Notes under the pieces: generated by a model
The model's input: the letters and a program-made list of their open reading frames with translations, nothing else
Told to the model about the DNA's origin: nothing
The model's database searches: none
Translations under genes and position numbers: made by a program
Assembly: GCA_025056565.1 (NCBI GenBank)
Contig: JANWWA010000001.1
Location: 157,966-221,965, forward strand
DNA from: Chloroherpetonaceae bacterium
Lineage (GTDB): Bacteria; Bacteroidota; Chlorobiia; Chlorobiales; Thermochlorobacteraceae
Length of the DNA stretch: 64,000 bases
Reading direction: 5' to 3'
Shown here: one piece after another, positions 1-64,000 of the stretch
Numbering within the stretch: the stretch's first letter is position 1
Layout of the letters: each line of letters opens with the position of its first letter

Positions 1-594
1 GCCATAGTGAGCAAGAAATTTATCAATATCATTTTCAGTGAAGGGTGAGTGACCCGTGTAGTGATTGACCGTATAGACAAGTGGTCCGTGAAACATTAAT
101 ACGCTGATTTTTTCATAGCTTTCTAATATCGATAAGCCACCAAGCAGTTCTGCTATGATGCGCACAATGTCAATAAAGTCGTGTCGCTCCTTGGTTCCAC
201 CTTCTAAATCGCCGAGAATTACAGGGTAGTAGCCAAACTTTTCTCGTTCTGCCAAATTGCGCTCCCCTGATTTGACCACGTATGAACCGACGCGCAATAG
301 AACGGGAACTTGACTGGAAAGCTCGACTTGACCCACGCCGCCATCTATGAACGCAACGACTTCGCCTTGAAATTGAGACCAATCTGCATTGCTGATTTTG
401 TGCTTGGTGAAAATAGGCTCATTAGTACGCTCCATCGCTTTGCGGAGCGCAGCGATGAATTTAGCAGTGTTGTTGAAATAATTTCCTCTGAGGCTTTCTG
501 CGACTTGTAGAGCATTTTCGGCGAGTTTGAGCATTATGCTGGGCTGCCGCTGCAGATCCTTCTTAACACCTTCTTCTGAAAGATATTCGCTCAT
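1..594 (-). CDS. NurA-like nuclease domain protein, N-terminal 198 codons only (gene runs off the window start)
   Basis: Absent from the ORF track because there is no stop in the window. Hand translation of the reverse strand from the ATG at 594-592 gives an open frame down to base 1: MSEYLSEEGVKKDLQRQ...EVVAFIDGGVGQVELS...DFIDIVRIIAELLGG...VLMFHGPLVYTVNHYTGH. The order of the D / E / xGPL blocks recalls NurA-type nucleases from memory. The start overlaps the upstream stop (tcat at 591-594, an ATGA overlap). Confidence 0.45.
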   Translation of the reverse strand, partial: MSEYLSEEGVKKDLQRQPSIMLKLAENALQVAESLRGNYFNNTAKFIAALRKAMERTNEPIFTKHKISNADWSQFQGEVVAFIDGGVGQVELSSQVPVLLRVGSYVVKSGERNLAEREKFGYYPVILGDLEGGTKERHDFIDIVRIIAELLGGLSILESYEKISVLMFHGPLVYTVNHYTGHSPFTENDIDKFLAHYG

Positions 595-1037
595 CGCCTC
601 ACCTCGCTTTGAAAAATCCACGCCTTCATTTGCTTCATTCTACTACCAATTCCGCCTTGCGCGCAAGTTAGATTGAGCTTGGGCAATTCTTCCGATAAGG
701 CAAGCGCGGAGAAATATGCTTTGCCCAAATTAACAAAAACATCGGCATATTTTTCCCTTCGAAGCAAGCGGTCAAGCTGCCTCGAGACAGACGGAGCAAG
801 CTCAAAGGCGCGCGCAGCGGTCATCTTCAAATCGTAGTCATCAATCCACGTCTCAGGAGAGAGCAAACCGTGCTTTGCCGAAAGAATCAAGACGTCAAGA
901 TTTTTCGGGAAAGCGTTTTCGCGTTGCAGTTTTTTGAGCAGGCGAAAACTTACGCCGTCGTAACGCTCCCACGCAGGCAGTTTGCCTTTGCTTGAACGCT
1001 TGCGGTCGGAGCATGAAATGATGAGCAGTCTACGCAT
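591..1037 (-). CDS. small YaaA(DUF328)/DUF6884-like protein of unknown function
   Basis: 148 aa, ATG at 1037-1035. The N-terminus LLIISCSDRKR..KLPAWERYDGVSF and the block ILSAKHGLLSPETWIDDYDLKM match the pattern I recall for DUF6884/YaaA-like proteins. Translationally coupled to the downstream NurA-like gene. Confidence 0.45.
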   Translation of the reverse strand: MRRLLIISCSDRKRSSKGKLPAWERYDGVSFRLLKKLQRENAFPKNLDVLILSAKHGLLSPETWIDDYDLKMTAARAFELAPSVSRQLDRLLRREKYADVFVNLGKAYFSALALSEELPKLNLTCAQGGIGSRMKQMKAWIFQSEVRR

Positions 1038-1166
1038 TGCGAGCGCAAGTGAATTCCATGCAAAATCAAGCTATACGGAAAAGCGGGACGCGATTGCTTT
1101 TTCCGTTGCGAAAAAAGCCGTAAGTTTCGGCATCATTGTAACATTTCCATTGAAAAAGGAGGAAGT

Positions 1167-1961
1167 ATGCAAATCATCAATTCCTACAATGCTGTAAGCG
1201 AGACCGGCGAAAAAATTGACCTCCAAAAACTCCAAGCTGTGATGGCGCAATTCAAATTGAAGCACAACGCCGTTGCCATCACTTACTGCCGCCATGAACC
1301 GCCTCCGGGCTATACGCCTATTCAAGATGTGCCATGCGCCCTTGTGTATCACGCCGATACAGGCAAGCGCGTCTATATCGATCGCCACAACCATGATTGC
1401 CTCGTCGGACTCTACCACCTCGGTATGCTTGAAAATGCCAGCGAATACATCACCGACGGCATTTATATGACCGATGTGCAGCAGTTCTACACGCTCGAGG
1501 CAGCCAAAGCTAACAAACACAACACTGCCAACTTGCCTAAAGGTGAGTTTAAGGCGATTGCTGCCGCGCCAATTTCAATGGTGGAAGACGAAAGTCTGGT
1601 GCACCTTGTCATTGTCATCTGTGAGCCACAGTATGCGATGATTCTTGCAGGGGCCGCCTCAACACGCATTGGTAAATTCCCAATTGGCGAACTTGGAATG
1701 AGTGCCTGTTCTTCGCTCTTCAGCGTGCCGTATTTGGAGAATAATAGCGTCTTTGTCGTGGGCGACGGTGGCGGCAGAATCCACAACCACCTTCAGACCA
1801 GCGAAATGTTCGCCTGTATTCCACGTGACCACATTAAGCATCTTTTCGCAGTGGCGGATAGCTTCAAAATCACACCTGCTGAAATGCGCAAGCGCATTCG
1901 CCCGTCATATTTTGAGGAAAATGTCTATGGCGGTAACAAGCGGTCTGCTGCGCAAGGATAA
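1167..1961 (+). CDS. DUF169-like protein (uncharacterised)
   Basis: 264 aa ORF with a strong SD (AGGAGG at 1157-1162, 4 nt spacer). Size and Cys/Gly-containing blocks recall DUF169 (COG2043). The family call is tentative. Confidence 0.45.
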   Translation: MQIINSYNAVSETGEKIDLQKLQAVMAQFKLKHNAVAITYCRHEPPPGYTPIQDVPCALVYHADTGKRVYIDRHNHDCLVGLYHLGMLENASEYITDGIYMTDVQQFYTLEAAKANKHNTANLPKGEFKAIAAAPISMVEDESLVHLVIVICEPQYAMILAGAASTRIGKFPIGELGMSACSSLFSVPYLENNSVFVVGDGGGRIHNHLQTSEMFACIPRDHIKHLFAVADSFKITPAEMRKRIRPSYFEENVYGGNKRSAAQG

Positions 1962-2043
1962 ACCAGTGCAGAGCGCGCTGAATCTCTACACGAAAGTGTG
2001 GCGCATCCTTTTCGCTGGCCTTGTGAAAAGGGTTATGCTGCTA

Positions 2044-4209
2044 TCAAGCCCGTGAGAAGCGCTGCACAAAGGAAATCCGATAGGGCTTTTTTGTGAGCTT
2101 GAGGTCGAAGCACATTACCACAACAGAGCCTTGATAGACGCGCTCAAAGCCATCTTCCGATAGCGAAATGGTCTCAATGGGGTAGCGCAGGACAGTTGCG
2201 TCTTCCGACGCTTCCAGCCGTGCGTGAATATGCAACCACTCGTCCTTTAAGCCAACCATTCGGGAACGCACTTCGCCCATTGAGCGCAAACGTCGGTCAG
2301 CCAGCTCAATGCCGTCAAAGTAATAGTAGCGGTCAGGTGCATCGCCTGCCAGCAGTCCATAAGCAAACTCTACGCCGAAGCGAAGTGGCGGAAGCACTTC
2401 GTCAGAGACCAAGCGCAGCACATAATCTACCGTGAACTCTGATTTGCCTTTGGCAAGCGTTACAGCTTTTGATAGTTCAACAAATGCTGCCTTGCCTGCC
2501 GAGCGCACTTCGCCAACGCACTCAAGCACGACGGTGCGTTTGGCTTTGTTGCCGCTGAGCTTGTAAGAATAGGCTCGCGTAATAAAGTCGCCTAGTTCAA
2601 CGGCTTTGCTTTGGTAGAGGTCTTCTGCCGTAACCGATGGTTCAAAGAAGTGGTCAATCAGGCTGCCACGCCGATAGGTGTCGTAGTAGAGATACTTGTC
2701 AAGGTCCGCCTCTTTCATCTTCACGATATCGTGAATGCTGGCAACCCCTTCGTTCTGTGCATGAGCATGTGAGCCTTTTCTTGCAAACTCACGTAGCTCG
2801 GCGTGGTATCCTTCTTCGCGGCGTGTCAGAATGTCTAAAATGTTCTTGCGTGCAGCTTTGTAATCCAGCTCGACCAGTTTGCCGCCGTCCGAAGGCTTGA
2901 AGTATAGCCCTAATTCGTTGGATTTAAGCACGATGTCTTCTTGACCATCACGGTCAAAGTCATAAACTGAGACGGTTACGTCGCCGTGCTTGTTGTCAAT
3001 TGCATCCAGCGCCACTTCTGCTTCAAGCAGGTTTTGGTAGATGGGGTGGCGCAAATTTGGCAAATAAGTGCCTCCAAATACACCGTGCCAGTACGGACAA
3101 TTGCATTGAGCCGCCCAGATTTTATCTAAAACCTTACTGCCTACCTTCTTGCCTTTTGCCAGCAAGGCTTGCGCCCGTGCAGAGACTTCCAGCATTCGCT
3201 TGTGCATCTGGTTGGCTTCGGGATACTTCACCATAAAATTGCGCCAAAAGCCTCCCCGCACGAAGACATCATTGCCATCAAGCAAGTGGTGCTTCTTTAG
3301 CGCTTTCTCAAATTGTTCAAATGCACGATAGGATTTGACGGTCGGCAGCGACCAGTGCATCATCTCGGCATAAGACGCATTTGAGAGATAGATTCTGCCA
3401 ATCGGTTTCAGCTCACGCAAGGCTTCAGCAAAGGTCATCATTCGAATCCAACTGCGGTTTTCGTCCAGCGCTTTAAAGAACTGCTCAAGCCAACGGTCTT
3501 TGACATAGACATGTTCGTAGGTGTTGGGCCAGACGCCAAACTTTTCGCCATCGTCCGCAAAAACCACTAGCCGCTCTCCGCTTTCATCTGCGACGCTGTA
3601 GAGATATTCCAGTGTTTTTTCCACAGGTTGAAAAGGAATGGTGTAGCGCAAAGTTTTGGAAATTGGGAAAAGGTTTGTAGTGTAGCCTTGCTCTTCGGTG
3701 ATGTAGTAGCCCAGAAGTTGCTCATCGCTAAGACCAGCATACTTGAAATGCGTGTCATCCAAAATCACATATCGAATGCCTGCTTGTGCCAGCGGTTTAG
3801 TGAGATGTTGTTCCCAGATGCGTTCTGCCAGCCAAAGTCCTTCGGCACGAAAGCCGAAGTGTTTTTTGATGAACTTCGTGAGTTTCTCAATCTGCCCAAT
3901 TTTGTCTTCGTCAGGAATAACCGCTAAGATAGGTTCATAGAATCCACCGCTAATCAGTTCAATGTTGCCACGCTTGACCAGCGCTCGTAGCTGGTCGAAG
4001 AAATCAGGGTGTTTTTCCAAGAGCCACTCGAAGAGAATGCCCGTGTAGTGTTTGGAGATTTTGAGGTTTGGGAACTTCTCAAAGACATCGAGAAAGGGCT
4101 TGTATGCACGCTGGTAAGCGTCTTCGAAGACAGAGTCGAAATTGCCGATAGGTTGGTGATTATGCGTGCCGAAAATGAGATTGATTTTTTTCATAGCGAG
4201 CGTCGGCAT
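2044..4209 (-). CDS. GH57 family alpha-amylase / 4-alpha-glucanotransferase-like protein
   Basis: 721 aa. The N-terminus INLIFGTHNHQPIGNF...YKPFLD...HYTGILFEWL is typical of glycoside hydrolase family 57, and there is a long C-terminal extension as in DUF1926-containing GH57 enzymes. Confidence 0.85.
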   Translation of the reverse strand: MPTLAMKKINLIFGTHNHQPIGNFDSVFEDAYQRAYKPFLDVFEKFPNLKISKHYTGILFEWLLEKHPDFFDQLRALVKRGNIELISGGFYEPILAVIPDEDKIGQIEKLTKFIKKHFGFRAEGLWLAERIWEQHLTKPLAQAGIRYVILDDTHFKYAGLSDEQLLGYYITEEQGYTTNLFPISKTLRYTIPFQPVEKTLEYLYSVADESGERLVVFADDGEKFGVWPNTYEHVYVKDRWLEQFFKALDENRSWIRMMTFAEALRELKPIGRIYLSNASYAEMMHWSLPTVKSYRAFEQFEKALKKHHLLDGNDVFVRGGFWRNFMVKYPEANQMHKRMLEVSARAQALLAKGKKVGSKVLDKIWAAQCNCPYWHGVFGGTYLPNLRHPIYQNLLEAEVALDAIDNKHGDVTVSVYDFDRDGQEDIVLKSNELGLYFKPSDGGKLVELDYKAARKNILDILTRREEGYHAELREFARKGSHAHAQNEGVASIHDIVKMKEADLDKYLYYDTYRRGSLIDHFFEPSVTAEDLYQSKAVELGDFITRAYSYKLSGNKAKRTVVLECVGEVRSAGKAAFVELSKAVTLAKGKSEFTVDYVLRLVSDEVLPPLRFGVEFAYGLLAGDAPDRYYYFDGIELADRRLRSMGEVRSRMVGLKDEWLHIHARLEASEDATVLRYPIETISLSEDGFERVYQGSVVVMCFDLKLTKKPYRISFVQRFSRA

Positions 4210-4223
4210 TGTCAGTTTAGGCG

Positions 4224-4231
4224 CAAAGGTA
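4224..4231 (-). promoter_or_regulatory. candidate Bacteroidota-type -7 promoter box (TAccTTTG) for the GH57 gene
   Basis: Plus-strand caaaggta reads as TACCTTTG on the minus strand. It lies 14 nt upstream of the ATG at 4209. Exact match to TAnnTTTG. Confidence 0.4.
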
Positions 4232-4369
4232 AAGAATTGCAGGCATTTTTTGAGTGGCGCAGGGCTTGTAGCGTATTGCCTCAGTCCGAAGATAATTGCA
4301 GTGGGGTTTCGTCAGGCTGCTTGCTCCCACTTTTCTTCTTTGCAAGCTGCGCCTCCCCTGCCCTCGGTG

Positions 4370-7006
4370 CTACTTGCCTTCTGCAAGGCGCCTCAGTTCA
4401 GCCAGTTTCAAAAGGGCTTCAATTGGCGTCAGGCGATTGAGGTCTAACTGCAGCAATGCTTCACGCAGCTTGCTGTCGCCCATTTCAAACAGCGAGATTT
4501 GAAAATTCTCCTGCGGTATCGCTCGCAGCTCAACTTTTTTGGCTTTGCTGCGCAAGTCCTTTTCCTCAGCAAGCCGTTGAGCTTCTTCACGCTCAAGGCG
4601 CGCCAGAATCTCTCGCGCTCGCTCAATGACCGACGCTGGCAGACCAGCCATCTTTGCGACTTCGATACCAAAACTATTCTGTGCCGCGCCTCGCTCAATT
4701 TTGCGCAGGAAAATCACCCTGTCCCCAGTTTCTACCACTGCTGCATTGAAGTTTTTAAGCCGAGGGAGGTGCGCTTCCAATTCAGACAGCTCATGATAGT
4801 GCGTGGCGAAAAGTGTTTTTGCGCCAATCACATCGTGGATATGCTCCGTGATTGCCCATGCAATTGACATTCCATCGTAGGTGCTAGTGCCACGTCCGAT
4901 TTCATCAAGTAAAATGAGGCTGCGTGCCGTCGCATGGTTCAAAATGTGTGCGGCTTCGTTCATCTCGACCAGAAAGGTGCTTTCACCTGCTGCAAGGTTA
5001 TCGCTTGCGCCTACGCGCGTAAAAATCTTATCCACCAGTCCAATTCTGGCACGCTCTGCTGGCACAAACGAGCCAATCTGTGCCAGCAGCACAATTAGCC
5101 CTGTCTGGCGCAAGTAAGAGCTTTTCCCTGCCATATTCGGCCCCGTGATCAGCATCAGACGCGTCTCGCTGTCGAGCAAGCAGTCATTCGGCACATACTT
5201 TTCGCCCGGTGGCATGAGGCGCTCCAAGACAGGATGCCGCCCCTGAACAATTTGCAAGATGTCTTCATCAGTTACCTCAGGCTTGCTGTAGCCGTAGAGT
5301 GTGGCGCATTCTGCAAAGGATTGCAGCGTGTCCAAGATAGCCAATGCTTCAGCATTGGCTTGAATGCGCTCTGCTGCACTGGCCACTTTTTGGCATAGCT
5401 CGCTAAAAAGGCGCGTCTCGAGCTCGAGCCGCTTTTCTTCAGCAGAAAGAATTTTTGCCTCGTATTCTTTGAGTGCAGGAATGGTGTATCGCTCGGCATT
5501 CACCAGCGTTTGCTTGCGCTCATAGTGCGGTGGGACCTTACTCCGATTGGCGTGGCTGATTTCAATATAGTAGCCAAAGACCTTGTTGTAGAGCACCTTT
5601 AGCGACGCAATACCTGTTTTTTCACGCTCTTCTTGCTGAATTTGAATCAAGCGTTTTTCTGCATTACGCACAATCTCACGGAGCTCATCGAGTTCAGCGT
5701 GGTAGCCTGCTTGAATCACATTTCCATCCGCAGGCGAAGCCGGTGCATCAGGCGAAATTGCGGCCTGAATCTCCGAGACCAGCTCACTGCAGTCATAGAG
5801 CGCCGCACATAGCTGTCGCAGCAAGCGACTCTGGCAAGCAGACAGGTAGTGCTGAACGTTCGGAATCTGCGCAAGCGACCCTGCAAGAATGAGCAAATCT
5901 CTGGGCGCCGCACGCCCAATCGCAATGCGCGACAGTACACGCTCAAGGTCGCATAGTCCTCTAAGCAAGTCGCGCAGAGCAGTGCGACGGTGGCTATCAG
6001 CAACCAGCTCTGCCACCGCATCCAGCCGCTGATGAATGAGGGATAAATTGCGAGAAGGGCGAGCCAGCCATTTTTTAAGCATTCGCGCGCCCATTGCGGT
6101 AAGCGTCTTATCCAAAATGCCAAGCAGCGTGCCGCTACGCGAGCCATCTTGCATAGAGTAAAGAATCTCCAAGTTACGCTTGGTCTGTGGGTCAAGCGTC
6201 ATTGTGTCGCCCAAGTCAAGGCGAGAGAGCTTGCGAATGTATTCGAGCTTGTGGCGCTGCGTGTCGGCTAAGTAGTTCAAAATGACAGAGGCTGCGACTT
6301 TGGCCGCATCCAGCGACTCAATGCCAAAGCCCTTGAGTGAATGCACCTTGAAATGATTGCGTAGCGTCTGCTCAGCGTAATCAAGGCTAAACAGCCACTC
6401 ATCGAGTTCGGTAAAGGCTACCTGCGCAGGCGCACTTTGCTCAAGGAATAGGCGCTCTGCTTTTTGCTTTTTAGAGTAAAGAATTTCTGAGGGCTGAATG
6501 GTTTGCAGTGCTTCGGCAAATGCACCACGCTCCACTTCTAAGGCTTGAAACTCAGCGGTTGTTACGTCAATGAAAGCAATGCCGATGCTCCCCTTAGCAG
6601 CAAAGTGAACGGCACACAGGTAGTTGTTGCGCTTTTCATCAAGGAGCTTATCGCTAAAATTGACGCCGGGTGTGATGATGTCCGTTACTTCCCGCTTGAC
6701 AATGCCGCGCGCAAACTTTGGGTCTTCCATCTGCTCGCACACGGCTACACGAAACCCTTGTCTAACCAGCTTTGCCACATAAGTTTCAAGGGCGTGATGT
6801 GGAAAGCCAGCCAGCGGCACATCTGCTGCCGCACCGTTTGCGCGCTTTGTCAGCACAATACCGACTGCTTCAGAGAGTCGCTTGGCATCGTCGTGAAAGG
6901 TCTCGTAAAAGTCGCCCACGCGAAAGAGCAAAATCACATCTGGATAGCGCGACTTGATTTTCTCATACTGCCGCATCAGCGGCGTGTCGTCCTGCTTCTT
7001 TGCCAC
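4370..7006 (-). CDS. mutS: DNA mismatch repair protein MutS
   Basis: TPLMRQYEKIKSRYPD N-terminus, Walker A block GPNMAGKSSYLRQ, and the motifs STFLVEMNE and DEIGRGTSTYDG. The track start at 7054 is TTG. The GTG at 7006 gives MAKKQDDTPLMRQY, a typical MutS N-terminus. Confidence 0.95.
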   Translation of the reverse strand: MAKKQDDTPLMRQYEKIKSRYPDVILLFRVGDFYETFHDDAKRLSEAVGIVLTKRANGAAADVPLAGFPHHALETYVAKLVRQGFRVAVCEQMEDPKFARGIVKREVTDIITPGVNFSDKLLDEKRNNYLCAVHFAAKGSIGIAFIDVTTAEFQALEVERGAFAEALQTIQPSEILYSKKQKAERLFLEQSAPAQVAFTELDEWLFSLDYAEQTLRNHFKVHSLKGFGIESLDAAKVAASVILNYLADTQRHKLEYIRKLSRLDLGDTMTLDPQTKRNLEILYSMQDGSRSGTLLGILDKTLTAMGARMLKKWLARPSRNLSLIHQRLDAVAELVADSHRRTALRDLLRGLCDLERVLSRIAIGRAAPRDLLILAGSLAQIPNVQHYLSACQSRLLRQLCAALYDCSELVSEIQAAISPDAPASPADGNVIQAGYHAELDELREIVRNAEKRLIQIQQEEREKTGIASLKVLYNKVFGYYIEISHANRSKVPPHYERKQTLVNAERYTIPALKEYEAKILSAEEKRLELETRLFSELCQKVASAAERIQANAEALAILDTLQSFAECATLYGYSKPEVTDEDILQIVQGRHPVLERLMPPGEKYVPNDCLLDSETRLMLITGPNMAGKSSYLRQTGLIVLLAQIGSFVPAERARIGLVDKIFTRVGASDNLAAGESTFLVEMNEAAHILNHATARSLILLDEIGRGTSTYDGMSIAWAITEHIHDVIGAKTLFATHYHELSELEAHLPRLKNFNAAVVETGDRVIFLRKIERGAAQNSFGIEVAKMAGLPASVIERAREILARLEREEAQRLAEEKDLRSKAKKVELRAIPQENFQISLFEMGDSKLREALLQLDLNRLTPIEALLKLAELRRLAEGK

Positions 7007-7063
7007 AGCTTGCTTAGGCGATAGTTTAGCAAGAATACCTACGCAAAAATACAAACTGCACTG

Positions 7064-7645
7064 TCAGAGATTGATCACCTCTTTGCCTTGAAGAATATCA
7101 CGAAAGCGAATTGCATACTGCACAAATGATGCAAACAGCAAGCCGGTTGCTATCCAGATGCACACGGTTTTTGCCAAAGAGAAGTCAATCGTCGGATAAG
7201 GGAACACAATCATTGCGTAGAGCAGTGCCACAAAGCCAACGGCCCACTTGCCCGCTGGCAACGCCGTTGTGAGGATATGCTTGCGGCGCTTGGCATAAAT
7301 TCCTCCACCGAAGATAATCGCATCACGCAGGAAAAGAAACACCACAAACCACAGCGGCAATTCACCCAGGTAGGCAAAGTACATGCCTATCAGCGCTGCC
7401 GAGAGCTTGTCGGCAAGCGGGTCCAAAATTTTGCCCATTTCAGAGACACTGTTTGTCCAGCGTGCTACGCGTCCATCAAACCAGTCTGTTGAAATCGCCA
7501 CCAGCATGAGCACAAATGCTGTGAGTTTGTCGCCATTGGAGAAGAAGTAAATAAACGGTGGCACAAGCAAAATGCGCAGCACGCTTAGGAAATTAGACAG
7601 CGTAAAAATGCGTTCTTGCGCTCGATGAGTAGAAGTGCTCTGCAT
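7064..7645 (-). CDS. CDP-alcohol phosphatidyltransferase family protein
   Basis: Motif DWFDGRVARW...GKILDPLADK (D-x2-DG-x2-AR...G-x3-D-x3-D) plus several TM segments. The track start at 7690 is TTG, so I prefer the ATG at 7645 (MQSTSTHRAQ). Confidence 0.8.
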   Translation of the reverse strand: MQSTSTHRAQERIFTLSNFLSVLRILLVPPFIYFFSNGDKLTAFVLMLVAISTDWFDGRVARWTNSVSEMGKILDPLADKLSAALIGMYFAYLGELPLWFVVFLFLRDAIIFGGGIYAKRRKHILTTALPAGKWAVGFVALLYAMIVFPYPTIDFSLAKTVCIWIATGLLFASFVQYAIRFRDILQGKEVINL

Positions 7646-7704
7646 ATTAAACGTGGCGTTGAAATCGCTTTTCAGAAGCGTTGGCGTCAAAATCTAATGC
7701 ACAA

Positions 7705-7998
7705 ATGGTCCCAAACAAATATACTGCGCTTGAGCGCCTGCAAATTTTTAAGCCTGTTGCCTCCTTCGGTGTCCTAAGAGCCGCCCTGATAGAGGAAATT
7801 CAGTTAGGCAATCGTTTGCCCGTAGAAATTACGGAGGAAAATATCATTGCTTTTGCCACTGAAATTGGTTTTGAGAAGTGCGAAGCCAGCGATTGCGATC
7901 TATGGTATAACGCTCGCAAAGCATGGTTTATGGTTGATGCAGGGGAAAAAATCTGCCGAATGTGTGCGGTCTTGCGCGGTTTAGAGCCAGAGTTTTAG
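7705..7998 (+). CDS. hypothetical small protein with C-terminal Cys pairs
   Basis: The track ORF starts at a TTG at 7681, and the first ATG is at 7705. The C-terminus CEASDC...CRMC suggests a possible zinc ribbon. No family recognised. Confidence 0.35.
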   Translation: MVPNKYTALERLQIFKPVASFGVLRAALIEEIQLGNRLPVEITEENIIAFATEIGFEKCEASDCDLWYNARKAWFMVDAGEKICRMCAVLRGLEPEF

Positions 7999-8051
7999 AG
8001 TTGTGCACAATGTCTTTTCGCTGTGCACTGCGCTATTCTATACGCTGCTCT

Positions 8052-9080
8052 TCAAGGCACACGACGCCAACGCGTATTTATCAGCAACACTTCTAATGCA
8101 AGGCACAGTAGCGCTGGCGTCAGAAACCGCACAAATTCTTCTTTGTATTCCGTAAAGGTCTCCACCTCTACTTTGGTTTTTTCCAGCGCGTCAATCTCTC
8201 GGTAAATCTTTTTGAGACTTTCATAGTCGGTTGCACGAAAGTATCGACCTCCTGTCAAATCTGCGATACGTGTGAGTGTCGCATCATCGACATCGACTTT
8301 GACGCGCATATAGCGCTTGCCGAAGAGCGGGTCTTCAAAGGGATAATTTGCATAGCCTTGTGTGCCTGCGCCGACCGTGTAGATTTTGATGCCCAGTGCG
8401 GCTGCTAACTCTGCCGCAGTAATCGGCTCAATCTCACCTGCGTTGTTCTGTCCATCTGTCAGCAAAATGATGACTTTGCTCTTTGCCTGTGAGTCTCGCA
8501 AACGATTGGCAGCCGTTGCAATCGCTAGCCCAATAGCCGTGCCGTCCTCTGCAAGCTGCCCTGCTTCCAGCTTCGCAATCAGTGTTTTGAGGAGATTGTA
8601 GTCCAGCGTCAGTGGACATTGGGTATAGCTTTGTCCTGCGAACACAACTAGACCAATTCGGTCGCTGATACGATGGTTGATAAAATCAATTGCCACTTCT
8701 TTGGCTGCCTCAATGCGATTTTTCGGCTCAAAGTCTTCTGCCAGCATTGAGCCAGAGAGGTCTATGACCATCATAATATCGATACCTTCTGCATACACGG
8801 TCTGACGCTGATTTTCCAAGCGCGGACGTGCCAGTGCCACAATGAGAAAACTGAGTGCCAAAATGCGCAGCCCGAGCGGCATATAGCGTCCCAGTTGCAG
8901 CCAAATCGCCTGATGCCCCGTTTTTACCAGCTCCTTCACGCTTGAGAACACCACTGCTGGCAACCGCCCAGTTCGCACTCGATGCCAGTGCCAGAACACC
9001 AGCACAGGCAGAAGCAGCAGCAACCAGAACGCTTCGGGGTTTTGAAACGAAAAGTTTTCTTGAAAGAAAAGCTCTACCAT
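8052..9080 (-). CDS. batA: VWA domain protein, BatA-like
   Basis: N-terminal F..P.AFWLLLLLPVLVFWHW TM pair followed by a von Willebrand A domain (DIMMVIDLSGSM MIDAS-like motif). ATG at 9080 directly abuts the stop of the upstream gene. Confidence 0.75.
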   Translation of the reverse strand: MVELFFQENFSFQNPEAFWLLLLLPVLVFWHWHRVRTGRLPAVVFSSVKELVKTGHQAIWLQLGRYMPLGLRILALSFLIVALARPRLENQRQTVYAEGIDIMMVIDLSGSMLAEDFEPKNRIEAAKEVAIDFINHRISDRIGLVVFAGQSYTQCPLTLDYNLLKTLIAKLEAGQLAEDGTAIGLAIATAANRLRDSQAKSKVIILLTDGQNNAGEIEPITAAELAAALGIKIYTVGAGTQGYANYPFEDPLFGKRYMRVKVDVDDATLTRIADLTGGRYFRATDYESLKKIYREIDALEKTKVEVETFTEYKEEFVRFLTPALLCLALEVLLINTRWRRVP

Positions 9081-10034
9081 TTATGGCGTTTTTGCTAAGT
9101 TCGTTGTCGGTGCTGGCTCTACTGGCTTGGCTACCTCAATAATTTGGTAAGCCAATGCCCAGCTTTCTTTCGCCTCAGAGAATTCAGGCTGGAACTTAGC
9201 AAACTTGACCAAATCTGCTGTTTCCAATAGCCTGCGTATGCGTCCCACTTCTTCGGGCGGTCGGCGCATTTCCATTACAGCACAAATCTCCGATGTTAGC
9301 TGTTCCCGTGCGTTGAAGTTGTAGTAGTTTTCCAAAAATTCCCGCACAGTGTCGCTAAGCAGAGTGTAGTAGGTTTTGTAGTCCTCAGGCGTACGCAGCG
9401 AGTAGTCTGCTAAGCTCTGCAGCTTCTCAGATGCAATTTGGTAAGGCGTCTTGGCAGGTCGGTTCTCTACGGTCGGTGTTGGCATTGGCATAGGACGATG
9501 CCGCCAGTATCGCACCAGTAGGTAGATGCCCACTGCGACTGCCAGCAGCAATGCACCGCCCAACACATAAATCCACGCTGGCACAGGCACACTGCGCACT
9601 GGCTTAATGTCCACAATATCCTTACGTGCTGTATCCAGCAAGGAACGAACATAAACCTTTTGCGCCCCTAACCACAGTGAATCTGCACGATTTGCTGCTT
9701 CATCAAAGTAAGTAAGCCGAATGGGTGGCACGACCTGCATGCCTGTATCAAACACGGTCAGCGTATAGCGCACGCTCTCCAGTCGTAGCTCTTCTCTGGT
9801 TTCGTCAGGCAAGCGATTCATCTGGCGCACTTCAAACGGATAAAATACCAGTGAGTCGCTTGCGGCCGGATACTGCATCTGCACCGATGGCTTTTTAAGC
9901 ACCTGAATGGTGTAGAACACTTCATCGCCAATCGTGCATGTATCTGGCGATAGCGACACGGTTGCAACAGGCTGTGCCAGTGCACCTTGCATTACGAGCA
10001 GAATCAGACTCAGGCTCCCCCAAATGCGTCGCAT
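9081..10034 (-). CDS. membrane protein, BatD-like N-terminal domain plus DUF4381-like C-terminal region
   Basis: Signal peptide (LLVMQGALAQP), a beta-rich ectodomain, a central TM (WIYVLGGALLLAVAVGIYLLV) and a helical tail ending ...ADLVKFAKFQP, as I recall for DUF4381. The family call is tentative. Confidence 0.5.
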   Translation of the reverse strand: MRRIWGSLSLILLVMQGALAQPVATVSLSPDTCTIGDEVFYTIQVLKKPSVQMQYPAASDSLVFYPFEVRQMNRLPDETREELRLESVRYTLTVFDTGMQVVPPIRLTYFDEAANRADSLWLGAQKVYVRSLLDTARKDIVDIKPVRSVPVPAWIYVLGGALLLAVAVGIYLLVRYWRHRPMPMPTPTVENRPAKTPYQIASEKLQSLADYSLRTPEDYKTYYTLLSDTVREFLENYYNFNAREQLTSEICAVMEMRRPPEEVGRIRRLLETADLVKFAKFQPEFSEAKESWALAYQIIEVAKPVEPAPTTNLAKTP

Positions 10035-10159
10035 AGGTCTTTGGTCGTGTTACGTTCTCTGCATTGATTTTTTAGTGTGCAAAGTGCATCTCAAACTCTG
10101 ATTTCTGTGCCTCAAATCTTGCTTCTTCGAAAAGGCAGAAAGATAGGACGGAAATGTAG

Positions 10160-10182
10160 AAAGGCGGGCTTGACCCGCCTTT
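10160..10182 (-). terminator. putative hairpin terminator after the ABC substrate-binding gene
   Basis: AAAGGCGGG cttga CCCGCCTTT forms a 9-bp stem 25 nt past the stop at 10207. The flanking T-tract is weak. Confidence 0.4.
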
Positions 10183-10206
10183 GTCTTGCCACGAAAGAGA
10201 CTTTGA

Positions 10207-11235
10207 TTACAAAGGCTGCGATTCTGGCGGTGGTGTGAAACCAAGTTCCTGCGCCATTTTTGCATTGTGCACCAGCTTTCGCACTTTAACTGGACGCAAG
10301 CCTACTGCCACAAGGTCGCCTGTGTCAAAGTATTCAGCGGCAGCCTCACCTGCTTGATAGCCCCACATATAGAAATCTGCACCGTAGGCAATCGTTGCCC
10401 CACGCTTCACAAGCCCCGTTTCGGAGGTTACAATCGGCACCTTCTTTGCGAGTGTTTCCTTCAGGATAATCTCAAAGCTAGCAAAGACCAAATTGTCAGG
10501 TAAGGCAAAAAAGACATCGGGATTTTTTGCCAAAATCGCTTGCACGGCTTGCTGGGTTTCTGCCGTCGAGGTAATAGCCCGCTCCACCAGTTTGATATTA
10601 TTCTGCTTGCACTTTTTTCGGAGCTCCCCCATTGCGTTGGTAGAGTTCGGCTCAGCACTGTTGAAAATCACGCCAATTGTTTTTGTGTTCGGAAACGCTC
10701 GCTTGATAAGTGAAATGCTGGAATCAATATATGCCAGTGTTTCATAGACGCCAACAAGGTTCGGTGGCGGCTTGACATTGCCATCTTTGGTCTTAATTGC
10801 AAGGTCATTAATGGTTGGCGCGGGTCCCACCATCATAAAAATTGGAATCTCTTTGGTTTTCTTGAGTGCTGTCATCATTGGCAAGGTGGCATTGGCTGCA
10901 ATGCAGGTTACCTTGTCGGCAATGAACTTATCAATAATCTGGTTTAGCGTTGGAATATCATTTTGTGCGTTCTGGTAGATAATTTTCGCCGTCCCTGCCG
11001 TGTCAGAGTATCCTCTTTTAGCCAGCGCATCAATAAAGCCCTTGCGTGCCTCGTCGAGCGTTTCATCCTCGACGGGTTGCACAAAACCAATCACGACAGG
11101 TTTCTTGGCCGGTTTTTCAATAGAACTTTCAGGCTTTTTTGGCTCTTCTGGCTTCGATGTGCAACCGACTGCGCCACCAATTAGTGCCAGCCAGAAAAGA
11201 ACGCCGCGCCACATAGAAAAAGCAGTGCGATTCAT
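10207..11235 (-). CDS. ABC transporter substrate-binding lipoprotein (COG2984-type)
   Basis: Lipobox LIGGAVGC after MNRTAFSMWRGVLFWLA. The body resembles the 'ABC-type uncharacterised transport system periplasmic component' family. The track start at 11262 is TTG, and an ATG lies at 11235. Confidence 0.7.
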   Translation of the reverse strand: MNRTAFSMWRGVLFWLALIGGAVGCTSKPEEPKKPESSIEKPAKKPVVIGFVQPVEDETLDEARKGFIDALAKRGYSDTAGTAKIIYQNAQNDIPTLNQIIDKFIADKVTCIAANATLPMMTALKKTKEIPIFMMVGPAPTINDLAIKTKDGNVKPPPNLVGVYETLAYIDSSISLIKRAFPNTKTIGVIFNSAEPNSTNAMGELRKKCKQNNIKLVERAITSTAETQQAVQAILAKNPDVFFALPDNLVFASFEIILKETLAKKVPIVTSETGLVKRGATIAYGADFYMWGYQAGEAAAEYFDTGDLVAVGLRPVKVRKLVHNAKMAQELGFTPPPESQPL

Positions 11236-11333
11236 AGTCGAGTGTTTTTTGTTGTCTTGCAAAGCTTAAAGCCTTTACTGGTGTCTTTGTCAAAGTGAAT
11301 GTACGTCGCTGCATTTACCTATACGACCCTGCG

Positions 11334-12008
11334 TTATGGTCGCGTCGCCACCTCTTCGTTCCGAACTGTCAATTTCTTTGTTAAGTCTGTGCTCAGCACG
11401 CCTTGCAGCGTTGCCCACATCGACGGGTTACGGTTCAAGAGTCGTCGCAGTTCATCTTTTGACCAAGCAATGTATCGTGTAGGCGTCGTAAGCCGAACGG
11501 TTGCGGACGGTAGATTACCTGTCAGAAAGCTCATCTCTCCGACAAATGCACCATCTTTTAGCATGGCAACGCGCCGTCCTTTGGAAAGCACTTCAGCTTC
11601 TCCATTATAGATGAGCATCATTGAGTCGCATGGCTGCTGCTCTACGATGAGTATATCGTTTGGGTTACCTTCTTTCCACTTGCCTATATGCATCAGCTTC
11701 ATAAACTCTACTGGTGAAAAAGTCCGAAAGATGGTGCTGTAAAGTTCTTTTTCTTCCTCACTGAAATGCACGCTGCGTCGCTCTTTGAGCAGAATCCCAA
11801 TCCAGACCAGATTTACTACGATGAACACACCGTTCCAAAAGATATTTACCCAAAGCGGCTCGGCTGGCACAACATAGCAGTAAAAAATGCCTGCCAGCGA
11901 CGAAACAATCGACATCGTGCGCAGCCAGAAAATATCTCGCACCAAGTAGGAGAGAGCAATCAGCGCAAACGCCACGTTGCCGATTAGAAATCCTACCAGC
12001 TCATTCAT
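11334..12008 (-). CDS. membrane protein with 3 TM segments and a C-terminal cyclic-nucleotide-binding-like domain
   Basis: Three hydrophobic helices in the first 75 aa, then a CNB fold (LIVEQQPCDSMMLIYNGEAEVL...GAFVGEMSFLTGNLPSATVRL). Confidence 0.7.
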   Translation of the reverse strand: MNELVGFLIGNVAFALIALSYLVRDIFWLRTMSIVSSLAGIFYCYVVPAEPLWVNIFWNGVFIVVNLVWIGILLKERRSVHFSEEEKELYSTIFRTFSPVEFMKLMHIGKWKEGNPNDILIVEQQPCDSMMLIYNGEAEVLSKGRRVAMLKDGAFVGEMSFLTGNLPSATVRLTTPTRYIAWSKDELRRLLNRNPSMWATLQGVLSTDLTKKLTVRNEEVATRP

Positions 12009-12053
12009 TGTCGTCGGCTTAGGCGTTTGCGAAGATACGACTTTTGGGGAATT

Positions 12054-12719
12054 CTATTCCTTTGCCACTTTGGCTGTTAGCTTTGGCGAAGTCGGGCGTG
12101 GAAGCTCGAAGCGGTCTTTGATACCTGCATACCATAGTCCGCCCAGCCGCCCTATGGGGTCTAAGGCATCCATATCGATTTTGCCATCTTTGAACACGTG
12201 CTCCGCAAGATGCACTAGCACGATTTCACCTAATACCAGCGTGCCACCTAACGGCTCCGAGCCAATCTCAATGAGCTTGTAGAGCTTGCACTCGAAGTTA
12301 ATTGCGCTCTCTGCCACGCGCTTTGGCTTTACCAGCACCGATGGCTCACGCGTCAGCCCCACTTCATCAAACTCACTGACGCTATGGTCATAGTCGTAGC
12401 TTGTCTGATTCATTGCCTCAACCAAATGTCGACTCACGACATTGACGACAAATTCACCTGTCTCTCTCACATTGATGAGCGTGTCTTTCGGCACGCCTAC
12501 TGTTCGGCTACCTACGACATCACTCTTAATAGCTGGTGCAAAACATAGCACAGGGGGGTTTGCACTAGCGACCGTAAAGAATGAAAACGGCGCAAGGTTA
12601 TCAATGCCGTCCTTGCTCACTGTTGAGACCCATGCAATTGGGCGCGGCAAGACTGACCCAATCAGAATTTTGTAAAAGTCTCGTGGTGAGACTTCTTGCG
12701 GGTTGATTGTGGTTTTCAC
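12054..12719 (-). CDS. flavin reductase family protein (FMN-binding split barrel)
   Basis: FYKILIGSVLPRPIAWVSTVSKDGIDNLAPFSFF is typical of the flavin reductase-like domain. GTG start. Confidence 0.8.
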   Translation of the reverse strand: MKTTINPQEVSPRDFYKILIGSVLPRPIAWVSTVSKDGIDNLAPFSFFTVASANPPVLCFAPAIKSDVVGSRTVGVPKDTLINVRETGEFVVNVVSRHLVEAMNQTSYDYDHSVSEFDEVGLTREPSVLVKPKRVAESAINFECKLYKLIEIGSEPLGGTLVLGEIVLVHLAEHVFKDGKIDMDALDPIGRLGGLWYAGIKDRFELPRPTSPKLTAKVAKE

Positions 12720-12737
12720 GGGTAATTAGATTTGGGT

Positions 12738-13151
12738 TTAGTTTCTAAAGGTGATGGCAAATCGAACTGTGGTGCCTGTTTTAGAAAACTCATAGCGCAC
12801 ATCTTCTGCCAGCTGCTTGATAAGAAACACGCCGCGACCAGAAGGTTTGAGCAAGTTTTCTTCTGCAAGCGGGTTAGGCAACGCATCGGGGTCGAAGCCG
12901 TTGCCTTCATCGTGCACTTCGACCAAGAGACGATTGCCGTCAACAGTGCAGCGCAGCGTTGCCCGTTTTTTAGCATCTAACTTATTGCCGTGCAAAATGG
13001 CGTTGTTTGTAGCTTCGGTAATGACCAGCATCACATCATGCAGGCGCGCTTCAGAGAAGTGATGCTGCGCTGCCAGTTTCTTTACAAACTTCTCAACCCT
13101 ACGAACTTCGGTCAGCTTACTCTTCAGGCGCAGTTCGTAAGATGTCTTCAT
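12738..13151 (-). CDS. RsbW/SpoIIAB-type anti-sigma factor serine kinase (HATPase_c)
   Basis: VITEATNNAILHGN (N box), HDEGNGFD (G1) and SGRGVFLIKQL (G2). The track start at 13190 is GTG, so I prefer the ATG at 13151. Confidence 0.75.
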   Translation of the reverse strand: MKTSYELRLKSKLTEVRRVEKFVKKLAAQHHFSEARLHDVMLVITEATNNAILHGNKLDAKKRATLRCTVDGNRLLVEVHDEGNGFDPDALPNPLAEENLLKPSGRGVFLIKQLAEDVRYEFSKTGTTVRFAITFRN

Positions 13152-13183
13152 CAGCGGGAAATCGGTTGCCTCTGCTGGACGAT

Positions 13184-15208
13184 TCACCACGAGAATTGCA
13201 CGGCTAAGGTTAGATTCGGAATGATACGAATGACTGTGCCGTCCAGTTGCTCAACTTGATACCACCCGCTCGCTTCCAGTTCCGTTTGAGGCGCTGGGTA
13301 GTAAGTAATGCGAGCTGTCGGACCAAAATATAACACTTCTTGCTGTAAGCGTGGCACAGCTCCCAGAAATCCAAACTGCTGGCGCCAGAAGACTCTTACG
13401 CCAGCTGCGACTGCCAGTTGCTCACGGCGTAGCCACGCTTCTATGTGCATCAATCGGTCATTGAACGAGTTGAGTGGTCGTTCTGCAAAATCGCGCCAAA
13501 GTAGCTCTGCTCGTTCATAGATACGTTGGTCATAGAGTAATTTAAGAAAGAATGTCTTGGAAAGGCAAATTTCCGCCGAGTCTAAGAAGTTGAACTGACG
13601 GAAGGAAAAGCTGCGCACGCTTTGCACGGTCTCAAAAGGATACACCGTGTAGTTTGCCAGCACGCCAAATTCTGCATAGTTTCGAAAAGTTTCTCCAACT
13701 CTCCACCATACCGCAGGTGAGAGACGCAAAATGTAATTATCGGTGCTATTTGCGCTTTGCTGACGAAAAATGAACACATTGCGGCTCAGCGCGCCTGACA
13801 GCAAGAGACTTATCCCGAGAAACTTGCTCAGGCGCACACTATCGGACAGTGTTAGGAAATAACTCACCTCATCTCGGTCATCGTTGTTTTCAGGCGAAGG
13901 GGTATCGAAGCGAAAACCGCGCATCTGATACTGCAACGCCAGCCGATTGATAGGCTCGCCTGTTTCATCACGCAAGTGCCACTCTGCGCCACAGACCAGT
14001 GCCGCCACTTCAAAGGCGTTGTTGCGCAGTCGTTCTAATCGCAGTGCCTCTGGCACATTTTGCGAGGCATTTATCGGGCGGTAGGTTTCCGATTGCTGCT
14101 GATAGAGAAAGGAGAAGGATAGCTGCAGCGACGCCGTCCGATACAGTGCACTGGCTTGGGTTAGCAATCGCTGCTGCGCAATTTCATTATCATATAAACT
14201 GCGAGAGATGTCCAAGAATTGCTGGCTATTTTCACGCCTTACCAGTCGGTAGCGCAGCTCGAAGCGTGCTACCACTGACAGTGCTTCAGTTAAGTGATAG
14301 GAGATCGAATCGAGGGTATAGAGGTTTTGATCTACGCGCCGCTCGACGGCCACTTGTGGATTTTCGGGGCTACCAGTAAAAAAGACATTCGAGAAAAAAT
14401 CGCGCTGCACCCTTTCGTAGCCGCCTGACAGAGAAAGCGACGCCGCATCACTGTAATTTTGACGCAACACCAGCGTCGCCAGTGCGGTTTGATTGCGACG
14501 AGGACTTAAAAATTCTTCGCTTAGGTTTAGACTGGAGAATGCGGATAGACTACCGACCCTTAGACTGTCGAGCTGCGCACTGAGCGCATAAGTTATGCCA
14601 CTGGATGGCTGAGCCAACTGCTGTTCGGCTTTTGCACCCGCCAGCACACTGAGCAAAAGTAGTGAAGACGGTGCAAAGCCCATTCCCAACGCCACTGCAT
14701 TCGCCAATGCATCGTTGCGAAATAGACTGCGGCTATCGGAGAGTGTAAAGTTTGACACTTGTGCCCGCACTGTCCAGCCACTCTGAATTTGATGCACCAG
14801 CTCTGCCTGAAACTGATTTTCGTCGCGCACCGCCTGCTCACGCGCTACGCCCGCAAACTCTGCAAGGTTTGATGTAAATGCCTCGCTTGCGGACAGTTGC
14901 CAACCACCGAAGTCATGGAAGAATCCTGCTCGCGCACGCCAAAAGTAAGTATTCAAAAATCGCTCAAATGAGACACTTACGCTGCGACTTGTCAGCGCTC
15001 CGAATGCTGTCTTTGGGCGTAGCGAATCTTGGGCTTGTAAGGCAGTGGGAAGCCAAAGTATCCACAGCGCTGCAACTAGCCACCTTCGCAGCTTATGTCC
15101 GTAGGCGTGCCTTATCGCGCCGCTTCGGCTTTCACTTCGGAGACAAAGTTGCACGTGCGGTGAGAACCATCGCAGAATGGCTTTTTCTGACTCGCACCAC
15201 AGCGGCAA
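13184..15208 (-). CDS. predicted outer-membrane beta-barrel protein, family unknown
   Basis: Signal-peptide-like RRWLVAALWILWLPTALQAQD, alternating beta-strand-like sequence throughout, and a C-terminal ...LTLAVQFSW aromatic end. The start is uncertain (ATG at 15208 or GTG at 15154). Either start overlaps the CDGSH gene. Confidence 0.55.
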   Translation of the reverse strand: MPLWCESEKAILRWFSPHVQLCLRSESRSGAIRHAYGHKLRRWLVAALWILWLPTALQAQDSLRPKTAFGALTSRSVSVSFERFLNTYFWRARAGFFHDFGGWQLSASEAFTSNLAEFAGVAREQAVRDENQFQAELVHQIQSGWTVRAQVSNFTLSDSRSLFRNDALANAVALGMGFAPSSLLLLSVLAGAKAEQQLAQPSSGITYALSAQLDSLRVGSLSAFSSLNLSEEFLSPRRNQTALATLVLRQNYSDAASLSLSGGYERVQRDFFSNVFFTGSPENPQVAVERRVDQNLYTLDSISYHLTEALSVVARFELRYRLVRRENSQQFLDISRSLYDNEIAQQRLLTQASALYRTASLQLSFSFLYQQQSETYRPINASQNVPEALRLERLRNNAFEVAALVCGAEWHLRDETGEPINRLALQYQMRGFRFDTPSPENNDDRDEVSYFLTLSDSVRLSKFLGISLLLSGALSRNVFIFRQQSANSTDNYILRLSPAVWWRVGETFRNYAEFGVLANYTVYPFETVQSVRSFSFRQFNFLDSAEICLSKTFFLKLLYDQRIYERAELLWRDFAERPLNSFNDRLMHIEAWLRREQLAVAAGVRVFWRQQFGFLGAVPRLQQEVLYFGPTARITYYPAPQTELEASGWYQVEQLDGTVIRIIPNLTLAVQFSW

Positions 15209-15324
15209 AGAAAAATTGTCGGTTTAGACAGCTGAAACGCTGTTCCTGCCGCATCACAAAGTTCAAATGTATCGCCCTCAACTTTGATTGGGCCGTTGTT
15301 TAGCACGGTGATTTTAACAGGCAT
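15112..15324 (-). CDS. CDGSH iron-sulfur domain protein
   Basis: 70 aa with CRCGASQKKPFCDGSH, the CDGSH 2Fe-2S signature. Confidence 0.85.
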   Translation of the reverse strand: MPVKITVLNNGPIKVEGDTFELCDAAGTAFQLSKPTIFLCRCGASQKKPFCDGSHRTCNFVSEVKAEAAR

Positions 15325-15395
15325 TGCGAAGAAGGTTAGTCAGTTGTTTATTGTTTTCCCTGTTTAAACACTTTGCCGCGGCTCCACCGTTTGCC

Positions 15396-16661
15396 TTAGG
15401 TTGATTGTGGTAATGCTGCCGCTCGTTTTGTTTCGCCATTTGTTAGATACATCTGCCGCATATCGTAGCCCGTCGGGCGCTGGAAGATGCGTAGCTCAAA
15501 TTCTGGCACGATGGCAATAATATGGTTGAAAATTTCGGCTTGGACATTTTCATAGTCTACAAACGATGTCTCTGTCGTGAACGCCCAAATCTCAATAGGT
15601 ATGCCGTTCTCGGTTGGCTGCAAGTGCCGCACATTGAAGGTCATTCCTTTGTGAATCTTGGGGTGATTTTTAATGTAGTTGAACACATATGCACGAAAGG
15701 CGCCTAAGTTGGTAATTCGGCGTTCATCAACCAAACCTGCGCTGCCTTCTTGCACTGCTTCCCTGCGCCGCTGCTCAATATATTCTGCGATATACTTGAT
15801 CTTTGAGAGGCGCTCCATTGCGGCTTCATCAAGAAACTTTACCGAATGAATGTCAATGTTGATGGAACGCTTGATGCGCCGTGCCCCCATTTCAAACACT
15901 GACCGCCAGTTTTTGAACGATTCGCTAATGAGGGCATATGTTGGAATAATGGTGAAAGTATTGTCCCAATTTTGCACTCGCACCGTAGTTAGTGCAATTT
16001 CTGTAACAGTGCCATCGGCGTCGTATTTTGGCATCACAATCCAATCGCCTATTGCCACCAAGCGATTTGTTGCAATCTGAATGCCAGCGGTGAAGCCAAG
16101 CAGTGCATCACGAAAAATAATGAGCAACACGGCAGTAATTGCACCCAGACCTGAGAGCAAGACTAAGGGCGACTCGTTCAGCAAAATCGCTAACCCAAAG
16201 ATTGCACCTACGAAGACTGCAACAATCTGGAAGACCTGAACAATAACTTTGATGGGGAACTCTTTGGTTGATTTTGGTGACGACAGGTAAAGCGCTGCAG
16301 TTGCATTGAGCAGCGAAAACGACACCGCCACAGCTACCCAGATGATGTAAAAATCATTCAGGCGACCAAGAAAAGCCACTATATCTGGTGAGTTCGGAAA
16401 GAAAAACGGTGCCCCGACCTGCAGCACCACTGCTGGGGCTAAATGTGCCACACGGTCAAAGGTTTTGTGCTCCACTAACACATCGTCCCACTTCGATGTG
16501 CTCATCTGAGCCAGTCTATGAATCCATGCTAAGAGAATACGCCGCGCAATGAAATGGGAAGCGTAGCAGACCACAATCAAGAAAATAAACCCGAGCGCCA
16601 GCGTTATGAGATTTGCATACTTGATTCCAGCCGATTCAAGCCACTGTTGGAGTGCGTCCAT
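15396..16661 (-). CDS. mechanosensitive ion channel family protein (MscS-like)
   Basis: Multiple N-terminal TMs, then the block IATNRLVAIGDWIVM...DGTVTEIALTTVRVQNWDNTFTIIPT typical of the MscS beta domain. Confidence 0.8.
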   Translation of the reverse strand: MDALQQWLESAGIKYANLITLALGFIFLIVVCYASHFIARRILLAWIHRLAQMSTSKWDDVLVEHKTFDRVAHLAPAVVLQVGAPFFFPNSPDIVAFLGRLNDFYIIWVAVAVSFSLLNATAALYLSSPKSTKEFPIKVIVQVFQIVAVFVGAIFGLAILLNESPLVLLSGLGAITAVLLIIFRDALLGFTAGIQIATNRLVAIGDWIVMPKYDADGTVTEIALTTVRVQNWDNTFTIIPTYALISESFKNWRSVFEMGARRIKRSINIDIHSVKFLDEAAMERLSKIKYIAEYIEQRRREAVQEGSAGLVDERRITNLGAFRAYVFNYIKNHPKIHKGMTFNVRHLQPTENGIPIEIWAFTTETSFVDYENVQAEIFNHIIAIVPEFELRIFQRPTGYDMRQMYLTNGETKRAAALPQST

Positions 16662-16819
16662 CGTAATTCTTGAGGTTACGGTGTTCCAAATTGTTGGCGT
16701 GCAAGTTAGCCAAAAATATCCAATTATTTCTGGGCACTCTCACCACAGCTCTTAATTACATTGCAGGGGTTTTGTATATTGTCTCTGGTTGTGTTGCCAA
16801 CATTTGGAAAGGAGTAGCT

Positions 16820-18190
16820 ATGTCGCCCAGAGAGTTCATTGACTTTTATGCGCTATTAGGCGTTGCGCCGACTGCAACCGATGATGAAATTCGCCGTGCC
16901 TACATTGAGCGCATTAAGGCAACTCACCCCGATACGATGCCCCACTGTTCAGCTCACACGAAAGCCTCAGCTGAGGAAACAGCTCGCTTACTCAATCTTG
17001 CCAAAGAGACGCTGCTGTCACCCACTCGTCGCCAAGCCTTTGATGCTCTTTACCGCGCCAAAAAAGGCTACAGCCACTGCTCGCAAGGCGACACTTCTAA
17101 GGCACGGCGCGCTGAGTTTTACCGCAGTCTGCGCCTCACAGAGTCAATGCAGCGCATCAATCCGGGCTATGTGCTTTTCGGCATAGGTGTGCTCTACATT
17201 TTCTTCGCCTCAGTGGGACTTATCTGGCGTGGTGTGATGACGCAAGGCGGTGTGGTGCGTATTGCTGAAGCGGAACCTGTTACGACACTTTCAAAACCGC
17301 TTGCTGAGTATCGTCTGGCATCCACTGCTGTAGCCTTTGCACCTTGGGCTGACACATTGCCGACTGTGCTTTGCTCCACACCAGACGGCATTGCGCTCTA
17401 TGCTCTCTCCACAGGGCAAGTTCGTGCTCAATATAGGCTTCCATTTTCACCTTCGCTGCTTTGTCTCAGTGCGACTGTGTGGGTTGCCAGTGATGGTGCG
17501 CGCTTAGCAGCTGGGGCGCACAAGGCTCAGACACCGCCTCAGCTTTTTTCAGGTCATCAAAAGCCACTTTGTGCCCTTGCGCTTTCACCTGACCACACAC
17601 GCTTTGCTTCCGCCGCTGATGATCACACCATCAAGGTATGGAACTTAGAGACCGGTCAGTTAGAGCGCTCCTTTGTCTCGGGTGTTCAACCTGCTCGCTC
17701 GCTAGCCTACTCGCCCGATGGGAAATTCATTGCCTTCACAGACGATCGCTGGGTTAAAATTTGGATGTGGAAAAATGGAGCTGTTCGCCGTCTTACACAG
17801 CACCGTGACAGATTGCTTCACGTGTGCTGCTCTCCCCACTGGGTTGCCTCTGCCAGCGAAGGCGGCGAGATTCGCCAGACCCATTTGGCTACTGGTGCGG
17901 CCAAGCATCTTGGTCAAGAATCTGGGCAAATTACCAAGATGATTTACAGCCCTGATTACCGCTTCTTGCTCACTGCCAATTCTGACGGACGATTGCGCCT
18001 CTATGATGCCGCAGCCTTCAAGCTACTTGAAGTCTGGAACGCCCACTTGGGTAAGGCTCTGGAAATCGGTTTCAGTGATGATGGCAAGCACATTTACTCT
18101 TTCGGCGAAGACCAAGTGGTTCGCATTTGGGCTGTGCCCAATGCCTCACATTCGTCAAACTCTGCTCAACTGCAATCACCCGAACTATGA
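16820..18190 (+). CDS. J-domain / single TM / WD40-repeat protein (paralog 1)
   Basis: DFYALLGV...DEIRRAYIERIKATHPD (J domain with HPD), TM YVLFGIGVLYIFFASVGLIW, and WD40 units (DDHTIKVWNLETGQ, DQVVRIWAV). SD AAGGAG at 16809-16814. The track start at 16670 is a TTG extension. Confidence 0.8.
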   Translation: MSPREFIDFYALLGVAPTATDDEIRRAYIERIKATHPDTMPHCSAHTKASAEETARLLNLAKETLLSPTRRQAFDALYRAKKGYSHCSQGDTSKARRAEFYRSLRLTESMQRINPGYVLFGIGVLYIFFASVGLIWRGVMTQGGVVRIAEAEPVTTLSKPLAEYRLASTAVAFAPWADTLPTVLCSTPDGIALYALSTGQVRAQYRLPFSPSLLCLSATVWVASDGARLAAGAHKAQTPPQLFSGHQKPLCALALSPDHTRFASAADDHTIKVWNLETGQLERSFVSGVQPARSLAYSPDGKFIAFTDDRWVKIWMWKNGAVRRLTQHRDRLLHVCCSPHWVASASEGGEIRQTHLATGAAKHLGQESGQITKMIYSPDYRFLLTANSDGRLRLYDAAAFKLLEVWNAHLGKALEIGFSDDGKHIYSFGEDQVVRIWAVPNASHSSNSAQLQSPEL

Positions 18191-19182
18191 AAATTACCTT
18201 CTTTGATTCACATACCTTTGAGCGAGACTTCCTTATCAAGGCTGCTCGCAATCGGTATGAGCTTAATTTCCTAAGGATTCAGCTCACGACTGAAACCGTT
18301 GAGTTGGCCAAAGGCTCAAATGTGGTTTCGCTTTTCGTCAATGATGATGGCTCTGCGCCGATTTTGGAAAAATTGGCTTCGTTTGGCATCAAGCATATTG
18401 CCTTGCGCTCCGCTGGATTCAACCATGTTGACCTTGACAAAGCCCGCGAATTAGGCATACGGGTTGCTAATGTGCCTGCTTATTCACCATTTGCGGTGGC
18501 AGAGCACACGGTCGCCTTGATGTTGGCCCTCAATCGCAAGTTGCCACGTGCTTACAACCGCGTGCGCGACTTGAACTTCTCGCTCACTGGCTTAGTCGGC
18601 TTTGATATGAACGGCAAAACTGCAGGCATCATTGGTACTGGAAAAATTGGGTCAGTTGTTGTTAAAATTCTGCACGGCTTTGGCTGCCGCTTGCTTGGCT
18701 ACGACATATACCCCAATGAATCACTCACAAAGGAATATGGTCTGGAGTATGTCGACCTCGATACACTCTTTCGGGAAAGCCACATCATTACACTGCACAC
18801 CCCACTTACGCCTGAGACAAAGTATCTCATCAATGAACACACGATTGCTAAAATGCGCGATGGGGTGATGCTTATCAACACCAGTCGTGGCGGCCTTGTG
18901 AAGACTGAGGCTGCACTCGATGGCTTACGCTCTGGCAAGATTGGTTATTTGGGCTTAGATGTCTATGAGGAAGAAAAGGGGCTGTTCTTTTACGACCGCT
19001 CCAGCTATGTTTTGCAAGATGAAATTTTAGCACAACTGCTCTCTTTCCCTAATGTCATCGTCACCAGCCATCAAGGCTTTCTGACGGACACTGCCCTGCG
19101 CAACATTGCCGATACCACCTTTGAGACAATTGATGCTTGGGCATGCGGCAAGGAAAGTCCAAATGAGCTTGTCATGAAGTAG
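18187..19182 (+). CDS. ldhA: D-lactate dehydrogenase (D-isomer 2-hydroxyacid dehydrogenase)
   Basis: Colinear with E. coli LdhA as I recall it (FVNDDGS..., ALRSAGFNHVDL, VPAYSP.AVAEH, GKTAGIIGTGKIG, NTSRGGL, HQGFLT). ATG at 18187 overlaps the upstream stop (ATGA). Confidence 0.9.
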   Translation: MKITFFDSHTFERDFLIKAARNRYELNFLRIQLTTETVELAKGSNVVSLFVNDDGSAPILEKLASFGIKHIALRSAGFNHVDLDKARELGIRVANVPAYSPFAVAEHTVALMLALNRKLPRAYNRVRDLNFSLTGLVGFDMNGKTAGIIGTGKIGSVVVKILHGFGCRLLGYDIYPNESLTKEYGLEYVDLDTLFRESHIITLHTPLTPETKYLINEHTIAKMRDGVMLINTSRGGLVKTEAALDGLRSGKIGYLGLDVYEEEKGLFFYDRSSYVLQDEILAQLLSFPNVIVTSHQGFLTDTALRNIADTTFETIDAWACGKESPNELVMK

Positions 19183-19223
19183 TCTTTCTTCAACACATTT
19201 CGACACTGTGAAGGAGAAACACT

Positions 19224-20603
19224 ATGAACAAGCAAGACCGCTTTGTGGACTACTATGCGGAGCTTGGGCTCAAGCCTAATGCAACAGCTGATGAAATTCG
19301 TGCAGCTTACAAGGAGTTGATTAAAGAAACCCACCCTGATAAATTTCAGACTGCATCGCCCCGTGAGCGTGAGCGTGCTGAACGCCGTGCTCAGCGCCTC
19401 AATGAAGCCAAGAATACACTCCTTGACGAAGAAAAACGCCGTCAATACGATGCTCTCTACCAGCAGCGCCTCTCAGAAGCAATGGCTTTTGCCGCAAAAG
19501 CAGGTTACGATGGCTCTTCCTACAGCGAGTATGCATCGCGAATGGCTGAAATTGAGCGCTGGAACGCTGCTGCAGGTGCGCGCTCTCGTGTCCGCCCACT
19601 CACCTTTGTTATCTTATTTTTGCTTGCTGCAATTTCGCTTTTCTGGCGCTTTGTCAACCCCGAAGAATTCGGTAAGCCCGCGCCTGCAGCAGAAGTGCCC
19701 ACTGTTACGCTTCCAGAGGAGATTTATCGCGCTGGTGCAGCGCTGCAATCTATTGCTTTACCAAACGATGGTAAGTACGCCGCCGCTGTAGCCAGCTACA
19801 AAGGCATTGTGATGTGGCGCACCGCACAGCCTGAGCAAATGTGGTTTGGTTATGCTGATACCAGCGCCGTTTCACTTGCAGCGTTTGACCATCGACTGGC
19901 ACTGGGCACGATGCGCGGGCTTTTGCATCTCTTCGAACTCAAAGGCGACTCGCTCATCTTGCAGCGCACTCTCTCTGCTCACCAGAGCGTTATCACGTCC
20001 GTCAATTTCAGCCATGATGGCAAGCTGCTTGTTACTACCAGTTGGGACAAAACTGCAAAGGTTTGGCACGCTGAAACGGGCGAACTGCTTAGAACTCGAA
20101 TGGGGATTGCCTTCCCTATCTACTCAGCGGTTTTCACAGGCGACGACAAACATATCGCCTTCACCAACGACCAGCAAGTAATGGTCTGGAATTGGCGAGA
20201 GGGACAACTTCGCAACATCGGTTTGCACCGCAAGCGCCTCCTTGCAATGGATGCTGATAGCAATTGGGTGCTTTCGTCTGGCGAAGACCGTGTCGTTCGG
20301 CAAACTCACCTTGCTACAGGCACTGTGCGCACCACACAACCAGAGCCTATGACCATCACTGCCGTAGCGTTTAGCCCAAAAGGTCATATTTTTGCGACGG
20401 CAAATGCCGATGGATTTGTGCGGATTTACTCAGCCAAGACTTGTCAAAAGTTAGATGTTATTGCAGCCCACGCACCTGAATCGGGAAAAGGCAAAGCCAC
20501 TTCCGTCAAGTTTTCGCCCGACGGTCTGCTGCTTTACTCAGCTGGCACAGATAGCACCATCAAAGCGTGGGATATGCGACCGTATTCAACCGCTTTGCCG
20601 TGA
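19224..20603 (+). CDS. J-domain / single TM / WD40-repeat protein (paralog 2)
   Basis: DYYAELGL...DEIRAAYKELIKETHPDKF, TM LTFVILFLLAAISLFWRFV, and WD40 units (DKTAKVWHAETGE, DSTIKAWDM). SD AAGGAG at 19211-19216. Confidence 0.8.
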   Translation: MNKQDRFVDYYAELGLKPNATADEIRAAYKELIKETHPDKFQTASPRERERAERRAQRLNEAKNTLLDEEKRRQYDALYQQRLSEAMAFAAKAGYDGSSYSEYASRMAEIERWNAAAGARSRVRPLTFVILFLLAAISLFWRFVNPEEFGKPAPAAEVPTVTLPEEIYRAGAALQSIALPNDGKYAAAVASYKGIVMWRTAQPEQMWFGYADTSAVSLAAFDHRLALGTMRGLLHLFELKGDSLILQRTLSAHQSVITSVNFSHDGKLLVTTSWDKTAKVWHAETGELLRTRMGIAFPIYSAVFTGDDKHIAFTNDQQVMVWNWREGQLRNIGLHRKRLLAMDADSNWVLSSGEDRVVRQTHLATGTVRTTQPEPMTITAVAFSPKGHIFATANADGFVRIYSAKTCQKLDVIAAHAPESGKGKATSVKFSPDGLLLYSAGTDSTIKAWDMRPYSTALP

Positions 20604-20714
20604 TGGTAGCCCATCACCTTTGTGCGATAGCGCACAGCTTGCTTTGCTGGCACTCGTAAAGGTGCTTGCTGGAGAAGCATCTTTTCATTGATTTTAACTC
20701 AAATTGATTCAAAT

Positions 20715-21944
20715 ATGCGCCAGTTATTTTGCTTTATTCTTGCGCTACTCTTTCTGCAAGCAGAGCTTGCGTTTGCGCAGCGGGTCTATACCAAGCGCGA
20801 CAATAGCCAAGTGCGCGATGGCGCTGGCTCTTACTACAAGCTCATTGCAACACTGAGCGCTAACACCCCCCTTACGATGCTCGAAAAAGCTGACCGCTGG
20901 GTGAAGGTGGAACTGCCTGACAAGAAGACACGTGGCTGGATTGCCGAAAACTGCTTAGAAGAAAAGCAAGTGCCCAGCACGCGCGTCATCACCAAGTGGA
21001 GCACGGCGCAAGCCTCTCGTGCTGCTGTAGCAGCGGCAGTCAAAGGCTTCGCAAAACGCTCCAAGAAATTCACCGATAAAACGCTGGACATCGTGCTTGA
21101 CCAGACGTTTAATGAATTTTCCGAAGCTGAGTTCCGAGCGTTCAAGCGGGAGTTGCAGGCACAAGGTGAGCCAACCAAAGTATCGTTCGCTGCGCTGGGT
21201 CTTGAACCACCGATGTATGATGCCCGGCTCAATGAACTTGCAGTGGGCGCAGGCGTCGCGGCTCGCCTTGCTTCTGAATTTGGTGTCATTCAAAATCCGC
21301 GACTTAGTAAGTATGTCAATATGATTTGTGCCGCTATCGTGGAGCAAACACCATTCTACGATTGGGATTTTAGCGTCTTTATTTTGCAAGACGAAACCAT
21401 CAACGGGTTTGCTTGCCCTGGCGGCTATATTTTTCTCACCAAAGGTATGATTGATGCTTGCCAAGATGAATCAGAGCTGGCGGCTGTCATTGCGCATGAA
21501 ATTGCGCATGTCATTCGCCGACACGGAATGGAAGAACTCACAAAGCGCATTGCAAAAATCCGAGCTGCTGAAGCCTTTGCCGAGCTCGAGCAAGAAATGG
21601 AAGAAGAAATGGATGAAAGCGAGCAAGAGCTTGAGGAAATTGCCGCTGAATCATATGAGCGTGCCATTCGCAAGCGTCTACTCAAATACGAGTTTGAAGC
21701 CGACCGCTACGGTGCTTATCTTGCTGCACAAGCAGGCTATGACCCATTTGGCATTATTCGCATCAGTGAAACGGTTGCGCTGGCGCAAGCAAAGATGGCT
21801 GAACCCAAAGTATATAGCTCCGAATACTTCGCACCTGACGATGCTCGCGAGCGCATAAAGCAAATCCGGGCATTCGTTTCTACGCACTACAAGCCCACTA
21901 CTAAAGGTCGCTTCAAAGAGCGTTTTATGCGCAACACGCGCTAA
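20715..21944 (+). CDS. secreted SH3b-domain plus M48 family zinc metalloprotease
   Basis: Signal peptide MRQLFCFILALLFLQAELAFA, an SH3b-like region (VRDGAGSYYKLIATL...RWVKVEL...GWI) and the HEXXH motif in AVIAHEIAHVIRRHG. The track start at 20688 is TTG. Confidence 0.75.
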   Translation: MRQLFCFILALLFLQAELAFAQRVYTKRDNSQVRDGAGSYYKLIATLSANTPLTMLEKADRWVKVELPDKKTRGWIAENCLEEKQVPSTRVITKWSTAQASRAAVAAAVKGFAKRSKKFTDKTLDIVLDQTFNEFSEAEFRAFKRELQAQGEPTKVSFAALGLEPPMYDARLNELAVGAGVAARLASEFGVIQNPRLSKYVNMICAAIVEQTPFYDWDFSVFILQDETINGFACPGGYIFLTKGMIDACQDESELAAVIAHEIAHVIRRHGMEELTKRIAKIRAAEAFAELEQEMEEEMDESEQELEEIAAESYERAIRKRLLKYEFEADRYGAYLAAQAGYDPFGIIRISETVALAQAKMAEPKVYSSEYFAPDDARERIKQIRAFVSTHYKPTTKGRFKERFMRNTR

Positions 21945-21956
21945 GCACAGTTTGTG

Positions 21957-22012
21957 GGGCGGATTTGACCGAGCGGCGTTATGCTTTGCCAAAATCCGCC
22001 CTTTGCGTCTTT
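21957..22012 (+). terminator. putative terminator after the M48 gene
   Basis: GGGCGGATTT (21957-21966) pairs with AAATCCGCCC (21992-22001) and is followed by tttgcgtctttt. The loop is large (25 nt). Confidence 0.4.
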
Positions 22013-22097
22013 TGCCCCTTAGTCTGTCACTTCCTCAGCCTTGCAGATTTAACAATTTTTTAACTCCTATTTGGAAGTCAAAACTTCTTTGCTTGCG

Positions 22098-22105
22098 TAT
22101 TTTTG
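22098..22105 (+). promoter_or_regulatory. candidate -7 promoter box (TAttTTTG)
   Basis: Exact TAnnTTTG match 30 nt upstream of the ATG at 22136. Confidence 0.35.
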
Positions 22106-22135
22106 CTCCAGCTTGAAGCGAGTATAACCATTGCA

Positions 22136-22609
22136 ATGAGTATGATGCGCGCTGCCATGGCTGGAGTTCTGCTGCTATTGCTCGGTGTTCAGAAGCAAGA
22201 AGTTGTATTTCGAAATGTGGTTTGGGGAATGGAGCCTGCCCAAGTGCTTGCCGTAGAAACTGCTCAGCTTATCAAAGAAAGCCCCGGACGACTTTTTTAT
22301 AGAGGCGAAGAGGAAGGTTACCCTGCGATTATTGTCTACAGCTTCGTAGAAAATAAGCTCATTCAGGCCACTTGCATCTTTCAGTATGAGGGCACCGTTT
22401 CCACTAGCGACCTTATCAAGGATTTGGAGCACAAACTTACACGCAAGTTTGGTCAGCCCGAAATCGTAAAAGCAAACTACAAGGCTGTCTGGGGCACTTC
22501 TTCCACCCACATTAGTCTCAACCTTACCGATGAGCAGAAAGTTGTGCTAAATTACCTAAGCAGCCAGCTTGCCAAAGAGTTTGCTGGCAAGTGGAAGTCC
22601 TCAATGTAA
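22136..22609 (+). CDS. hypothetical secreted protein
   Basis: MSMMRAAMAGVLLLLLGV looks like a signal peptide. No family recognised. The track start at 22103 is TTG. Confidence 0.4.
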   Translation: MSMMRAAMAGVLLLLLGVQKQEVVFRNVVWGMEPAQVLAVETAQLIKESPGRLFYRGEEEGYPAIIVYSFVENKLIQATCIFQYEGTVSTSDLIKDLEHKLTRKFGQPEIVKANYKAVWGTSSTHISLNLTDEQKVVLNYLSSQLAKEFAGKWKSSM

Positions 22610-22655
22610 TCACTTTGCTTGCCTTAGACTTCAAGGTTGTTTTGCTATGCCTGCC

Positions 22656-22687
22656 TAAAACAGAAAGGCAGCACCTCTTGTGCTGCC
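22656..22687 (-). terminator. rho-independent terminator of the small OMP gene
   Basis: GGCAGCAC ctctt GTGCTGCC (22667-22687). On the minus strand it is followed by TTTCTGTTTT. It sits between convergent genes. Confidence 0.55.
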
Positions 22688-22708
22688 CATATGCCCACTA
22701 TGCTCTAC

Positions 22709-23230
22709 TCAGAAACGCACACCGCCGCCAATCTGGAAATTTGTTCCCGACGAAATTAGCAGTTTAGCTTGTGCGTAGATTGCCACTGGTCCCACTGGGA
22801 ACTCCGCACCGCCGAACAGATTTAAGCCTGCATTGGTCGAGCTCGAGGTTTGACGCTGCGTGCCCCCACCGAATGTTGGTACATCAACTGAGACAGATGA
22901 AAAGGCGATTAGCAAACCTGCCCCTGCATATGGTGCAATTGGAGATTTAGGGATATCAAAAATATAGGCGACATCACCATGCACGAAAATGCTGAGGGCA
23001 CTGCCACCGGGCGGACTGGATATAAAGATGTAATCCGCAGTAGGATTTATGGAAAGCGTGCCAAAGCCGGGAACTTTGACCGGCACCGCTACACCCGCAC
23101 CGAGCGAGAAATTCCCACCGTTGGTATAGATACCCAAGCGGGCATCAGGACGTATCTGCGCCGAGAGATCCGTTGCTACGACTGCACTCAGCACAGCCAT
23201 CGCAGAACCAAGAAAGAAGAGCTGTTTCAT
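22709..23230 (-). CDS. small outer-membrane beta-barrel protein
   Basis: Signal peptide ending LSAQ, Gly/aromatic-rich alternating strands, and a C-terminal ...QIGGGVRF. Confidence 0.6.
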   Translation of the reverse strand: MKQLFFLGSAMAVLSAVVATDLSAQIRPDARLGIYTNGGNFSLGAGVAVPVKVPGFGTLSINPTADYIFISSPPGGSALSIFVHGDVAYIFDIPKSPIAPYAGAGLLIAFSSVSVDVPTFGGGTQRQTSSSTNAGLNLFGGAEFPVGPVAIYAQAKLLISSGTNFQIGGGVRF

Positions 23231-23275
23231 AGTTTGATGTGTTTAGGTTACGTGATTGAGCCTCAAAGAACAACT

Positions 23276-23527
23276 TTACTTCTCGGTTTGTCCGCCATCC
23301 GTTGAGGTTTGCTGCCGCGCCCAGCGCTCAATGTAGCGAGCTAATTCTTCCACACTGCTGAAGATGACTGTCTCTCCCGACGCAGAGCGCTGCAGCTGAA
23401 TTTTCAGAGAGCTTGTCTCTGACTCGCTATATGCAAATAGCTTCATTACAAACGTCTCTCGCTTCAGCATCGCTTTGCGACAATGGTGTGCAATTTTGCA
23501 GACAAGATGTAGCACTCGAGTAACCAA
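23276..23527 (-). CDS. hypothetical small protein (start uncertain)
   Basis: ORF only, with internal Met candidates (MLKRETFVMKLF...). No family recognised. Confidence 0.25.
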   Translation of the reverse strand: MVTRVLHLVCKIAHHCRKAMLKRETFVMKLFAYSESETSSLKIQLQRSASGETVIFSSVEELARYIERWARQQTSTDGGQTEK

Positions 23528-23670
23528 TGAGTAACCACCCCGATGGCGAAGGCATTGGGCTCAAGAGGTAACTAAGCAAATTGCGATGGTAGAATGCGCG
23601 CAAAGCAGAAATCTCTCACTCTCGTCTTATCATTTTCAGTGGGCGAGGGTATTCTTCACAGCAGAATAGC

Positions 23671-25023
23671 TTAGGAGTATGATAGCCTTTCTGCTGTCAG
23701 GATTTGGCGTGCCGGAATGTTTCGCAACTCAGGAATCCACAGTTTAATGAATGCCGCTTCGGGGTCGTACATTTCCGCTTGGCGCACAGGGTTGAACACG
23801 CGGTTTTCTCGTGGGTCGTTACCAATGCCTGCTACATAGTTCCAATTGCCATAGTTGCTACACACATCGTAATCGACCAACATTGACTCAAAGTACTCAG
23901 CGCCTAGTCGCCAGTCGATTTGCAGATAATGCACCAAATAACTGGCAACATTTTGTCGCCCTCGATTCGACATAAACCCTGTTGCAGCTAGCTCACGCAT
24001 ATTGGCATCAATGAACGGCTGTCCTGTACGTCCTTCTACCCATCTTTGGAACAATACTCTATCGCGAGACCACTTCTTTGGCTGCCCCTTAATGCCGAAT
24101 TTGTGGAACAAGCGATTACCATATTTGAGCGCAACAAAGCGGAAAAAATCACGCCAGATAAGCTCGAAAATGAGCCAGTAGGTGGAGTCATTAGCAATGC
24201 GCTTGGCTTCGTAGCGCTTAATTTCTTCGTAAATTTTTCGTGGTGACAGACACCCTAAAGCCAGCCATGCCGAAAATTTTGAGGAGTAATCTGCACCAAT
24301 TAAGCCATTGCGAGTCTCTTTGTAGTTTCTGAGTAAATCCTTCTGCCAGAAATATTCTTCTAAGCGCCTCAGACCTTCACGCTCTCCGCCCTTGAAGTAA
24401 AAAGCTGCACGCGGCTCAGGCTGCGGCGGCTGTATTCCTAACTGCTCAAGCGTCGGCAACGCCCCTACCTCTATGCTGGTGGGCTTACGCAGCGATTTCG
24501 GCGCGGGGAACGTGGCACGCACAGTTGCGCGCTTTTCGCATTCCTTGCGGAACTGTGTGAACACGTCGGGCAAGTGCTCAATAGACATCGGCAAATCGTT
24601 CAAGTGATAAAGCGTGCTGCCCCAATACTCTTTGGTTTGAATGCCTATGGCCTGCAGATTTTTTCGGAGTGCGGCTTCCACACGCAGCTCTTCGCTGGTT
24701 ACTTCTCGGTGGAAATACACAAAAGAGACGCCTGCGACCTTGGCAAGCTCAGGCACAATCTCCTCTGGCTTACCGATGCGAAAAATTAGCTCCCCTCCCT
24801 TTTGGCGAACTTGCTCACGCAAATCTGCGAGACTTTCAAGCAAGAATTTTGCTCTGAACTTCCCCATCTTGGGAAAGCCTGATGGAAGCGTGCCCAAAAG
24901 ACGCTCATCGAGACAATAGACCAGCAAAGTATCGGGAGAGCTACTTAGCGCCGCAGTGAGGGCTTCGTTATCGTGCAAGCGCAAATCATTGCGCAGCCAA
25001 ACAAGATTTTTCCAAGACGACAT
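23671..25023 (-). CDS. cryptochrome DASH / photolyase family protein
   Basis: LVWLRNDLRLHDNEAL N-terminus, and the C-terminal FAD-binding blocks TGQPFIDANMRELAATGFMSNRGRQNVASYL and DYDVCSNYGNWNY. The track start at 25137 is TTG, and an ATG lies at 25023. Confidence 0.85.
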   Translation of the reverse strand: MSSWKNLVWLRNDLRLHDNEALTAALSSSPDTLLVYCLDERLLGTLPSGFPKMGKFRAKFLLESLADLREQVRQKGGELIFRIGKPEEIVPELAKVAGVSFVYFHREVTSEELRVEAALRKNLQAIGIQTKEYWGSTLYHLNDLPMSIEHLPDVFTQFRKECEKRATVRATFPAPKSLRKPTSIEVGALPTLEQLGIQPPQPEPRAAFYFKGGEREGLRRLEEYFWQKDLLRNYKETRNGLIGADYSSKFSAWLALGCLSPRKIYEEIKRYEAKRIANDSTYWLIFELIWRDFFRFVALKYGNRLFHKFGIKGQPKKWSRDRVLFQRWVEGRTGQPFIDANMRELAATGFMSNRGRQNVASYLVHYLQIDWRLGAEYFESMLVDYDVCSNYGNWNYVAGIGNDPRENRVFNPVRQAEMYDPEAAFIKLWIPELRNIPARQILTAERLSYS

Positions 25024-25220
25024 ACACCCGCTTTTTACCACATAACTCAAAAATTGTCGAATCAGGTTCAACAACAGAGTGTCGTGTTCGCATTTTATTG
25101 CTCGTTCTGAAACAAGGGCGTAGAGTCGGTAACACAATTGCGTGCTACCGATGCCGCATCTGTTTACTGCTCTTCTCCGCCATACCCTTTACTTGGTCGG
25201 TCTAATTTGCCAAGAAGTCG

Positions 25221-25228
25221 TATCTTTG
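25221..25228 (+). promoter_or_regulatory. candidate -7 promoter box (TAtcTTTG)
   Basis: Exact TAnnTTTG match 25 nt upstream of the ATG at 25254. Confidence 0.35.
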
Positions 25229-25253
25229 CAGCCCGAGAAAACATTTTGCAAAA

Positions 25254-26084
25254 ATGACCATTACCGCGCTTGCCAGTCTTCTACCAATTCTGGTTATCGC
25301 TGCTGCGGTGCTGTTCATCGTGCTGGAGCGGCTTTTCCCCTACGATAAAGGGCAGCCTTTTTTCCGAGAGGGATTTTTCGCTGACCTTGTCTTCTATGCC
25401 CTCTTGCAGAGCTACGTGCTATCGCTCATCATTTCAGCTATTGTGTATTGGATTGACGCTCAGACTGGGCTATCCCGACTAAGGCTGTTGGAGGGCGTGC
25501 CACTTTGGGCACAAACGCTCATTTTTCTGATTACGCATGACTTTTACATCTATTGGTTTCATCGCTGGCAACATCACAACAAAGTGCTCTGGCGACTGCA
25601 CGAGGCGCATCACTCTGTTCGGCAGGTTGACTGGATTGCAGGTATGCGCTCACACTCGCTGGAGATTTTGATTAACCAAACAATTGAATTTGCACCAATT
25701 GTGTTGCTGGGTGCTCCTCCTGAAATGATTCTCATTAAAGGCGCCATTGACGGCATCTGGGGAATGTGGATTCACAGCAACATTGATGTCAAATCGGGTG
25801 TGCTGCAGCTCATTATCAACGGTCCAGAAATGCACCGCTGGCATCACTCCTGTGACATCAAAGAAGGTGGTATAAACTTCTCGACCAAATTAGCGATTTG
25901 GGATTGGCTATTTGGCACAGCCTATTTGCCTAAAGAAAAACCTTCTGGATACGGCATCACTGACACCCACTATCCGCTCAGCATCACAGACGGTCCACTT
26001 TACATTCGCTTTTGGGAAGACACCAAAAGCTACATTAGGCAGCACCTATACGCATTCCGTCCGCTCTCGGAAAGTGCTGCTTAG
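25254..26084 (+). CDS. fatty acid hydroxylase / sterol desaturase family membrane protein
   Basis: Histidine boxes HDFYIYWFHRWQHH, EAHHS and HRWHH, with TM segments. Confidence 0.75.
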   Translation: MTITALASLLPILVIAAAVLFIVLERLFPYDKGQPFFREGFFADLVFYALLQSYVLSLIISAIVYWIDAQTGLSRLRLLEGVPLWAQTLIFLITHDFYIYWFHRWQHHNKVLWRLHEAHHSVRQVDWIAGMRSHSLEILINQTIEFAPIVLLGAPPEMILIKGAIDGIWGMWIHSNIDVKSGVLQLIINGPEMHRWHHSCDIKEGGINFSTKLAIWDWLFGTAYLPKEKPSGYGITDTHYPLSITDGPLYIRFWEDTKSYIRQHLYAFRPLSESAA

Positions 26085-27997
26085 CATCCCCAATTTTTTG
26101 AGATGGCTTCAAACTCTCGGCGTATTTCTTGACGACGCTCGAGAATGCGCTTTTGTTCTTCGAGCAAGCGCACTTGTTCTGCTTCGTCTAATGTGTGCTG
26201 CAGCTTTGCCAGATTTTCTTTTAGCAGGTGATCGCACTGAGCCATCATCAATCTACTCGTAGCGTCTAAGAATGCTTGAAGGCATCGGCGCGCGTGATGA
26301 GTTGCGGATTCTTCCGGCCAGCGTTCTGAAATGGGTGTTTCGATTAGCAGCTCTGAGATGAAGTTGCGTAGGCTTTCGTCTTCCAAATAAGCCAGCTCAC
26401 TTGGCACATCCAGCGTATTTAGCCCACGTGCTTTAAGCTGCTCATAGCGTCTGAGTATGAATGCCACCGTTGCTTGCACCTGCGGGTGCTGCAAGTTTAG
26501 GAGCGAAAGATACTCGGCTGTAAACTCTAACGCTGCAGATCCGTGTGCCGTGCTTTCCAGCAGTGCTTTTAGAAATGTGCGCTCTACTACCGATAAAACC
26601 TCTTTTGCTTGCGAAGGCTTTGCTGGTGCGATGTGCTGCGCCGCTGCCTGTTGCACGGCTGGCGATACAGACAGCTTCGGCGCAAGACGCTTTCTGCGTT
26701 TCTCTGCCTGTTGCGACTCTGCTTCATTTCGCAGCAGTGCAAGGCTAATGTCTAACTTCTCTGACAGCGCCTTAAAGTAAATTTCCTGTGCTAGCTCATC
26801 AGGTAGCTTGAGCAGCGTGGCCACCAATTCTGAGAGGCTACGACGAAACTGCACAGGGTCTGATAATGCCCCGCTCTCTTTTAGCATCTGAATTTTGAAG
26901 TCCAGAAAGGAAAAACGGTGCGCCGTGATAAACTGACGCAGCGACTCAGCACCTGCTTCTCGCACAAAGCTATCAGGGTCATGTCCATCAGGCAAAATGA
27001 CCACAAACGGCGTCATGCCTTGCTCGAGCATGGTATCAATGCCTCGCTGCATTGCTGAAAGCCCGGCACGGTCGCCATCGTAGAGAAAGAGGATATTTCT
27101 GCTGTAGCGTGAGAGCAACTTTACTTGTTCAGTTGTCAGCGCTGTGCCACTGGACGCCACACAATTGCAAATGCCTGCTTGATGCAGTGAAATGGCGTCC
27201 ATATAACCTTCTACCAAAATGGCTTCTCCTTTTCGACGAATGTCATCTTTGGCAAAGTTCAGTGCATACAGCAGCTTGGATTTTTCGTAGAGCGGGCTTT
27301 CTGGCGAGTTGATATACTTTGGTGCATCTTTTTCGTCCTCGAGCAAGCGACCAGCAAAGCCAACTACCTTGCCCGCTGTTGAGAAAATCGGAAACATGGC
27401 TCGATGGCGGAAGGTATCGTAGTGTTTGCCTGATTTTTCGCTGTAGCTGGCCAAGCCCAGTGTCCGCAGCAAGTCGACCGAAAAGTTTTCGCTCTGTGCC
27501 GCCTCAATCAGCTTATCCCAGTGGTTATAGGCGTAACCAAGCCCAAAGTGTGAGATGGTCTCCCGAGTTAGTCCACGACTTTTGAAATACTCGAGGCAGA
27601 CTTTTCCTTCAGCCGTATTGAGGGCTTGGTGAAAAAACCTTGCCGCAAAGCGCATCACTGCGTATTCAATTTGTTCTTTCTCTGCTGCATCAGAGCCTTT
27701 CTCATACTGCGAGAGATCTATGCCGACTTTCTTTGCTACGATTTTCACTGCATCAAGAAAGCCGACTTTTTCCATCTCCATCACAAACGTGAAGACATTG
27801 CCGCCTTTGCCGCTGGAAAAGCACTTGTAGATTTGCTTCTCAGGCGAAACGAAAAACGATGGTGTTCTTTCATTGGTGAAAGGAGAGCGTGCTTTGTAGT
27901 TTCTGCCAGCTGGCTGCAAGGGGACATACTCCGATACCACATCAACAATATCGGCTAAGCGGCGGATTTCCTCAATTTTTTCTTCGGGCAATCTCAT
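26081..27997 (-). CDS. dnaG: DNA primase
   Basis: Zinc-finger region (KARSPFTNERTPSFFVSPEKQIYKCFSSGKGGNVFTF) and a TOPRIM block (ILVEGYMD...LYDGDRAG). The track start at 28003 is TTG, and an ATG lies at 27997. Confidence 0.9.
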   Translation of the reverse strand: MRLPEEKIEEIRRLADIVDVVSEYVPLQPAGRNYKARSPFTNERTPSFFVSPEKQIYKCFSSGKGGNVFTFVMEMEKVGFLDAVKIVAKKVGIDLSQYEKGSDAAEKEQIEYAVMRFAARFFHQALNTAEGKVCLEYFKSRGLTRETISHFGLGYAYNHWDKLIEAAQSENFSVDLLRTLGLASYSEKSGKHYDTFRHRAMFPIFSTAGKVVGFAGRLLEDEKDAPKYINSPESPLYEKSKLLYALNFAKDDIRRKGEAILVEGYMDAISLHQAGICNCVASSGTALTTEQVKLLSRYSRNILFLYDGDRAGLSAMQRGIDTMLEQGMTPFVVILPDGHDPDSFVREAGAESLRQFITAHRFSFLDFKIQMLKESGALSDPVQFRRSLSELVATLLKLPDELAQEIYFKALSEKLDISLALLRNEAESQQAEKRRKRLAPKLSVSPAVQQAAAQHIAPAKPSQAKEVLSVVERTFLKALLESTAHGSAALEFTAEYLSLLNLQHPQVQATVAFILRRYEQLKARGLNTLDVPSELAYLEDESLRNFISELLIETPISERWPEESATHHARRCLQAFLDATSRLMMAQCDHLLKENLAKLQHTLDEAEQVRLLEEQKRILERRQEIRREFEAISKNWGC

Positions 27998-28056
27998 CGC
28001 CAAAGAAAATTTTTATCTTTGTGCTGTAACCGCTGTGCGACTGCAAAAAAAAATGT

Positions 28057-28064
28057 TACCTTTG
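28057..28064 (+). promoter_or_regulatory. candidate -7 promoter box (TAccTTTG); a second copy TAtcTTTG lies at 28014-28021
   Basis: Two exact TAnnTTTG matches on the plus strand in the dnaG / 28160 divergent intergenic region. They lie 95 and 138 nt upstream of the ATG at 28160. Confidence 0.3.
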
Positions 28065-28159
28065 TGCCTTGCCTCTGCTATTTCATCGCAGGTTTTTAAC
28101 GGTAGAGCCATTCCACAAGCTTAGAGCATTACATAACGATAAATTACTAAGATGTAACG

Positions 28160-28918
28160 ATGGCAATACAGACTAATACACCACTTACCACACCGTCAGC
28201 CAAACCCGACAGCAAGAAGCGGGAAATGCTGTTTCACGAAATTCGAGCCGCTTTGCACAATCCTGATGCGCTCGAAGATAACATCTTGCTCAACTATGTG
28301 GCTGCTTTAGAGAAGATGGTCTCTACGCATGAACACGTTCCGATTCTTCACTACTACATTGCGCTTGCCAGCGTGCGCTATGCCTTGCGGTGTATCAAGC
28401 GAGAAGATGAGGTCGGCATGGAACGCTCGTTTGAGACGGGAATGGAACATCTTGGCAAAGCGCTTGCCATGAAAAGCGACTTTGCCGAAGCCCACATCTT
28501 AGAAGCCTACATCTATGCACAGCGCATTGTCAAAGCTGCCACCGAAGCAATGAAGTATGCCCTGAAAATTGCGGAAGCCTTGGGCAAAGCCAAAGTCGTT
28601 GAAGCAAATAATCCTCGCCTGCATTTGGTTGAAGGCATCACTTCGTTTGTCCTACCTGAAACTTTTGGCGGCGGCCTTAGCAAGGCTGTCGAGTCACTTA
28701 GCAAAGCTGAGCAGCTTTTTAAGACCTATCAATTGCAGTCGCCAATGTATCCTGACTGGGGAAGAGAGGAAGTTTATGCTTGGTTAGGCAAGGCTGCTTT
28801 TGAGCAAGAAAATTATGGCTTAGCGCGTCAATACTACCAGCATGCACTTTCCATCAAGCCCGACTACGATTGGGTGAAGAATACGCTAATGGTAGAGCTC
28901 AATCAAAAGCGTGGCTAA
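28160..28918 (+). CDS. hypothetical helical-repeat (TPR-like) protein
   Basis: 252 aa, all-helical in appearance. The C-terminal YGLARQYYQHALSIKPDY resembles a TPR unit. Confidence 0.45.
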   Translation: MAIQTNTPLTTPSAKPDSKKREMLFHEIRAALHNPDALEDNILLNYVAALEKMVSTHEHVPILHYYIALASVRYALRCIKREDEVGMERSFETGMEHLGKALAMKSDFAEAHILEAYIYAQRIVKAATEAMKYALKIAEALGKAKVVEANNPRLHLVEGITSFVLPETFGGGLSKAVESLSKAEQLFKTYQLQSPMYPDWGREEVYAWLGKAAFEQENYGLARQYYQHALSIKPDYDWVKNTLMVELNQKRG

Positions 28919-28988
28919 TTCACGCTTTGCGATTGGGATGCTCTCCTGCAGAGTCGGTTATCTTCATGCTTCCCTTTCAGCCGAAGTG

Positions 28989-29011
28989 TCCCTCTCCGAC
29001 TGGGAGAGGGA
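28989..29011 (+). terminator. possible hairpin terminator
   Basis: TCCCTCTCC gactg GGAGAGGGA forms a 9-bp stem. The T-run (tgttttt) is about 12 nt downstream, so this is a weak terminator. Confidence 0.3.
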
Positions 29012-29133
29012 TGCTGCTTCATGTTTTTGCTAAACCCATAGCCTGACCTTGCAATTTAGCCTGCGCCCTCCAGTGTATTGTGAAAATGCTTGTTATCGTT
29101 ACCTTTCGAGAAATTGCAAAACCGACGCGCATC

Positions 29134-29880
29134 ATGAAACTCACGCCAATTGACATCAAAAAGCAAACTTTCAATAGAGTTTTGCGTGGCTATGACCCCG
29201 AGGAGGTGGAGGCTTTCTTAGGCACCGTTGCCAAGCAGTGGGAAGAAACTTTGGCTGAACAAGATGCGCTGAAACGCAAACTCTATGAGCTTGAGGGTCA
29301 GGTGCAGAAGTTCAAGGAAGTTGAAAGCATTTTACATCAAACACTGGCACAAGCCCAGCAATCTACAGCCAGCGTTGTTGAAAATGCCAAGCGCGAAGCC
29401 GAGTTGATTCGGCAAGAAGCGCAGATGAAAGCTGCGCAAATCCTCGAGCGTGCCAAAAATGAAGCGATTGCCCTTAGCGACGACATCCAACGCCTGAATG
29501 CGCAAAAACACGAGATTGTTCAAAAACTTCGTCTTTTGCTTGCTTCACAGTTAGAGCTTTTGAATTCCTTTGCCGCTGATGAAGATGCTTACATTGTCAA
29601 TCAAATTGCCGCACGCAAGCAGATGCGTCTGCAAGCCCAAGCCAGCACCAGTCAACCTGACTTAGCACCAACAGACGCCCCACCCCGTTCTGAACCTTCT
29701 CCTGCCCCTGCTCCGTCTGTTTCTTCCATGCCTTCTGTTAGCTCTACTGCCGCTGATACTACGTTGGAGCAAACTCAGTCAGAGAAAACCACCCGCTACG
29801 AAGTGCCTGTTGAAACCTATAAAGGCTCTGTAAGCAAGCGACATATCAACATTGATGAAATCCTAAACAGCTTAGAATAA
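29134..29880 (+). CDS. DivIVA domain protein
   Basis: MKLTPIDIKKQTFNRVLRGYDPEEVEAFL is the canonical DivIVA N-terminus. It is followed by a coiled coil and a Ser/Pro-rich tail. The track start at 29080 is GTG. Confidence 0.8.
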   Translation: MKLTPIDIKKQTFNRVLRGYDPEEVEAFLGTVAKQWEETLAEQDALKRKLYELEGQVQKFKEVESILHQTLAQAQQSTASVVENAKREAELIRQEAQMKAAQILERAKNEAIALSDDIQRLNAQKHEIVQKLRLLLASQLELLNSFAADEDAYIVNQIAARKQMRLQAQASTSQPDLAPTDAPPRSEPSPAPAPSVSSMPSVSSTAADTTLEQTQSEKTTRYEVPVETYKGSVSKRHINIDEILNSLE

Positions 29881-29897
29881 CCTAATCTGTTCCAAAT

Positions 29898-31130
29898 ATG
29901 TCAGTGCCGTATCAACCTGCGCGTCGCACGCAGAATTACAAATACGCCATTCGCAACATCGTCTCTGAAGCCAAGAAAATTGAAGCGCAAGGTCGGCGCG
30001 TTACTTATCTCAATATCGGCGACCCCTCGCTTTATGGCTTTCAGCCACCGCAGGAGCTTATTGAGGCAGCTATCAAAGCGATGCGAGATGGGCATAATGG
30101 CTATTCGCCTTCAGTTGGCATTCTGGAAGCCCGCCAAGCTGTTGCCGATGAGGCAGCCCATCGTGGCATTCCCACTTCCCCCGAAGACGTGATTTTCACA
30201 TATGGTGCTTCAGAAGCAGCTGATCTTGTCTTCACAGCGCTTCTTGAGCCCGGTGATGAAGTCTTAGTGCCTGCACCCGGCTATCCGCTTTATACTGCGA
30301 TTGCCACCAAACTGGGCGCAGTTGAAGTAAAGTATCGCCAAAATGCCCAAAACAACTGGCAGCCAGACGCCGATGAACTGCGTTGCAAAGTTACATCTCG
30401 CACAAAGCTACTGGTGATTATCAACCCAAATAATCCGACTGGTGCACTGTACTCTGAAGCTACGCTTCGCGCCATGCTCCAAGTCGCTCGTGAACACAAA
30501 CTGGTTGTAATTGCCGACGAAGTCTATCACAAGCTCATCTTTGAAGGCAAGCATATCCCGATAGGTAGCCTTGCAGACAAAGACTTGCCTGTTATTACAA
30601 TGGAATCGCTCTCAAAAAATTATCTTGCACCGGGCTGGCGACTGGGTTGGATGAGCGTGACGAACTCGCACTTGATTCCCGATTTGATGGCTGCGATTCG
30701 CAAGTTAGCCGATGCTCGGCTTTGTGCCCCTATGCCGCCTCAGCATGTCATCAAAACTGCTTTGCAGTTGCCTGCCTCCTACCTTGAACCTACGCTCACT
30801 CGCCTTCGCCAGCAGCGCGACATTACCTTCGAAGCCCTTAACCGCATTCCGGGCATCAGGTGCAACAAGCCTGAGGGCGCTTTCTACGCCATGGCACAGG
30901 TTGATTTGCAGCAAGGGGAGCTTGGCACAGATGAAGAATTTGTCTTAGGACTGCTACGCGAAAAGGCGGTGCTGTTCGTGCATGGCTCTGGCTTTGGCAC
31001 TCATCCCACAGAAGGGTTTTTCCGAGTCGTGTTTTTGCCTGACGCCGAAACGCTGAAAGATGTGTATGCACGTGTTGCAGACTTTACGCGTGTCTTTCGC
31101 GAGACTCGCTTATCCGCTGTTGCAAAATAA
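29898..31130 (+). CDS. PLP-dependent aminotransferase, class I/II (alanine aminotransferase-like)
   Basis: NIGDP...NGYSPSVG, INPNNPTG, and SLSKNYLAPGWRLGW (PLP-lysine region). Confidence 0.85.
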   Translation: MSVPYQPARRTQNYKYAIRNIVSEAKKIEAQGRRVTYLNIGDPSLYGFQPPQELIEAAIKAMRDGHNGYSPSVGILEARQAVADEAAHRGIPTSPEDVIFTYGASEAADLVFTALLEPGDEVLVPAPGYPLYTAIATKLGAVEVKYRQNAQNNWQPDADELRCKVTSRTKLLVIINPNNPTGALYSEATLRAMLQVAREHKLVVIADEVYHKLIFEGKHIPIGSLADKDLPVITMESLSKNYLAPGWRLGWMSVTNSHLIPDLMAAIRKLADARLCAPMPPQHVIKTALQLPASYLEPTLTRLRQQRDITFEALNRIPGIRCNKPEGAFYAMAQVDLQQGELGTDEEFVLGLLREKAVLFVHGSGFGTHPTEGFFRVVFLPDAETLKDVYARVADFTRVFRETRLSAVAK

Positions 31131-31160
31131 CCTTGCATACTCTGAACCCAATCATCAGCT

Positions 31161-31982
31161 ATGACAGAATTGCGCCAAAAAATCAATGAAGCCAGCAACT
31201 TCATCCGCCAGCACACCCGTGACACTTACCCGATTGGCATTGTGCTCGGCACAGGTCTTGGCGGACTTGCCAGAGAAATCAATCAAACACTTTGCTTGGA
31301 TTATGACAAAATTCCCCACTTCCCGCTCTCAACTGTAGAGTCGCATCACGGACGACTTATTTTCGGCACGCTGAGTGGCAAAAATGTCGTCGCAATGCAG
31401 GGGCGCTTTCACTACTACGAAGGCTACTCCATGCAAGAAATTACTTTCCCCATTCGCGTCATGAAGACGCTGGGCGTCCAAACGCTTTGCATCTCCAATG
31501 CGTGTGGCGGCCTGAACCCGCTCTATCGCAAAGGCGACATTATGATTATTGACGACCACATCAACTTGATTGGCGATAACCCCCTTATTGGGAAAAATGA
31601 TGATGAGCTCGGCCCCCGCTTTCCCGATATGAGCGAGCCTTACTCCCGACGGCTTATTGCGCTGGCTGAAGAAGCTGCTCTGGAGCTTAAAATTAAGGTG
31701 CATCGTGGCGTCTATGTAGCGCTCTCAGGGCCGAGCTTAGAGACTCGTGCTGAATATCGTATGCTCCGCTTGCTCCAAGCCGATGTGGTCGGCATGTCTA
31801 CCGTGCCAGAAGTCATCGTTGCCAATCATCAAGGCACAGAGGTCTTAGGCATCTCCATCATCACTGACGAATGCTTTCCAGAGAGCCTAAAACCTGTTGA
31901 TGTCAAAGAAATTATTGCTGCGGCTAATGAAGCTGAGCCTAAGATGACTGCAATATTTAAGCGCGTGATTGAAAAGTTGTAG
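31161..31982 (+). CDS. purine nucleoside phosphorylase (trimeric PNP family)
   Basis: GIVLGTGLG, HHGRLIFG, QGRFHYYEG, GPRFPDMS and GMSTVPEV blocks. Confidence 0.85.
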   Translation: MTELRQKINEASNFIRQHTRDTYPIGIVLGTGLGGLAREINQTLCLDYDKIPHFPLSTVESHHGRLIFGTLSGKNVVAMQGRFHYYEGYSMQEITFPIRVMKTLGVQTLCISNACGGLNPLYRKGDIMIIDDHINLIGDNPLIGKNDDELGPRFPDMSEPYSRRLIALAEEAALELKIKVHRGVYVALSGPSLETRAEYRMLRLLQADVVGMSTVPEVIVANHQGTEVLGISIITDECFPESLKPVDVKEIIAAANEAEPKMTAIFKRVIEKL

Positions 31983-32060
31983 GGCAAATGGCGTTACGCC
32001 CTTCCCTCGAAAGGGAGAAGGAAACGATTTGTCAGAATCGGCGGCAGAGTCTGCGCACCC

Positions 32061-33335
32061 CTAAGTGCGCAATTTGTCGGGCTGCACCTTTGCCAGCAGT
32101 GCCGCACGATGCGCAGGATAGAGGCTTGCTAAAAAGACAATCACTAGCGTTGCTGCCACCACGGCTACAAAATCCGTTGCAATCATTGAAACAGGGTAGG
32201 CACGAATAATGAACGATTCAGCCGACGGCAGCGGCACCAGCTCGAACTTTTTTTGCGCAAAGCAGACAAGAAAGCCGAACAGTGTGCCACTCACTGTGCC
32301 TATTACGCCAATTAGCAATCCCTCAAAGATGAAGAGATGTCGCAAGCTCTGAGGTGCTAATCCCATACAGGCAAGAAAGTATAGGTCGCGCCGCTTCTCA
32401 ATAGCTGTCATTGTCAATGAGCCAATCAAACTGGTTGCGGCGACCACTACGATTAGGAGCAGAATGATAAAGCTGCCCCACTTTTCTAACTTCATTACGC
32501 GGAAGAGCTCGAGAAATCTGTCGGATAGGCTCTCGGCGGCAAATTGCTCCGATAGTCCCTGTTGTCTTAGCCAGCTTTCAAGACGCGCTTTTAGTGCTTC
32601 ATCAGACACCCCTGACTTTGCACGCAGTTCAATTCCTGTTACAACCTCTGGCGTATATCCAAACACCGATTGTGCAGTACGCCGTGCGGTGAGTGCATAC
32701 ACATCGTCGTAGAGCCGATGCGCTGAAAAAAAGTTGCCAACTCGCAGCACAGGGAGTGTTATCGCAGAGCGAAGCAAAGGATTTTGCAAGGCTGCCAGTC
32801 CCTCATCAATTTGCTTGGTAGACAGCACGCGCACATCGGTGTTATACATTGCCGAAAAACGATACGCCAGCGGCAAGCCTAAAATGATGTGGTTCTCTTC
32901 CAGAAAGCGGCGGTGTTCATCTAAGTAGGGAGCAAGTTCCTGATATGCCTCTGGCTCAATGCCTTTGAGCATCACTACCCCGCTTTGCTTTGGCGTAATG
33001 AGCAAAACTTTTCCTTCTACGAATGGTCGCGCCGATGCCACGCCTTCAATCTGGCGCAGTTGCAGCAGCAGTGAGTCTGACATTGTCATCGTTGCACCTT
33101 GCTTTGGAATCAGCCGCACTTCAGTATCAATTGCTAAGAAAAGATTGTATGCAAGGTCACGAAACCCATTCATCACGGAGAGAACAATTACGATGGTGGC
33201 GGTGCCTACAATCACCCCCAAGATGCTCAGCGCAGTGATGATGTTGATCATGCGCACCTTCTTTGCTGCAAAGATAAATCGGCGCGCAACCAGCAGAGCG
33301 GTCTTCAATTGCGCTGCTCGGGAGAGCGTGCTCAT
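32061..33335 (-). CDS. LolC/LolE-type (FtsX/MacB-like) ABC transporter permease
   Basis: ARRFIFA N-terminus, a large periplasmic domain between TM1 and TM2, and a C-terminal FtsX block (IEKRRDLYFLACMGL...). ATG overlaps the upstream stop (ATGA at 33332-33335). Confidence 0.8.
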   Translation of the reverse strand: MSTLSRAAQLKTALLVARRFIFAAKKVRMINIITALSILGVIVGTATIVIVLSVMNGFRDLAYNLFLAIDTEVRLIPKQGATMTMSDSLLLQLRQIEGVASARPFVEGKVLLITPKQSGVVMLKGIEPEAYQELAPYLDEHRRFLEENHIILGLPLAYRFSAMYNTDVRVLSTKQIDEGLAALQNPLLRSAITLPVLRVGNFFSAHRLYDDVYALTARRTAQSVFGYTPEVVTGIELRAKSGVSDEALKARLESWLRQQGLSEQFAAESLSDRFLELFRVMKLEKWGSFIILLLIVVVAATSLIGSLTMTAIEKRRDLYFLACMGLAPQSLRHLFIFEGLLIGVIGTVSGTLFGFLVCFAQKKFELVPLPSAESFIIRAYPVSMIATDFVAVVAATLVIVFLASLYPAHRAALLAKVQPDKLRT

Positions 33336-34600
33336 AGTCGTATGGCATCTATTGGCTTCAAGCGGCTTGCACTTTGCGCTGGAATCAGTGAGGCAAGCAG
33401 TGCAATTGCTAGTGCTGTAATAGACACAACTCCGTAGTGCAGTGGTTCAATGAAAATCGGTGTTTCCGAAATGTAGTAGGTCTCTGCTGGCAAGGGAATC
33501 AGATGAAAGTGCTTCTCGAGCAGTGAAAGACACAGCGCCAAGGCATTCCCCGCTGCAATGCCCACCAGCGCAATGAAAAAGGCTTGTGAGACAAAGATGC
33601 GCCGAATGTGTTTTGGGCTTGCTCCAAATGACATTAGCACGCCAATCTCTGCGCTTTTTTCCAGCACGATAATGAGCAGCGTGGAGACAACGTTAAACGC
33701 AGCCACGATGGTCACCATCACCAAAAGCAGTGGCACTACATTCTTTTGCAGGCTTAGCCACGCATAAATAGCCGAGTGCAATTGATATATTGTGCGCGCC
33801 ATCAGTGGCGGACGCAAGATTTGATTTAGCTCATTCCCTGTTTGGCGCACCTGCTCAAACTCTACGGTGCGCACTTCGTAGCCAGAAATTCTCTTTGGTG
33901 CGCCCACGAAGCGTTGCAAAGCAGGGAGCGTTGTAAACACCACTGCTTCATCAAAGCCCTGTGCAAGACCTGTCTCATAAATTCCCACAACGACTGCATT
34001 GTCCAGCCGAAGTTGCTCCAAGAGGGCTTCTGGACTTTGGGGCAGCACCGTGCTCGCATCCAGTGCAGTAGCTGATGCAATCACAAGCGCTTCTGACTGA
34101 GGTGATAGCGCTAATCGCTGCGCCAGCTTTTTACCGATAAGAATCGGTAGCCCTGAGCGATATGCCGAGTCGGAGAGGAATGCACCTGCCACGACTTTTT
34201 CGCAAATGCGGCTTACGTCTTCTGTTGGCACAATACCCTTCAGCAGTGCAGGTTCCAGCAAGGGGTCGCCATTCGGTGCCCGTGATTTGAGAATGACGCT
34301 GCGCTGCAAAAATGGTGAAACCGCTGCAACATTAGGCACCTTTGAAATCTCAGATAGCACTACCGTATCAAGCGGCATTTCTTTCAGCGATGCGTGTGAA
34401 ACCTGAATATGTGCCCCAAACAGGGCAATTTTGGATTCAATAACACGGCTAAAGCCATAGACAATTGTAAGCGTGAGAATGAGTGCTGCAGTGCCTAAGG
34501 CTAAGCCTATCACAGCAATCAGTGTAATAAACGATGGGCGAGTTTGCCGCACTCTACTTGGGAAAGCAAATCGCCGAGCTACTTCCAGTTCAAACTTCAC
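33332..34600 (-). CDS. LolC/LolE-type (FtsX/MacB-like) ABC transporter permease, paralog
   Basis: VARRFAFPSR N-terminus and the same architecture as its neighbour (LEKSAEIGVLMSFGAS...). GTG start 5 nt after the stop of the GGDEF gene. Confidence 0.8.
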   Translation of the reverse strand: MKFELEVARRFAFPSRVRQTRPSFITLIAVIGLALGTAALILTLTIVYGFSRVIESKIALFGAHIQVSHASLKEMPLDTVVLSEISKVPNVAAVSPFLQRSVILKSRAPNGDPLLEPALLKGIVPTEDVSRICEKVVAGAFLSDSAYRSGLPILIGKKLAQRLALSPQSEALVIASATALDASTVLPQSPEALLEQLRLDNAVVVGIYETGLAQGFDEAVVFTTLPALQRFVGAPKRISGYEVRTVEFEQVRQTGNELNQILRPPLMARTIYQLHSAIYAWLSLQKNVVPLLLVMVTIVAAFNVVSTLLIIVLEKSAEIGVLMSFGASPKHIRRIFVSQAFFIALVGIAAGNALALCLSLLEKHFHLIPLPAETYYISETPIFIEPLHYGVVSITALAIALLASLIPAQSASRLKPIDAIRL

Positions 34601-34605
34601 GGCAC

Positions 34606-35925
34606 TTATTCTGCTTTGCTGAGTTGCAGGTCGGCGTAGTGTAGGGAACGATTGCGTCCGCGTGCTTTGGCTTCGTAGAGCGCAATATCGGCAACGCTCA
34701 CAAGTTCTTCCTCCGTATTTGCATCAGTCGGGAAAGTCGCAATTCCTAAGCTGGCAGTCAGATTACCACCGGGCTGTTTTTCTTGATTGATGAAGACTTC
34801 ATCTTCAATTGCTTTGCGAATGCGTTCTGCCACGAATTTTGCCTCTTCCTTGTCGGTGCGTGGTAGCAGCACGGCAAACTCTTCTCCGCCGAAGCGTGCG
34901 GGCACGTCGGTTTCTCGACATTCTTGGCGAATGAGTCGTGCAACTTTTTTTAGCACCTCATCGCCCAGAAGATGTCCGTTTGTGTCGTTGTAGTGTTTGA
35001 ACTTATCCACATCGACCATGATAAGTGAAAACGGCTCACCGAAGCGACGCGACCGTACCACCTCTTGATGCAGTTGCGACTTGAAGTATCGAAAGTTGTA
35101 CAGCTGCGTTTTCTCGTCCGTGATAATGAGGCGATTCAGCTCTTCGTTCTTTTCGTTGATTGCTTTGCCGAACTCCGTAATTTTTCGCACCAGCAATGTG
35201 ATTTCATCGTTAATTGGTCGCGACTGGCAGAACTGCCGCATATCGGCAATCATTTGGTTGATTGCGCTGTTATCATCTACGCTCACGCTCCCTAAGCGGT
35301 CACGAATGTCCCGAATAGGCACGACCGTTGAGCGGTAGATTGCAAACGTAACCAGCGCCAAAAGAGGCACAAAAATCGCGGCCATTCCAAAGGCAAGGTA
35401 AGCCAGCGTAGAAAGCTCTTCGCGCAGCTTATTTGATGCGCCGACCAAGTCATCTTGATTTTTCTCCAAAAGCGCATTGATTTCGCGTAGGATTCTATCT
35501 ACGCTTTGCTGCTGCTGCAATGCCAGTTGCCGAACTGCATTTTGGGACTTTGAAATTTCTGCTACTTCTGCGAAATACTGCTCCGAAAGCGTCTTGACTT
35601 GATAGAGATGGAAATAAGATAGCGAACTTGTATCTGCCTTTTTTAGTAGCCCCTTCAGGTCGCGTGTAATGCTCTCTTCCAGCGGTTTCATTTTGGAGAA
35701 AAGTGACCTGTCACCTGTTGCCACAAATTTCCACAGTCCTGAGTCATAAATCAGAAGGCGTGTTTTGACTTCCTTGAGTGTGATAAAGTCGTTGCTTTGC
35801 TCAGTTATATAACGCTTAAAATCACGCTCAAACTGGTTTAGCATCCAGAGTGAAACGATTGGATAGCTACCAGAGACTATGAGCACAAAGAGCGACAGAA
35901 AAATAATCTTGCCACGTAATGTCAT
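34606..35925 (-). CDS. membrane sensor diguanylate cyclase (TM / periplasmic helical domain / TM / HAMP-like / GGDEF)
   Basis: Two TMs flank about 150 aa of helical sequence. The GGDEF domain has a GGEEF active site, and an RETD motif lies 5 residues upstream (RxxD I-site). Confidence 0.85.
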   Translation of the reverse strand: MTLRGKIIFLSLFVLIVSGSYPIVSLWMLNQFERDFKRYITEQSNDFITLKEVKTRLLIYDSGLWKFVATGDRSLFSKMKPLEESITRDLKGLLKKADTSSLSYFHLYQVKTLSEQYFAEVAEISKSQNAVRQLALQQQQSVDRILREINALLEKNQDDLVGASNKLREELSTLAYLAFGMAAIFVPLLALVTFAIYRSTVVPIRDIRDRLGSVSVDDNSAINQMIADMRQFCQSRPINDEITLLVRKITEFGKAINEKNEELNRLIITDEKTQLYNFRYFKSQLHQEVVRSRRFGEPFSLIMVDVDKFKHYNDTNGHLLGDEVLKKVARLIRQECRETDVPARFGGEEFAVLLPRTDKEEAKFVAERIRKAIEDEVFINQEKQPGGNLTASLGIATFPTDANTEEELVSVADIALYEAKARGRNRSLHYADLQLSKAE

Positions 35926-35993
35926 AACCCATCACTGTCGTCAGCCTGCAACATACGAATTTCGAAAATAAGGTGTGCAGGCTTGAGCGTCAA

Positions 35994-36917
35994 TCAATCT
36001 TCTTTGAAGTTCACGATTCGGATAGGCACTTTGTAAGGGGCATAGCCGTGTCGGACGAAAATTTGCTGTCCTTCACGCAAAAGAAAGGAGGTAAATCCGA
36101 TTGGCAATTTTTCTCCGCGCAGGTGAGCCACATAGACAAAATGCGCAAATGGATACTTGCCTTCATAAACATTGGCTTGGAAAGGCATAACTGCTTCTGC
36201 ATTTGCAGAATCAGCCGCCAGTGCCAGCACCTTAAAGGCTGTGGTATCCATCTGCTTTACATTCAGGGCGGGGCGGGCGTGTGCAGTGCCCGTGTAAGCC
36301 AAAAAGTGCTTTGTGCGCTGCATATAGGTTTTCATCTGTGCAAATGAGGTGCAGGGGTAGGCTAACTTGGAAAATTCCAGCGATTTGAGCAAAGAATCTT
36401 GCAGCAGGTCTCGCATTCCATCGTTAGGCGAAGTAATCAGTAATTGAATAGGGGCATTTGCACCACCCACTTGCGACCAGTTTGTAACCGCGCCTGAAAG
36501 AATGTCGCGCAGTTGGCTGAGCTTCAACTGGCGCACAGGGTTTTCAGGGTGCACCAAAAAACATACGCCATCGACGCCCACAGGTCTTTTTTCCAGCTGG
36601 ATGTCGAGCTTTTTGAACGCCTCTACTTCATCAGGTTTCAAATCTCGGTTGATGACGATGAGGCGCACTTTGCGGTCCAGTAGGCGCTGCACTGCCGCCC
36701 GTGTTTGCAGTGTCTCTGCAATGAGCGTTGCGCTTTGCCAGATGCGTGTAAATTCTTGCCGCTGTGGCTCCATCGCAGGCGCCAAGGATTCGTCAATCGC
36801 ATAGCGCAGTGTGCCCTCAGTGGTGGTTTCATTTCTATCCTCGCTCGAGCCTGAGCAGCCTTGCACAAAGAGCCAAGCCAGCAAGCCTACAAGCAAAATA
36901 TGAAGCAATCGCTGCAT
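35994..36917 (-). CDS. PstS-family (PBP-like) substrate-binding lipoprotein
   Basis: Lipobox LFVQGC. Block VDGVCFLVHPENPVRQLKLSQLRDILSGAVTNWSQVGG is typical of phosphate-binding-protein-like domains. Confidence 0.7.
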   Translation of the reverse strand: MQRLLHILLVGLLAWLFVQGCSGSSEDRNETTTEGTLRYAIDESLAPAMEPQRQEFTRIWQSATLIAETLQTRAAVQRLLDRKVRLIVINRDLKPDEVEAFKKLDIQLEKRPVGVDGVCFLVHPENPVRQLKLSQLRDILSGAVTNWSQVGGANAPIQLLITSPNDGMRDLLQDSLLKSLEFSKLAYPCTSFAQMKTYMQRTKHFLAYTGTAHARPALNVKQMDTTAFKVLALAADSANAEAVMPFQANVYEGKYPFAHFVYVAHLRGEKLPIGFTSFLLREGQQIFVRHGYAPYKVPIRIVNFKED

Positions 36918-36937
36918 CGAAAATGGCGACTAAAATG

Positions 36938-38092
36938 CTACTGACGGATAACTATCTTCTGCGTAAAGGGCACCAGTCCATTTTTGAAGAAAACTTCTTG
37001 CCCTTCGCCCGGTGTACCGAAGTATAAAAATCCCGAGAATCCCGCAGGTAAGCGACCAACTGTGCGTTGAAAGTATTGAATGGCATAGCTTGCGGGGTAT
37101 TCACCGTTTGCCACATAGCCTTGCAGAGGCAGAACAGGTGAGGCTTCAAAGCCTGCCCCCTTCACTGCCACCACTTTGAACCGTGTAGTATCCTTTATAT
37201 CCACTACGAACTTACCACCTTGTTCCTTTACACCAATCACATCTTTTACATCATACATTGACACATAACCGATTGCGCCGGGTGTGCGGCTTAGCGTCGC
37301 CAGCAATTCCTCTTTAGACTTGCAGACTACAGCGCTATCCGAGAACTTCTCGCCTGCCAAGAGCGAATCCCGCAGATAGTCGCTCCGCCCATCATTGGTG
37401 AGCAGCGGTGTAACAGGCAGCGGTTTACGATTTTTATCGATGTCTGACCAATCCTTCACTTTGCCCGTGAAAAGATACTTGACTTGCTGAAAGCCTAACT
37501 CGGTGGTTGGATTTTGCGGGTGCACGATGAAACAAAATGCGTCCAGTGCGGCCTTGCGACGCTGCACACTGACATCATTAGCCCGAAACGCCGCACTTTC
37601 TTGACTGGAGCTATCGCGTATGGTGATTGCAAAGCGCAAACGTTTGTTTGCAATCTCAGACAGTGCTTCACTAGCCGACATTGGCTCGAGCATAATTTTT
37701 GCTTCTGGGCGCTTTTCATTAAACGCTTTTACCAGAATTTCAGCAAGGGGCATTAGAGCTGGCTCGACGCCAACCAACATTTCACCCTTCTGAGGGGTTT
37801 CATCTGGCTGATTGGCTTCATAGAGCGCTTGCACGGCTCGGCGGTAAATTTTGTCATCTGAGAGTTTTAGGAGCATCTCCTTTTCTGCCGCTGTGATATG
37901 GTCTTTCACAATTAGGCTTTGCTTAGCGGCATCGTAGCGCACTTTCTCCTGCAATTCCTTTGGGATTTCCACGCCACTGGGTAATGCAGCGAGCTTTACA
38001 TCGTATTCAGGCTTTGCGCAGGCAGAAAAAACCGTGGCAAGCACGACGCACAGCGCTGCTTTATGTTGAGCGAAGAAAAGCTGGCGAAGCAT
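36938..38092 (-). CDS. PstS-family (PBP-like) substrate-binding lipoprotein, longer paralog
   Basis: Lipobox TVFSAC after MLRQLFFAQHKAALCVVLA. Block LDAFCFIVHPQNPTTELGFQQVKYLFTGKVKDWSDI. I prefer the ATG at 38092 over the track start at 38248. Confidence 0.7.
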   Translation of the reverse strand: MLRQLFFAQHKAALCVVLATVFSACAKPEYDVKLAALPSGVEIPKELQEKVRYDAAKQSLIVKDHITAAEKEMLLKLSDDKIYRRAVQALYEANQPDETPQKGEMLVGVEPALMPLAEILVKAFNEKRPEAKIMLEPMSASEALSEIANKRLRFAITIRDSSSQESAAFRANDVSVQRRKAALDAFCFIVHPQNPTTELGFQQVKYLFTGKVKDWSDIDKNRKPLPVTPLLTNDGRSDYLRDSLLAGEKFSDSAVVCKSKEELLATLSRTPGAIGYVSMYDVKDVIGVKEQGGKFVVDIKDTTRFKVVAVKGAGFEASPVLPLQGYVANGEYPASYAIQYFQRTVGRLPAGFSGFLYFGTPGEGQEVFFKNGLVPFTQKIVIRQ

Positions 38093-38248
38093 ACTGCAAA
38101 GCTGGTTATGACAGTTTTTTGACAGTGCCGCACATATGTCTCTTAGGCAAAAGTAAAGTAGATTGGGCAAAGAAAAAAGGTCAGGCATTATGGCTATATA
38201 GATGGGGTTTAGTGCGTTTTGGAGATGTGTTACCACCCGCTTCAACAA

Positions 38249-38277
38249 GAGGCGAGCGAACGCTCGCCTCTTTTTTT
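38249..38277. terminator. strong GC hairpin, bidirectional terminator shape
   Basis: GAGGCGAGCG aa CGCTCGCCTC (38249-38270) is followed by TTTTTTT on the plus strand and preceded by AA. It lies 15 nt past the stop of the minus-strand ferritin-like gene. Confidence 0.55.
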
Positions 38278-38284
38278 GCTAAGC

Positions 38285-38770
38285 TTACTGTCCATTCTGG
38301 AATGCTGCAATTTCGCCCGGCTTGCGCAGCATCTTATTAACCTCCATGATGTGTAGCTCTTCGTCGTGAATCATTTGGCGAGCATATTCTTCCAGCACGA
38401 TAGACCTCCCCTCTACCAGAGAGAGTAGCTCACGGTAGGCTGCCAGCCCTGTCATTTCGTGCTCGAGTGACTCACGCAGAATTGCTCCAATGTCATGGTT
38501 GTGCGTCTCTAAGAGTGGACCGATTGCCAAAGAGGGATGTTCACCCAAGCCTGTAATTAGTTCGCCAGCTTGCTGTGCATGCGCTAGCGATTCACTGGCT
38601 TGGTTGCGTAGCCAAGAGACAATTGGAATGCGATTGTAGCCATAAATCATCAGCGAATAGTGCGTGTAGCGCACGACGCCTGCCAGCTCGGTCTCCAAAA
38701 TTTTGTTCAGCACAGCGGCTACAGCTTTTTTATCAATTTTCTCCTCAAGAACGGTTGTGGTAATCGACAT
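38285..38770 (-). CDS. ferritin-like (bacterioferritin/Dps-like) protein
   Basis: 161 aa four-helix-bundle pattern with di-iron-type residues (LETELAG...YTHY...; ESLEHEMTG; DEELH). Confidence 0.6.
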   Translation of the reverse strand: MSITTTVLEEKIDKKAVAAVLNKILETELAGVVRYTHYSLMIYGYNRIPIVSWLRNQASESLAHAQQAGELITGLGEHPSLAIGPLLETHNHDIGAILRESLEHEMTGLAAYRELLSLVEGRSIVLEEYARQMIHDEELHIMEVNKMLRKPGEIAAFQNGQ

Positions 38771-38830
38771 AGCTGCAGTTGGTTTAAGCGTTAGAGAAAA
38801 TTATTTTGGCAAAAATTTATGTAAAGGTAA

Positions 38831-39352
38831 GTGATGTGGAGCTTGCTTTTTGCGATAAGTTTTTTCAGCCAATTTAGACCGAATCTACCTGAGCAGAGTT
38901 CGACGCAGTGGCAAGCTTTTCCAAAGCCACGCATTGTGATTAAAAAGAGCGACTATAAGCTCTATCTCTATTGCGGAGATGTGCTTGAAAAAGTCTACCC
39001 TATTGCAGTTGGGAAGAATAAGGGCGACAAGGAAGCAGAGGGCGATATGCGCACACCTGAGGGCTACTTTTACATTTCCCAGATTCAGAACTCGGAGAAG
39101 TGGACGCACGATTTCAAAGATGGCAAAGGAGAAATTGCTGGCGCATACGGACCGTGGTTCTTGCGACTGCATACCTCTAAAGAACGCACGAAGTCTGGCA
39201 AAGCGTGGCGAGGCATTGGCATACACGGCACGCACGATGAAAGTTCAATCGGAACTGCTGCAACTGAGGGGTGTATTCGGCTGCGCAATAGCGACCTTCT
39301 TGACTTGAAATCGCGTATTCGAATTGGCACTGAGGTCAGAATTGTGGAGTAG
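38831..39352 (+). CDS. L,D-transpeptidase (YkuD) family protein
   Basis: GIGIHGTHDESSIGTAATEGCIRL contains the His/Cys catalytic motif. Confidence 0.8.
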   Translation: MMWSLLFAISFFSQFRPNLPEQSSTQWQAFPKPRIVIKKSDYKLYLYCGDVLEKVYPIAVGKNKGDKEAEGDMRTPEGYFYISQIQNSEKWTHDFKDGKGEIAGAYGPWFLRLHTSKERTKSGKAWRGIGIHGTHDESSIGTAATEGCIRLRNSDLLDLKSRIRIGTEVRIVE

Positions 39353-39409
39353 AAACCTTGATGCAAAAATGCCGCATAATAATCCAGTAACCTAACACCG
39401 CAATGCAGT

Positions 39410-39880
39410 ATGAAAGCGATTATCCTCTATGACGCACTGACCACAGGCGGTTCTACAGACCGCATTATTGACACGATTGGGCAGACTCTGGTAGAGAAAG
39501 GTGTCTATGTTGAGAAAGCAAAAACGCCACCTCGCGCCGACTACAGCTTTCTGGAAGAATTTGACCTCATCATTCTTGGCACACCGATTTACAACCTTGC
39601 GATGTCTCCCAACTTTGTTGGCGCGCTCAATCAGAGCAATCTTCTGGAGAGCATTAAGAAAAAGCTGGTTGCATTCTTTATGGTGTTCGGTGGCCCAGAA
39701 CTGACCGCACAATTTCTTTATCGTCCGCAACTTAGCCTAAGGCTACTTAATCATAATGTTATTGCCGATAAGCTCTTCGGCCTGACCGAAAAAAACAATC
39801 CTCAAGCGCCAATTGACTTTGCTAATGAAATTTATGAGAAAGCTATGCAGCGCTTGGAGAAAGCTGGGGCAGCGTCTTGA
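39410..39880 (+). CDS. flavodoxin-like protein
   Basis: MKAIILYDALTTGGSTDRI...FDLIILGTPIY matches a flavodoxin-fold FMN loop pattern. Confidence 0.5.
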   Translation: MKAIILYDALTTGGSTDRIIDTIGQTLVEKGVYVEKAKTPPRADYSFLEEFDLIILGTPIYNLAMSPNFVGALNQSNLLESIKKKLVAFFMVFGGPELTAQFLYRPQLSLRLLNHNVIADKLFGLTEKNNPQAPIDFANEIYEKAMQRLEKAGAAS

Positions 39881-39929
39881 CCTGATTATACACGGCGTTC
39901 TGTGAATACCTTGAAACCGTGCAAGCTGT

Positions 39930-40601
39930 TCACACAGTCAGCGTGTAGAAGAAATTCAGCAGCAAGATATGCTCCATACGCACGGGCTGCGGAGACATGC
40001 GGTTGATGATGCGATTTTGATACAGCACATCAATGACAATTCCGGGCTGTCGGTAGCGCACCCCAGTCTGAAATCGATTTTGATTCCAGACTGGGGCTTC
40101 CAGCGTAAAAAACCATTCGTTATTGATGAGCCACGAGAAATTCCCAGCAATCGGGATTGCCAGCTCGGGACGGATACGAAATCGCCACGACCGAATGACC
40201 TCAAAGAACGGGTCTTGCAAAGCATGCCACGCAAGGCTTTCTGCACGCAAGCGGAGCACCGCAGGCATCTCACCAATTTTGAAATCGTGCCACAGCTGAA
40301 AGGAAAAAATGTCCAGAATGCGGTTGTTGATAGGCGTAAGGAAAATATAGCCTGCTCCTACTGAGCTTGACGGCACGAAGCGATAGAGCCCATACAGCAA
40401 GAACACCACGGTTTGAAACTGAGACAAATTTTGCACCATTCGGTTTTGCACAAACACCTGTGCCGACCAAGGCGACTCTCCAAATCGCACTGTCAGCATC
40501 GCACCTGACCAGCTTACCAAATCGTGCTCAATGGTTTGCGGACGCGCTACTTGATGCAACGAGCAAAAGATGAAGCACAAGACCCAAAATTGTTTCTGCA
40601 T
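39930..40601 (-). CDS. DUF2490-like outer-membrane protein
   Basis: Signal peptide, beta-rich and aromatic-rich sequence, and a size and pattern that recall DUF2490. Tentative. Confidence 0.45.
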   Translation of the reverse strand: MQKQFWVLCFIFCSLHQVARPQTIEHDLVSWSGAMLTVRFGESPWSAQVFVQNRMVQNLSQFQTVVFLLYGLYRFVPSSSVGAGYIFLTPINNRILDIFSFQLWHDFKIGEMPAVLRLRAESLAWHALQDPFFEVIRSWRFRIRPELAIPIAGNFSWLINNEWFFTLEAPVWNQNRFQTGVRYRQPGIVIDVLYQNRIINRMSPQPVRMEHILLLNFFYTLTV

Positions 40602-40674
40602 TGTTTAAGGCAAAAATGTTCGCAACTTTGTTTGTCTCAAACGTCTGGATTTCTCCTCGAAAACGCAAGCCAAC

Positions 40675-41307
40675 ATGACGCTTACGACTCGCATTACGCT
40701 ACTTATAGCCGCTGTTGCCTTTGCAGCACTCGCTATTGCTGGTGCCGTCTATGTGGTGTTCGTTAAGGTTCCCACGGACCTTGCTGAGAAAGTTGCTAGT
40801 AGTGTGCGCCACACTTTGCACTTTACGCCCGAAGTGCGACTCAATGAAACCATCGTCGTGCAGCAATCGACCCCGATTCTTGAGCTAGCAACTGTCTCTA
40901 AGGAGATTTTAGTAGAAGATGCATACACCCACACCTTTCTTGGTAGCACGAAAACACTGGTCGTGCGTGGCACTTTTGTTGCAAAAGCAGGCTTTGACCT
41001 TAGAGAAAAATTTTTACTGACTGTCAAAACCAACCCAACCAAACTCATTGCAGAACTGCCTGCTCCTAAACTTCTCTCCATAGAGATGACGCGCTACGAC
41101 ATTGTGCAAGAGGAAAGCGGCTGGTGGAATCGCCTCACCAGCGAAGAGCGTGAAGCGGCAGTCCAACGGCTGCGCCAGAAAGCCGAGCAGCATTTACTTG
41201 TCTCGAGCCTCCTAAACGATGCAGAAACTTTGATGCGAAAACAGTTGGAAGCAGCTCTTTACGTGCACCACACTCCGCTCGACATCTCGATTCGCAGAAA
41301 GCCATAG
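40675..41307 (+). CDS. DUF4230-like membrane-anchored protein
   Basis: N-terminal TM, then the block VVRGTFVAKAGFDL that recalls DUF4230. Tentative. Confidence 0.45.
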   Translation: MTLTTRITLLIAAVAFAALAIAGAVYVVFVKVPTDLAEKVASSVRHTLHFTPEVRLNETIVVQQSTPILELATVSKEILVEDAYTHTFLGSTKTLVVRGTFVAKAGFDLREKFLLTVKTNPTKLIAELPAPKLLSIEMTRYDIVQEESGWWNRLTSEEREAAVQRLRQKAEQHLLVSSLLNDAETLMRKQLEAALYVHHTPLDISIRRKP

Positions 41308-41388
41308 CGATTCAGTTCCTTAGCGCACATCACAGCAAGCACTTACGCTGCCTTGCTCACGATGGGTAGATTATGTAGCTTTAATCTG

Positions 41389-41784
41389 ATGACAAGAGCT
41401 GAAGTCCTCACAGAACTGGCGCGCTTTAAGCAAGAGCGTATCCGTGGCTTGCTTATTGAAATTGAACTTGAAGAAAAGGTTGACCTCTACGAGACCTTGC
41501 GCGCGTTGGTGCAAGAAACGCTTGCTGAGCATCGCTCGCCTTTTATTGAGAGCTTAGACTGGGAAGTTGGCGACAGTCGCTTCAAGCCTGATTTTCTTGT
41601 GCACCTTTTTCACGATGAGCTGCATGAAAAGCATCTCGGCAGCGGTGATGTGAGCGACCTTGCCAAGTGGCACACCGATTCTGAACTGCAGGAACTTCTT
41701 CGTGTGATGAACGCCTTGCTTCTGAAAATCGCTGCTTTGCCTATTAGCGGAATGACCCTTAACCCAACTCCTTGCAAAAAATGA
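41389..41784 (+). CDS. hypothetical protein (start uncertain: 41353 TTG, 41362 or 41389 ATG)
   Basis: ORF only, with a helical acidic sequence. The stop overlaps the next gene's ATG (ATGA at 41781-41784). Confidence 0.35.
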   Translation: MTRAEVLTELARFKQERIRGLLIEIELEEKVDLYETLRALVQETLAEHRSPFIESLDWEVGDSRFKPDFLVHLFHDELHEKHLGSGDVSDLAKWHTDSELQELLRVMNALLLKIAALPISGMTLNPTPCKK

Positions 41785-42581
41785 TGCGTTTTTGCTTGAC
41801 CCTCTTCGTTTATTTGATTGCCACCACGCTTTATGCCCACGAGTTTTGGCTCCGCCCTGCCAAGTTTCGTCTAAAACAAGGTGAGCGCACCACGCTTTCG
41901 CTACTAGTTGGCGAAAACTTTACAGGGGAAGCATGGAAATTTGGACAAAGCACGGCAATTGCATTTCTCCAGTGCCACCGCTCTGCTACAGAGACTCTAG
42001 TGCCTGTTATTAAAGATGGTGTTGCGGCACCGATTGAGCTTTCATTCAAGTATGACGGCACTTACCTCATTGGGCTTCATACTTCGCCAAAATTCATTGA
42101 GTTAGATGCCGAGAAATTTGCCGCATACCTCAAGGAAGAAGGGCTAACAGATATACTTGCACTGCGCAGCCAAAAAGGCGACGTCAAAAAGCCTGCGCGG
42201 GAGCTATATCGTCGATGCGCCAAAACGCTTATTCAGGTCGGACACCTCTCAGATGAGACAGCGTCAAAAGAGTTAGGCTTTCCACTTGAAATCATTCCTG
42301 AACATAATCCATATCTGCTCCAAGCTGGCGACGCAATGCGGTTTCGGGTTGTCTTCAATGCCAAGCCTCTTTCACGGGCACAAATTAAGGTCTGGCACAG
42401 ACGTGGCAGCAAGGTTACAACGACTACACTTCACACTGACGAACTGGGCTTTGCTTCGTTTGCGATTGTGCCAGATGGTGAGTGGATGATTAGCTTAGTC
42501 AAGATGATTGAAGCAACCGATACTGCCAAAGCAGACTACGAAAGTTTCTGGGCATCACTTACCTTTGGATATGACCGCTAA
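41781..42581 (+). CDS. DUF4198 domain periplasmic protein (metal-uptake-associated family)
   Basis: A signal peptide followed by AHEFWLRP...G.....L..GENF is the DUF4198 N-terminal signature. Confidence 0.65.
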   Translation: MMRFCLTLFVYLIATTLYAHEFWLRPAKFRLKQGERTTLSLLVGENFTGEAWKFGQSTAIAFLQCHRSATETLVPVIKDGVAAPIELSFKYDGTYLIGLHTSPKFIELDAEKFAAYLKEEGLTDILALRSQKGDVKKPARELYRRCAKTLIQVGHLSDETASKELGFPLEIIPEHNPYLLQAGDAMRFRVVFNAKPLSRAQIKVWHRRGSKVTTTTLHTDELGFASFAIVPDGEWMISLVKMIEATDTAKADYESFWASLTFGYDR

Positions 42582-42595
42582 CACACGCAAACACT

Positions 42596-42913
42596 ATGGC
42601 AGAACCCAATCTTCCAATTGAGATTGAAAAAGAGCTTCAGCGTCTGTTTAATGCGATTGACGCACTGGGCTTGGACGACGTGGAAATCGAGCTTGCTGAT
42701 GGAAAGCTGGTGATTGAATTTGAAGATGGCACGAAGTTTATTGTCAACCGACAGAGCGCGACCAATCAAATTTGGCTCGCAGAGCCGCAAGGTGGCTGGC
42801 GCTTTGACTGGAAAGATGGCAGGTGGCTTGATGACAAACGCGGCATTGAGCTATCCGCTGCCCTCGCTGACCTCATGCAAGCCAAGCTGGGACAGCCTAT
42901 TTCTCTTAAATAA
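42596..42913 (+). CDS. cyaY: frataxin-like iron donor protein CyaY
   Basis: 105 aa with DVEIELADGKLVIEFEDGTKFIVNRQSATNQIWLAEPQGGWRFDW. Confidence 0.85.
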   Translation: MAEPNLPIEIEKELQRLFNAIDALGLDDVEIELADGKLVIEFEDGTKFIVNRQSATNQIWLAEPQGGWRFDWKDGRWLDDKRGIELSAALADLMQAKLGQPISLK

Positions 42914-42930
42914 CTAAACTGTAATGAAAA

Positions 42931-43524
42931 ATGGAAAATCTTGTGCAGGTGCTACTGTCGCAATTTGGTAGCGAGGCGATTGAGCAAGTGAGCCAGAAAA
43001 TCGGTGCGGAGCGCAGCACTACTGAGCAGGCTCTTCAGGCAGCCGTGCCACTACTCATTTCTGCACTTTCGCAGAATGCGTCCCAGCCTGATGGTGCTGA
43101 GGCTTTGGCGCAAGCCCTGCAGCGCGACCACAGTGGCTCAATACTGGACAATGTGATGGATTTTCTGCAGAATCCACAGACAGCAAACGGTGCAGGCATT
43201 TTACGCCATCTGCTTGGTAGCCAGCGCGCGCCGATTGAGCAGGCACTGGCTGAGCGCTTTGGTCTCAGCACTGGGCAAATTGGGCATCTGCTGGAGATAC
43301 TCTCCCCGCTGGTTATGGGCGCACTGGGCAAGCTATGTGCTGCCAAGCATCTGGACGCTGGTGGATTGTCGCAATTTCTGGGTCAGCAGCGCCAGCAAAT
43401 TGCCGCTCAAGCTCCTGACCTGATGAGCCTTGCAACGCGCTTTTTAGACCGCAATGCGGACGGCTCCATTATGGACGATGCAGCTAACCTTCTCAGCGGT
43501 TTCCTTAACCGGCGTAAGCAGTAG
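42931..43524 (+). CDS. DUF937 domain protein
   Basis: A repeated pattern of Gln/Ala-rich helices and GAGILRHLLG, as in DUF937. Confidence 0.6.
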   Translation: MENLVQVLLSQFGSEAIEQVSQKIGAERSTTEQALQAAVPLLISALSQNASQPDGAEALAQALQRDHSGSILDNVMDFLQNPQTANGAGILRHLLGSQRAPIEQALAERFGLSTGQIGHLLEILSPLVMGALGKLCAAKHLDAGGLSQFLGQQRQQIAAQAPDLMSLATRFLDRNADGSIMDDAANLLSGFLNRRKQ

Positions 43525-43527
43525 AGC

Positions 43528-44406
43528 GTGGGCGAAAGAATTTACGACACACTGACGCATCTACTTTCGGAGCGATTCCAGACCACAGTGAAAGTATTAG
43601 CCCGTCGCCCTGTATCAGGGGGCTGCATTCACAACGCCGAGTATGTTAAGACAAATGTCGGTGAGTTTTTCTTCAAGCATAATGCACGCTCGCATTACGA
43701 GAACTTCCAAGCGGAAGCTGATGGGCTAAGGCAGCTGCAAAGCACGAACACCCTTGCTGTACCCACTGTGCATCTTGTTGCTGCGACTGAACACGATGCG
43801 CTTCTGGTCTTGGAGTATATCGTGCAAGGCGTGCCTTCAGCGAAGTTCTGGGAAACATTTGGAGAGCAACTGGCGGCCTTGCATCGACATACGCAAATGA
43901 CATTCGGGTATGTGCGTGATAACTTTATTGGTGCGTTGCCGCAGCGCAATCGTCCACACTCGAGCTGGGTGGAGTTTTTCATCTGTGAGCGACTGCAGCC
44001 TATGGTGGAGCGTGCAGTTGCCGCTGGACAAATGACTACGAATGCTGTCCAACGGTTTGAATCCCTTTATCCAAAGCTGCCAAGCATCTTCCCATCCGAG
44101 CCGCCAGCCCTTCTTCATGGTGACCTTTGGAGTGGCAATTTTCTTTGCAACGCTCAGGGCAATCCAGTCGTCTTCGACCCAGCCGTTTACTTCGGGCATC
44201 GTGAAGCGGAGCTGGCTTTTATGCACCTTTTTGGCGGCTTCGACCAGCGGCTCTTTGATGCCTACCACTGCACCTTTCCCTTAGCCCCGAATTGGCGTGC
44301 ACGCATTGACCTCTACAACCTCTACCCACTACTGGTGCATCTAAATTTGTTTGGTCGCAGTTACTGGTCCGCTATTGACACCACGCTGCGCCGATACGGT
44401 GCTTAA
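43528..44406 (+). CDS. fructosamine/ketosamine kinase family protein
   Basis: GTG start. Blocks GGCIHNAEYVKT, FFKHN, LLHGDLWSGNF, DPAVYFGHREAELA and LNLFG. Confidence 0.8.
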   Translation: MGERIYDTLTHLLSERFQTTVKVLARRPVSGGCIHNAEYVKTNVGEFFFKHNARSHYENFQAEADGLRQLQSTNTLAVPTVHLVAATEHDALLVLEYIVQGVPSAKFWETFGEQLAALHRHTQMTFGYVRDNFIGALPQRNRPHSSWVEFFICERLQPMVERAVAAGQMTTNAVQRFESLYPKLPSIFPSEPPALLHGDLWSGNFLCNAQGNPVVFDPAVYFGHREAELAFMHLFGGFDQRLFDAYHCTFPLAPNWRARIDLYNLYPLLVHLNLFGRSYWSAIDTTLRRYGA

Positions 44407-45783
44407 TGTGCTGGCTGCAAGCCTTACTTTGGCGTCTAACTTTTCCGCCACGGCTTTTCCAGAAAGTGCTGCCCCTTCCATTGAGGCTAAATACTTCTGA
44501 TAGGTGTAATCACCGCAGAGATAGAAATTTTCAATCGGCGAGAGCTGGTCGGGGCGGTAGCGGTCGACGCCAGGCACTGCTTTGTAGACCGATTCAGGAA
44601 TTTTGACCACTGTTGCTTTCAGCAGTTTTGCAGTTCGTGCCACTGGAAAGAGTGTTTTCAATTCCTCTAAGACGCGTGCGACAATCACATCATTAGGCAA
44701 TTGCATTAAGTGATGTGCAGGGGCTAACACCAAGCTAAGCACACTTCCCCCTACTGCACTGCCTTGCCCAGCCTGAAAATCCTCGGGGCAGGTGATTGAG
44801 ACATCGGCAAAGGTGGTAAAGGTGGTGCCGTGTGCGAACATCAGGTTATTGGTGTCGGTGATTTTTCGGTCGAACCACATCTGGCAATTTGCCACTGGGC
44901 TGCCTACAAAGTGATAGAGATTGTAGAAGTAATCATATTGCAGCCATGCCTTAGGAATGAGCTTTTTGAGACTATGCACGGGCAGGGCTGAAATGTATGC
45001 ATCGGCTTCCACGAAGCGACTGTCGCTCAGCACAGCACTTTGCACAGCAAGCTTACTATCTAGCACGAATTCTTTGAGGCGCGAACCTACAAAAATTTTG
45101 CCCCCTTTCTCTTCAATGTAGCGCCGCATGGGTTCAATCATACTTGCGCCCGGATTTGCCTTAAAGAAGCCGAACCGTGCGTCTTCGTAGTTGCGACCAA
45201 AGTAGTTGAAGATGGTTACCATTGGTCGCGCCGATATCACATTTGGCTCAATGAAGTTGAGAGCCAGCGAAATCGGTCGCCAGAGCCGTTGCAGAGAATG
45301 CTCTGTGCAGCCGTGCCGTGCATGCCAGTCTGAGTAAGTGAGGGAGTCTTGTGCACGAAAATACTCTTCATTGCCGAAGAGCAATAAGGGTAACAGTCCA
45401 CGCACCAGCGAAAGTTTATCTTGCCAGTTAATTACATTGGTCTTCAAGCCGCCAAGCAGCTCTGCGAGAGGACTGGGCCAGCCTTTGGCTTTTTCAAAGC
45501 GGGTCTGCCGTCCATCTTTTTCGGCAAAAATGAGCGCAAGGTCTTTCCACTCAAAATTGTTTTCTGCACCAATCTTTTTCAGCACCGATTGCAGTTCCTT
45601 ATAGCCTCCGAACAGCACATGCAGACCTGACTCAATCGTGTCACCATCTTGGTCTTTCCAAACAGAGACCTTACCGCCTAGCACCGCACGTTTTTCATAT
45701 AGTTCTACCTCGTAGCCTTTATCAAGCAAGTGTATGGCAGCGGTTAGCCCTGCAATGCCACCCCCGAAAATGGCAATCTTCAT
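44341..45783 (-). CDS. plant/cyanobacterial-type carotene desaturase (CrtP/CrtQ, PDS/ZDS family) FAD oxidoreductase
   Basis: MKIAIFGGGIAGLTAA...LGGKVSVWKDQDGDTIESGLHVLFG. The C-terminus is LCGDYTYQKYLASMEGAALSG. I prefer the ATG at 45783 over 45903. The 3' end overlaps the convergent kinase gene. Confidence 0.75.
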   Translation of the reverse strand: MKIAIFGGGIAGLTAAIHLLDKGYEVELYEKRAVLGGKVSVWKDQDGDTIESGLHVLFGGYKELQSVLKKIGAENNFEWKDLALIFAEKDGRQTRFEKAKGWPSPLAELLGGLKTNVINWQDKLSLVRGLLPLLLFGNEEYFRAQDSLTYSDWHARHGCTEHSLQRLWRPISLALNFIEPNVISARPMVTIFNYFGRNYEDARFGFFKANPGASMIEPMRRYIEEKGGKIFVGSRLKEFVLDSKLAVQSAVLSDSRFVEADAYISALPVHSLKKLIPKAWLQYDYFYNLYHFVGSPVANCQMWFDRKITDTNNLMFAHGTTFTTFADVSITCPEDFQAGQGSAVGGSVLSLVLAPAHHLMQLPNDVIVARVLEELKTLFPVARTAKLLKATVVKIPESVYKAVPGVDRYRPDQLSPIENFYLCGDYTYQKYLASMEGAALSGKAVAEKLDAKVRLAASTLSTVSAQRGVNSGPVTATKQI

Positions 45784-45934
45784 TAGAAGCGTCTTTTTTT
45801 CAGGAGAAAACAACTTTTTGCTCTGATGGTTTCCCACTTTGTTCAATGTGGGTGAAGGCAAGCAGTTTATTTGCTTCGCACTATATTGCAGCAAACTGTA
45901 CATACTTGAAAATTAGATTCAAATCACGCACAAT

Positions 45935-46408
45935 ATGTCACAACATCACAGTCACACGGCGCATTCTACTCAAAAACCGAAGGTTAAAGCATTTGAGCTG
46001 ACCCTACCGATTGAAATTATGCCTCACGATATCGACTATGCTGGTGTCGTGAGCAACATCACCTATGTGCGCTGGCTGGAGATGCTTCGTGTCAAGATGA
46101 TTCAAGCTTACCTTTCAGTCGAGGAGCAATTGAAGATGGGAATTTCTCCCGTGTTGCTAAAAACTGAAATTCACTACAAGAAAGCCGTTAAGTTTTTGGA
46201 TAAGTTAGTTGGCAGGATGTGGATTAGCCACGCTACCCCTTTGCGATGGACTGCTTCAGCAGAATTTTTGGTAGAGGGCAAGCCCGTTGCGCAAGCTGAG
46301 CAGTTGGGTATCTTTGTCAACCTCTCCACGATGCGCCCTGTGCCCATTCCAGAGGAACTGATGCGCATTTACCACGAAGCTGAGAAGAAAGCTCGCCATC
46401 ATCACTAA
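45935..46408 (+). CDS. acyl-CoA thioesterase (4HBT/YbgC-like hotdog fold)
   Basis: 157 aa. IEIMPHDIDYAGVVSNITYVRWLE is typical of the 4HBT family. Confidence 0.7.
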   Translation: MSQHHSHTAHSTQKPKVKAFELTLPIEIMPHDIDYAGVVSNITYVRWLEMLRVKMIQAYLSVEEQLKMGISPVLLKTEIHYKKAVKFLDKLVGRMWISHATPLRWTASAEFLVEGKPVAQAEQLGIFVNLSTMRPVPIPEELMRIYHEAEKKARHHH

Positions 46409-46539
46409 TCGCGCCAACAAGGGTGTGGGAACACGGCGCGCTGCATCAGTTCATCGGCGATTTCTGAACTTGCACTGCCATGACTCTTTGCTTACATCAG
46501 GGGACTTGGCAATGTGTGGGCACTTTACTCAAGCTCGGG

Positions 46540-48504
<1,965 letters not shown>

Positions 48505-48617
48505 TTAGTTTATACAAATTGCTTGAGCCGTAAATATACGCAAAAATGCGGCTTTGCAGAGCCTCAGGGCAATCAAGCTCGAAGTGCTTTTCGGCTAAAA
48601 CGTTGTGCTGCCAGCAC

Positions 48618-49037
48618 TTAGCTTTGCGCTGGCGGATTTGTGCGATAGGCTTTGCGGGCTACCGATGCCGAAATAATGCCTGCAAGTCCTCCTACGACAA
48701 TTGCGACGGCAATATCGTAGAGCAGTCGCACCACATAGCCACCGAAAAGCAAAAGTTGCAGCATATCTAGCGCCAAGCATGCCAGCAGTGAGGCTGTTAC
48801 ACTGATGCGAAAGGCTTCCCAGTAGCTTAGGAAAAGTTGATGCGTTTTGATGTAGTGAAATGTCGTCAATCCACCGCAGATGACCAGCCCAATCCCATAC
48901 CGATTTAGCTGATTGACAAATGGAATAATGCCGATGACAAAATAAACCAACGCTCCAAGAAACATTGAGCGCTTCGGGCTGGGCAACTCTGGCAGCGTTG
49001 GCGACTTGTGCTCACTTGTAAGTGCAGGTTCCGACAT
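48618..49037 (-). CDS. hypothetical small integral membrane protein
   Basis: Only the C-terminal 139 aa of the 275-aa track ORF are plausible, from ATG at 49037 (MSEPALTS...). This part has 4 hydrophobic segments. The remainder is antisense to the well-supported gene at 49086. Confidence 0.4.
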   Translation of the reverse strand: MSEPALTSEHKSPTLPELPSPKRSMFLGALVYFVIGIIPFVNQLNRYGIGLVICGGLTTFHYIKTHQLFLSYWEAFRISVTASLLACLALDMLQLLLFGGYVVRLLYDIAVAIVVGGLAGIISASVARKAYRTNPPAQS

Positions 49038-49085
49038 CTGAAACTTTGAGAAAACGTGTAACTTCCCATCAAACGACCGAAAGTT

Positions 49086-51014
49086 ATGGAATCGGTTCAA
49101 AGTTTCCTGAAAGGCGTTGCCCCTTTTTCCTTGCTTGCAGACAAAGAGCTTGAGGAAATTGGTAAAAAATTGCTGATTGAATTTTTCCCAAAAGATACCC
49201 TGATTTTGCGGCGCGATGTTGATAAGGCAGAGTTTGTCTACATCGTGCGCAAAGGCGCGGTTCGCATCACGCGCGGCATCCTCAATGAAAATGAGCGCTT
49301 GATTAGCATCTGCGGCGAAAAAGATATTTTTGGTGTCTCTTCGGTTCTGGAAGGCGAAGCATTTGTTTTCAACGCCAAAGCTGACCAAGACACGATTTGC
49401 TACCTTCTGCCGAAAGATGACTTTAAAGCCCTGCTCAGCAAGCATAAAGCGATTGCTGACTTTTTCTCCTCCAAGCTCTCCGTCTCACTTTCAAACGCCT
49501 ATCTGGAAGGCTCACTTCGGCTTTCGCAGCGCCGTGCAGGAGATGAGCCGACGCTGCTTTATCAACCTATTCGCAATTTGATTAAGCGTCGCCCTGTAGT
49601 CTGTCCACCTACGCTGTCCGTGCGTGAGGCTGCCGAAGTAATGACGCTGGAACGCATTGGTTCAATTGTCGTCGTCGATGACGCTGGCTGTCCGCAAGGT
49701 ATTCTCACGGATACAGATATGCGCGCCAAAATTGTGGCGCGAAATGTACCTGTTGACACCCCGATTGCACAAGTGATGTCTCAGCCAGTTATCACGATTG
49801 ATGCTGAGCAAAGCATTCTGGACGGCATTATGCTGATGACCAAACGGCGCATTCACCACCTTTGCGTTACAGAGCAGAAAGAAGGGCGCGCGCAGTTTAT
49901 TGGGGTGGTTTCCAAACATGATTTGATGCTCCTGCACGGCATTAGTCCAGTTGCAGCTATTAAGAACTTAGAGGCTCAGCAAAGCCTTGAAGGTCTCATT
50001 GAGACACGCTTGCAGATGGACGCTGTTGTCGATTCCCTCATTGCACAAGGCATTCGCGCACGCAAGCTTACGGAAATCATCACAGCTTTCAACGATAAGC
50101 TCACTGAGCGCCTCATTGAGTTTGCTGAACAGAGAATGCAAGAGCTGTCAGAAGGCAAGCCGCCTTGCCCCTACTCGTGGATGGCACTTGGCAGCGAAGG
50201 ACGAAAGGAACAAACCACAGCAACCGACCAAGACAACGCTATTGTGTTCGAGAACACCTCTCAGCTTGCGGCGGCTAAGCAATACTTTCGCAAAATGGCT
50301 GGGTTTGTGGTTGATGACTTAGAGCGCTGCGGTTTTCCAAAGTGCAAAGGCTTGATTATGGCAACCACACCCGAGTGGTGCGTTTCTCTGAATGAATGGA
50401 AACAGCACTTTCGCAAGTGGGTGCATTCAGCGCACCCAAAAGCTTTGCTCAACATCACCATATTTTTGGACTTCCGCACGCTCTACGGTGAAAGCCGCCT
50501 GACTGATGCACTCTACGAGACGCTTTTTGCGGAGCTTGAAGCAGCGCCGAATTTTCTTTTCTTCATCACGCAAAATGCGCTGCGCACCAAACCGCCTATC
50601 GGCTTTTTCGGCACATTTGTCGTGGAGTCGTCGGGTGAAAATAAGCACAAGTTCAACCTTAAAGAGCGTGCGCTTCGCCCACTCATCGATGCTGCACGAA
50701 TTTTATCGCTTGCTGCACGCTCTTCGGAAACCTCTACCGCTAAGCGCCTTGCAATTGCAAAAGAACAGCACCTTTTGCGAGACACCCTTTTAGACAATGC
50801 AATTGAAGCCTTTGACTACCTAATGACCTTGCGGCTTGCGCATCATAGCCGACAGCGGCAACTAGGCAAAACGCCTGATAACTTCATTGACCCTGACGAC
50901 CTCTCCTCCATAGAGCGTAATGCGGTCAAAGAAGCCTTCCGTGTCATTGAAGAGCTACAAGCCGAATTGCGTGATAAATTTGCAGGCGGGCGTGAAGTAG
51001 AGCTTTATGAATAA
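49086..51014 (+). CDS. cNMP-binding / tandem CBS / DUF294 nucleotidyltransferase-like signalling protein
   Basis: N-terminal CNB domain, two CBS units (VVVDDAGCPQGILTDTDM; VVSKHDLM), then WMALGSEGRKEQTTATDQDNAIVF (NTase GS...D.D motif) and a substrate-binding helical C-terminus. Confidence 0.8.
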   Translation: MESVQSFLKGVAPFSLLADKELEEIGKKLLIEFFPKDTLILRRDVDKAEFVYIVRKGAVRITRGILNENERLISICGEKDIFGVSSVLEGEAFVFNAKADQDTICYLLPKDDFKALLSKHKAIADFFSSKLSVSLSNAYLEGSLRLSQRRAGDEPTLLYQPIRNLIKRRPVVCPPTLSVREAAEVMTLERIGSIVVVDDAGCPQGILTDTDMRAKIVARNVPVDTPIAQVMSQPVITIDAEQSILDGIMLMTKRRIHHLCVTEQKEGRAQFIGVVSKHDLMLLHGISPVAAIKNLEAQQSLEGLIETRLQMDAVVDSLIAQGIRARKLTEIITAFNDKLTERLIEFAEQRMQELSEGKPPCPYSWMALGSEGRKEQTTATDQDNAIVFENTSQLAAAKQYFRKMAGFVVDDLERCGFPKCKGLIMATTPEWCVSLNEWKQHFRKWVHSAHPKALLNITIFLDFRTLYGESRLTDALYETLFAELEAAPNFLFFITQNALRTKPPIGFFGTFVVESSGENKHKFNLKERALRPLIDAARILSLAARSSETSTAKRLAIAKEQHLLRDTLLDNAIEAFDYLMTLRLAHHSRQRQLGKTPDNFIDPDDLSSIERNAVKEAFRVIEELQAELRDKFAGGREVELYE

Positions 51015-51026
51015 ACTACCATCACA

Positions 51027-51737
51027 ATGAGCTGGCTTAGACAACTTTTTGCGCAAAAGCAAGCCACCCAAGCACTGCCTGACGCACTCTTGCCTTATTT
51101 TACCAGTCCCCTACCTCACAAAAAACTACCGATTGACACGCTCACTTTTGTCGTCATTGACACAGAAACGACTGGACTGAATCCTACCAAAGACCAACTG
51201 CTCTCGATTGGTGCAGTGCGCCTGAGAGCGATGCGAGTGGATTTAAGCGAGACTTTTTTTGAAAAAATTTACTGCGAACAAGCTGCCTCACCTGAAACGA
51301 TTGCGGTGCACTTTATCACTCCTGAGGAAAGTCGCTGTGCTCCACCGCTCTCGCAAGTATTGCCCCAATTCCTCTCCTTCATTGGTACAAATGTGCTGAT
51401 TGCGCACCACGCTCGGTTTGACTTAGCATTTCTCAATGCGGCTTTGCGTAAGCACTATGGCAGAGAACTGCGTAACTACTGTCTCGATACGATTGACCTT
51501 GCACATGCTCTTGCCAGCACGAAGCAATCATTCGAGTATCTGGGCTTAAACCCACGACAGATGCCTGAATACGAGTTAGATAAGCTCGCAAAGTCGCTCA
51601 ATATTCCATTGGAAGCGCGCCACGATGCGTTGAATGATGCAGTCGTAACTGCACAGATTGCGGCTGTGCTGCTCAAACGTCTCGCTCAAGTTGGCGTGCA
51701 TACTTTGCAAGATTTGCTCTACCTTTCACGCATTTGA
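51027..51737 (+). CDS. DnaQ-like 3'-5' exonuclease (DEDDh)
   Basis: FVVIDTETTGL (Exo I), IAHHARFDLAFL (Exo II) and HDALNDA (Exo III). Confidence 0.8.
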   Translation: MSWLRQLFAQKQATQALPDALLPYFTSPLPHKKLPIDTLTFVVIDTETTGLNPTKDQLLSIGAVRLRAMRVDLSETFFEKIYCEQAASPETIAVHFITPEESRCAPPLSQVLPQFLSFIGTNVLIAHHARFDLAFLNAALRKHYGRELRNYCLDTIDLAHALASTKQSFEYLGLNPRQMPEYELDKLAKSLNIPLEARHDALNDAVVTAQIAAVLLKRLAQVGVHTLQDLLYLSRI

Positions 51738-51797
51738 TGCCGCACTTATTTCCTTTGCTACACTGGCTCTTATAGTGTGCGCTTTCCTACCTATTTG

Positions 51798-54626
51798 TCA
51801 ATCCAACTCACGGCGCAGGAAATAACCCGTAATGGAATGGGGGTTTTCGGCTACCTCTTCAGGTGTACCCACTGCCACAATGCGTCCGCCACGCTCTCCG
51901 CCTTCTGGACCTAAATCAATTACCCAATCGGCTTGCTTAATCACATCTAAATTGTGCTCAATTACCACGACGGTATTGCCCTTATTGACGAGCTGATGCA
52001 ACACATCAAGCAGCAGTTGAATATCGCGAAAGTGCAGACCTGTAGTTGGTTCATCGAGAATGTAAAGCGTCTTTCCTGTTTGAATTTTTGCCAGTTCTGC
52101 AGCGAGCTTGATACGCTGCGCTTCGCCGCCCGATAAGGTGGTGGAAGATTGTCCTAAGCGCAGGTAGCCCAAACCCACACTTTCCAGCACTTGCAAGATG
52201 CGCTTGATGCGTGGGAAATCCTCAAAAAAGAGACGCGCCTCTTCAATGGTCATCTGCAGCACATCGGCAATTGATTTGCCCTTGTAGCGCACTTCTAGCG
52301 TTTCACGGTTATACCGTTTGCCTTTGCACAGATCGCAGGTTACATACACATCGGGCAGAAAGTTCATTTCGATTTTCTTTACACCGTCCCCTTCACAGGC
52401 TTCGCAGCGTCCGCCCTTGACATTGAAGCTAAATCGACCGGGCTTGTAGCCACGAATTTGCGCCTCAGGCAAGGAGGCAAAAAAATCACGAATGAGTGTA
52501 AAGACACCAGTGTAAGTAGCTGGATTTGATCGGGGGGTTCGTCCAATCGGTGACTGGTCAATGTCAATTACTTTATCAATGTGCTCCACACCTGAAATGC
52601 TCTTGTACGGCAATGTGCGAAGTTTCGAGCGGTAGAAGCGGCTGGCTAAAATTGGATAGAGCGTTTCGTTGATGAGCGACGATTTGCCTGAACCACTGAC
52701 GCCCGTAATCGCTACAAACTTACCCAGCGGCAGATGTAAAGTTACATCTTGCAGATTATGTCCTGTGCAGCCTTCCAAGACGATGAATTTACCGTTGCCC
52801 GCACGCCGCTGTTTGGGTACAGCAATTTTTTCAACGCCTTGCAGATACTTTGCTGTGAGCGATTCGCGGTTCAGCGTTCTCGCCGTGCCTTCCGCTACGA
52901 CATAGCCACCGTGTTCGCCTGCACCCGGCCCTAAGTCAATGATGTAGTCGGCATGCTCCATCGTTTCTCGGTCGTGCTCAACCACTATGACACTATTGCC
53001 CAAATCACGCAGTTGCAGGAGCGATTGAATCAGTTTCATATTGTCGCGCTGATGCAGCCCGATTGAGGGTTCATCAAGGATATACAGCACGCCTGTTAGC
53101 TGTGAGCCGAGCTGTGCCGCTAAGCGAATGCGCTGTGCTTCACCGCCCGAGAGTGTCGCAGCCGAGCGTGAAAGCGTGAGGTAGTCTAATCCAACATTGA
53201 GTAGAAAATTCAATCGCTTGGTGATTTCTGCCAGAATCGGCGTGGCAATTGCAAGGTCGCGTCCTGATAGAGCCTTTGGCAGCGATTCAAAAAACGCTTT
53301 GCACTCTGGAATTGGCAGGTCTGCAACTTCCGCAATGCTTTTTTCCTGAATTTTCACAAACAGGCTCTCAATGCGCAGCCGTGCACCTTTGCAGGTTGGG
53401 CAAGGCTCTTTCTGCATAAAACTTTCTGCCCACTCTCGCACTGATGCGGATTGTGTAGTTGCATGCGTGCTTTGCACATAGTCAATCAGTCCGTGAAACG
53501 GTGCACTGTAAGCATATTCGCGTCCGCCGTAGCTGTAGCGCAGCGTTACTGGCTCACGCGAGCCATAGAGCAATAGGTCAATGAACTTTTTGGGCAAACT
53601 GGACATCGGCGTACTCAGGGAAACTTGATGTTGTTCAGCTAAGGCTTTTACCAGCTGCCACATACTGCTGCGTCCTTCTCTGCCCAGTGGAGCAAGCCCT
53701 CCCTCTGCAAGACTGCGTTCAGGGTCAGGAATGATCAGGTCGGGGGAGACTTGCATCACTTCGCCCAAGCCTTCGCAGGTTGGGCATGCGCCGTAGGGAG
53801 AATTGAAGCTGAAATTATTTGGAGCTAATTCTGCCAGCGCCAGCGTGCCATCAGAATAGGCGTAATTCTTGTTGAAAAACATATCTCGCCGATTTTCGCC
53901 GAGTACCTCGCAAATCATCGTGGATTTGCTTTCAGAGAGCTGCAAGGCGAGCGAGATGGCTTCTTTTAGACGCGGCGTAATCTCGGGCGAAATCACAAAG
54001 CGGTCAACGACCAGTTCAATGTCATGCACTTTGTAGCGGTCGAGCTTCATGCCCTTTTTGAGTTCAACGGTTTCACCGTCGACTCGCACACGCACAAACC
54101 CGCGCTTTAAGAGGTCGCTAAATAGCTCACGGTAGTGCCCTTTGCGTCCTACTACCAGTGGTGCCAGCAGTTGCACCTTTGTTTTCTCGGGCAAGCGCAA
54201 AATTGCGGCCAGAATGTCTTCTTCGGTCTGTTTTTCCAAGCGTTGGTTAGTTTTGGGGTCATAGCGAATGCCAATGCGTGCCCAGAGCAGGCGCATAAAG
54301 TCGTAGATTTCCGTAATCGTGCCGACCGTCGAGCGTGGGCTGCGGGCAGTGGTCTTCTGCTCAATAGAGATAACGGGCGAAAGCCCATCAATAAAATCCA
54401 CATCAGGTCGCTCAATTGCACCGACAAATTGACGGGCATAAGCAGAGAGCGTTTCCATAAATCGCCTTTGCCCTTCGGCGTAAATGGTGTCGAATGCCAA
54501 GCTGGATTTGCCTGAGCCAGACAGCCCCGTAATCACCACAAGCTTATTGCGAGGAATCTGGACATGGATATTCTTCAAGTTGTGCACCCGCGCACCCCGC
54601 ACAATGATATGCTGCAACTCGGACAT
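51798..54626 (-). CDS. uvrA: excinuclease ABC subunit A
   Basis: 942 aa with two ABC modules ([14 protein letters not shown]; [11 protein letters not shown]), zinc modules (CPTCEGLG; CEACEGDG) and LSGGEAQRI twice. Confidence 0.95.
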
Positions 54627-54653
54627 TCAAGCAACCTTCAAAAAAATTAAGCT

Positions 54654-54661
54654 CAAATATA
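54654..54661 (-). promoter_or_regulatory. candidate -7 promoter box (TAtaTTTG) for uvrA
   Basis: Plus-strand caaatata reads as TATATTTG on the minus strand. It lies 27 nt upstream of the ATG at 54626. Confidence 0.35.
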
Positions 54662-54744
54662 CGCCAAATCCGCTTCGCTACGCATATCACACGGCAAGGT
54701 GCATAGGGCGGGAGAGCACTTTTTGCAAAGTTTTTTGCGCAAAG

Positions 54745-54791
54745 AAAAAAGTCTGCAAAGCCTGCCTAAATTGCAGCACGGCTCTGCAGAC
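54745..54791 (-). terminator. rho-independent terminator of fbaB
   Basis: GTCTGCAaAGCC...GGCTcTGCAGAC forms a 12-bp stem with one mismatch. On the minus strand it is followed by TTTTTT (54745-54750). It lies 23 nt past the stop at 54814. Confidence 0.6.
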
Positions 54792-54813
54792 TGTTTGTGA
54801 GTTGGATTTCTCC

Positions 54814-55905
54814 TTAGGCAATCGTGATGTTTTTATCGAGATAGACGTCTTGAATGGCGTGCAGAATCGCAATGCCTTCTTTCATTGGTTTCTGGAAGGC
54901 TTTGCGTCCTGAGATGAGTCCCATTCCTCCGGCGCGCTTATTGATGACGGCAGTGCGCACCGCATCGTAGAGGTCGTTATCGCCTGATGCACCACCTGAG
55001 TTAATCAGTCCTGCGCGCCCCATGTAGCTGTTGATGACTTGATAGCGGCAAAGGTCAATCGGGTGGTCGGTTACAAGGTCAGTGTACATTCGGCTATCGG
55101 TCTTGCCATATGGATTTTCCTTTGTGCTGAGTGCCTTGTAACCCCCGTTGTTTTCAGGCAACTTTTGCTTAATGATATCCGCTTCAATTGTTACGCCCAA
55201 GTGATTGGCTTGTGCTGTGAGGTCTGCTGCCACATGGTAGTCCGTTCCATTTACTTTGAAGGCAGGGTTGCGCAGATAGCACCACAGAATCGTGACCATT
55301 CCAAGGTCGTGTGCTTGCTTGAAGGCCTCCGAGACTTCAATAATTTGGCGATTGGATTCAGGTGAGCCAAAGTAAATCGTTGCACCAACACCCACGCAGC
55401 CCATATCAAACGCCATCTTGATATTCCCGAACATAATTTGGTCATACTTGTTCGGGTATGTGAGAAATTCATTGTGGTTAATCTTGGCAATGAACGGAAT
55501 CTTGTGCGCATACTTGCGCGCCACGCTTCCCAAAACGCCGAATGTGGAGGCTACAGCATTGCACCCGCCTTCAATCGCCAGTTTCACGATATTCTCGCCA
55601 TCAAAGTAAATTGGATTTTTCGCAAACGATGCCCCTGCAGAGTGCTCAACGCCTTGATCGACTGGCAAGATAGACAAGTATCCCGTGCCCGCTAAGCGCC
55701 CTGTGTTAAAGAGTAGTTGCATATTGCGCAAGACATTTGGGCTTCGGTCTGAGTGCACCCAGACACGGTCAATGAAATCTGGCCCAGGCAAATGCAAGTG
55801 CTCTTTTGGAACTTTAGCGCGATACTCTAAAAGATTCTTTGCTTCTGCACCTAGCACCTCTTCTACATCAATTGTGAGGGTGCTTTCAAGAACGGCAGTA
55901 CTCAT
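54814..55905 (-). CDS. fbaB: class I fructose-bisphosphate aldolase (FbaB type)
   Basis: Near-colinear with E. coli FbaB as I recall it: [46 protein letters not shown], and [20 protein letters not shown]...DVYLD..ITIA. Confidence 0.85.
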
Positions 55906-55986
55906 AGCTGTAACAGATTTTGGTTGGAAAAACTTGCGTTCATTTTCTTGCGGAAACGCTGGAATATACGCACACGAGATGTTTAT

Positions 55987-56961
55987 TCAATCGTTCACTC
56001 TATCTTGTAGCACTGCGGCCGCCAGCTGACAAACCTCTTCGGCACACCCCCATGAAAGCGTAATGCCGCTACCGCCGTGTCCGTAGTTGTGAATTACATT
56101 CGGCCATTTGGGGTCGCGCTCCAGACGCACTTCAGTTCTGCCCGGACGCAAGCCCACTTTTGCGCCTAAAATCGGCATACCTTGCAGATGTGGTTCTAAC
56201 GCCACGCAGCGCGCCACAATATCCGACGACAGCGTTTCATCGGGCGTGCAATCCCATTCGCCTATATCTGCCGAGCCGCCAAGAATCACATCGTGTGAAC
56301 GCGGAATGATATAGGTTGGTCGTGTTGGGCAAGGTGGATTGTCAAATGTGTAGCCTTGCACCTGTTTTGGTCGTGCCACGCTCAGAACTTGCCCACGAAT
56401 TGGATAGAGGGCTTCATCACCACATAGTTCGCGTGCCCCTAAGCCTGCACAGTTCACTACCAGTGCCGATGTTTGCGCAAGGGCTTGCACAGAGTGCACT
56501 TCAGCTTGCACCACCTCTGCGCCCAAGTGCTGCGCCCAGCGCAAAAGGTAGGGCATATACACATTGGTCTCTACCAATGGCACTTTGGCAAGGTAGCCAT
56601 CGGCGAACCCCGCTGGTAGCTCGCTTTGTGAGAGGCGGCGAATTTGCTCAACGGTTTCACGCCACCACAGGTTAGGCGTTGGCTCAGCATAAAGGGCGAT
56701 AAAATCGACCATCGAAACGCCAGCAGCAGGGTCTGCTGCCAGTTGTTTGAAGCGTTCAAAGGCCGCCTTGCACCATCCTTTCATCCGTTCAATGGGTCGC
56801 GCATTGTAAGGATACCAAATGGCAGCTGCCACATTAGATGTTGTCTCAGGCGGGAGCGCCTTTGCGAGCACTTTGAGATGAAGCTCAGGATGCTGCTCTA
56901 AAAGACGCACAGCGGTCGAGAGCCCCATTACACCTGCGCCGATAATAGTTACAGTGCGCAT
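55987..56961 (-). CDS. D-amino-acid oxidase-like FAD oxidoreductase
   Basis: VTIIGAGVMGLSTA dinucleotide-binding site, AAAIWYPY, and C-terminal HNYGHGGSGITLSWGCA, which is typical of DAAO. Confidence 0.7.
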   Translation of the reverse strand: MRTVTIIGAGVMGLSTAVRLLEQHPELHLKVLAKALPPETTSNVAAAIWYPYNARPIERMKGWCKAAFERFKQLAADPAAGVSMVDFIALYAEPTPNLWWRETVEQIRRLSQSELPAGFADGYLAKVPLVETNVYMPYLLRWAQHLGAEVVQAEVHSVQALAQTSALVVNCAGLGARELCGDEALYPIRGQVLSVARPKQVQGYTFDNPPCPTRPTYIIPRSHDVILGGSADIGEWDCTPDETLSSDIVARCVALEPHLQGMPILGAKVGLRPGRTEVRLERDPKWPNVIHNYGHGGSGITLSWGCAEEVCQLAAAVLQDRVND

Positions 56962-57002
56962 ACTTTTCTAGTGAAAATACGCCGCATTCTCACTTTTTCG
57001 CT

Positions 57003-57689
57003 CTAAAACTGCACTTGCAAGAGCCTCACCGAATACAGCGTTGTCGGATGCTGATAACTTGCTGACACGCTTGGCACTGGTGAGATGCAGAGCTGTCCAT
57101 CTTTGATGTGCAGGAGCGAGCCGCTTTCTCCAGCTTTTGGCGCGCGTCGTGATAGGTCGTAACCGAATGTGCCAGCAAGCAGTGTTATTATGAAAATGCC
57201 TAATACTGCTGCCACCCCTGATACGAACACTACTACATCGTTATTTCGAATGGTCAGTCCTCGAGAGAGTTCCGCCAGAAAGAAGGTGAGTACAGTCCCT
57301 CCTGCACAACCTAGCCACGAGAGCCAGAAAGAACCTTCGTCGCCATAGCTATTACCTGCCAGTGTAATACCGCCTGCACAGCCTGCTGTGGTTAGAAGCA
57401 GTACCAAAGCACCTGTTACAACATTCTGCTGAATAATTTGCAGCGTTCCGCCTACCAATAGACCGACTGTCAAGCCGCCTACGCCACTTAGCCACTTGAT
57501 TCCAAATGGCGATTTGTATCCTACAGAACTTTGTTCCTCTTGCCTTACTTGATATATCGTCACACTACTACTTACAGCAGGCATGCTTACGGTTGCCGCC
57601 CAATCCGTCTGGAAGGATAGAGACTGTGCTGAGCTTTGGGCACAGAGCGAAACAAGCAGCAGTCCAGTTATCACAAGTTGTCGCATCAT
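57003..57689 (-). CDS. hypothetical secreted/membrane protein with glycine-zipper-like segments
   Basis: Signal peptide LLLVSLCAQSSAQS, several Gly-rich hydrophobic stretches, and a terminal ...LLQVQF. Confidence 0.4.
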   Translation of the reverse strand: MMRQLVITGLLLVSLCAQSSAQSLSFQTDWAATVSMPAVSSSVTIYQVRQEEQSSVGYKSPFGIKWLSGVGGLTVGLLVGGTLQIIQQNVVTGALVLLLTTAGCAGGITLAGNSYGDEGSFWLSWLGCAGGTVLTFFLAELSRGLTIRNNDVVVFVSGVAAVLGIFIITLLAGTFGYDLSRRAPKAGESGSLLHIKDGQLCISPVPSVSASYQHPTTLYSVRLLQVQF

Positions 57690-57713
57690 TTGCAGGGTTC
57701 AGGGTTGAGAAAA

Positions 57714-58604
57714 TTAAACCGCCAGCTGCTCGGAGTCTTGCACGCCCAGCGTTTCGTAGATTTTGAGCGTGGCGCGTGAGCTATTTAGCGTGTAGAAATG
57801 AATGCCTTTTACGCCATGGTGCATTAGATCTGCCACTTGTTCAGTCGCCCAGTGCACGCCAACCTTTTCGACGTCGGCATCATCTTTCACACGGTTAATT
57901 GCGCGCAGAAGCTTTGCAGGGAAACAGGTGCCGGGCGACAGCTCAGCCATTCGAAGCATACCGCTGCGCGTGGTGATAGGCATAATTCCAGCGATAATTG
58001 GCACGCGAATACCTGCAATTTCACACCGCTCGCAAAAGTCATAAAAGTAGTGATTGTCAAAAAAGAGCTGTGTGACGATGTAATCAGCTCCTGCATCGAC
58101 TTTCATCTTGAGGTAGTCCATTTCCTTGAGTCGATTTGGCGTTGCAGGGTGTCCTTCGGGGAAACCTGCCACGCCAATGCCCATTTGCGGAAAGTGCTTT
58201 TTGATAAATGCCACCAGTTCGGCGGCATACTTGAAGTCTTGATGCTCAGGCGTCCAGTTTGGAATGTTTCGAGGTGGGTCGCCGCGCAGAGCCAGAATGT
58301 TATGCACCCCATTCTCATCGTAGCGCTTTAGGATCTGGTAAATTTCTTCTCGGCTTGAGCCGATTGTTGTCAGGTGTGAGACCACCGTCAAATTGGTCTC
58401 TTTCTGAATGCGCACCACAAGGTTATGGGTGCGCTCGCGTGTCGTGCCCCCTGCACCGTAGGTGACGCTCACATATGAGGGCTTGAGCGCCATCAAATCC
58501 GCAATCGTGTGGAAGAGCTTGTCCCAATCGGCTTCTTGCTTTGGTGGGAAAAACTCAAAGCTGAAGGCAGTCTTGTTTGATTTCAGAATATCTCGGACTA
58601 ACAT
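57714..58604 (-). CDS. metF: 5,10-methylenetetrahydrofolate reductase
   Basis: FSFEFFPPK, VSVTYGAGG, LTTIG, ILALRGDPP and TQLFFD blocks. Confidence 0.9.
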   Translation of the reverse strand: MLVRDILKSNKTAFSFEFFPPKQEADWDKLFHTIADLMALKPSYVSVTYGAGGTTRERTHNLVVRIQKETNLTVVSHLTTIGSSREEIYQILKRYDENGVHNILALRGDPPRNIPNWTPEHQDFKYAAELVAFIKKHFPQMGIGVAGFPEGHPATPNRLKEMDYLKMKVDAGADYIVTQLFFDNHYFYDFCERCEIAGIRVPIIAGIMPITTRSGMLRMAELSPGTCFPAKLLRAINRVKDDADVEKVGVHWATEQVADLMHHGVKGIHFYTLNSSRATLKIYETLGVQDSEQLAV

Positions 58605-58624
58605 AGCTTACCGATTTAAGTGTG

Positions 58625-58632
58625 CAAATATA
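58625..58632 (-). promoter_or_regulatory. candidate -7 promoter box (TAtaTTTG) for metF
   Basis: Plus-strand caaatata reads as TATATTTG on the minus strand. It lies 20 nt upstream of the ATG at 58604. Confidence 0.4.
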
Positions 58633-58747
58633 TCGCTTTGCAACGAAAGGACTGTGCGTGGGCATATTAACAACCCTTCACATCATCATTCTACTTTTTC
58701 AAGTGGGGCTATGCGTTGGCACTCTGTCTTACTTTCCGCGTTGGAAC

Positions 58748-59191
58748 TTAGTCAGCCAGCTTTGGTTTTTGGGCCAGTCGATCCAGCGTTAGCTTGCTTT
58801 GCTTAATTTGAATTTGCGCTGTAATCCACGCTCGCGCATTTTGCTCTTCACCCCATGTAAAAATTTTGATGGGGCACTTTGGCATAGCCTTCGTTAAGCC
58901 CACAGAAATTGGGCGCAAGTAGCGAATCATTTTCGTTGATTTCATCACGGCAACCAGACCCGCAAGGTATTCGTGCAAGTCAGGCGGCAGTTGCTCTGTC
59001 AGAATCAACGGCGGTTTCGGGCGCGGCAATTTTGGCTCGGTGGCATCGCAGCGATAGAAGATACCAAACACTTCCTTTCGCTCCACAGCCCGATAAATCG
59101 CTTTGTAAAAATCTTTCAGCATCGCTTGACTGACGGGCGAACCTGTGCGCAGCGTCAGGAGCGGAAAAGTTGAGTCATCAATTTCATACAT
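58748..59191 (-). CDS. hypothetical protein, divergent from the BLUF gene
   Basis: 147 aa ORF with an ATG start. No family recognised with confidence. There is a vague resemblance to STAS/SpoIIAA-like small domains. Confidence 0.4.
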   Translation of the reverse strand: MYEIDDSTFPLLTLRTGSPVSQAMLKDFYKAIYRAVERKEVFGIFYRCDATEPKLPRPKPPLILTEQLPPDLHEYLAGLVAVMKSTKMIRYLRPISVGLTKAMPKCPIKIFTWGEEQNARAWITAQIQIKQSKLTLDRLAQKPKLAD

Positions 59192-59311
59192 AGACTTGAA
59201 CTACCTGCTGCAAATTGCAAATTCTCTACGCCTTCAAAAAACTGAACAAGCATATCTTGTTGTTTAAGCAGGCTCAAGCAGTGCATCAACCGCATTTAAA
59301 CTGATATTCTG

Positions 59312-59758
59312 ATGTCGCTATACCGACTGGTCTATTGCAGCCTTGCATCTGAGACGCTAACGCTTGAGGACGTCAAAGAAATTTCCCGCAAGGCTAGTCT
59401 TAACAACGCAAAGCGCGCGATTTCAGGTGGTTTGCTGTATTGCGAAAGCCAATTTTTACAAGTTTTGGAAGGCGGCCTTGAGGAAGTGAATTATACGTTT
59501 TCTCGCATTGTGCGCGATGAACGACATCACGACATCAAGCTCATAGAGTTTGGCAAAATCCCAAAGCGGCTCTTTCGGGGCTGGGATATGTCGCTTGTCT
59601 TTTTTGCGACAGCACGCGAGTTTCAATCGGAGTACAGCAAATTCAGTGCCACGCGAGACTTTAACCCACTGAGCTTAGACGGCAACGCCTGCGCAGAACT
59701 TGTCTTCGAGCTCTTGGAAAAACAGCGTCGCAATCCTCTTACGCTGGCAGTAACTTAG
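59312..59758 (+). CDS. short BLUF-domain blue-light photoreceptor
   Basis: YRLVYCS...ISGGLLYCESQFLQVLEG...FSRIVRDERHHD...W contains the Tyr, Gln and Trp positions of BLUF domains. Only about 50 aa follow the domain. Confidence 0.85.
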   Translation: MSLYRLVYCSLASETLTLEDVKEISRKASLNNAKRAISGGLLYCESQFLQVLEGGLEEVNYTFSRIVRDERHHDIKLIEFGKIPKRLFRGWDMSLVFFATAREFQSEYSKFSATRDFNPLSLDGNACAELVFELLEKQRRNPLTLAVT

Positions 59759-59839
59759 GCCGTTACTTCGATTCAGTGCCTTTACTGCAAGGCATAGCAC
59801 AGGCGATGCAGTTCAGTATGAAGTGTGGCGTGCGAAGCA

Positions 59840-59847
59840 TAAATTTG
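59840..59847 (+). promoter_or_regulatory. candidate -7 promoter box (TAaaTTTG) for the MerR gene
   Basis: Exact TAnnTTTG match 27 nt upstream of the ATG at 59875. Confidence 0.35.
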
Positions 59848-59874
59848 AGAAAGGCAACTTGAGCTCGCTTACGA

Positions 59875-60285
59875 ATGTCGCACGCAGATATGAAAACCTT
59901 CGAGGCAAAAAAACTTTATTACTCCATCGGGGAGGTTAGCAAGATTACTTCGCTTCCAGCGTATTTGCTTCGACATTGGGAAAATGAGTTTCCACAGCTT
60001 TCACCCTCTCGCAATGCCAAAGGCAATCGCATTTACACCAACAAAGACATTGCCACTGTGCTCACTATCAAAAAGCTCATCTATGAAGATGGCTACACGA
60101 TAGAAAAAGCCCGTGCAATGCTGCGCGGTCAGCCGGTTTCCAACGATATGGTAAAGGAGACCGAAACCCTGCTTCGCCAGCAGCAACCTCCGATTAAGCT
60201 GGTTAGTAAGAATACCGAACAGCAGCGCAAACTGCTCTTGGAAATGCGTGCCGTTATTGAAGAGCTTCTGGAAAAGCTAAAGTAG
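59875..60285 (+). CDS. MerR family transcriptional regulator
   Basis: YYSIGEVSKITSLPAYLLRHWENEF....P.R...G.R.YT..DI is the MerR winged-HTH signature. It is followed by a coiled-coil tail. Confidence 0.8.
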   Translation: MSHADMKTFEAKKLYYSIGEVSKITSLPAYLLRHWENEFPQLSPSRNAKGNRIYTNKDIATVLTIKKLIYEDGYTIEKARAMLRGQPVSNDMVKETETLLRQQQPPIKLVSKNTEQQRKLLLEMRAVIEELLEKLK

Positions 60286-60366
60286 CCAGCAAGGTGGATT
60301 GGCTTTGCAGCACATTTGTTCTGCACGACACTCTTCCCTGTCTGACAGGGCACTTGGACACTTAAT

Positions 60367-62364
60367 ATGCTGAGCACATACCTGCGCATCACGGAGCATT
60401 ACATTTTGCGACGAAATTGGTTCGCATTTCAGCAAAGAGTTCTTCGGCGTTCGCTGTCCGACAAGGCATTTTTGCAAAGCTTTCCCGACTATCCCACTCA
60501 GCCTGAGCTTTTCCTTGATACCTTCTTACGCAGCTCGCGCTACAGCTTCTTTTTCAACTTCACGAACCGCAAGGAGTTTTTCATGCAATCCTTGTGGCAA
60601 CTTCATTCGCAAACTGATATTGTGCGTCAGGCAGAGCAAATTATGCGAAACCGCTTTACTTTGTTTAGCGCTTCGCACCAATTTCAAGACCAGTGGGATT
60701 GGCACTTAGACTTTCGCACAGGGCAAAAGTTCGACGCTCAGACCTTCTACACCGCTCTCAAACTGCCTTGCAATGGCTCCGACATCAAGTTTCCTTGGGA
60801 GCTTTCTCGCGCGCATTTTATCTGGACGCTTGGCAAAGCGTATTGGACAACAAATCGGAGTGCCTACAAAGAAAAATTCATTGCGCTCATTTCAGACTGG
60901 CTTGCGAAAAACCCATTCTGCTATGGCGTAAATTGGCTTTCACCGATGGATGTAGCCTTGCGTGCCGCAAACTGGATTGCGGGCTTTTACTTTTTCTGCC
61001 ACGACCTACAGTCTGCTTCGTTCTGGATACGCTTTCTTAAATCGCTCTTTCAGCACGGGCTATATCTTGAACATAACCTTGAATACACGCGCCGAAGTGG
61101 CAATCATCTTCTTGCAGATGCACTGGGACTTTTGATGCTAGGATTCTTCTTCAAGCAAACTGCACAAGGACAGAAGTGGCTTAGGGTAGCCAAAACAATT
61201 TTGGAAGAAGAAATTTTGCGTCAGACTTACACCGATGGGCTTAGCTATGAAATGAGCCTTGCTTATCACCGCTTTGTAACAGAACTCCTCTTAGCCGCTT
61301 GGATTTTGGCATCACTCAATCACCAGCCCTTTTCAAGCAGTTTCAAGGCGCGCTTGGAGAAGATGCTCGAGGTGATTTTGCACTACATCAAGCCTGACTG
61401 CACTGCACCGCTCATTGGTGATGCCGACGATGGGCGGCTCTTTTGGTTTAATTTGGAAAGTGATTTCAACTGCCACACCGACATTTTAGCCACAGCCAGC
61501 GTAGTGTTTCAGCGCAGCGACTTCAAAGCGGGTGCTCGCCACTTCTCTGAGCATGCGTTGTGGCTTACGGGCATTGAGGGCTGGGAGACTTTTCAGCGTC
61601 TTCCGGATGCACCACGTCCTACTTGCTCAAAGCTCTTTGCTGAAAGCAAACTCGCCGTGCTCTACGCCCCTCAGATGCACATTACGATTGACGCTGGCGA
61701 ACTTGGCAAACGCGGCTGGGGCGGACACGGACACAACGACACTTTTTCCTTTGAACTGTTTTACGATACCGCGACCTTCATTACGGACTCTGGAAATTTC
61801 TGCTACACCTCAGACCGTGCCCTGCGCAATCAGTTTCGCTCTACGGCTGCGCATAACACGATTATGCTTGACGGCGTAGAACTCGCTGAATTTGCTAGTG
61901 ATTTCAAAGTGAAAAAGGATTGGACAAAACCCACCGTGCTACGGTGGCACACTAGCCACACTTGCGATGAGCTGGAAGTTGAACACTATGCTTATACTCG
62001 CTTGCCCCAACCCATTACACATCGCCGCCGCTTCATACTGCACAAGCCAATCCCCCGCTTTGAAATTCATGACCAGCTCTTTGGCAAAGGCACTCATCAA
62101 GCCACGCTTTTTTTGCATTTTGCACCTGAAATTGAGGTCAAAGAAATGACGCACGGCACTTACCATCTTTTGCATCGTGACAGTCAGTCTGCGCTTTTTC
62201 TTACAATTGAAGGCGCCGACTCGATTGCAATTGAGCCAAGCGACTTTGCACCCCGCTATGGGCAGCGCCTTTCCAGCCTGAGACTGCGAGCGCAAAAAAC
62301 CTTTTCCCCAGCGGCAGAACTTCACACAACTATTTCAGCGCCACGCCACACATCACTTGGATGA
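60367..62364 (+). CDS. heparinase II/III family protein
   Basis: 665 aa. Blocks include an alpha/alpha toroid-like N-terminal half (GNHLLADALGL) and the C-terminal WGGHGHNDTFSFELF and STAAHNTIMLDG. Confidence 0.7.
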   Translation: MLSTYLRITEHYILRRNWFAFQQRVLRRSLSDKAFLQSFPDYPTQPELFLDTFLRSSRYSFFFNFTNRKEFFMQSLWQLHSQTDIVRQAEQIMRNRFTLFSASHQFQDQWDWHLDFRTGQKFDAQTFYTALKLPCNGSDIKFPWELSRAHFIWTLGKAYWTTNRSAYKEKFIALISDWLAKNPFCYGVNWLSPMDVALRAANWIAGFYFFCHDLQSASFWIRFLKSLFQHGLYLEHNLEYTRRSGNHLLADALGLLMLGFFFKQTAQGQKWLRVAKTILEEEILRQTYTDGLSYEMSLAYHRFVTELLLAAWILASLNHQPFSSSFKARLEKMLEVILHYIKPDCTAPLIGDADDGRLFWFNLESDFNCHTDILATASVVFQRSDFKAGARHFSEHALWLTGIEGWETFQRLPDAPRPTCSKLFAESKLAVLYAPQMHITIDAGELGKRGWGGHGHNDTFSFELFYDTATFITDSGNFCYTSDRALRNQFRSTAAHNTIMLDGVELAEFASDFKVKKDWTKPTVLRWHTSHTCDELEVEHYAYTRLPQPITHRRRFILHKPIPRFEIHDQLFGKGTHQATLFLHFAPEIEVKEMTHGTYHLLHRDSQSALFLTIEGADSIAIEPSDFAPRYGQRLSSLRLRAQKTFSPAAELHTTISAPRHTSLG

Positions 62365-64000
62365 TGCAAAGGGAGCTGTCTGCACATTTACACCTGTTGC
62401 CTACGCTGCTCGTGATAAGTATCGTTGTCGCCAGCTTTTCTGCCTGTAAGCTGAGCGAGCTAAGCAAAACACAGGTTTTGCCCGACACGCTGCGTGCCTT
62501 ACCGCCGAAAGATTCCTTGCGAACCTCTCGCACGCCACTGGATACTGCTCGCCTTGCGCAGGCTGATACAGTCGGCGCACTGCCCGCTCAACTTGCTCAA
62601 GCTGCACGCTCCGATACACCTTCACGCCTCTCGGTAATACCTGATACCACCAAACTAAAACAATCGGCAAAAGCTCCACTTAGCCTTCCCAGCCAGAAGA
62701 AAAAGACTGCACAAGCTGATACGGTGCGCCTACGCCTTGAAAAGCCCCGAGAGATTCCTCGTGAAAAGCCACTGCCCTTACGCGAGCAGCGTCAGGTAAG
62801 TCGCATTAAAGCTTTGCCGATATTGCCTTTGCCTGCTCCTAATATCCGCTTGCTGATTGATACTGCGCTTACGGTTGCTCAACCTATTGGGACACGCATT
62901 TTTGGTCGTGCTACTTTGGCAATTCTTGACTCTATTTTCGCAATTGAAGAAGCCAAAGCGCGTGCTGGCGAGCTGGATACTATTGTTTTTTACTCAGCGA
63001 AAGATTCGGTTGTCTTCGATCTGGTTAGCAAGGAAATTCGCTTGTATGGCGATGCTAAAATTGACTATCAAGAGTTCAAGCTCTATGCGCCTGAGGTCGT
63101 GCTGGAGCCAGAGACCTATACGCTCACAGCCAAAAGCCTCTACGATGAACAAGGTGAGCCGATTAAAAATCCGAAATTCAAAGACCCTACAGGCGAATAC
63201 GATGCCGAGACAATGAGCTACAACTTCAAAACCAAGCGCGGCAAGGTGAAGTATGTGGAAACCGTCATCGACAATGGCATTTATCGTGGCGCTACTATTA
63301 AGCGGCAGGCGACGGGGGAGCTGAATGTCGAAGACGCCTTCTACACTACTTGCAACCACCCTATTCCGCACTTTTACTTTTACTGCCGCCAGATGAAAAT
63401 CATTCCGGGCGACCGTGTGATTGCACGTCCAGTTGTGCTTTACATTGAAGATGTACCCGTGTTTGTGTTGCCTTTTGCCTTCTTTCCCACGCGTGGCGGT
63501 CGGTCGTCAGGCATCATTGTGCCGCGCTATGGGCGAGACAATTTTAAGGGTTGGAACTTAGCGCAAGGTGGCTACTACTTTGCGATTAACGACTACCTTG
63601 ATGCACGCATTGTCGGCGATATTGGCTTTCGCGGTAGCTGGCGACTGGGCGGTGCTTTGCGCTATGTCAAGCGCTACGATTTTCAAGGCGGTATTCAAAC
63701 TGAGTTTGAGCGACTGATTTTCAACGAAACGGGCGACCCTGATTTTCGGCAAAGCGACCAGTGGAATTTAAGTATTCAGCATACGCATACCTTTGACCCC
63801 ACTATGTCGCTTTCAGCCAACCTTAACTTCGTAAGCGGCAGCCAGTTCAGCTTGCAAACCTTTAACCCACAGAACATTTTGAGCCAGCAAGCAACTTCGA
63901 GCGCCACCTTTCAAAAGACTTTTGGCGAAAATGAGCGCACCATTAACATCGGCTATCAACGCACACAAAACCTACGCGAAACTAACCTGACCAATAGCGT
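62361..64000 (+). CDS. LptD/OstA-family outer-membrane protein, N-terminal 546 codons (runs off the window end)
   Basis: Absent from the track because there is no stop in the window. Hand translation from the ATG at 62361 (ATGA overlap with the previous stop) gives MMQRELSAHLHLLPTLLVISIVVASFSAC..., then a long Pro/Lys/Ala-rich region, then ...FYTTCNHPIPHFYFYCRQMKIIPGDRVIARPVVLYIEDVPVFVLPFAFFP..., the block I associate with Bacteroidota-type LptD. Confidence 0.6.
   Translation, partial: MMQRELSAHLHLLPTLLVISIVVASFSACKLSELSKTQVLPDTLRALPPKDSLRTSRTPLDTARLAQADTVGALPAQLAQAARSDTPSRLSVIPDTTKLKQSAKAPLSLPSQKKKTAQADTVRLRLEKPREIPREKPLPLREQRQVSRIKALPILPLPAPNIRLLIDTALTVAQPIGTRIFGRATLAILDSIFAIEEAKARAGELDTIVFYSAKDSVVFDLVSKEIRLYGDAKIDYQEFKLYAPEVVLEPETYTLTAKSLYDEQGEPIKNPKFKDPTGEYDAETMSYNFKTKRGKVKYVETVIDNGIYRGATIKRQATGELNVEDAFYTTCNHPIPHFYFYCRQMKIIPGDRVIARPVVLYIEDVPVFVLPFAFFPTRGGRSSGIIVPRYGRDNFKGWNLAQGGYYFAINDYLDARIVGDIGFRGSWRLGGALRYVKRYDFQGGIQTEFERLIFNETGDPDFRQSDQWNLSIQHTHTFDPTMSLSANLNFVSGSQFSLQTFNPQNILSQQATSSATFQKTFGENERTINIGYQRTQNLRETNLTNS

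Follow-up and report, generated by a model that had tools for sequence, protein, structure and literature searches.

To our knowledge, the cases of 7-deazaguanine modification of DNA described to date come from large Dpd islands and from phages. In TdpABC, TdpA is HerA-like and TdpB is NurA-like. The sole modification gene of TdpABC is tdpC (PMC12914056). In the Dpd pathway, DpdA, aided by an ATPase, puts preQ0 into DNA, where it becomes the substrate of DpdC (PMC10164549); DpdC, which belongs to the DUF328/YaaA family, turns DNA preQ0 into ADG, the amide (PMC10164549; PMC12839542). BREX-related capture (BRC) systems contain a TGT homologue and a HerA/FtsK translocase and are predicted to act in defence, with a DNA-marking module (PMC12839542). 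Their further components are PglZ, a BrxC-like DUF6079 protein, a STAND NTPase, DUF4007 and GNAT; the authors report no DpdC homologue, and NurA is unmentioned (PMC12839542). NurA-HerA is a known end-resection complex (PMC3326311; PMC12977600).

The locus described here occupies one edge of the window, the 64,000-nt stretch of Chloroherpetonaceae DNA that we analysed. This edge probably holds the 5′ end of a four-gene cassette that has decayed (DUF6884, NurA, HerA and TGT, in that order); in its intact form, the cassette would be a defence system resembling restriction-modification (R-M). The remnant operon opens with an intact 148-aa DUF6884 gene (591..1037, minus strand), present as an ATG-initiated frame in the ORF list. 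It is followed by the first 198 of the 210 codons of a NurA-family stump (1..594, minus strand), the frame of which runs from 594 to 1 with 198 sense codons and zero stops, begins MSEYLSEEG... and is 100% identical to the 210-aa protein P0001. Stop and start overlap in an ATGA (591..594, minus strand), read from the sequence as ...GAGGTGAGGCGATGAGCGAA...: the stump ATG at 594-592 shares bases with the TGA stop of the DUF6884 gene at 593-591, and a purine run, GAGGTGAGG, lies just 5′ of this ATG. The overlap implies translational coupling of the two genes, as judged from their arrangement. Re-translation confirmed both the 198-codon minus-strand frame from the ATG at 594 and the ATGA overlap, which a first-pass annotation of this DNA had described, and the sequence blocks that it had quoted were all found, with CSDRK and LSAKHG in the small protein and FIDGG, AELLGG and MFHGPL in the larger one. 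Both ORFs are real genes and not chance ORFs, because the DUF6884 protein scores 56.8 bits against Pfam PF21818 (cutoff 30; E=3.4e-15; residues 5-138, profile 2-134/135) and the 198-aa stump has 127 database homologues (best E 1e-125). A 129-bp intergenic region (1038..1166, no strand; from ORF coordinates) separates the remnant operon from a divergent DUF169 gene (1167-1961, plus strand; Pfam DUF169, E=1.3e-31) and presumably houses the promoters of both flanking units; a sigma-70 consensus scan gave no match above chance, and nothing relevant came from scanning the window for tRNAs, Rfam families and promoters/terminators.

The 148-aa protein carries both motifs that define DUF6884, CxxxK and LSAxxG (Pfam curators; PMC11701544), in the form of CSDRK (C9-K13) and LSAKHG (L52-G57). 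Against Pfam YaaA/DUF328 (PF03883) it reached 26.3 bits, below the 29.6 cutoff (profile 70-170/236), whereas its orthologue in the intact cassette L079, with which it shares 63% identity, passes the same profile with 39.8 bits. Since the one protein lies below and the other above the cutoff, we read the similarity to YaaA/DUF328 as superfamily-level kinship and not as membership. The earlier assignment of the small protein to DUF6884 with a YaaA/DUF328 fold was thus sound, with a DUF6884 score above the gathering score, both motifs present and YaaA just below its cutoff. The PADLOC DpdC model matched residues 11-76 of the window protein (E=0.011; model 44-105/312) and, for the L079 protein, the DpdC match covered model positions 53-100/319 (E=5.6e-4); neither match extends over most of the model length, as DpdC membership entails. 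The model of component A of the PADLOC candidate PDC-M57 was matched nearly end to end (E=5.1e-10; model 1-133/138), which means that the DUF6884 family has already been flagged as a defence candidate. NurA, HerA and TGT gave no match to any PDC-M57 component in PADLOC, and we found no paper mentioning PDC-M57.

The NurA stump is 78% identical to the 489-aa NurA of L079 over residues 7-214 of the latter, and it is without about 275 C-terminal residues (210 aa versus about 489). FIDGG corresponds to its residues 82-86, AELLGG to 148-153 and MFHGPL to 167-172. It retains the N-terminal helical region and the beginning of the RNase-H-like NurA domain, with D84, E149 and H169. The 198-aa stump alone produced no NurA match at E<=1 in Pfam and zero matches in PADLOC and NCBIfam, only noise; the NurA assignment was therefore drawn from full-length orthologues. 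The L079 NurA matched Pfam NurA (PF09376) with 41.2 bits (cutoff 21; E=1.8e-10; residues 82-436, profile 1-252/254), and a C-terminal piece of the NurA of locus L005 reached 22.1 bits. An AlphaFold2 model of the homologue P0005 (pLDDT 70.5) was compared with the PDB by Foldseek. The top 11 matches were all NurA (E 3.5e-6 to 1.9e-2) with TM-scores of 0.18-0.33, which are low because the C-terminus is missing and the N-terminal helices are poorly predicted. The best match was 9x1n_G (3.5e-6), followed by more T. kodakarensis HerA-NurA chains, 2ygk, 3tal, 3taz, 3tai and 1zup, so that NurA structures of T. kodakarensis, S. solfataricus and P. furiosus are among the fold matches. The model points to a NurA-type RNase-H-like fold for the window-type protein family; a sequence-profile search of the family against PDB sequences hit only a spurious ribosomal L14. 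The larger protein had been called NurA-type, with a profile search as the proposed check: the stump itself has no match, but its 78%-identical full-length orthologue passes as NurA and not as a non-nuclease family, and 11 of 11 top fold matches agree.

This NurA family has an extra N-terminal helical region of about 80 residues and is very divergent in sequence. The stump keeps its most conserved N-terminal blocks with many invariant columns, and near-invariant C-terminal blocks of the alignment (GLDIADK, RDW and others) are deleted from it. D84 (codon 343..345, minus strand; D88 in L079 numbering) lies in FIDGG, is an invariant column of a 22-sequence alignment and represents the invariant first-strand Asp of the family. 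It is the predicted catalytic residue, judged from where the alignment to the Pfam NurA profile begins and from general knowledge of NurA. Three database homologues stop at about residues 341-346; a conserved recoding site in NurA was considered as a cause and rejected, as an uninterrupted NurA ORF is present in nearly all 69 loci of the survey described below. In the L005 NurA, TGA replaces a conserved Trp codon.

The sequence beyond base 1 was read from four Chloroherpetonaceae assemblies sharing 98.9-99.7% identity with the window. In these, the same protein (100% identity over 198 residues) ends at 210 aa, so only 12 codons are absent from the window; by these relatives, they are expected to read AKSQRGREIKES, followed by a stop. 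The first-pass annotation had regarded the gene as truncated by the window edge, which is the case only nominally, the real truncation being a genomic deletion. It had also suggested that further operon genes, for example one for an ATPase, may lie beyond base 1. All four assemblies of the window's lineage are without HerA after the NurA stump; a TGT-family gene directly abuts the stump stop, and convergent housekeeping genes (E1 dehydrogenase and LplA) come next. The TGT gene is an intact 376-codon frame in at least one assembly (L002) and is open to the contig end in L004. This TGT/DpdA-like transglycosylase gene, the fourth and most informative one, had not been foreseen.

The closest intact locus type (L079, L080, L081 and L086) consists of DUF6884, a NurA of 489 aa, a HerA of 597 aa and a TGT of 380 aa, the last being 79% identical to the TGT of the window lineage. 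DNA alignment with the intact locus gave two collinear blocks, in which ...AAAGAGAG is directly followed by TTAGATGACC at the junction. A single deletion of about 2.66 kb begins at NurA codon ~213, ends a few bases short of the TGT start codon and took the C-terminal 57% of NurA and the entire HerA. It left the DUF6884 gene intact, together with a 210-codon NurA stump that is still translationally coupled at either end and the TGT gene beyond the window. The putative restriction half is gone here; the stump is almost certainly not a nuclease, and at most an orphan modification pair is left.

The intact cassette was surveyed in 69 species-representative loci related to the window NurA, as stretches of 17 kb. 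All four genes occur in the order DUF6884, NurA, HerA, TGT in 47 of the 69, and about eight more are merely cut by contig ends. The carriers belong to Chloroflexota, Acidobacteriota, Cyanobacteria, Poribacteria, Planctomycetota, Bacteroidota and other phyla. Typical sizes are ~489 aa for NurA, ~590 aa for HerA and ~345-380 aa for TGT. The DUF6884-NurA pair, the recurrence of which the first-pass annotation had left to be checked, does recur: at least 55 of the 69 species-level loci have DUF6884 immediately before this NurA. HerA adjoins NurA in 65 loci, is cut off by a contig end in one and is absent in two deletion remnants. The expectation that NurA works with a HerA-type ATPase is therefore matched by the relatives, in which HerA follows NurA; the proposal that the window edge begins a DNA-processing or defence operon would fit those relatives but not this organism, in which HerA is absent. 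Overall, the earlier family calls were largely right, and the operon content proposed beyond base 1 was not.

The cassette occurs patchily and keeps 60-79% identity across unrelated phyla, which indicates horizontal transfer. Intact copies have toxin-antitoxin genes, an integrase, a transposase and a 1597-aa DEAD/MZB helicase as neighbours, in line with the suggested defence-island setting, but the window copy has housekeeping genes around it (DUF169, GH57 and MutS) and is in no defence island. No Mre11/Rad50 gene adjoins the cassettes, and no preQ0 biosynthesis genes were seen within them. No copy turned up in phage or viral collections when these were searched with the TGT (tblastn for phages, a scan for IMG/VR), a result that is neutral for the defence reading. 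Independent deletion or pseudogenisation of the cassette is frequent among the loci. Two other short NurA forms, in Nostoc NMS7 and L074, have breakpoints that differ from that of the window lineage; the Nostoc NMS7 form arose by a separate deletion that also destroyed the N-terminus of TGT.

HerA was assigned by Pfam, PADLOC and NCBIfam (NCBIfam helicase_HerA, E=5.1e-48). The TGT matched Pfam PF01702 with 69.9 bits (cutoff 26.3) and NCBIfam tgt_general with 51.2 bits (cutoff 47.6), and both catalytic Asp residues of ArcTGT (D95 and D249 of 1iq8) align with conserved DSG and DSQ motifs of the cassette TGT. Its scores stayed below the cutoff of every equivalog model, namely 37.1 bits for DpdA (cutoff 200), 79.9 for TgtA (350) and 19.4 for Tgt (306.75), and were higher for TgtA than for DpdA. 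From these profile scores, the cassette TGTs are assignable to superfamily level only.

Like the Dpd system of Salmonella Montevideo (DpdA/DpdB/DpdC plus DpdD-K), the cassette combines a TGT-superfamily protein and a small YaaA/DUF328-fold protein with ATPase and nuclease/helicase-type genes in one operon, and the PADLOC and NCBIfam models of DpdA and DpdC match cassette proteins weakly. Unlike Dpd, it has four genes and not eleven, is without the ParB-like DpdB and DpdD-K, and employs HerA as ATPase and NurA as nuclease. Moreover, cassette TGTs reach 37 and 24 bits against the DpdA equivalog cutoff of 200, and the DUF6884 proteins measure ~146-220 aa versus ~312-319 for the DpdC model, which they cover partially. 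With the archaeal and Deinococcus NurA-HerA end-resection complex, the cassette shares a NurA-domain nuclease gene beside a HerA (DUF87) ATPase gene; it differs in that it is without Mre11/Rad50 neighbours, linked to TGT and DUF6884, and horizontally mobile, and the window copy itself is without HerA and the C-terminal half of NurA. TdpABC also joins a compact DNA-modification function to a HerA-like/NurA-like ATPase-nuclease restriction complex and is the closest precedent for the NurA-HerA part; the TdpAB structure 8wfd_G was among the fold matches of the P0005 model, though weakly (E=0.03, probability 0.30). TdpABC, however, uses phosphorothioate chemistry as opposed to the presumed base exchange of the cassette, and is without TGT and DUF6884. 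BRC systems provide a published computational precedent for the recruitment of a TGT with HerA/FtsK, but the cassette has DUF6884 and NurA and zero BREX-type genes.

We found no description of the cassette in literature on DUF6884, DpdA/HerA, NurA-HerA-transglycosylase and deazaguanine-NurA, a search outside of which many subscription papers lay; the four-gene cassette is widespread and apparently undescribed. It occurs in at least 65 species of more than 10 phyla, including cultured cyanobacteria and Bacteroidota. Among the cultured carriers of the intact form are Adhaeribacter aerolatus NBRC 106133 (L058), Nodosilinea sp. LEGE 07088 (L026), Coleofasciculus sp. LEGE 07092 (L050) and Microcoleus strains (L048, L055 and L068). 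If the comparison with Dpd is valid, this compact cassette pairs DpdA-like and DpdC-like proteins with the well-understood NurA-HerA motor-nuclease. It would be a simpler system in which to study how a base-exchange mark is written, what the ATPase is needed for and how a translocase-nuclease reads the mark.

DUF6884 and TGT are gained and lost together and are paired with varied nuclease/helicase modules. Five loci retain NurA-HerA but have neither DUF6884 nor TGT. Conversely, window-type TGT was found in 44 metagenome loci, 36 of which have DUF6884 within a few kb, the eight loci without a DUF6884 match being mostly short or edge-cut contigs. The alternative partners comprise a 616-aa protein with a second HerA type, SNF2 or DEAD-MZB giant helicases, and a PIN protein with a BrxC/D-like ATPase. 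The FVAIDGT, GIVKDS and YPDPLHKAD motifs of the 616-aa protein look NurA-like; compared with the NurA-like family, it gave an hhalign probability of 3%, and Pfam NurA matched at 0.0018, below threshold. Between the L005 and L079 cassette types, NurA and HerA are 58-64% identical and the TGTs just 20%. A Vut_1 transporter gene (E ~1e-52) lies directly upstream of DUF6884-TGT in L104 and L120, two of about 50 loci. We take Pfam Vut_1 (PF02592) to be the YhhQ/COG1738 family. YhhQ is a preQ0 transporter (PMC5372724). A tentative extension, which we hold to be possible though not probable, is that DUF6884 and the divergent TGT constitute a self-contained, horizontally mobile guanine-exchange (7-deazaguanine-type) module that is distinct from DpdABC and swaps restriction partners, forming a new widespread R-M family, and that the pair in this organism may still mark the chromosome.

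By analogy with Dpd, we infer for the intact cassette an R-M-like defence function in two modules; which base is exchanged, whether in DNA or RNA, and which way discrimination runs are parts of this same proposal. The first module would consist of TGT and DUF6884 as analogues of DpdA and DpdC: TGT would replace guanines of the host DNA by a 7-deazaguanine such as preQ0, and the YaaA-fold DUF6884 protein would bind the flipped modified base and complete or read the modification. The second module, NurA-HerA, would thread and degrade DNA without the mark. Loss of the DUF6884-TGT pair from loci that keep NurA-HerA, together with its travel alongside other restriction-type modules, is how a modification module would be expected to behave. 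The same pattern speaks against a defence system in which TGT removes or exchanges guanines of the invader's nucleic acid, and DUF6884 senses the lesion or abasic site left behind and brings in NurA-HerA to shred the DNA. Such an effector role has some appeal, since DUF6884 stands directly before NurA and is coupled to it, most cassettes are without a linked preQ0 supply gene, and a DUF6884 member bound abasic or RNA-base lesions, with the base flipped into a pocket in an AlphaFold3 model (PMC11701544). The known DNA-acting TGT homologue DpdA is, however, a self-modifying enzyme (PMC10164549), and we regard the effector role as unlikely. A housekeeping origin, in which a NurA-HerA double-strand-break resection machine stands by chance beside a tRNA-modifying TGT and a YaaA-like oxidative-stress protein, would fit the established role of NurA-HerA in archaea and Deinococcus and the MutS, GH57 and DUF169 neighbours of the window copy. 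Two further points accord with a housekeeping origin, namely a link between YaaA and peroxide stress and the recovery of the DUF6884 member YfjM in pull-downs with DNA lesions (PMC11701544). Such an origin is nonetheless very improbable in view of the patchy, horizontally transferred distribution, the missing Mre11/Rad50, the frequent independent deletions, the mobile and defence-type neighbours (toxin-antitoxin, integrase, transposase, giant helicase) of intact copies, TGTs that are not equivalogs of the tRNA enzymes Tgt and TgtA, and the exchange of nuclease/helicase partners by the DUF6884-TGT pair.

Strain variation was examined in the window and its near-identical relatives. Across five sequences, the 594 nt of the stump show zero non-synonymous and at most one synonymous difference, which leaves no variation to gauge selection. 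Between strain haplotypes of the DUF6884 gene, 10 codons differ synonymously and five non-synonymously. Assembly L001 has a premature stop in TGT and a frameshift in the DUF6884 gene. Ongoing decay was considered as an explanation and rejected: of the 14 substitutions found in L001 alone, 10 are C>T or G>A changes within TCGA, a clustering that points to motif-specific basecalling error. These miscalls suggest some DNA modification in this organism, for which an ordinary TCGA methyltransferase is the simpler explanation; that the orphaned DUF6884-TGT pair contributes to the TCGA-specific signal of this long-read assembly, GCA_033582735.1, seems improbable. In L003, a 1-nt insertion cuts off the last ~36 residues of TGT; it adjoins a TCGA site and is maybe an artefact.

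Orphan methyltransferases persist after loss of their nuclease. In the same manner, DUF6884 and TGT could still modify host DNA here, the NurA stump being tolerated or keeping the coupling. This is conceivable, though less likely than not. Several observations favour it: the 148-aa frame of DUF6884 is intact in the window and L002-L004, that of TGT is intact (376 aa) in L002 and open to the contig end in L004, and their motifs are kept; exactly the putative restriction genes were deleted with preservation of the stop/start adjacency; DUF6884 differences between strains are mostly synonymous; DUF6884-TGT pairs without NurA-HerA occur elsewhere; and the L001 miscalls are suggestive of a modification. 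On the other hand, activity of the pair is a prediction, the TCGA signal has the simpler explanation given above, the L003 insertion affects TGT unless it is artefactual, and the Nostoc NMS7 deletion, which also hit TGT, demonstrates that whole cassettes decay. If the 210-aa protein were instead a functional short adaptor or regulator made of the NurA N-domain, in a genuine three-gene operon of DUF6884, short NurA and TGT, one would expect an ORF that is open, tightly coupled at both ends, 100% conserved in four assemblies and in possession of the most conserved N-terminal blocks, as is the case. Yet this architecture is confined to one strain cluster with at least 98.9% DNA identity, so conservation of the stump is uninformative. 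Its end is a clean deletion junction relative to the 78-79% identical intact cassette, its last 12 residues align with internal L079 NurA sequence and form no new tail, over half of the NurA domain, including the GLDIADK and RDW blocks, is missing, and the short forms of Nostoc NMS7 and L074 end at other breakpoints. A genuine three-gene variant is thus the least credible of these alternatives.

For annotation, the decayed-cassette reading means that the NurA-like ORF is a deletion stump, that HerA is absent and that counts of active defence systems should leave this locus out. As a minor observation, the stump ORF is open and perfectly coupled in all four strains, and it may have a residual role.

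The window opens on two minus-strand genes, the DUF6884 gene (591-1037, 148 aa, ATG start) and a NurA stump (594-1) with 198 sense codons in the window. An ATGA common to both frames, with the purine-rich run GAGGTGAGG just upstream, overlaps the stump start with the DUF6884 stop. This overlap, reported in the first-pass annotation, was confirmed by the ORF list, the translation and the sequence at 591-594, and every sequence block cited there was found in the two proteins. Judged by profile and motif, the small protein qualifies as a bona fide DUF6884 member, as had been proposed: it scored 56.8 bits against Pfam PF21818 (cutoff 30) and carries both motifs stressed by the Pfam curators, CxxxK (C9-K13) and LSAxxG (L52-G57). 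The proposed link to YaaA/DUF328, the family of DpdC, stopped just under threshold (26.3 vs 29.6 bits). Among PADLOC models, the small protein matched PDC-M57A (5e-10) and DpdC (0.011).

The 198-aa fragment alone matched no family in Pfam, PADLOC and NCBIfam profile searches. A homology search returned 127 relatives. The best comes from Chloroherpetonaceae MAGs, is 100% identical and has only 210 aa; the rest were longer and 60-70% identical. Elsewhere the homologue forms one uninterrupted protein of about 480-495 aa, and the genes for a DUF87/HerA ATPase and a TGT-family protein come next, in that order. The closest intact relative of the window locus is the four-gene cassette of loci L079-L081 and L086, which encodes DUF6884 (146 aa, 63% identical to the window-type protein), NurA (489 aa, 78% over residues 7-214), HerA (597 aa, no window-type counterpart) and TGT (380 aa, 79%). 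The 489-aa protein scored 41.2 bits against Pfam NurA (cutoff 21), covering profile positions 1-252 of 254. For an AlphaFold2 model of the homologue P0005 (pLDDT 70.5), the top 11 PDB matches were all NurA structures, led by Thermococcus kodakarensis HerA-NurA chain 9x1n_G (3.5e-6) and followed by S. solfataricus 2ygk, P. furiosus 3tal and 3tai, and TM1739 1zup. The TM-scores were low (0.18-0.33), so that the matches support the NurA fold and do not define its detail. Together, the Pfam score of the orthologue and the structure matches show that the initial NurA guess was right. In L079 (2522-2674) and L086 (695-847), a partial, 90% identical copy of the first 51 DUF6884 codons precedes the intact gene by ~0.6 kb and adjoins RelB/ParE toxin-antitoxin genes.

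An ATPase gene had been suggested as one that might lie past the window start. We read the content past base 1 not from the contig of the window itself but from four near-identical assemblies (L001-L004; 98.9-99.7% identity to the window), and HerA was absent from the locus in all four. Their common arrangement is a divergent DUF169 gene, DUF6884 (148 aa), the 210-aa ORF, a 376-aa TGT-family gene beginning directly after the stop of that ORF, and convergent E1-dehydrogenase and LplA genes. DNA of L002 aligned with L079 in two collinear blocks, and the junction between GAAATAAAAGAGAG and TTAGATGACC fuses NurA codon ~213 to the bases immediately 5' of the TGT ATG. Relative to L079, about 2.66 kb is missing, namely NurA residues ~215-489 and the entire HerA. 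The stump retains the invariant FIDGG Asp (D84), E149 and H169 and lacks the near-invariant C-terminal NurA blocks; judged by sequence, its NurA domain cannot be complete. We conclude that the window locus is very probably a deletion remnant, its copy being a degenerate member of the cassette family. The surroundings at 1167-7054 are ordinary genes with no defence island: DUF169 (1167-1961, plus strand), a GH57-family glycoside hydrolase with AmyA-glucanotransferase domains (2044-4209, minus) and MutS (4370-7054, minus). Intact cassettes adjoin toxin-antitoxin genes, an integrase, a transposase and giant helicases.

Nostoc NMS7, whose close relative Mojavia has an intact locus, joins NurA residue ~277 to TGT residue ~121. 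This locus and L074 are independent remnants with breakpoints that differ from the window type; L078 carries multiple stops. In the otherwise intact-looking cassette L005 (CADEOX010000020.1), an in-frame TGA (9024-9026) replaces a conserved Trp of NurA (SEPW) and led gene callers to split the protein into 341 and 136 aa. Two more database homologues stop within one or two residues of this position; pseudogenisation, an error in sequencing or read-through could be the cause.

The DUF6884-NurA pair recurs in other genomes, and does so as the whole cassette, complete in 47 of 69 species-representative loci and merely cut by a contig end in about 8 more. NurA-HerA occurs without DUF6884 and TGT in five (L019, L023, L051, L063, L066), only DUF6884 is missing from three and only TGT from one; two are deletion remnants. 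In Chloroflexota, Acidobacteriota, Cyanobacteria, Poribacteria, Planctomycetota, Bacteroidota and Rhodothermales alike, identities run at 60-79%, which points to horizontal spread. Between L005-type and L079-type cassettes, NurA and HerA are 58-64% identical, whereas TGT is 20% and DUF6884 about 40% identical; the NurA-HerA and DUF6884-TGT halves therefore have separate histories. The five NurA-HerA-only loci mirror the window locus and support this two-module organisation.

Scanning metagenomes with the window-type TGT gave 44 loci, in 36 of which DUF6884 adjoins TGT or lies within a few kb; of the other eight, most are on short contigs or have TGT right at the end of a contig. The DUF6884-TGT pair is thus the constant part. 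Its partners are NurA-HerA; a 616-aa protein with a second HerA type; SNF2 or DEAD-MZB helicases (1079-1838 aa); or PIN_4, a BrxC/D-like ATPase and two unknown proteins. The second HerA type matched the PADLOC model 'HerA, Type III coevolved' (4e-104), which derives from CRISPR type III accessory genes. In this sister cassette (L084 5128-7014; L082, L087-L121), the conserved 616-aa protein takes the place of NurA; Pfam profiles assigned it no family (NurA 0.0018, under threshold). Directly upstream of DUF6884-TGT in L104 (947-1651) and L120 (953-1657) is a Vut_1 gene (E about 1e-52), which we take to be of the YhhQ/COG1738 queuosine-precursor transporter family. YhhQ/COG1738 proteins import preQ0 (PMC5372724). 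This adjacency is the most direct hint that DUF6884-TGT uses a 7-deazaguanine base.

The DUF328 protein DpdC converts DpdA-inserted preQ0 to ADG (PMC10164549; PMC12839542). Cassette TGTs keep both ArcTGT catalytic aspartates in alignment, and equivalog-level models identified none as Tgt, TgtA or DpdA. We propose that TGT and DUF6884 would form a DNA guanine-exchange marking module and NurA-HerA a restriction module degrading unmarked DNA. The split is modelled on TdpC with TdpAB, where restriction by TdpAB stands alongside modification by TdpC. On balance we favour a defence-type system; a 7-deazaguanine mark is a tentative assignment. TGT could instead be the effector, which we consider improbable given that DUF6884 and TGT are lost jointly where NurA-HerA persists and pair with changing partners, and a housekeeping repair role, compatible with NurA-HerA as such, is highly unlikely beside the mobile-element neighbours. 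At the window locus, the arrangement common to four assemblies might be a genuine three-gene variant; set against the mid-NurA junction, this is hardly credible. The DUF6884 and TGT genes retained there could still act as an orphan modification module, which is possible if rather doubtful. All component families of the cassette are known, and we class it with restriction-modification-like systems that combine base modification with a HerA/NurA effector. BRC systems, which place HerA and TGT in a predicted defence system, are a precedent, but they lack NurA and any DpdC-like protein, whereas the cassette has NurA and DUF6884. No description of the four-gene combination was found in the literature searched, of which coverage was incomplete.

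In L001 (JAVQZX010000011.1), the TGT gene has an apparent stop and the DUF6884 gene an apparent frameshift, both at TCGA sites. We rejected these as real damage: across window 1-10594, compared with L001 and L002, 10 of 14 L001-specific substitutions are C>T or G>A at the central CG of TCGA (L002-specific, 3/70; window-specific, 0/17), so that both are probably basecalling artefacts. Indels also fall at CTCGAG. The pattern looks like a motif-specific basecalling error, which implies that the organism's DNA is modified at TCGA.

Strain variation in the stump was too low for a selection test, with no codon differences from L002-L004 in its 594 nt. The DUF6884 gene differs from them at 15 codons in 447 nt (10 synonymous, 5 non-synonymous); this divergence hot spot (650-1000), in strains that elsewhere share 99% identity, probably marks a recombination tract, and differences cluster a second time at 7500-7749. 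Over window 1-64000, the 4-bp palindromes GATC (observed/expected 0.10), GTAC (0.13), CTAG (0.14), CCGG (0.16), GGCC (0.18) and ACGT (0.24) are strongly avoided, which suggests that several restriction systems have exerted pressure over a long time. GCGC (2.15) and TGCA (2.05) are over-represented; TCGA is only mildly low (0.69).

Follow-up and report, generated by a model that had tools for sequence, protein, structure and literature searches.

In a Chloroherpetonaceae bacterium, a relative of the green sulfur bacteria, two genes encoding proteins with an N-terminal J domain, one hydrophobic helix and WD40 repeats lie on either side of a D-lactate dehydrogenase gene, an arrangement that raises the questions (i) of which side of the inner membrane each domain would occupy; (ii) of whether such a protein has precedents; and (iii) of whether ldhA, or another neighbor, is a functional partner. 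The window, i.e., the whole stretch of DNA analyzed, comprises 64,000 nt of contig JANWWA010000001.1 (assembly GCA_025056565.1, positions 157,966-221,965), and the locus within it is laid out as follows:

16809..16814, forward strand: AAGGAG Shine-Dalgarno-like motif, 5 nt 5' of the paralog 1 ATG
16820..18190, forward strand: paralog 1, 456 aa, with J domain, one predicted transmembrane (TM) helix and seven-bladed WD40 propeller
18187..19182, forward strand: predicted LdhA-type NAD-dependent D-lactate / D-2-hydroxyacid dehydrogenase, 331 aa
19211..19216, forward strand: AAGGAG Shine-Dalgarno-like motif, 7 nt 5' of the paralog 2 ATG
19224..20603, forward strand: paralog 2, 459 aa, with J domain, one predicted TM helix and seven-bladed WD40 propeller
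20715..21944, forward strand: secreted zinc metalloprotease with SH3 and M48 domains, gene 4 of the conserved block

The two open reading frames flank the LdhA-type gene at the positions given in the initial annotation, and its description of the junctions was borne out by direct reading of the sequence: the ldhA ATG and the paralog 1 stop share an ATGA at 18187-18190, and the gap between ldhA and paralog 2 is 41 nt, ending before 19224. The AAGGAG motif, which had been called rare, is found 3-12 nt 5' of a start codon in only five of the window's ORFs of 60 aa or more. A longer ORF from a TTG at 16670 was rejected as the start of paralog 1, since ortholog starts correspond to the Met of the ATG at 16820.

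Shared colinear blocks had suggested that the two proteins are paralogs. BLASTP aligns them over their full length and colinearly, at 33% identity (E 6e-62), which indicates true paralogy rather than a chance match between repeats. Paralog 1 belongs to a clade of upstream copies (orthologs P0121-P0125 and the upstream genes of loci L001-L003) and paralog 2 to a clade of downstream copies, the clade to which the single-copy orthologs are nearest. Since these clades are separate, with the GBChlB genome present in both, and since the ORFs are intact at 42-58% (upstream) and 54-73% (downstream) identity, both copies appear to be under selection. The family combining J domain, TM helix and WD40 is narrow, being confined to Chloroherpetonaceae/Thermochlorobacter-type Chlorobiales MAGs, and public annotation of its members is generic ('DnaJ domain-containing protein', 'WD40 repeat protein', 'hypothetical protein'). 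An Armatimonadota locus (L060) encodes a J domain and a TM segment followed by a C-terminal region with weak, sub-threshold BamE-like matches only.

Within the two proteins, the domains map as follows:

16841..17044, forward strand: paralog 1 J domain, aa 8-75, HPD at aa 36-38 (PF00226, E 1.2e-12)
17165..17227, forward strand: paralog 1 predicted TM helix, aa 116-136, GYVLFGIGVLYIFFASVGLIW (KD19 2.29)
17303..18133, forward strand: paralog 1 WD40 propeller, aa ~162-438, 28 strands = 7 blades
19248..19451, forward strand: paralog 2 J domain, aa 9-76, HPD at aa 37-39 (PF00226, E 2.8e-16)
19599..19655, forward strand: paralog 2 predicted TM helix, aa 126-144, LTFVILFLLAAISLFWRFV (KD19 2.33)
19719..20573, forward strand: paralog 2 WD40 propeller, aa ~166-450, 28 strands = 7 blades, pLDDT mostly >90

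An HMM check placed the proposed HPD-bearing N-terminal J domain of both proteins above the Pfam DnaJ gathering score (PF00226: 48.2 bits for paralog 1, 59.8 bits for paralog 2; cutoff 27.8), and the H, P and D are invariant across all 17 aligned family members. The J domain of paralog 2 aligns end to end with that of T. thermophilus DnaJ2 (9dyv, 4j7z; E 3e-10), relative to which it carries a 6-residue insertion after the HPD. Profile searches for the parts that characterize classes A and B returned no PF01556 or PF00684 match in either paralog, and the DnaJ equivalog models match only residues ~8-100, far under their cutoffs. Judged from these sequence comparisons, paralogs 1 and 2 are class C J-domain proteins, and both J domains look competent.

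The WD40 assignment likewise held for both proteins, with Pfam E values of 8e-27 (paralog 1) and 1.3e-31 (paralog 2), PF00400 scores of 93 and 108 bits (cutoff 27) and a blade count of seven. AF2 models, obtained for both as a structural check (mean pLDDT 83 and 82), comprise the J helices, a linker of low confidence, a long helix that coincides with the TM segment and a 28-strand propeller with pLDDT >90. The best Foldseek PDB matches of the paralog 2 propeller are G-beta subunits (E ~1e-22, TM-score (target) ~0.8).

To what extent does the gene neighborhood tie these proteins to lactate metabolism? The ldhA product matches the solved structures of fermentative D-lactate dehydrogenases 5z20, 5z1z/3wx0 and 4cuj over residues 1-329 (E 1e-107 to 1e-109) and has PF02826 and PF00389 matches in Pfam; its best NCBIfam models are vanH_gen (231.7; cutoff 540) and PRK08605 (209.5; cutoff 356). 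The three-gene unit of the initial annotation gave way to a unit of four, because an SH3+M48 gene always follows paralog 2 in the two-copy lineage. The order paralog 1-ldhA-paralog 2-SH3/M48 is found in the window and at L001, L002, L003, L077 and L078, the upstream paralog-1 position at L078 being taken by a 395-aa contig-end gene whose identity is not established. The 56 remaining ORFs of the window that reach 100 aa have no match in the +/-8 kb flanks of L001-L003. The protease has a signal peptide (MRQLFCFILALLFLQAELAFA) and an HEIAH motif. The distance from the end of paralog 2 to its gene is 111 nt (85 nt when counted to the first in-frame TTG, 20688), and two weak terminator-like hairpins in between suggest that it may be transcribed separately.

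The neighborhood survey thus upheld the ldhA linkage for the two-paralog lineage and not beyond it: ldhA does not adjoin the gene in six other Chlorobiales MAGs that carry a single copy, nor on the P0015 contig, and the neighbors there vary (serA; Fur/ADH/ferritin; DUF885/MbnP/MauG). As both the M48 gene and ldhA are absent beside the single-copy genes, the ancestral protein cannot have required either product as its partner. Similarly, the coupling of ldhA to paralog 1 through the ATGA is real here but peculiar to this genome, orthologous blocks having intergenic gaps of ~12-60 nt on both sides of ldhA. These results lend weight to the view that ldhA is not coupled to the paralogs at all, and that the bracket is a by-product of tandem duplication or insertion in the Thermochlorobacter/GBChlB ancestor, kept via a shared promoter; that LdhA is soluble and cytoplasmic, and that its close homologs are ordinary fermentative enzymes, fits this view, to which we give slightly less than an even chance. 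However, gene order and strand have been kept although the block proteins have diverged to 42-70% identity and the flanking genes are all different, which points to selection to keep the genes linked, at least within one transcription unit. Co-regulation of ldhA with the paralogs, rather than physical coupling to them, is taken as the more likely reading.

For the question of sidedness, a segment was considered TM-grade if a 19-residue window averaged >2.0 on the Kyte-Doolittle scale and its Hessa insertion energies summed to <0; the topology call thus stems from simple scales (Kyte-Doolittle, Hessa, flank charges) and not from a trained predictor. The single hydrophobic helix noted earlier in each protein was recovered, as a single window passes and the next-best segment lies at +5 to +12 kcal/mol. 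In paralog 1 this segment has a Hessa sum of -1.2 (next-best +6.9; AF2 helix 115-141), and in paralog 2 the sum is -1.4 (next-best +8.3; AF2 helix 124-144). All 17 family members have one such segment (KD19 2.07-2.62, Hessa sum -0.2 to -2.2, all others at least +5), the sequence of which is variable yet hydrophobic; directly after it stands an invariant W-R-x-V, with which the predicted helix of paralog 2 ends. A signal peptide is absent, as had been stated, the first 40 residues of both proteins being charged J domain. With a single TM-grade helix, the propeller should be periplasmic, provided that the helix spans the membrane.

Flank charges bear on the orientation. The N side of the paralog 2 helix carries +4/-1 and the C side +1/-3; in the clades of paralog 2, the single-copy proteins and P0015/16, N flanks carry +2 to +6 and C flanks are net negative, except for a neutral one in P0016. 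In the paralog-1 clade, by contrast, the 15-residue flanks are near-balanced (N +2 to +4 vs C +2 to +3), while 25-residue flanks, read from the sequence, hold 6 positive charges on the N side vs 3 on the C side. The Arg that is invariant where the helix would meet the periplasm counts against an N-in/C-out model. The proposed periplasmic propeller and cytoplasmic J domain agree with the lack of a signal peptide and the one negative-energy segment, although the orientation itself is a prediction with weak charge bias in the paralog-1 clade; N-in/C-out is the predicted topology of both proteins. An extracytoplasmic location of the WD40 domain is plausible, and by a crude rule an export, anchor or TM-like segment is present in 59 of the 104 closest WD40-only homologs vs 20 of 56 control ORFs. 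These closest homologs include single-span kinases, a protein type that is common in Planctomycetota, with the kinase in the cytoplasm and WD40 arrays in the periplasm (PMC11032199).

On balance, we favor the reading that the paralogs are bitopic inner-membrane class C J-domain proteins, encoded in the four-gene block described above, and that docking of the propeller would position DnaK recruitment at the membrane. The J domain (~75 aa) and a short linker (~45 aa) would be cytoplasmic, followed by one membrane-spanning helix and, on the periplasmic side, by a Pro/Ala/Glu-rich spacer and the seven-bladed propeller. As the cytoplasmic part contains no client-binding domain, the propeller most likely serves in targeting or recognition. 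By docking on a periplasmic protein, or on the periplasmic domain of a membrane protein, it would set the site on the inner face at which the J domain triggers ATP hydrolysis by DnaK, which may then clamp cytoplasmic segments of whatever adjoins the anchor.

In this, the paralogs would work as DjlA does, and as Pam18/Tim14 does at the mitochondrial import channel. A small domain across the membrane docks Pam18 to its partner. In both systems, a single-span inner-membrane anchor holds a J domain at the cytoplasmic (matrix) face, where it recruits Hsp70 locally; however, their TM segment is N-terminal and their J domain C-terminal, opposite to the order in the paralogs, and they have no WD40 domain. 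DjlA, a membrane-anchored class C co-chaperone of DnaK in E. coli (PMC8215388), also differs in having a TerB-like domain and lacking a large periplasmic one. Identity with DjlA was rejected, as NCBIfam PRK09430 scores only 17.9/28.9 bits (cutoff 162), over the J region alone, and the J domain is N-terminal. DjlB and DjlC of E. coli share the N-terminal J domain, a single TM segment, C-terminal in their case, and action at the plasma membrane (PMC8215388), but they are tail-anchored with essentially nothing in the periplasm, and a dedicated Hsp70, HscC, with which they work, is encoded nearby; the four-gene block contains no Hsp70 gene.

ZipN/Ftn2 of cyanobacteria and ARC6 of plastids come close in general layout, with an N-terminal J or J-like domain in the cytoplasm or stroma, one TM segment and a C-terminal part on the far side (PMC6391411). 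Yet ZipN has 798 aa, a long cytoplasmic FtsZ-binding region, a TM segment near 608-630 and a C-terminal part that is not WD40, and the J-like domain of ARC6 is considered HSP70-independent (PMC6391411). The sequence relationship to the paralogs is limited to the J domain, and ZipN/Ftn2/ARC6 identity was rejected because the paralog TM segment lies at residues ~116-144 of ~457 and the C-terminal domain is WD40. The Ser/Thr kinases with periplasmic WD40 of Planctomycetota, cyanobacteria and others likewise join a cytoplasmic effector through one TM segment to a periplasmic WD40 domain (PMC11032199), although they carry a kinase in place of the J domain and, in many cases, longer WD40 arrays. The initial view that the layout lacks a characterized precedent thus stands for a bacterial protein joining J domain, TM helix and WD40, for which full-text literature searches found no describing paper, but not for the general layout. 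Given these precedents, we rank the paralogs as a variant among class C J-domain proteins.

The likeness to receptors could also be taken literally, with the propeller as a periplasmic sensor whose ligand alters the oligomeric state or conformation, so that the J domain and DnaK switch a cytoplasmic regulator; the paralogs would then be receptors, not localization or quality-control factors, and LdhA and M48 outputs or members of the same regulon. Overproduced DjlA, with DnaK, activates the Rcs phosphorelay. The layout matches that of the WD40 kinases (PMC11032199), PMC11709261 discusses a role of DjlA/DnaK in Rcs signaling, no family member deviates from the W-R-x-V beside the membrane, conservation of the post-TM segment is high across the paralog-1 clade, and two paralogs could form a heteromeric receptor. 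We nevertheless consider this unlikely, as the conserved block contains no sigma/anti-sigma or response regulator gene and the cytoplasmic part is minimal, though the idea overlaps with that of docking and present data favor neither.

TM-less fusions of an Hsp70 NBD with WD40 in other bacteria (P0047, P0101) make a cytoplasmic WD40/Hsp70 partnership conceivable, in which the helix would be a monotopic or interfacial anchor or an oligomerization helix, and the propeller, cytoplasmic like the J domain, would pass to DnaK a client from the cytoplasm or from close to the membrane, as most class C proteins do. Although a client-binding domain on the same side as Hsp70 is the usual logic of J-domain proteins (PMC8215388), ~43% of the nearest WD40-only homologs have no export signal by the crude rule, and flank-charge asymmetry is weak in the paralog-1 clade, this seems quite improbable given an unbroken hydrophobic stretch of 19-21 residues whose predicted insertion energy is negative in 17/17 members, a stretch that exceeds an amphipathic in-plane helix in length and hydrophobicity and falls short of a hairpin, with hydrophobicity rather than sequence conserved, as expected of a lipid-facing TM helix, a clear charge bias in most clades and a following Pro/Ala/Glu-rich spacer that, read from the sequence, resembles periplasmic tethers.

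The product of the fourth gene resembles the periplasmic protease BepA in its M48 zinc-metalloprotease domain with HExxH, signal peptide and envelope context, but has an N-terminal SH3 (SH3_3) domain where BepA has a C-terminal TPR; assignment as BepA was rejected on the missing TPR and an NCBIfam BepA score of 85.6 bits against a cutoff of 570. The M48 protease, and envelope-protein quality control generally, is more likely to be the functional partner of the paralogs than LdhA. In the Thermochlorobacter-type lineage, an ancestral single gene would have been duplicated and its copies kept in a same-strand four-gene block with ldhA and the protease gene; more speculatively, ldhA is perhaps co-expressed with the others in the nightly anoxic, fermentative phase of hot-spring mats.

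Direct reading of the sequence confirmed the locus as the initial annotation had described it, with two paralogous genes for J-domain proteins containing a single transmembrane (TM) helix and WD40 repeats (J-TM-WD40) on either side of ldhA; that description proved right throughout, and the feature is real. With the protease gene that follows, the ORFs form a block of four:

16820–18190, + strand, paralog 1, 456 aa (a longer ORF begins at 16670)
18187–19182, + strand, ldhA, 331 aa, between both paralogs
19224–20603, + strand, paralog 2, 459 aa
20715–21944, secreted SH3+M48 protease gene

The stop codon of paralog 1 overlaps the ldhA start in an ATGA (18187–18190), 41 nt separate ldhA from paralog 2, and an AAGGAG lies 5 nt (paralog 1) and 7 nt (paralog 2) ahead of the ATG, a sequence that, among ORFs of 60 aa or more, precedes the start codon by 3–12 nt in just five across the 64-kb window. 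The DnaJ domain was matched above the Pfam gathering score in both proteins (residues 8–75, E 1.2e-12, in paralog 1; residues 9–76, E 2.8e-16, in paralog 2), as were WD40 repeats with E-values of 8e-27 and 1.3e-31, respectively, and a colinear, full-length alignment of one with the other (33% identity, E 6e-62) bears out their paralogy. Rfam gave no match in 13000–24000, and a promoter and terminator scan of the locus found nothing decisive, terminator-like matches not rising above those in shuffled sequence.

In an alignment of 17 family members, the HPD tripeptide, W-R-x-V where the hydrophobic helix ends towards the C-terminus, and a set of WD40 signature residues (several Trp, two Asp, two His) are invariant. 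TM segments were called with sliding windows on two simple scales, Kyte-Doolittle and Hessa; each of the 17 proteins contains exactly one segment with a 19-residue Kyte-Doolittle mean of 2.07–2.62 and a summed Hessa insertion energy between −0.2 and −2.2 kcal/mol; elsewhere in each protein the best Hessa sum is +5 to +12. The sequence of this helix varies among members and its hydrophobicity is kept, as should be expected of a lipid-facing TM helix. No signal peptide is present at the N-terminus, which is the charged J domain. In the paralog-2 clade, the single-copy relatives and the clade of P0015 and P0016, the N-terminal flank of the helix has a charge of +2 to +6 and the C-terminal flank is net negative, P0016 alone being neutral; in the paralog-1 clade the flanks are nearly balanced over 15 residues, and over 25 residues, as read from the sequence, the N side has six positive residues versus three.

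In both AlphaFold2 models built with the family alignment (mean pLDDT: paralog 2, 83.3; paralog 1, 82.4), the helices of the J domain are followed by a linker helix of low confidence, a long helix where the TM segment was called (residues 124–144 in paralog 2 and 115–141 in paralog 1), a disordered spacer, and a propeller of 28 strands, that is, seven blades, with pLDDT mostly above 90. In a Foldseek search of the PDB the propeller was matched by G-protein beta subunits (E ~1e-22), a likeness of generic G-beta-like fold only, and the J domain of paralog 2 aligns end to end with that of Thermus thermophilus DnaJ2 (E 3e-10), compared with which it has a six-residue insertion after HPD.

A J domain is of use only where Hsp70 and ATP occur, in the cytoplasm. 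Because the J domain should therefore be cytoplasmic, and because the proteins lack a signal peptide and have only one TM-grade helix, these simple scales and the models lead us to predict that the C-terminal propeller should be periplasmic. The initial interpretation, a tether between a periplasmic propeller and cytoplasmic Hsp70, holds in part: the missing signal peptide and the single TM-grade helix were both found, and the topology itself is a prediction. A crude rule assigns a signal, anchor or TM-like segment to 59 of the 104 nearest homologs that have WD40 only, versus 20 of 56 window ORFs, many of the 59 being kinase-TM-WD40 fragments or signal-peptide proteins; since, in addition, single-span kinases with predicted periplasmic WD40 arrays have been documented in Planctomycetota (PMC11032199), a periplasmic propeller is plausible.

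The W-R-x-V motif (17225–17236 and 19644–19655), at the presumed periplasmic end of the helix, has been kept despite an identity of only ~33% between the paralog clades, and in the paralog-1 clade the ~15 residues that follow it are also nearly invariant (WRGVMTxGGVVRIAxAEP). This conservation suggests that the motif and the adjoining residues may constitute a functional juxtamembrane element.

Public entries identical to both proteins exist (P0001 for paralog 2, P0121 for paralog 1) under the name 'MAG: DnaJ domain-containing protein [Chloroherpetonaceae bacterium]', other entries bearing equally generic names ('WD40 repeat protein', 'hypothetical protein'). Full-length relatives are few (P0001–P0016 for paralog 2, P0121–P0125 for paralog 1), lower-ranked matches being WD40-only. 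When the full-length family profile was searched with HMMER against 1.84 billion representatives, the best 150 matches included six full-length, single-stretch family members (P0013, P0010, P0015, P0122, P0016 and P0275) and were otherwise dominated by giant multi-propeller WD40 proteins; this search shows how narrow the homologous family is and says nothing of non-homologous J-TM-WD40 proteins. With one genome scanned for each GTDB species, full-length matches were confined to nine MAGs (L001–L009) of the Chlorobiales, the order of the Chlorobiota to which the Chloroherpetonaceae belong; the other matches covered the J domain, alone or with part of the linker/TM region, and none reached the propeller. 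A search with the 166-aa J-linker-TM module is uninformative on alternative C-terminal domains, as it returned only J-domain proteins of at most 300 aa and missed the 450-aa family members behind the query.

P0016 is the protein of L008 (contig JACMJS010000262.1, 15506 bp), where the contig ends within the gene; its labels clash ('Rhizobacter sp.' and 'Chlorobiales bacterium ES-bin-17'), probably through taxonomic mislabelling of a MAG contig.

Searching L001–L009 with the window proteins by tblastn, we determined that the order paralog 1, ldhA, paralog 2, M48 is kept in two Ca. Thermochlorobacter genomes (L001, which is Ca. Thermochlorobacter aerophilum, contig PHFL01000010.1, 56968–74317, and L002) and in Thermochlorobacteriaceae bacterium GBChlB (L003); two further metagenomic contigs carrying P0003 (L077, L078) have the same order, with a 395-aa contig-end gene at the paralog-1 position in L078. 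Orthologs in the block are 42–58% (paralog 1), 70–84% (ldhA), 54–73% (paralog 2) and 58–83% (M48) identical to the window proteins, and the ±8-kb flanks of L001–L003 are matched by none of the 56 other window ORFs that reach 100 aa; the four-gene block is therefore conserved and its surroundings are not. The ATGA overlap is specific to the window genome, orthologous blocks having gaps of ~12–60 nt on either side of ldhA. The six other Chlorobiales MAGs (L004–L009) encode one copy, ~43% identical to paralog 2 and ~30% to paralog 1, next to a divergent serA-type PGDH or to Fur/ADH/ferritin genes; neither ldhA nor M48 adjoins it. On the contig of P0015, DUF885, MbnP and MauG genes follow the family gene. 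The linkage to ldhA that the initial annotation had singled out is thus shared by the two-copy lineage and missing from the single-copy relatives. In a neighbor-joining tree all upstream copies, GBChlB's included, form one clade, and the downstream copies adjoin the single-copy clade; the duplication is therefore older than the divergence of Thermochlorobacter and GBChlB, and the lineage has retained both copies.

Other genes read around the block are as follows:

13184–15208, − strand, 674-aa ORF with no Pfam match at E 0.001 or better
15112–15324, − strand, 70-aa CDGSH iron-sulfur domain protein (PF09360, E 1.2e-17), its ORF overlapping the 674-aa gene at the 5' end when that gene is called as the longest ORF
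15396–16661, − strand, MscS-type mechanosensitive channel gene (PF00924, PF21082), divergent from paralog 1
23671–25137, − strand, photolyase/cryptochrome family gene (PF00875, PF03441)

We rejected the MscS-like gene as a block member, as it is not syntenic in L001–L003. In four single-copy genomes the J-TM-WD40 gene is preceded on its own strand, at a distance of 18 nt, by a gene for a 227–273 aa protein (L004 7254–7982, L006 7168–7983, L007 13–696, L009 585–1406) in which DEMKxFK coiled-coil repeats vary in number and the C-terminal domain is conserved; this protein was likewise rejected as a partner, having no homolog in the window or in L001–L003.

The name 'LdhA-type' is justified for the middle gene because residues 1–329 match solved fermentative D-lactate dehydrogenases (E 1e-107 to 1e-109); its scores lie under the NCBIfam cutoffs, and the name makes no claim on substrate specificity. 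The fourth gene encodes a protein with a signal peptide, an SH3_3 domain and an M48 domain with a HEIAH motif, and has weak similarity to BepA (85.6 bits versus a cutoff of 570; PDB 6ait, E 9e-13). It starts 111 nt after paralog 2, or 85 nt counted from the first in-frame TTG at 20688, and the gap contains two weak terminator-like hairpins of a kind no commoner than in shuffled sequence.

By all sequence criteria tested, both proteins classify as class C J-domain proteins, a class with thousands of architectures (PMC10410713), and belong to none of DjlA, ZipN/ARC6 or DjlB/C. ZipN/ARC6 has the same general layout, J domain inside, one TM helix and a domain outside (PMC6391411), and an Armatimonadota MAG (L060, JANNCV010000024.1) encodes an independent example: in this 515-aa protein (7965–9512) a Pro/Lys-rich linker joins an N-terminal J domain with HPD to a single hydrophobic helix, beyond which lies a C-terminal region. 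The claim that no such layout was known consequently falls for the J-TM-domain layout and stands for its combination with WD40, of which we found no description in the literature and no other case in a limited survey of non-homologous proteins; WD40 is not mentioned in the main text of the PNAS 2023 survey (PMC10410713).

Several other proteins encountered have related parts. The C-terminal region of the L060 protein contains a duplicated segment with weak, sub-threshold BamE-like matches. P0047 (787 aa) and P0101 (773 aa), from other bacteria, combine an Hsp70 nucleotide-binding domain (PF00012, profile positions 1–374) with seven WD40 repeats and have no TM segment, a cytoplasmic Hsp70-like/WD40 combination. 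Eight loci of uncultured gut Bacilli/Tenericutes MAGs (L010, L011, L014, L015, L018, L024, L042, L046) encode a family of J proteins of ~220–250 aa, translated with table 11 (some of these lineages may use table 4), with an N-terminal J domain and, after it, between one and three predicted TM helices; their match to the query spans the J domain and some of the linker/TM region.

The cytoplasmic part of the paralogs comprises the J domain and ~45 residues only, and the propeller is the sole other domain. We think that the propeller would dock on a periplasm-exposed partner and that docking would set the site of DnaK recruitment on the inner face of the inner membrane, following Pam18/DjlA logic. 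Envelope-protein quality control is our preferred context, because the periplasm is also where the conserved neighbor, the SH3+M48 protease, works. For LdhA, co-regulation is likelier than physical partnership. The hot-spring mats in which Ca. Thermochlorobacter lives become anoxic and shift to fermentation at night, a time at which chaperone expression goes up in several anoxygenic phototrophs (PMC11788075), and this setting would fit such co-regulation; the supplements of that diel metatranscriptome study had no usable entry for the block genes. Both paralogs might also have no functional tie to ldhA, as the unlinked single copies would allow, a reading for which the retained gene order amid unconserved surroundings is harder to accommodate. 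In a receptor/signalling model the propeller would act as a sensor, a role with a parallel in the kinase-TM-WD40 homologs and less easily served by so short a cytoplasmic part. A same-side model, with the propeller also in the cytoplasm, would suit the nearly balanced flanks of the paralog-1 clade and fits poorly with a single TM-grade helix in every member.

Beyond quality control, it is conceivable, if improbable, that both proteins form a trans-envelope device coupling the cytoplasmic DnaK ATPase cycle to periplasmic events. In one version, DnaK would clamp the short cytoplasmic tether or pull on it entropically and so mechanically regulate a propeller-held periplasmic complex with the SH3+M48 protein; in the other, periplasmic occupancy of the propellers would gate DnaK recruitment, reporting envelope state to the cytoplasmic proteostasis network. 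If this were so, a Gram-negative cell could use, or inform, an ATP-driven chaperone across its inner membrane, for which we know of no characterized bacterial example.

For now the value of these observations is limited, as the family occurs only in uncultured Chloroherpetonaceae/Thermochlorobacter-type bacteria and the topology is a prediction, but the clean, conserved four-gene block yields a testable hypothesis. To our knowledge, the periplasm has neither ATP nor Hsp70, and only isolated pieces, among them DjlA/Rcs and sigma-32 at the membrane, are known of the ways in which cytoplasmic chaperone power or information connects with envelope proteostasis. With the predicted topology, a protein with a J domain and, as its sole other substantial domain, a protein-binding propeller in the periplasm would exemplify such a connection in clean, minimal form, kept, moreover, beside a secreted M48 protease, and would supply a bacterial counterpart to the Pam18-type logic of docking outside and recruiting Hsp70 inside.

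Follow-up and report, generated by a model that had tools for sequence, protein, structure and literature searches.

In the window, the 64,000-nucleotide stretch analyzed here, from a metagenome-assembled genome of Chloroherpetonaceae (Chlorobiota), we identified a five-gene minus-strand cluster at positions 32061–38092 that may represent a lineage-conserved, Chloroherpetonaceae-specific envelope signaling cluster. It comprises two separable units, a pair of PstS-fold lipoproteins (PBP-A and PBP-B) and a trio of a membrane diguanylate cyclase and two Lol-type permeases (PERM1 and PERM2), and the lipoproteins would serve as co-sensors of the cyclase for a cue other than phosphate. We put the probability of this reading at about 40%.

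Organization of the Cluster

The junctions between the five ORFs are 20, 68, 5, and −4 nt, and rechecking the coordinates gave the same values as the initial annotation. The upstream edge, previously placed at 38248, had to be moved. The 436-aa TTG ORF of PBP-A starts inside a terminator-like hairpin 3′ of a ferritin-like gene (38247–38272; a palindrome with an 11-bp stem, lying between that gene and PBP-A), and the starts of the orthologs, together with the position of the hairpin, indicate the ATG at 38092 as the start of PBP-A and thus 32061–38092 as the span of the cluster. The hairpin is probably the terminator of the ferritin transcript and the upstream edge of the cluster. As the hairpin is strong and the ferritin gene surpasses the cluster genes by far in conservation, we suggest that this gene is an independent housekeeping gene.

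PBP-B and the cyclase are separated by a 68-nt spacer (35926–35993, minus strand) that has no terminator-like hairpin and contains TTGACG-17-TATTTT, sigma-70-like as a consensus match only. Across the orthologous loci, the spacer varies from 16 to 370 nt in length. This range and the promoter-like match make an internal promoter for the cyclase–permease unit plausible, and with spacers of up to 370 nt, the lipoprotein pair and the trio may be transcribed separately. Among the ORFs of the 64 kb, only UvrA has both a Walker-A and an LSGGx motif, and tblastn found no LolD-like ATPase, pstC, or pstA in the window, the LolD query being from the same lineage. The window thus has no ABC transporter ATPase, pstCA, or lolD, as had been noted earlier.

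Lipoproteins with an Altered Phosphate Pocket

PBP-A (36938–38092, minus strand) and PBP-B (35994–36917, minus strand) are paralogs with 28.6% identity, and both contain the Pfam domain PBP_like_2 (91 and 114 bits, respectively). Each carries the lipobox originally described, TVFSAC in PBP-A and LFVQGC in PBP-B, and the lipobox Cys is invariant among the orthologs. PBP-A has a conserved N-terminal extension of ~85 aa ahead of the PstS-fold domain, for which we found no Pfam family.

That the two proteins are not ordinary transport PstS, as proposed in the initial annotation, is supported by their low family scores, the loss of ligands, and the lack of an adjacent pstCAB. Their TIGR02136 scores, 81.5 for PBP-A and 92.5 for PBP-B, are far under the cut-off of 206.6. 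The top solved-structure match, and the best PDB match of PBP-B, is C. perfringens PBP-1 (4gd5/4q8r; E = 4e-17), the PstS of a PstSCAB system, which has the same Pfam domain and shares the "R..K..E" motif and several scaffold residues with the window proteins but differs from them in the binding site and the transporter context. The phosphate-ligand positions read S-T-S-S-S-R-S-G-T in canonical PstS, all nine being intact in 10 of 10 canonical proteins, and E-P-A-A-I-L-D-G-R in PBP-A (one of nine kept) and D-E-S-T-N-T-D-G-M in PBP-B (two of nine kept and one conservative change). The pockets have thus lost six to eight of the nine ligands, among them the sole arginine (Arg125), and now contain two to three additional acidic residues; the replacement residues are family-invariant. 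A pocket of this kind contradicts the earlier suggestion of phosphate or another oxyanion as the ligand, and it is very unlikely that the cluster is a phosphate sensor. A bona fide pstS-pstC-pstA is present at a separate site in the genome of a relative.

Diguanylate Cyclase and Lol-Type Permeases

The cyclase (34606–35925, minus strand) has hydrophobic segments at residues ~5–30 and 171–204, enclosing a periplasmic region of ~140 aa (about residues 31–170), and continues through a helical linker into a GGDEF domain (Pfam 159 bits; TIGR00254 173 bits). Foldseek matched the GGDEF domains of DosC, WspR, PleD, and YfiN. The active site and I-site are intact as annotated, RETD-x5-GGEEF being found in the window cyclase and in all six orthologs examined. 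AlphaFold2 places helices at residues 3–70, 74–96, 102–124, and 131–213, with a periplasmic pLDDT of 70–89, and the periplasmic part is predicted to be a four-helix bundle. The annotated order of domains therefore holds for the two transmembrane segments, the helical domain, and GGDEF; for the HAMP-like linker, there was no Pfam match in the window cyclase, and the support consists of a faint match in one ortholog and the alignment of the window cyclase, from residue 171 onward, with the model of YfiN. For the periplasmic domain, we found no Pfam family and no sequence relative in the PDB. The domain is diverging fast, with 21–27% identity among distant orthologs, and accordingly shows no clear conserved docking surface, a point against the co-sensor reading.

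PERM1 (33332–34600) starts 5 nt past the cyclase stop and PERM2 (32061–33335) overlaps PERM1 by 4 nt (ATGA), both on the minus strand. They are 4-TM type-VII ABC permeases with MacB_PCD and FtsX domains and, as first described, paralogs (23% identity). Judging from sequence, PERM1 is LolE/F-like and PERM2 is LolC-like: the PDB matches of PERM1 are LolF (121 bits), LolE (95), LolC (84), and MacB (31), those of PERM2 are LolC (103), LolF (93), and LolE (74), and in the alignment of PERM2, an Arg falls on LolC Pad R163 and "NPLLR" on Hook T173–R177. By their TIGR02212 and PDB scores, the permeases are of Lol type and not of MacB type. With their large periplasmic domains and asymmetric pairing, the permeases resemble LolCDE and LolDF, but they score under the lolCE equivalog cut-off (TIGR02212; 196 and 206 against 362) and have no adjacent lolD and a cyclase upstream instead. 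According to a review, lolF is as a rule linked to lolD, and only some gammaproteobacteria have the split into LolC and LolE (PMC11784454). The lineage has a LolD-like orphan ATPase. The identity of PERM1 homologs drops with taxonomic distance.

Conservation in Chloroherpetonaceae

The five-gene order, whose conservation in relatives had been proposed earlier as a check, is found on a single strand in 12 distinct Chloroherpetonaceae genomes or contigs with 44–55% protein identity and values of up to 76% (the window, L007/L018, L010, L014, L016, L019–L024, and L025). It is kept across genomes with differing flanking genes and is thus not a product of chance. The cyclase and the two permeases form an invariant core that is present also in L011, L012, and the cultured Chloroherpeton thalassium (L013), with gaps of 5–6 nt and −4 nt. 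The tightest linkage in the cluster is therefore between the cyclase and the Lol permeases, not between the lipoproteins and the cyclase, a feature that the initial annotation had missed.

The lipoprotein pair and the trio can come unlinked, which speaks against the co-sensor reading. In one Thermochlorobacter sublineage, the pair is detached from the trio but is still found in the same genome, as in [Chlorobium] sp. 445, where both units are present (CMR00_09445 and CMR00_09185/09190). No lipoprotein genes adjoin the trio at the C. thalassium locus; the scan of that genome used a single motif, which also misses those of L025. Some loci have a D-lactate-dehydrogenase-like gene inserted between the cyclase and PERM1 or a SpoIIE phosphatase between the permeases, and as the cluster is retained despite such insertions, translational coupling is unlikely to be obligatory. 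Every locus but L025 has a ferritin-like gene upstream, and many have a ZitB-like CDF gene downstream of PERM2.

Alternative Explanations

PBP-A and PBP-B are members of the pseudo-PstS lipoproteins, a very large family of the FCB group whose usual home is in exbB-exbD-exbD-tonB-X-TPR operons, a relationship overlooked initially. Of 80 metagenome loci that carry members of the wider family, 48 have TonB as the nearest upstream gene and 71 have a TPR protein as the nearest downstream one. As the wider family is tied to TonB/ExbBD and not to signaling proteins, a Ton- or envelope-related role is suggested for the window proteins too. They and the trio could then be two independent neighbors, the lipoproteins being envelope or Ton accessory proteins and the trio its own operon, with an inherited adjacency and no direct signaling. 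We regard this as possible but doubtful. It agrees with the TonB_C gene upstream of the lipoprotein pair in L025, the deepest-branching cluster, with the separation of the units in Thermochlorobacter and the lone trio of C. thalassium, and with the spacer, which reaches 370 nt and in the window has a promoter-like match. The Ton-linked proteins are, like PBP-A and PBP-B, lipoproteins of ~300–320 aa with a PstS fold, and they share with PBP-B the derived D-E-[S/T] in place of S-T-S and the loss of Arg125. They nevertheless keep Ser129 and Thr131 and have Glu at the Ser41 position, whereas the window proteins have Asp at 129 and Thr or Ala at 41, and HMM scores do not place the latter cleanly inside the Ton-linked group. 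The Ton array is missing from the window, and no Ton genes lie near the lipoproteins there or in most Chloroherpetonaceae loci. Mere neighbors would also have to explain a same-strand adjacency that has outlasted rearranged flanks and internal insertions in 12 genomes or contigs.

The kinase BceS senses in complex with the FtsX-type transporter BceAB, and NlpE–CpxA in E. coli monitors the release of lipoproteins from the inner membrane. By analogy, Lol flux might feed into c-di-GMP, with the cyclase either complexed with the permeases or monitoring lipoprotein release, possibly that of PBP-A and PBP-B, although we think this quite unlikely. The trio is invariant and tightly spaced in every cyclase-bearing Chloroherpetonaceae locus, the permeases are of Lol type, PERM2 has LolC Hook-like features, and all five products are envelope proteins, two of them lipoproteins and so Lol-type substrates by definition. 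The basis is purely syntenic, however, and the cyclase has a sizeable periplasmic domain of its own, which BceS does not; insertions are tolerated at both junctions of the trio, and PERM1-like genes occur without a cyclase outside Chloroherpetonaceae. Finally, it is highly improbable that the lipoproteins serve as the solute-binding components of an ABC importer that is encoded elsewhere and takes up a non-phosphate substrate such as a metal cation, with the rest of the cluster unrelated: the fold and lipid anchor are typical, the acidic pocket residues fit a cationic ligand, and ferritin-like and CDF neighbors recur, but none of ~15 loci has an importer permease or ATPase near the lipoproteins, it would be unusual for two paralogs to differ in their pockets and to lack a transporter, and the window ferritin gene is cut off by the hairpin and differs in conservation.

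Discussion

Signaling from a binding protein to a GGDEF/EAL receptor or to a helical chemoreceptor domain is an established mode, as the initial annotation had stated for c-di-GMP enzymes, and NspS–MbaA of Vibrio cholerae and ScrB–ScrC of V. parahaemolyticus are pairs in which the membrane GGDEF-EAL enzyme is under the control of the periplasmic binding protein (PMC8050422). As in the window, the binding-protein gene is directly upstream of and co-oriented with that of a two-TM c-di-GMP enzyme with a periplasmic sensor, and no transporter adjoins it. The folds differ, NspS being a PotD-type SBP_bac_8 and ScrB an SBP_bac_3 protein, and MbaA and ScrC combine a dCache-like sensor with GGDEF-EAL, whereas the window cyclase has a predicted four-helix bundle and GGDEF only; the window has two lipidated paralogs and Lol permeases within the unit, and the interaction with the cyclase is putative. 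Closer in fold is PstS–CtpL of Pseudomonas aeruginosa, where phosphate-loaded PstS activates a chemoreceptor via its helical HBM domain (PMC8050422). There too, a PBP_like_2 protein acts on an all-helical periplasmic sensor domain, although that PstS has an affinity of 9 nM for phosphate and shares its locus with pstCAB, and the output is chemotaxis instead of c-di-GMP.

In YfiBNR of Pseudomonas and E. coli, the periplasmic YfiR and the outer-membrane lipoprotein YfiB control the TM-sensor-TM-HAMP-GGDEF cyclase YfiN/DgcN from the same operon. In the window cyclase, the part that extends from TM2 to the C terminus can be aligned with the DgcN model, but as its score is 138 bits and the cut-off 325, the cyclase is not a DgcN ortholog; neither YfiR nor YfiB has a homolog among its partners, and for its sensor a four-helix bundle is predicted rather than a PAS-like fold.

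In the envelope signaling cluster that we favor, the inner-membrane cyclase would sense a periplasmic or envelope cue via its four-helix bundle and produce c-di-GMP, its output being limited by product inhibition at the I-site. On the strength of synteny only, we propose that the lipoproteins, with their phosphate pocket rebuilt, dock on this bundle as accessory co-sensors in the manner of NspS–MbaA or PstS–CtpL, and the cue that they perceive may be a cationic or neutral ligand or a state of the envelope. The cyclase gene, directly upstream of the heterodimeric permease pair, is probably co-translated with it, and the pair would have to rely on an unlinked LolD-like ATPase. By this arrangement, Chloroherpetonaceae may coordinate c-di-GMP output with the expression of a lipoprotein-release machinery.

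Organization and Conservation of the Cluster

As described in the initial annotation, five ORFs lie head to tail on the minus strand with junctions of 20, 68, 5, and −4 nt: two paralogous PstS-fold lipoproteins, PBP-A (36938–38248 as the longest ORF) and PBP-B (35994–36917); a membrane GGDEF protein, here called the cyclase (34606–35925); and two Lol-type permeases, PERM1 (33332–34600) and PERM2 (32061–33335). The start of PBP-A at 38248 was not upheld, as the long ORF opens with a TTG codon inside a hairpin. Orthologs of PBP-A start at the equivalent of the ATG codon at 38092, and we therefore place the cluster at 32061–38092. The hairpin itself (38247–38272), which overlaps the spurious TTG start, is perfectly palindromic, with a stem of 11 bp (AAGAGGCGAGCG-loop-CGCTCGCCTCTT) bordered by an A-run and, at the other end, by a T-run; situated between a ferritin-like gene and PBP-A, it looks like a bidirectional terminator.

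The 68-nt spacer between PBP-B and the cyclase contains a sigma-70-like match, that is, a match to a consensus from which promoters in this phylum may differ, and no terminator-like hairpin was found in it. Across the orthologous loci, this spacer can be as short as 16 nt or as long as 370 nt. Together, these features make read-through plus an internal promoter plausible. Rfam gave zero matches at the gathering threshold across all 64 kb, not even a tRNA, and a riboswitch or other RNA element was rejected as an explanation; a prophage, an island, or a compositional anomaly was rejected because the GC content is flat throughout the window. The reported lack of transporter components was confirmed: UvrA is the sole ORF in the window to combine a Walker A motif with an ABC signature, and tblastn searches with a LolD-like ATPase of the lineage and with pstC and pstA of a relative found nothing there.

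We gathered orthologous loci by exact-protein look-ups and one scan of GTDB species genomes, and assigned their genes by BLAST comparison with a reference set. The scan used a single peptide pattern that misses Chloroherpeton thalassium and the L025 genome and is thus no evidence of absence. The gene order PBP-A, PBP-B, cyclase, PERM1, PERM2, whose conservation had been proposed as a check, is retained on one strand in 12 distinct genomes or contigs: the window, GBChlB (L007/L018), GCA_053488375.1 (L010), a JGI contig (L014), Ca. Thermochlorobacter aerophilum (L016), six more metagenome-assembled genomes (MAGs; L019–L024), and a deeper "Chlorobiales bacterium" (L025). Identical cluster proteins are also present in the Chloroherpetonaceae MAG GCA_025059935.1. 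Among the five-gene loci, protein identities go down to 44–55% and the flanks differ between genomes. Single-gene insertions are tolerated, the cluster staying together around a cNMP-binding SpoIIE/PP2C phosphatase gene between PERM1 and PERM2 (L007:13667–14887, also in L018) and a D-lactate-dehydrogenase-like gene between the cyclase and PERM1 (L014:6968–7987, also in L021–L024).

The invariant core is the trio of cyclase, PERM1, and PERM2, which has no PBP genes beside it in two Ca. Thermochlorobacter contigs (L011 and L012) and in the cultured C. thalassium ATCC 35110 (L013). The opposite case is seen in [Chlorobium] sp. 445 and a Thermochlorobacter MAG (L004–L006 and L017), where unrelated genes follow a ferritin gene, PBP-A, and PBP-B. 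The two kinds of contig belong to the same genomes: in [Chlorobium] sp. 445, CMR00_09445 encodes PBP-B, and the orthologs of the cyclase (CMR00_09190) and PERM1 (CMR00_09185) are on another contig, so that both units have been kept after separation. This co-retention is observed directly, as are the identities, motif states, topology, and synteny. Kryptonia (L015) and another Chloroherpetonaceae MAG (L026) have PERM1-like genes on their own.

Loss of the Phosphate Site in Both Lipoproteins

Both lipoproteins match PBP_like_2 (Pfam PF12849; 91 bits for PBP-A and 114 bits for PBP-B, with a cut-off of 27). The nearest NCBIfam family is PstS (TIGR02136), and the scores of 81.5 and 92.5 bits are below its cut-off of 206.6. 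Their lipoboxes, TVFSAC in PBP-A and LFVQGC in PBP-B, were identified correctly from the sequence, and the Cys is invariant among orthologs. The solved structure closest to PBP-B is C. perfringens PBP-1 (4gd5/4q8r), in which phosphate is bound by Ser11, Thr12, Ser13, Ser41, Ser59, Arg125, Ser129, Gly130, and Thr131 (PMC5381212). In a joint alignment, these nine positions read S-[T/D]-[T/S]-S-S-R-S-G-T in motif-complete PstS proteins (10 of 10, including one beside pstC-pstA in L004), D-E-S-T-N-T-D-G-M in PBP-B, and E-P-A-A-I-L-D-G-R in PBP-A, and the replacements are conserved inside each ortholog group.

The pocket has lost its sole cationic ligand, the Arg, and gained two to three acidic side chains. 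The suggested comparison of anion-binding residues with PstS thus leaves both proteins without the full phosphate ligand set, and contradicts the earlier proposal that they sense phosphate or another oxyanion. Given the lost Arg and the added acidic residues, canonical binding of phosphate or another oxyanion appears very unlikely; a cationic ligand, a neutral ligand, or none would be more plausible. A motif-complete pstS-pstC-pstA set is encoded elsewhere in the relative carrying L004. As defining features of PstS were searched for and are missing, PBP-A and PBP-B do not belong to the PstS transport family. An AlphaFold2 (AF2) model of PBP-B from a seven-sequence alignment reached a mean pLDDT of 50 and was left out of the fold search.

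Between its lipobox and the PBP domain, PBP-A carries a conserved extension of ~85 aa (residues ~26–110; AKPEYDVKLAALPSGVEIPKELQEKVRYDAAKQ...). The extension is present in the orthologs of L004, L007, and L010 and absent from the PBP-A-like protein of L025; searches against Pfam (E ≤ 10) and with phmmer against the PDB gave nothing credible, and it matches no Pfam family.

A Cyclase with a Family-Specific Sensor Domain

The GGDEF domain of the cyclase is recognized by Pfam (159 bits) and TIGR00254 (173 bits), and a Foldseek search with the structural model retrieved the GGDEF domains of DosC, WspR, and PleD at an rmsd of 2.6–3.6 Å. The active site (GGEEF) and the RxxD I-site (RETD) are intact, as had been read from the sequence (RETDVPARFGGEEF), and the arrangement RETD-x5-GGEEF, with RxxD five residues upstream, is found in the window cyclase and in 6/6 orthologs examined.

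The predicted layout of a periplasmic domain between two transmembrane (TM) segments also holds, with hydrophobic segments at residues ~5–30 and 171–204 flanking a domain predicted to be helical. In the AF2 model (12-sequence alignment, mean pLDDT 70), helices span residues 3–70, 74–96, 102–124, and 131–213, with a pLDDT of 70–89 across the periplasmic part; this helix pattern points to an antiparallel four-helix bundle that would be continuous with both TM helices. The sensor domain is found only in the Chloroherpetonaceae family and in distant orthologs is 21–27% identical, compared with 68–76% for the GGDEF domain. Pfam (E ≤ 10) and phmmer searches of the PDB with the periplasmic domain and linker found nothing credible, and Foldseek with the full-length cyclase, tried as a route to sensor-domain relatives, returned GGDEF-domain matches only. 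The HAMP-like linker of the initial annotation was not confirmed by Pfam, which matched no HAMP domain between TM2 and GGDEF even at E ≤ 10, and the match in the ortholog of L014 is faint. The cyclase aligns to a YfiN model from residue 171 on, and the linker between TM2 and GGDEF is helical in the AF2 model, but with a pLDDT of only 37–58.

Comparison with Known Binding Protein–Cyclase Systems

Periplasmic binding proteins are known to drive GGDEF/EAL enzymes in NspS-MbaA and ScrB-ScrC, and in PstS-CtpL a PBP_like_2 protein acts on a helical sensor (PMC8050422). As in NspS-MbaA, a co-oriented binding-protein gene here adjoins the gene for a membrane GGDEF protein without a transporter, in the window and in 11 other genomes or contigs, and like the MbaA receptor, the cyclase has its sensor domain in the periplasm, flanked by two TM helices. 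The cluster is not a demonstrable homolog of NspS-MbaA. On comparative genomic grounds, from which all our functional claims derive, it is best described as a putative variant of binding-protein-associated c-di-GMP signaling with unusual partners, conserved in one bacterial family.

The reading we favor, with a probability of roughly 40%, is that both lipoproteins serve as accessory co-sensors on the periplasmic bundle of the cyclase and report a non-phosphate cue. The cyclase would turn this cue into c-di-GMP under feedback through its I-site, and the Lol-type pair would be co-expressed with it.

Another binding protein–cyclase pairing may exist in an unrelated organism. At L008/L009:10001–13503, a motif-complete PstS-type protein (P0011) is encoded beside a 528-aa protein without a Pfam family and a class III nucleotidyl cyclase (Guanylate_cyc).

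A Wider Pseudo-PstS Family Linked to Ton Operons

Proteins with the PstS fold and without the phosphate ligands, which we call pseudo-PstS, extend far beyond the cluster. With a PBP-B profile, an exhaustive HMMER search recovered 165 cluster representatives at E ≤ 1e-30, most of them lipoproteins of ~300–320 aa in which the motif has been lost in a similar way. Metagenomes scanned with a subgroup of 12 sequences, the broad set of 45 being too divergent, yielded >543 relatives. We counted neighboring genes in 80 metagenome loci (L027–L106; representatives P0145–P0292). A TonB_C gene lies directly upstream of the pseudo-PstS gene in 48 of the 80, ExbD-type genes, usually in two copies, are upstream in 55, and ExbB is farther upstream in 40; a TPR protein follows directly downstream in 71/80. 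In the FCB group, these pseudo-PstS genes are part of a fixed exbB-exbD-exbD-tonB-X-TPR array.

The ligand positions of this Ton-linked family read D-E-[S/T]-E-[S/T]-D-S-[S/G]-T, the first three residues and the change of Arg125 to Asp being found in 53 (D), 48 (E), 51 (S/T), and 53 (R125→D) of 54 sequences. PBP-B has the D-E-[S/T] pattern in common with it, as D-E-S, and also the loss of Arg125 (R125→T), whereas PBP-A shows the pattern only partly (E-P-A). The placement of PBP-A and PBP-B in the family's clade by its HMM was dropped, as some motif-complete multidomain PstS proteins scored higher; since the HMM scores fail to separate the groups cleanly, we claim shared character states and not a proven clade. 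The position between tonB and TPR downstream of exbB-exbD-exbD is characteristic of the Ton-linked family and is not seen in the window.

The relationship bears on the main alternative, in which the five genes are independent neighbors and the PBPs are Ton- or envelope-accessory proteins. Ton genes were absent from the window and from the other Chloroherpetonaceae loci, with the exception of L025, the deepest-branching five-gene copy, where a TonB_C (tonB-type) gene is upstream of the PBP pair. We regard this alternative as possible, if somewhat unlikely.

Our literature search found no paper describing the Ton-linked pseudo-PstS family, including PstS-like genes in TonB operons. Annotation pipelines have named hundreds of proteins "PstS / phosphate transport substrate-binding protein" that have no phosphate site, among them the huge Ton-linked family of the FCB group. 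Conclusions on phosphate metabolism that rest on such names are therefore unsafe for genomes and metagenomes of Bacteroidota and Chlorobiota. In these phyla, the Ton system has a conserved, uncharacterized pseudo-PstS partner, and the value of recognizing this large misannotated family may be comparable to that of the five-gene cluster.

Lol-Type Permeases without lolD

PERM1 and PERM2 are paralogs with MacB/LolCE-like domains, as previously noted: they are 23% identical, both match Pfam MacB_PCD and FtsX, and both have a 4-TM topology with a MacB-type periplasmic domain. Against PDB sequences, PERM1 scored 121 bits with LolF, 95 with LolE, 84 with LolC, and 31 with MacB; PERM2 scored 103 with LolC, 93 with LolF, and 74 with LolE, MacB not being among its matches at E ≤ 1e-5. 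By these sequence comparisons, both permeases are clearly Lol-type and not MacB- or FtsX-type. The nearest NCBIfam model is TIGR02212 (lolCE), with 196 bits for PERM1 and 206 bits for PERM2, below the cut-off of 362. In an alignment with Escherichia coli LolC, using the published definitions of Hook and Pad (PMC10865981), an Arg of PERM2 falls on Pad R163 and its "NPLLR" on Hook T173-P-M175-G-R177; in this low-identity alignment the hairpin of PERM2 is 7 aa longer than that of LolC and Q181/R182 are not conserved, so that the Hook- and Pad-like features are suggestive only. The identity of PERM1 homologs falls with taxonomic distance, from 50–82% in Chloroherpetonaceae to 45% in C. thalassium, 37% in Kryptonia, and ~30% in Bacteroidota, as would be expected of a vertically inherited envelope gene.

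No lolD was found in the window or beside the permease pair in any of the loci. An orphan LolD-like ATPase (L011:3686–4372; 254 bits against a cut-off of 308) has no adjacent permease and lies 6 kb from the trio of that Ca. Thermochlorobacter contig. According to a review, the linkage of lolF and lolD is general and the split into LolC and LolE is confined to some gammaproteobacteria (PMC11784454), which makes a lolD-less pair of LolC-like and LolE/F-like permeases atypical. Its presence in Chlorobiota is at odds with the published account of Lol evolution (PMC11784454).

The invariant linkage of the cyclase to these permeases also allows readings centered on them. By analogy with BceAB-BceS or NlpE-Cpx, the cluster might be a permease-coupled or lipoprotein-trafficking sensor, which we consider doubtful. 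A more elaborate version, to which we give little credence, is an envelope-surveillance device in which c-di-GMP is tied to lipoprotein trafficking. A dedicated LolC-like/LolE-like extractor would have the pseudo-PstS lipoproteins as its cargo or reporters, and the cyclase with its four-helix bundle would detect whether these are kept at the inner membrane or released. Lol flux or envelope stress would in this way become a second-messenger signal. If true, the cluster would be the c-di-GMP equivalent of NlpE-Cpx or BceAB-BceS sensing and would draw on a protein family that in other settings works with the Ton motor.

Neighboring Genes

Immediately upstream of PBP-A, and co-oriented with it, is a 161-aa ferritin-like gene (38285–38770, minus strand), whose product has no NCBIfam match. 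The gene has the same position in L004, L007, L010, L014, and L016–L024, that is, in every locus but L025, and is 81–92% identical between species whose cluster proteins share 44–55%. After PERM2, many relatives have a ZitB-like CDF cation-efflux gene (L007:16169–17137, L013:10658–11605, L014:10580–11539, and L018–L024), which in L013 and L014 precedes genes for a cNMP_binding protein and a 2Fe-2S ferredoxin; in the window, other genes have taken the place of this block. The ferritin-like and CDF genes form a loose metal-related neighborhood. Their recurrence would fit PBPs that serve an unlinked importer, possibly for metal, which we think improbable.

Implications

Full-text literature searches gave no earlier case of a cyclase beside Lol-type release permeases or of operons combining a cyclase with FtsX/MacB proteins, and nothing relevant on c-di-GMP in Chloroherpeton or Thermochlorobacter. 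As C. thalassium is cultured and carries the trio, part of the system is experimentally approachable. If, as in the co-sensor reading that we favor, the lipoproteins truly control the cyclase, binding-protein c-di-GMP signaling would extend to the PstS fold and to a non-proteobacterial phylum, the Chlorobiota, and the cluster would be the first case found of a cyclase hard-wired beside Lol-type lipoprotein-release permeases.
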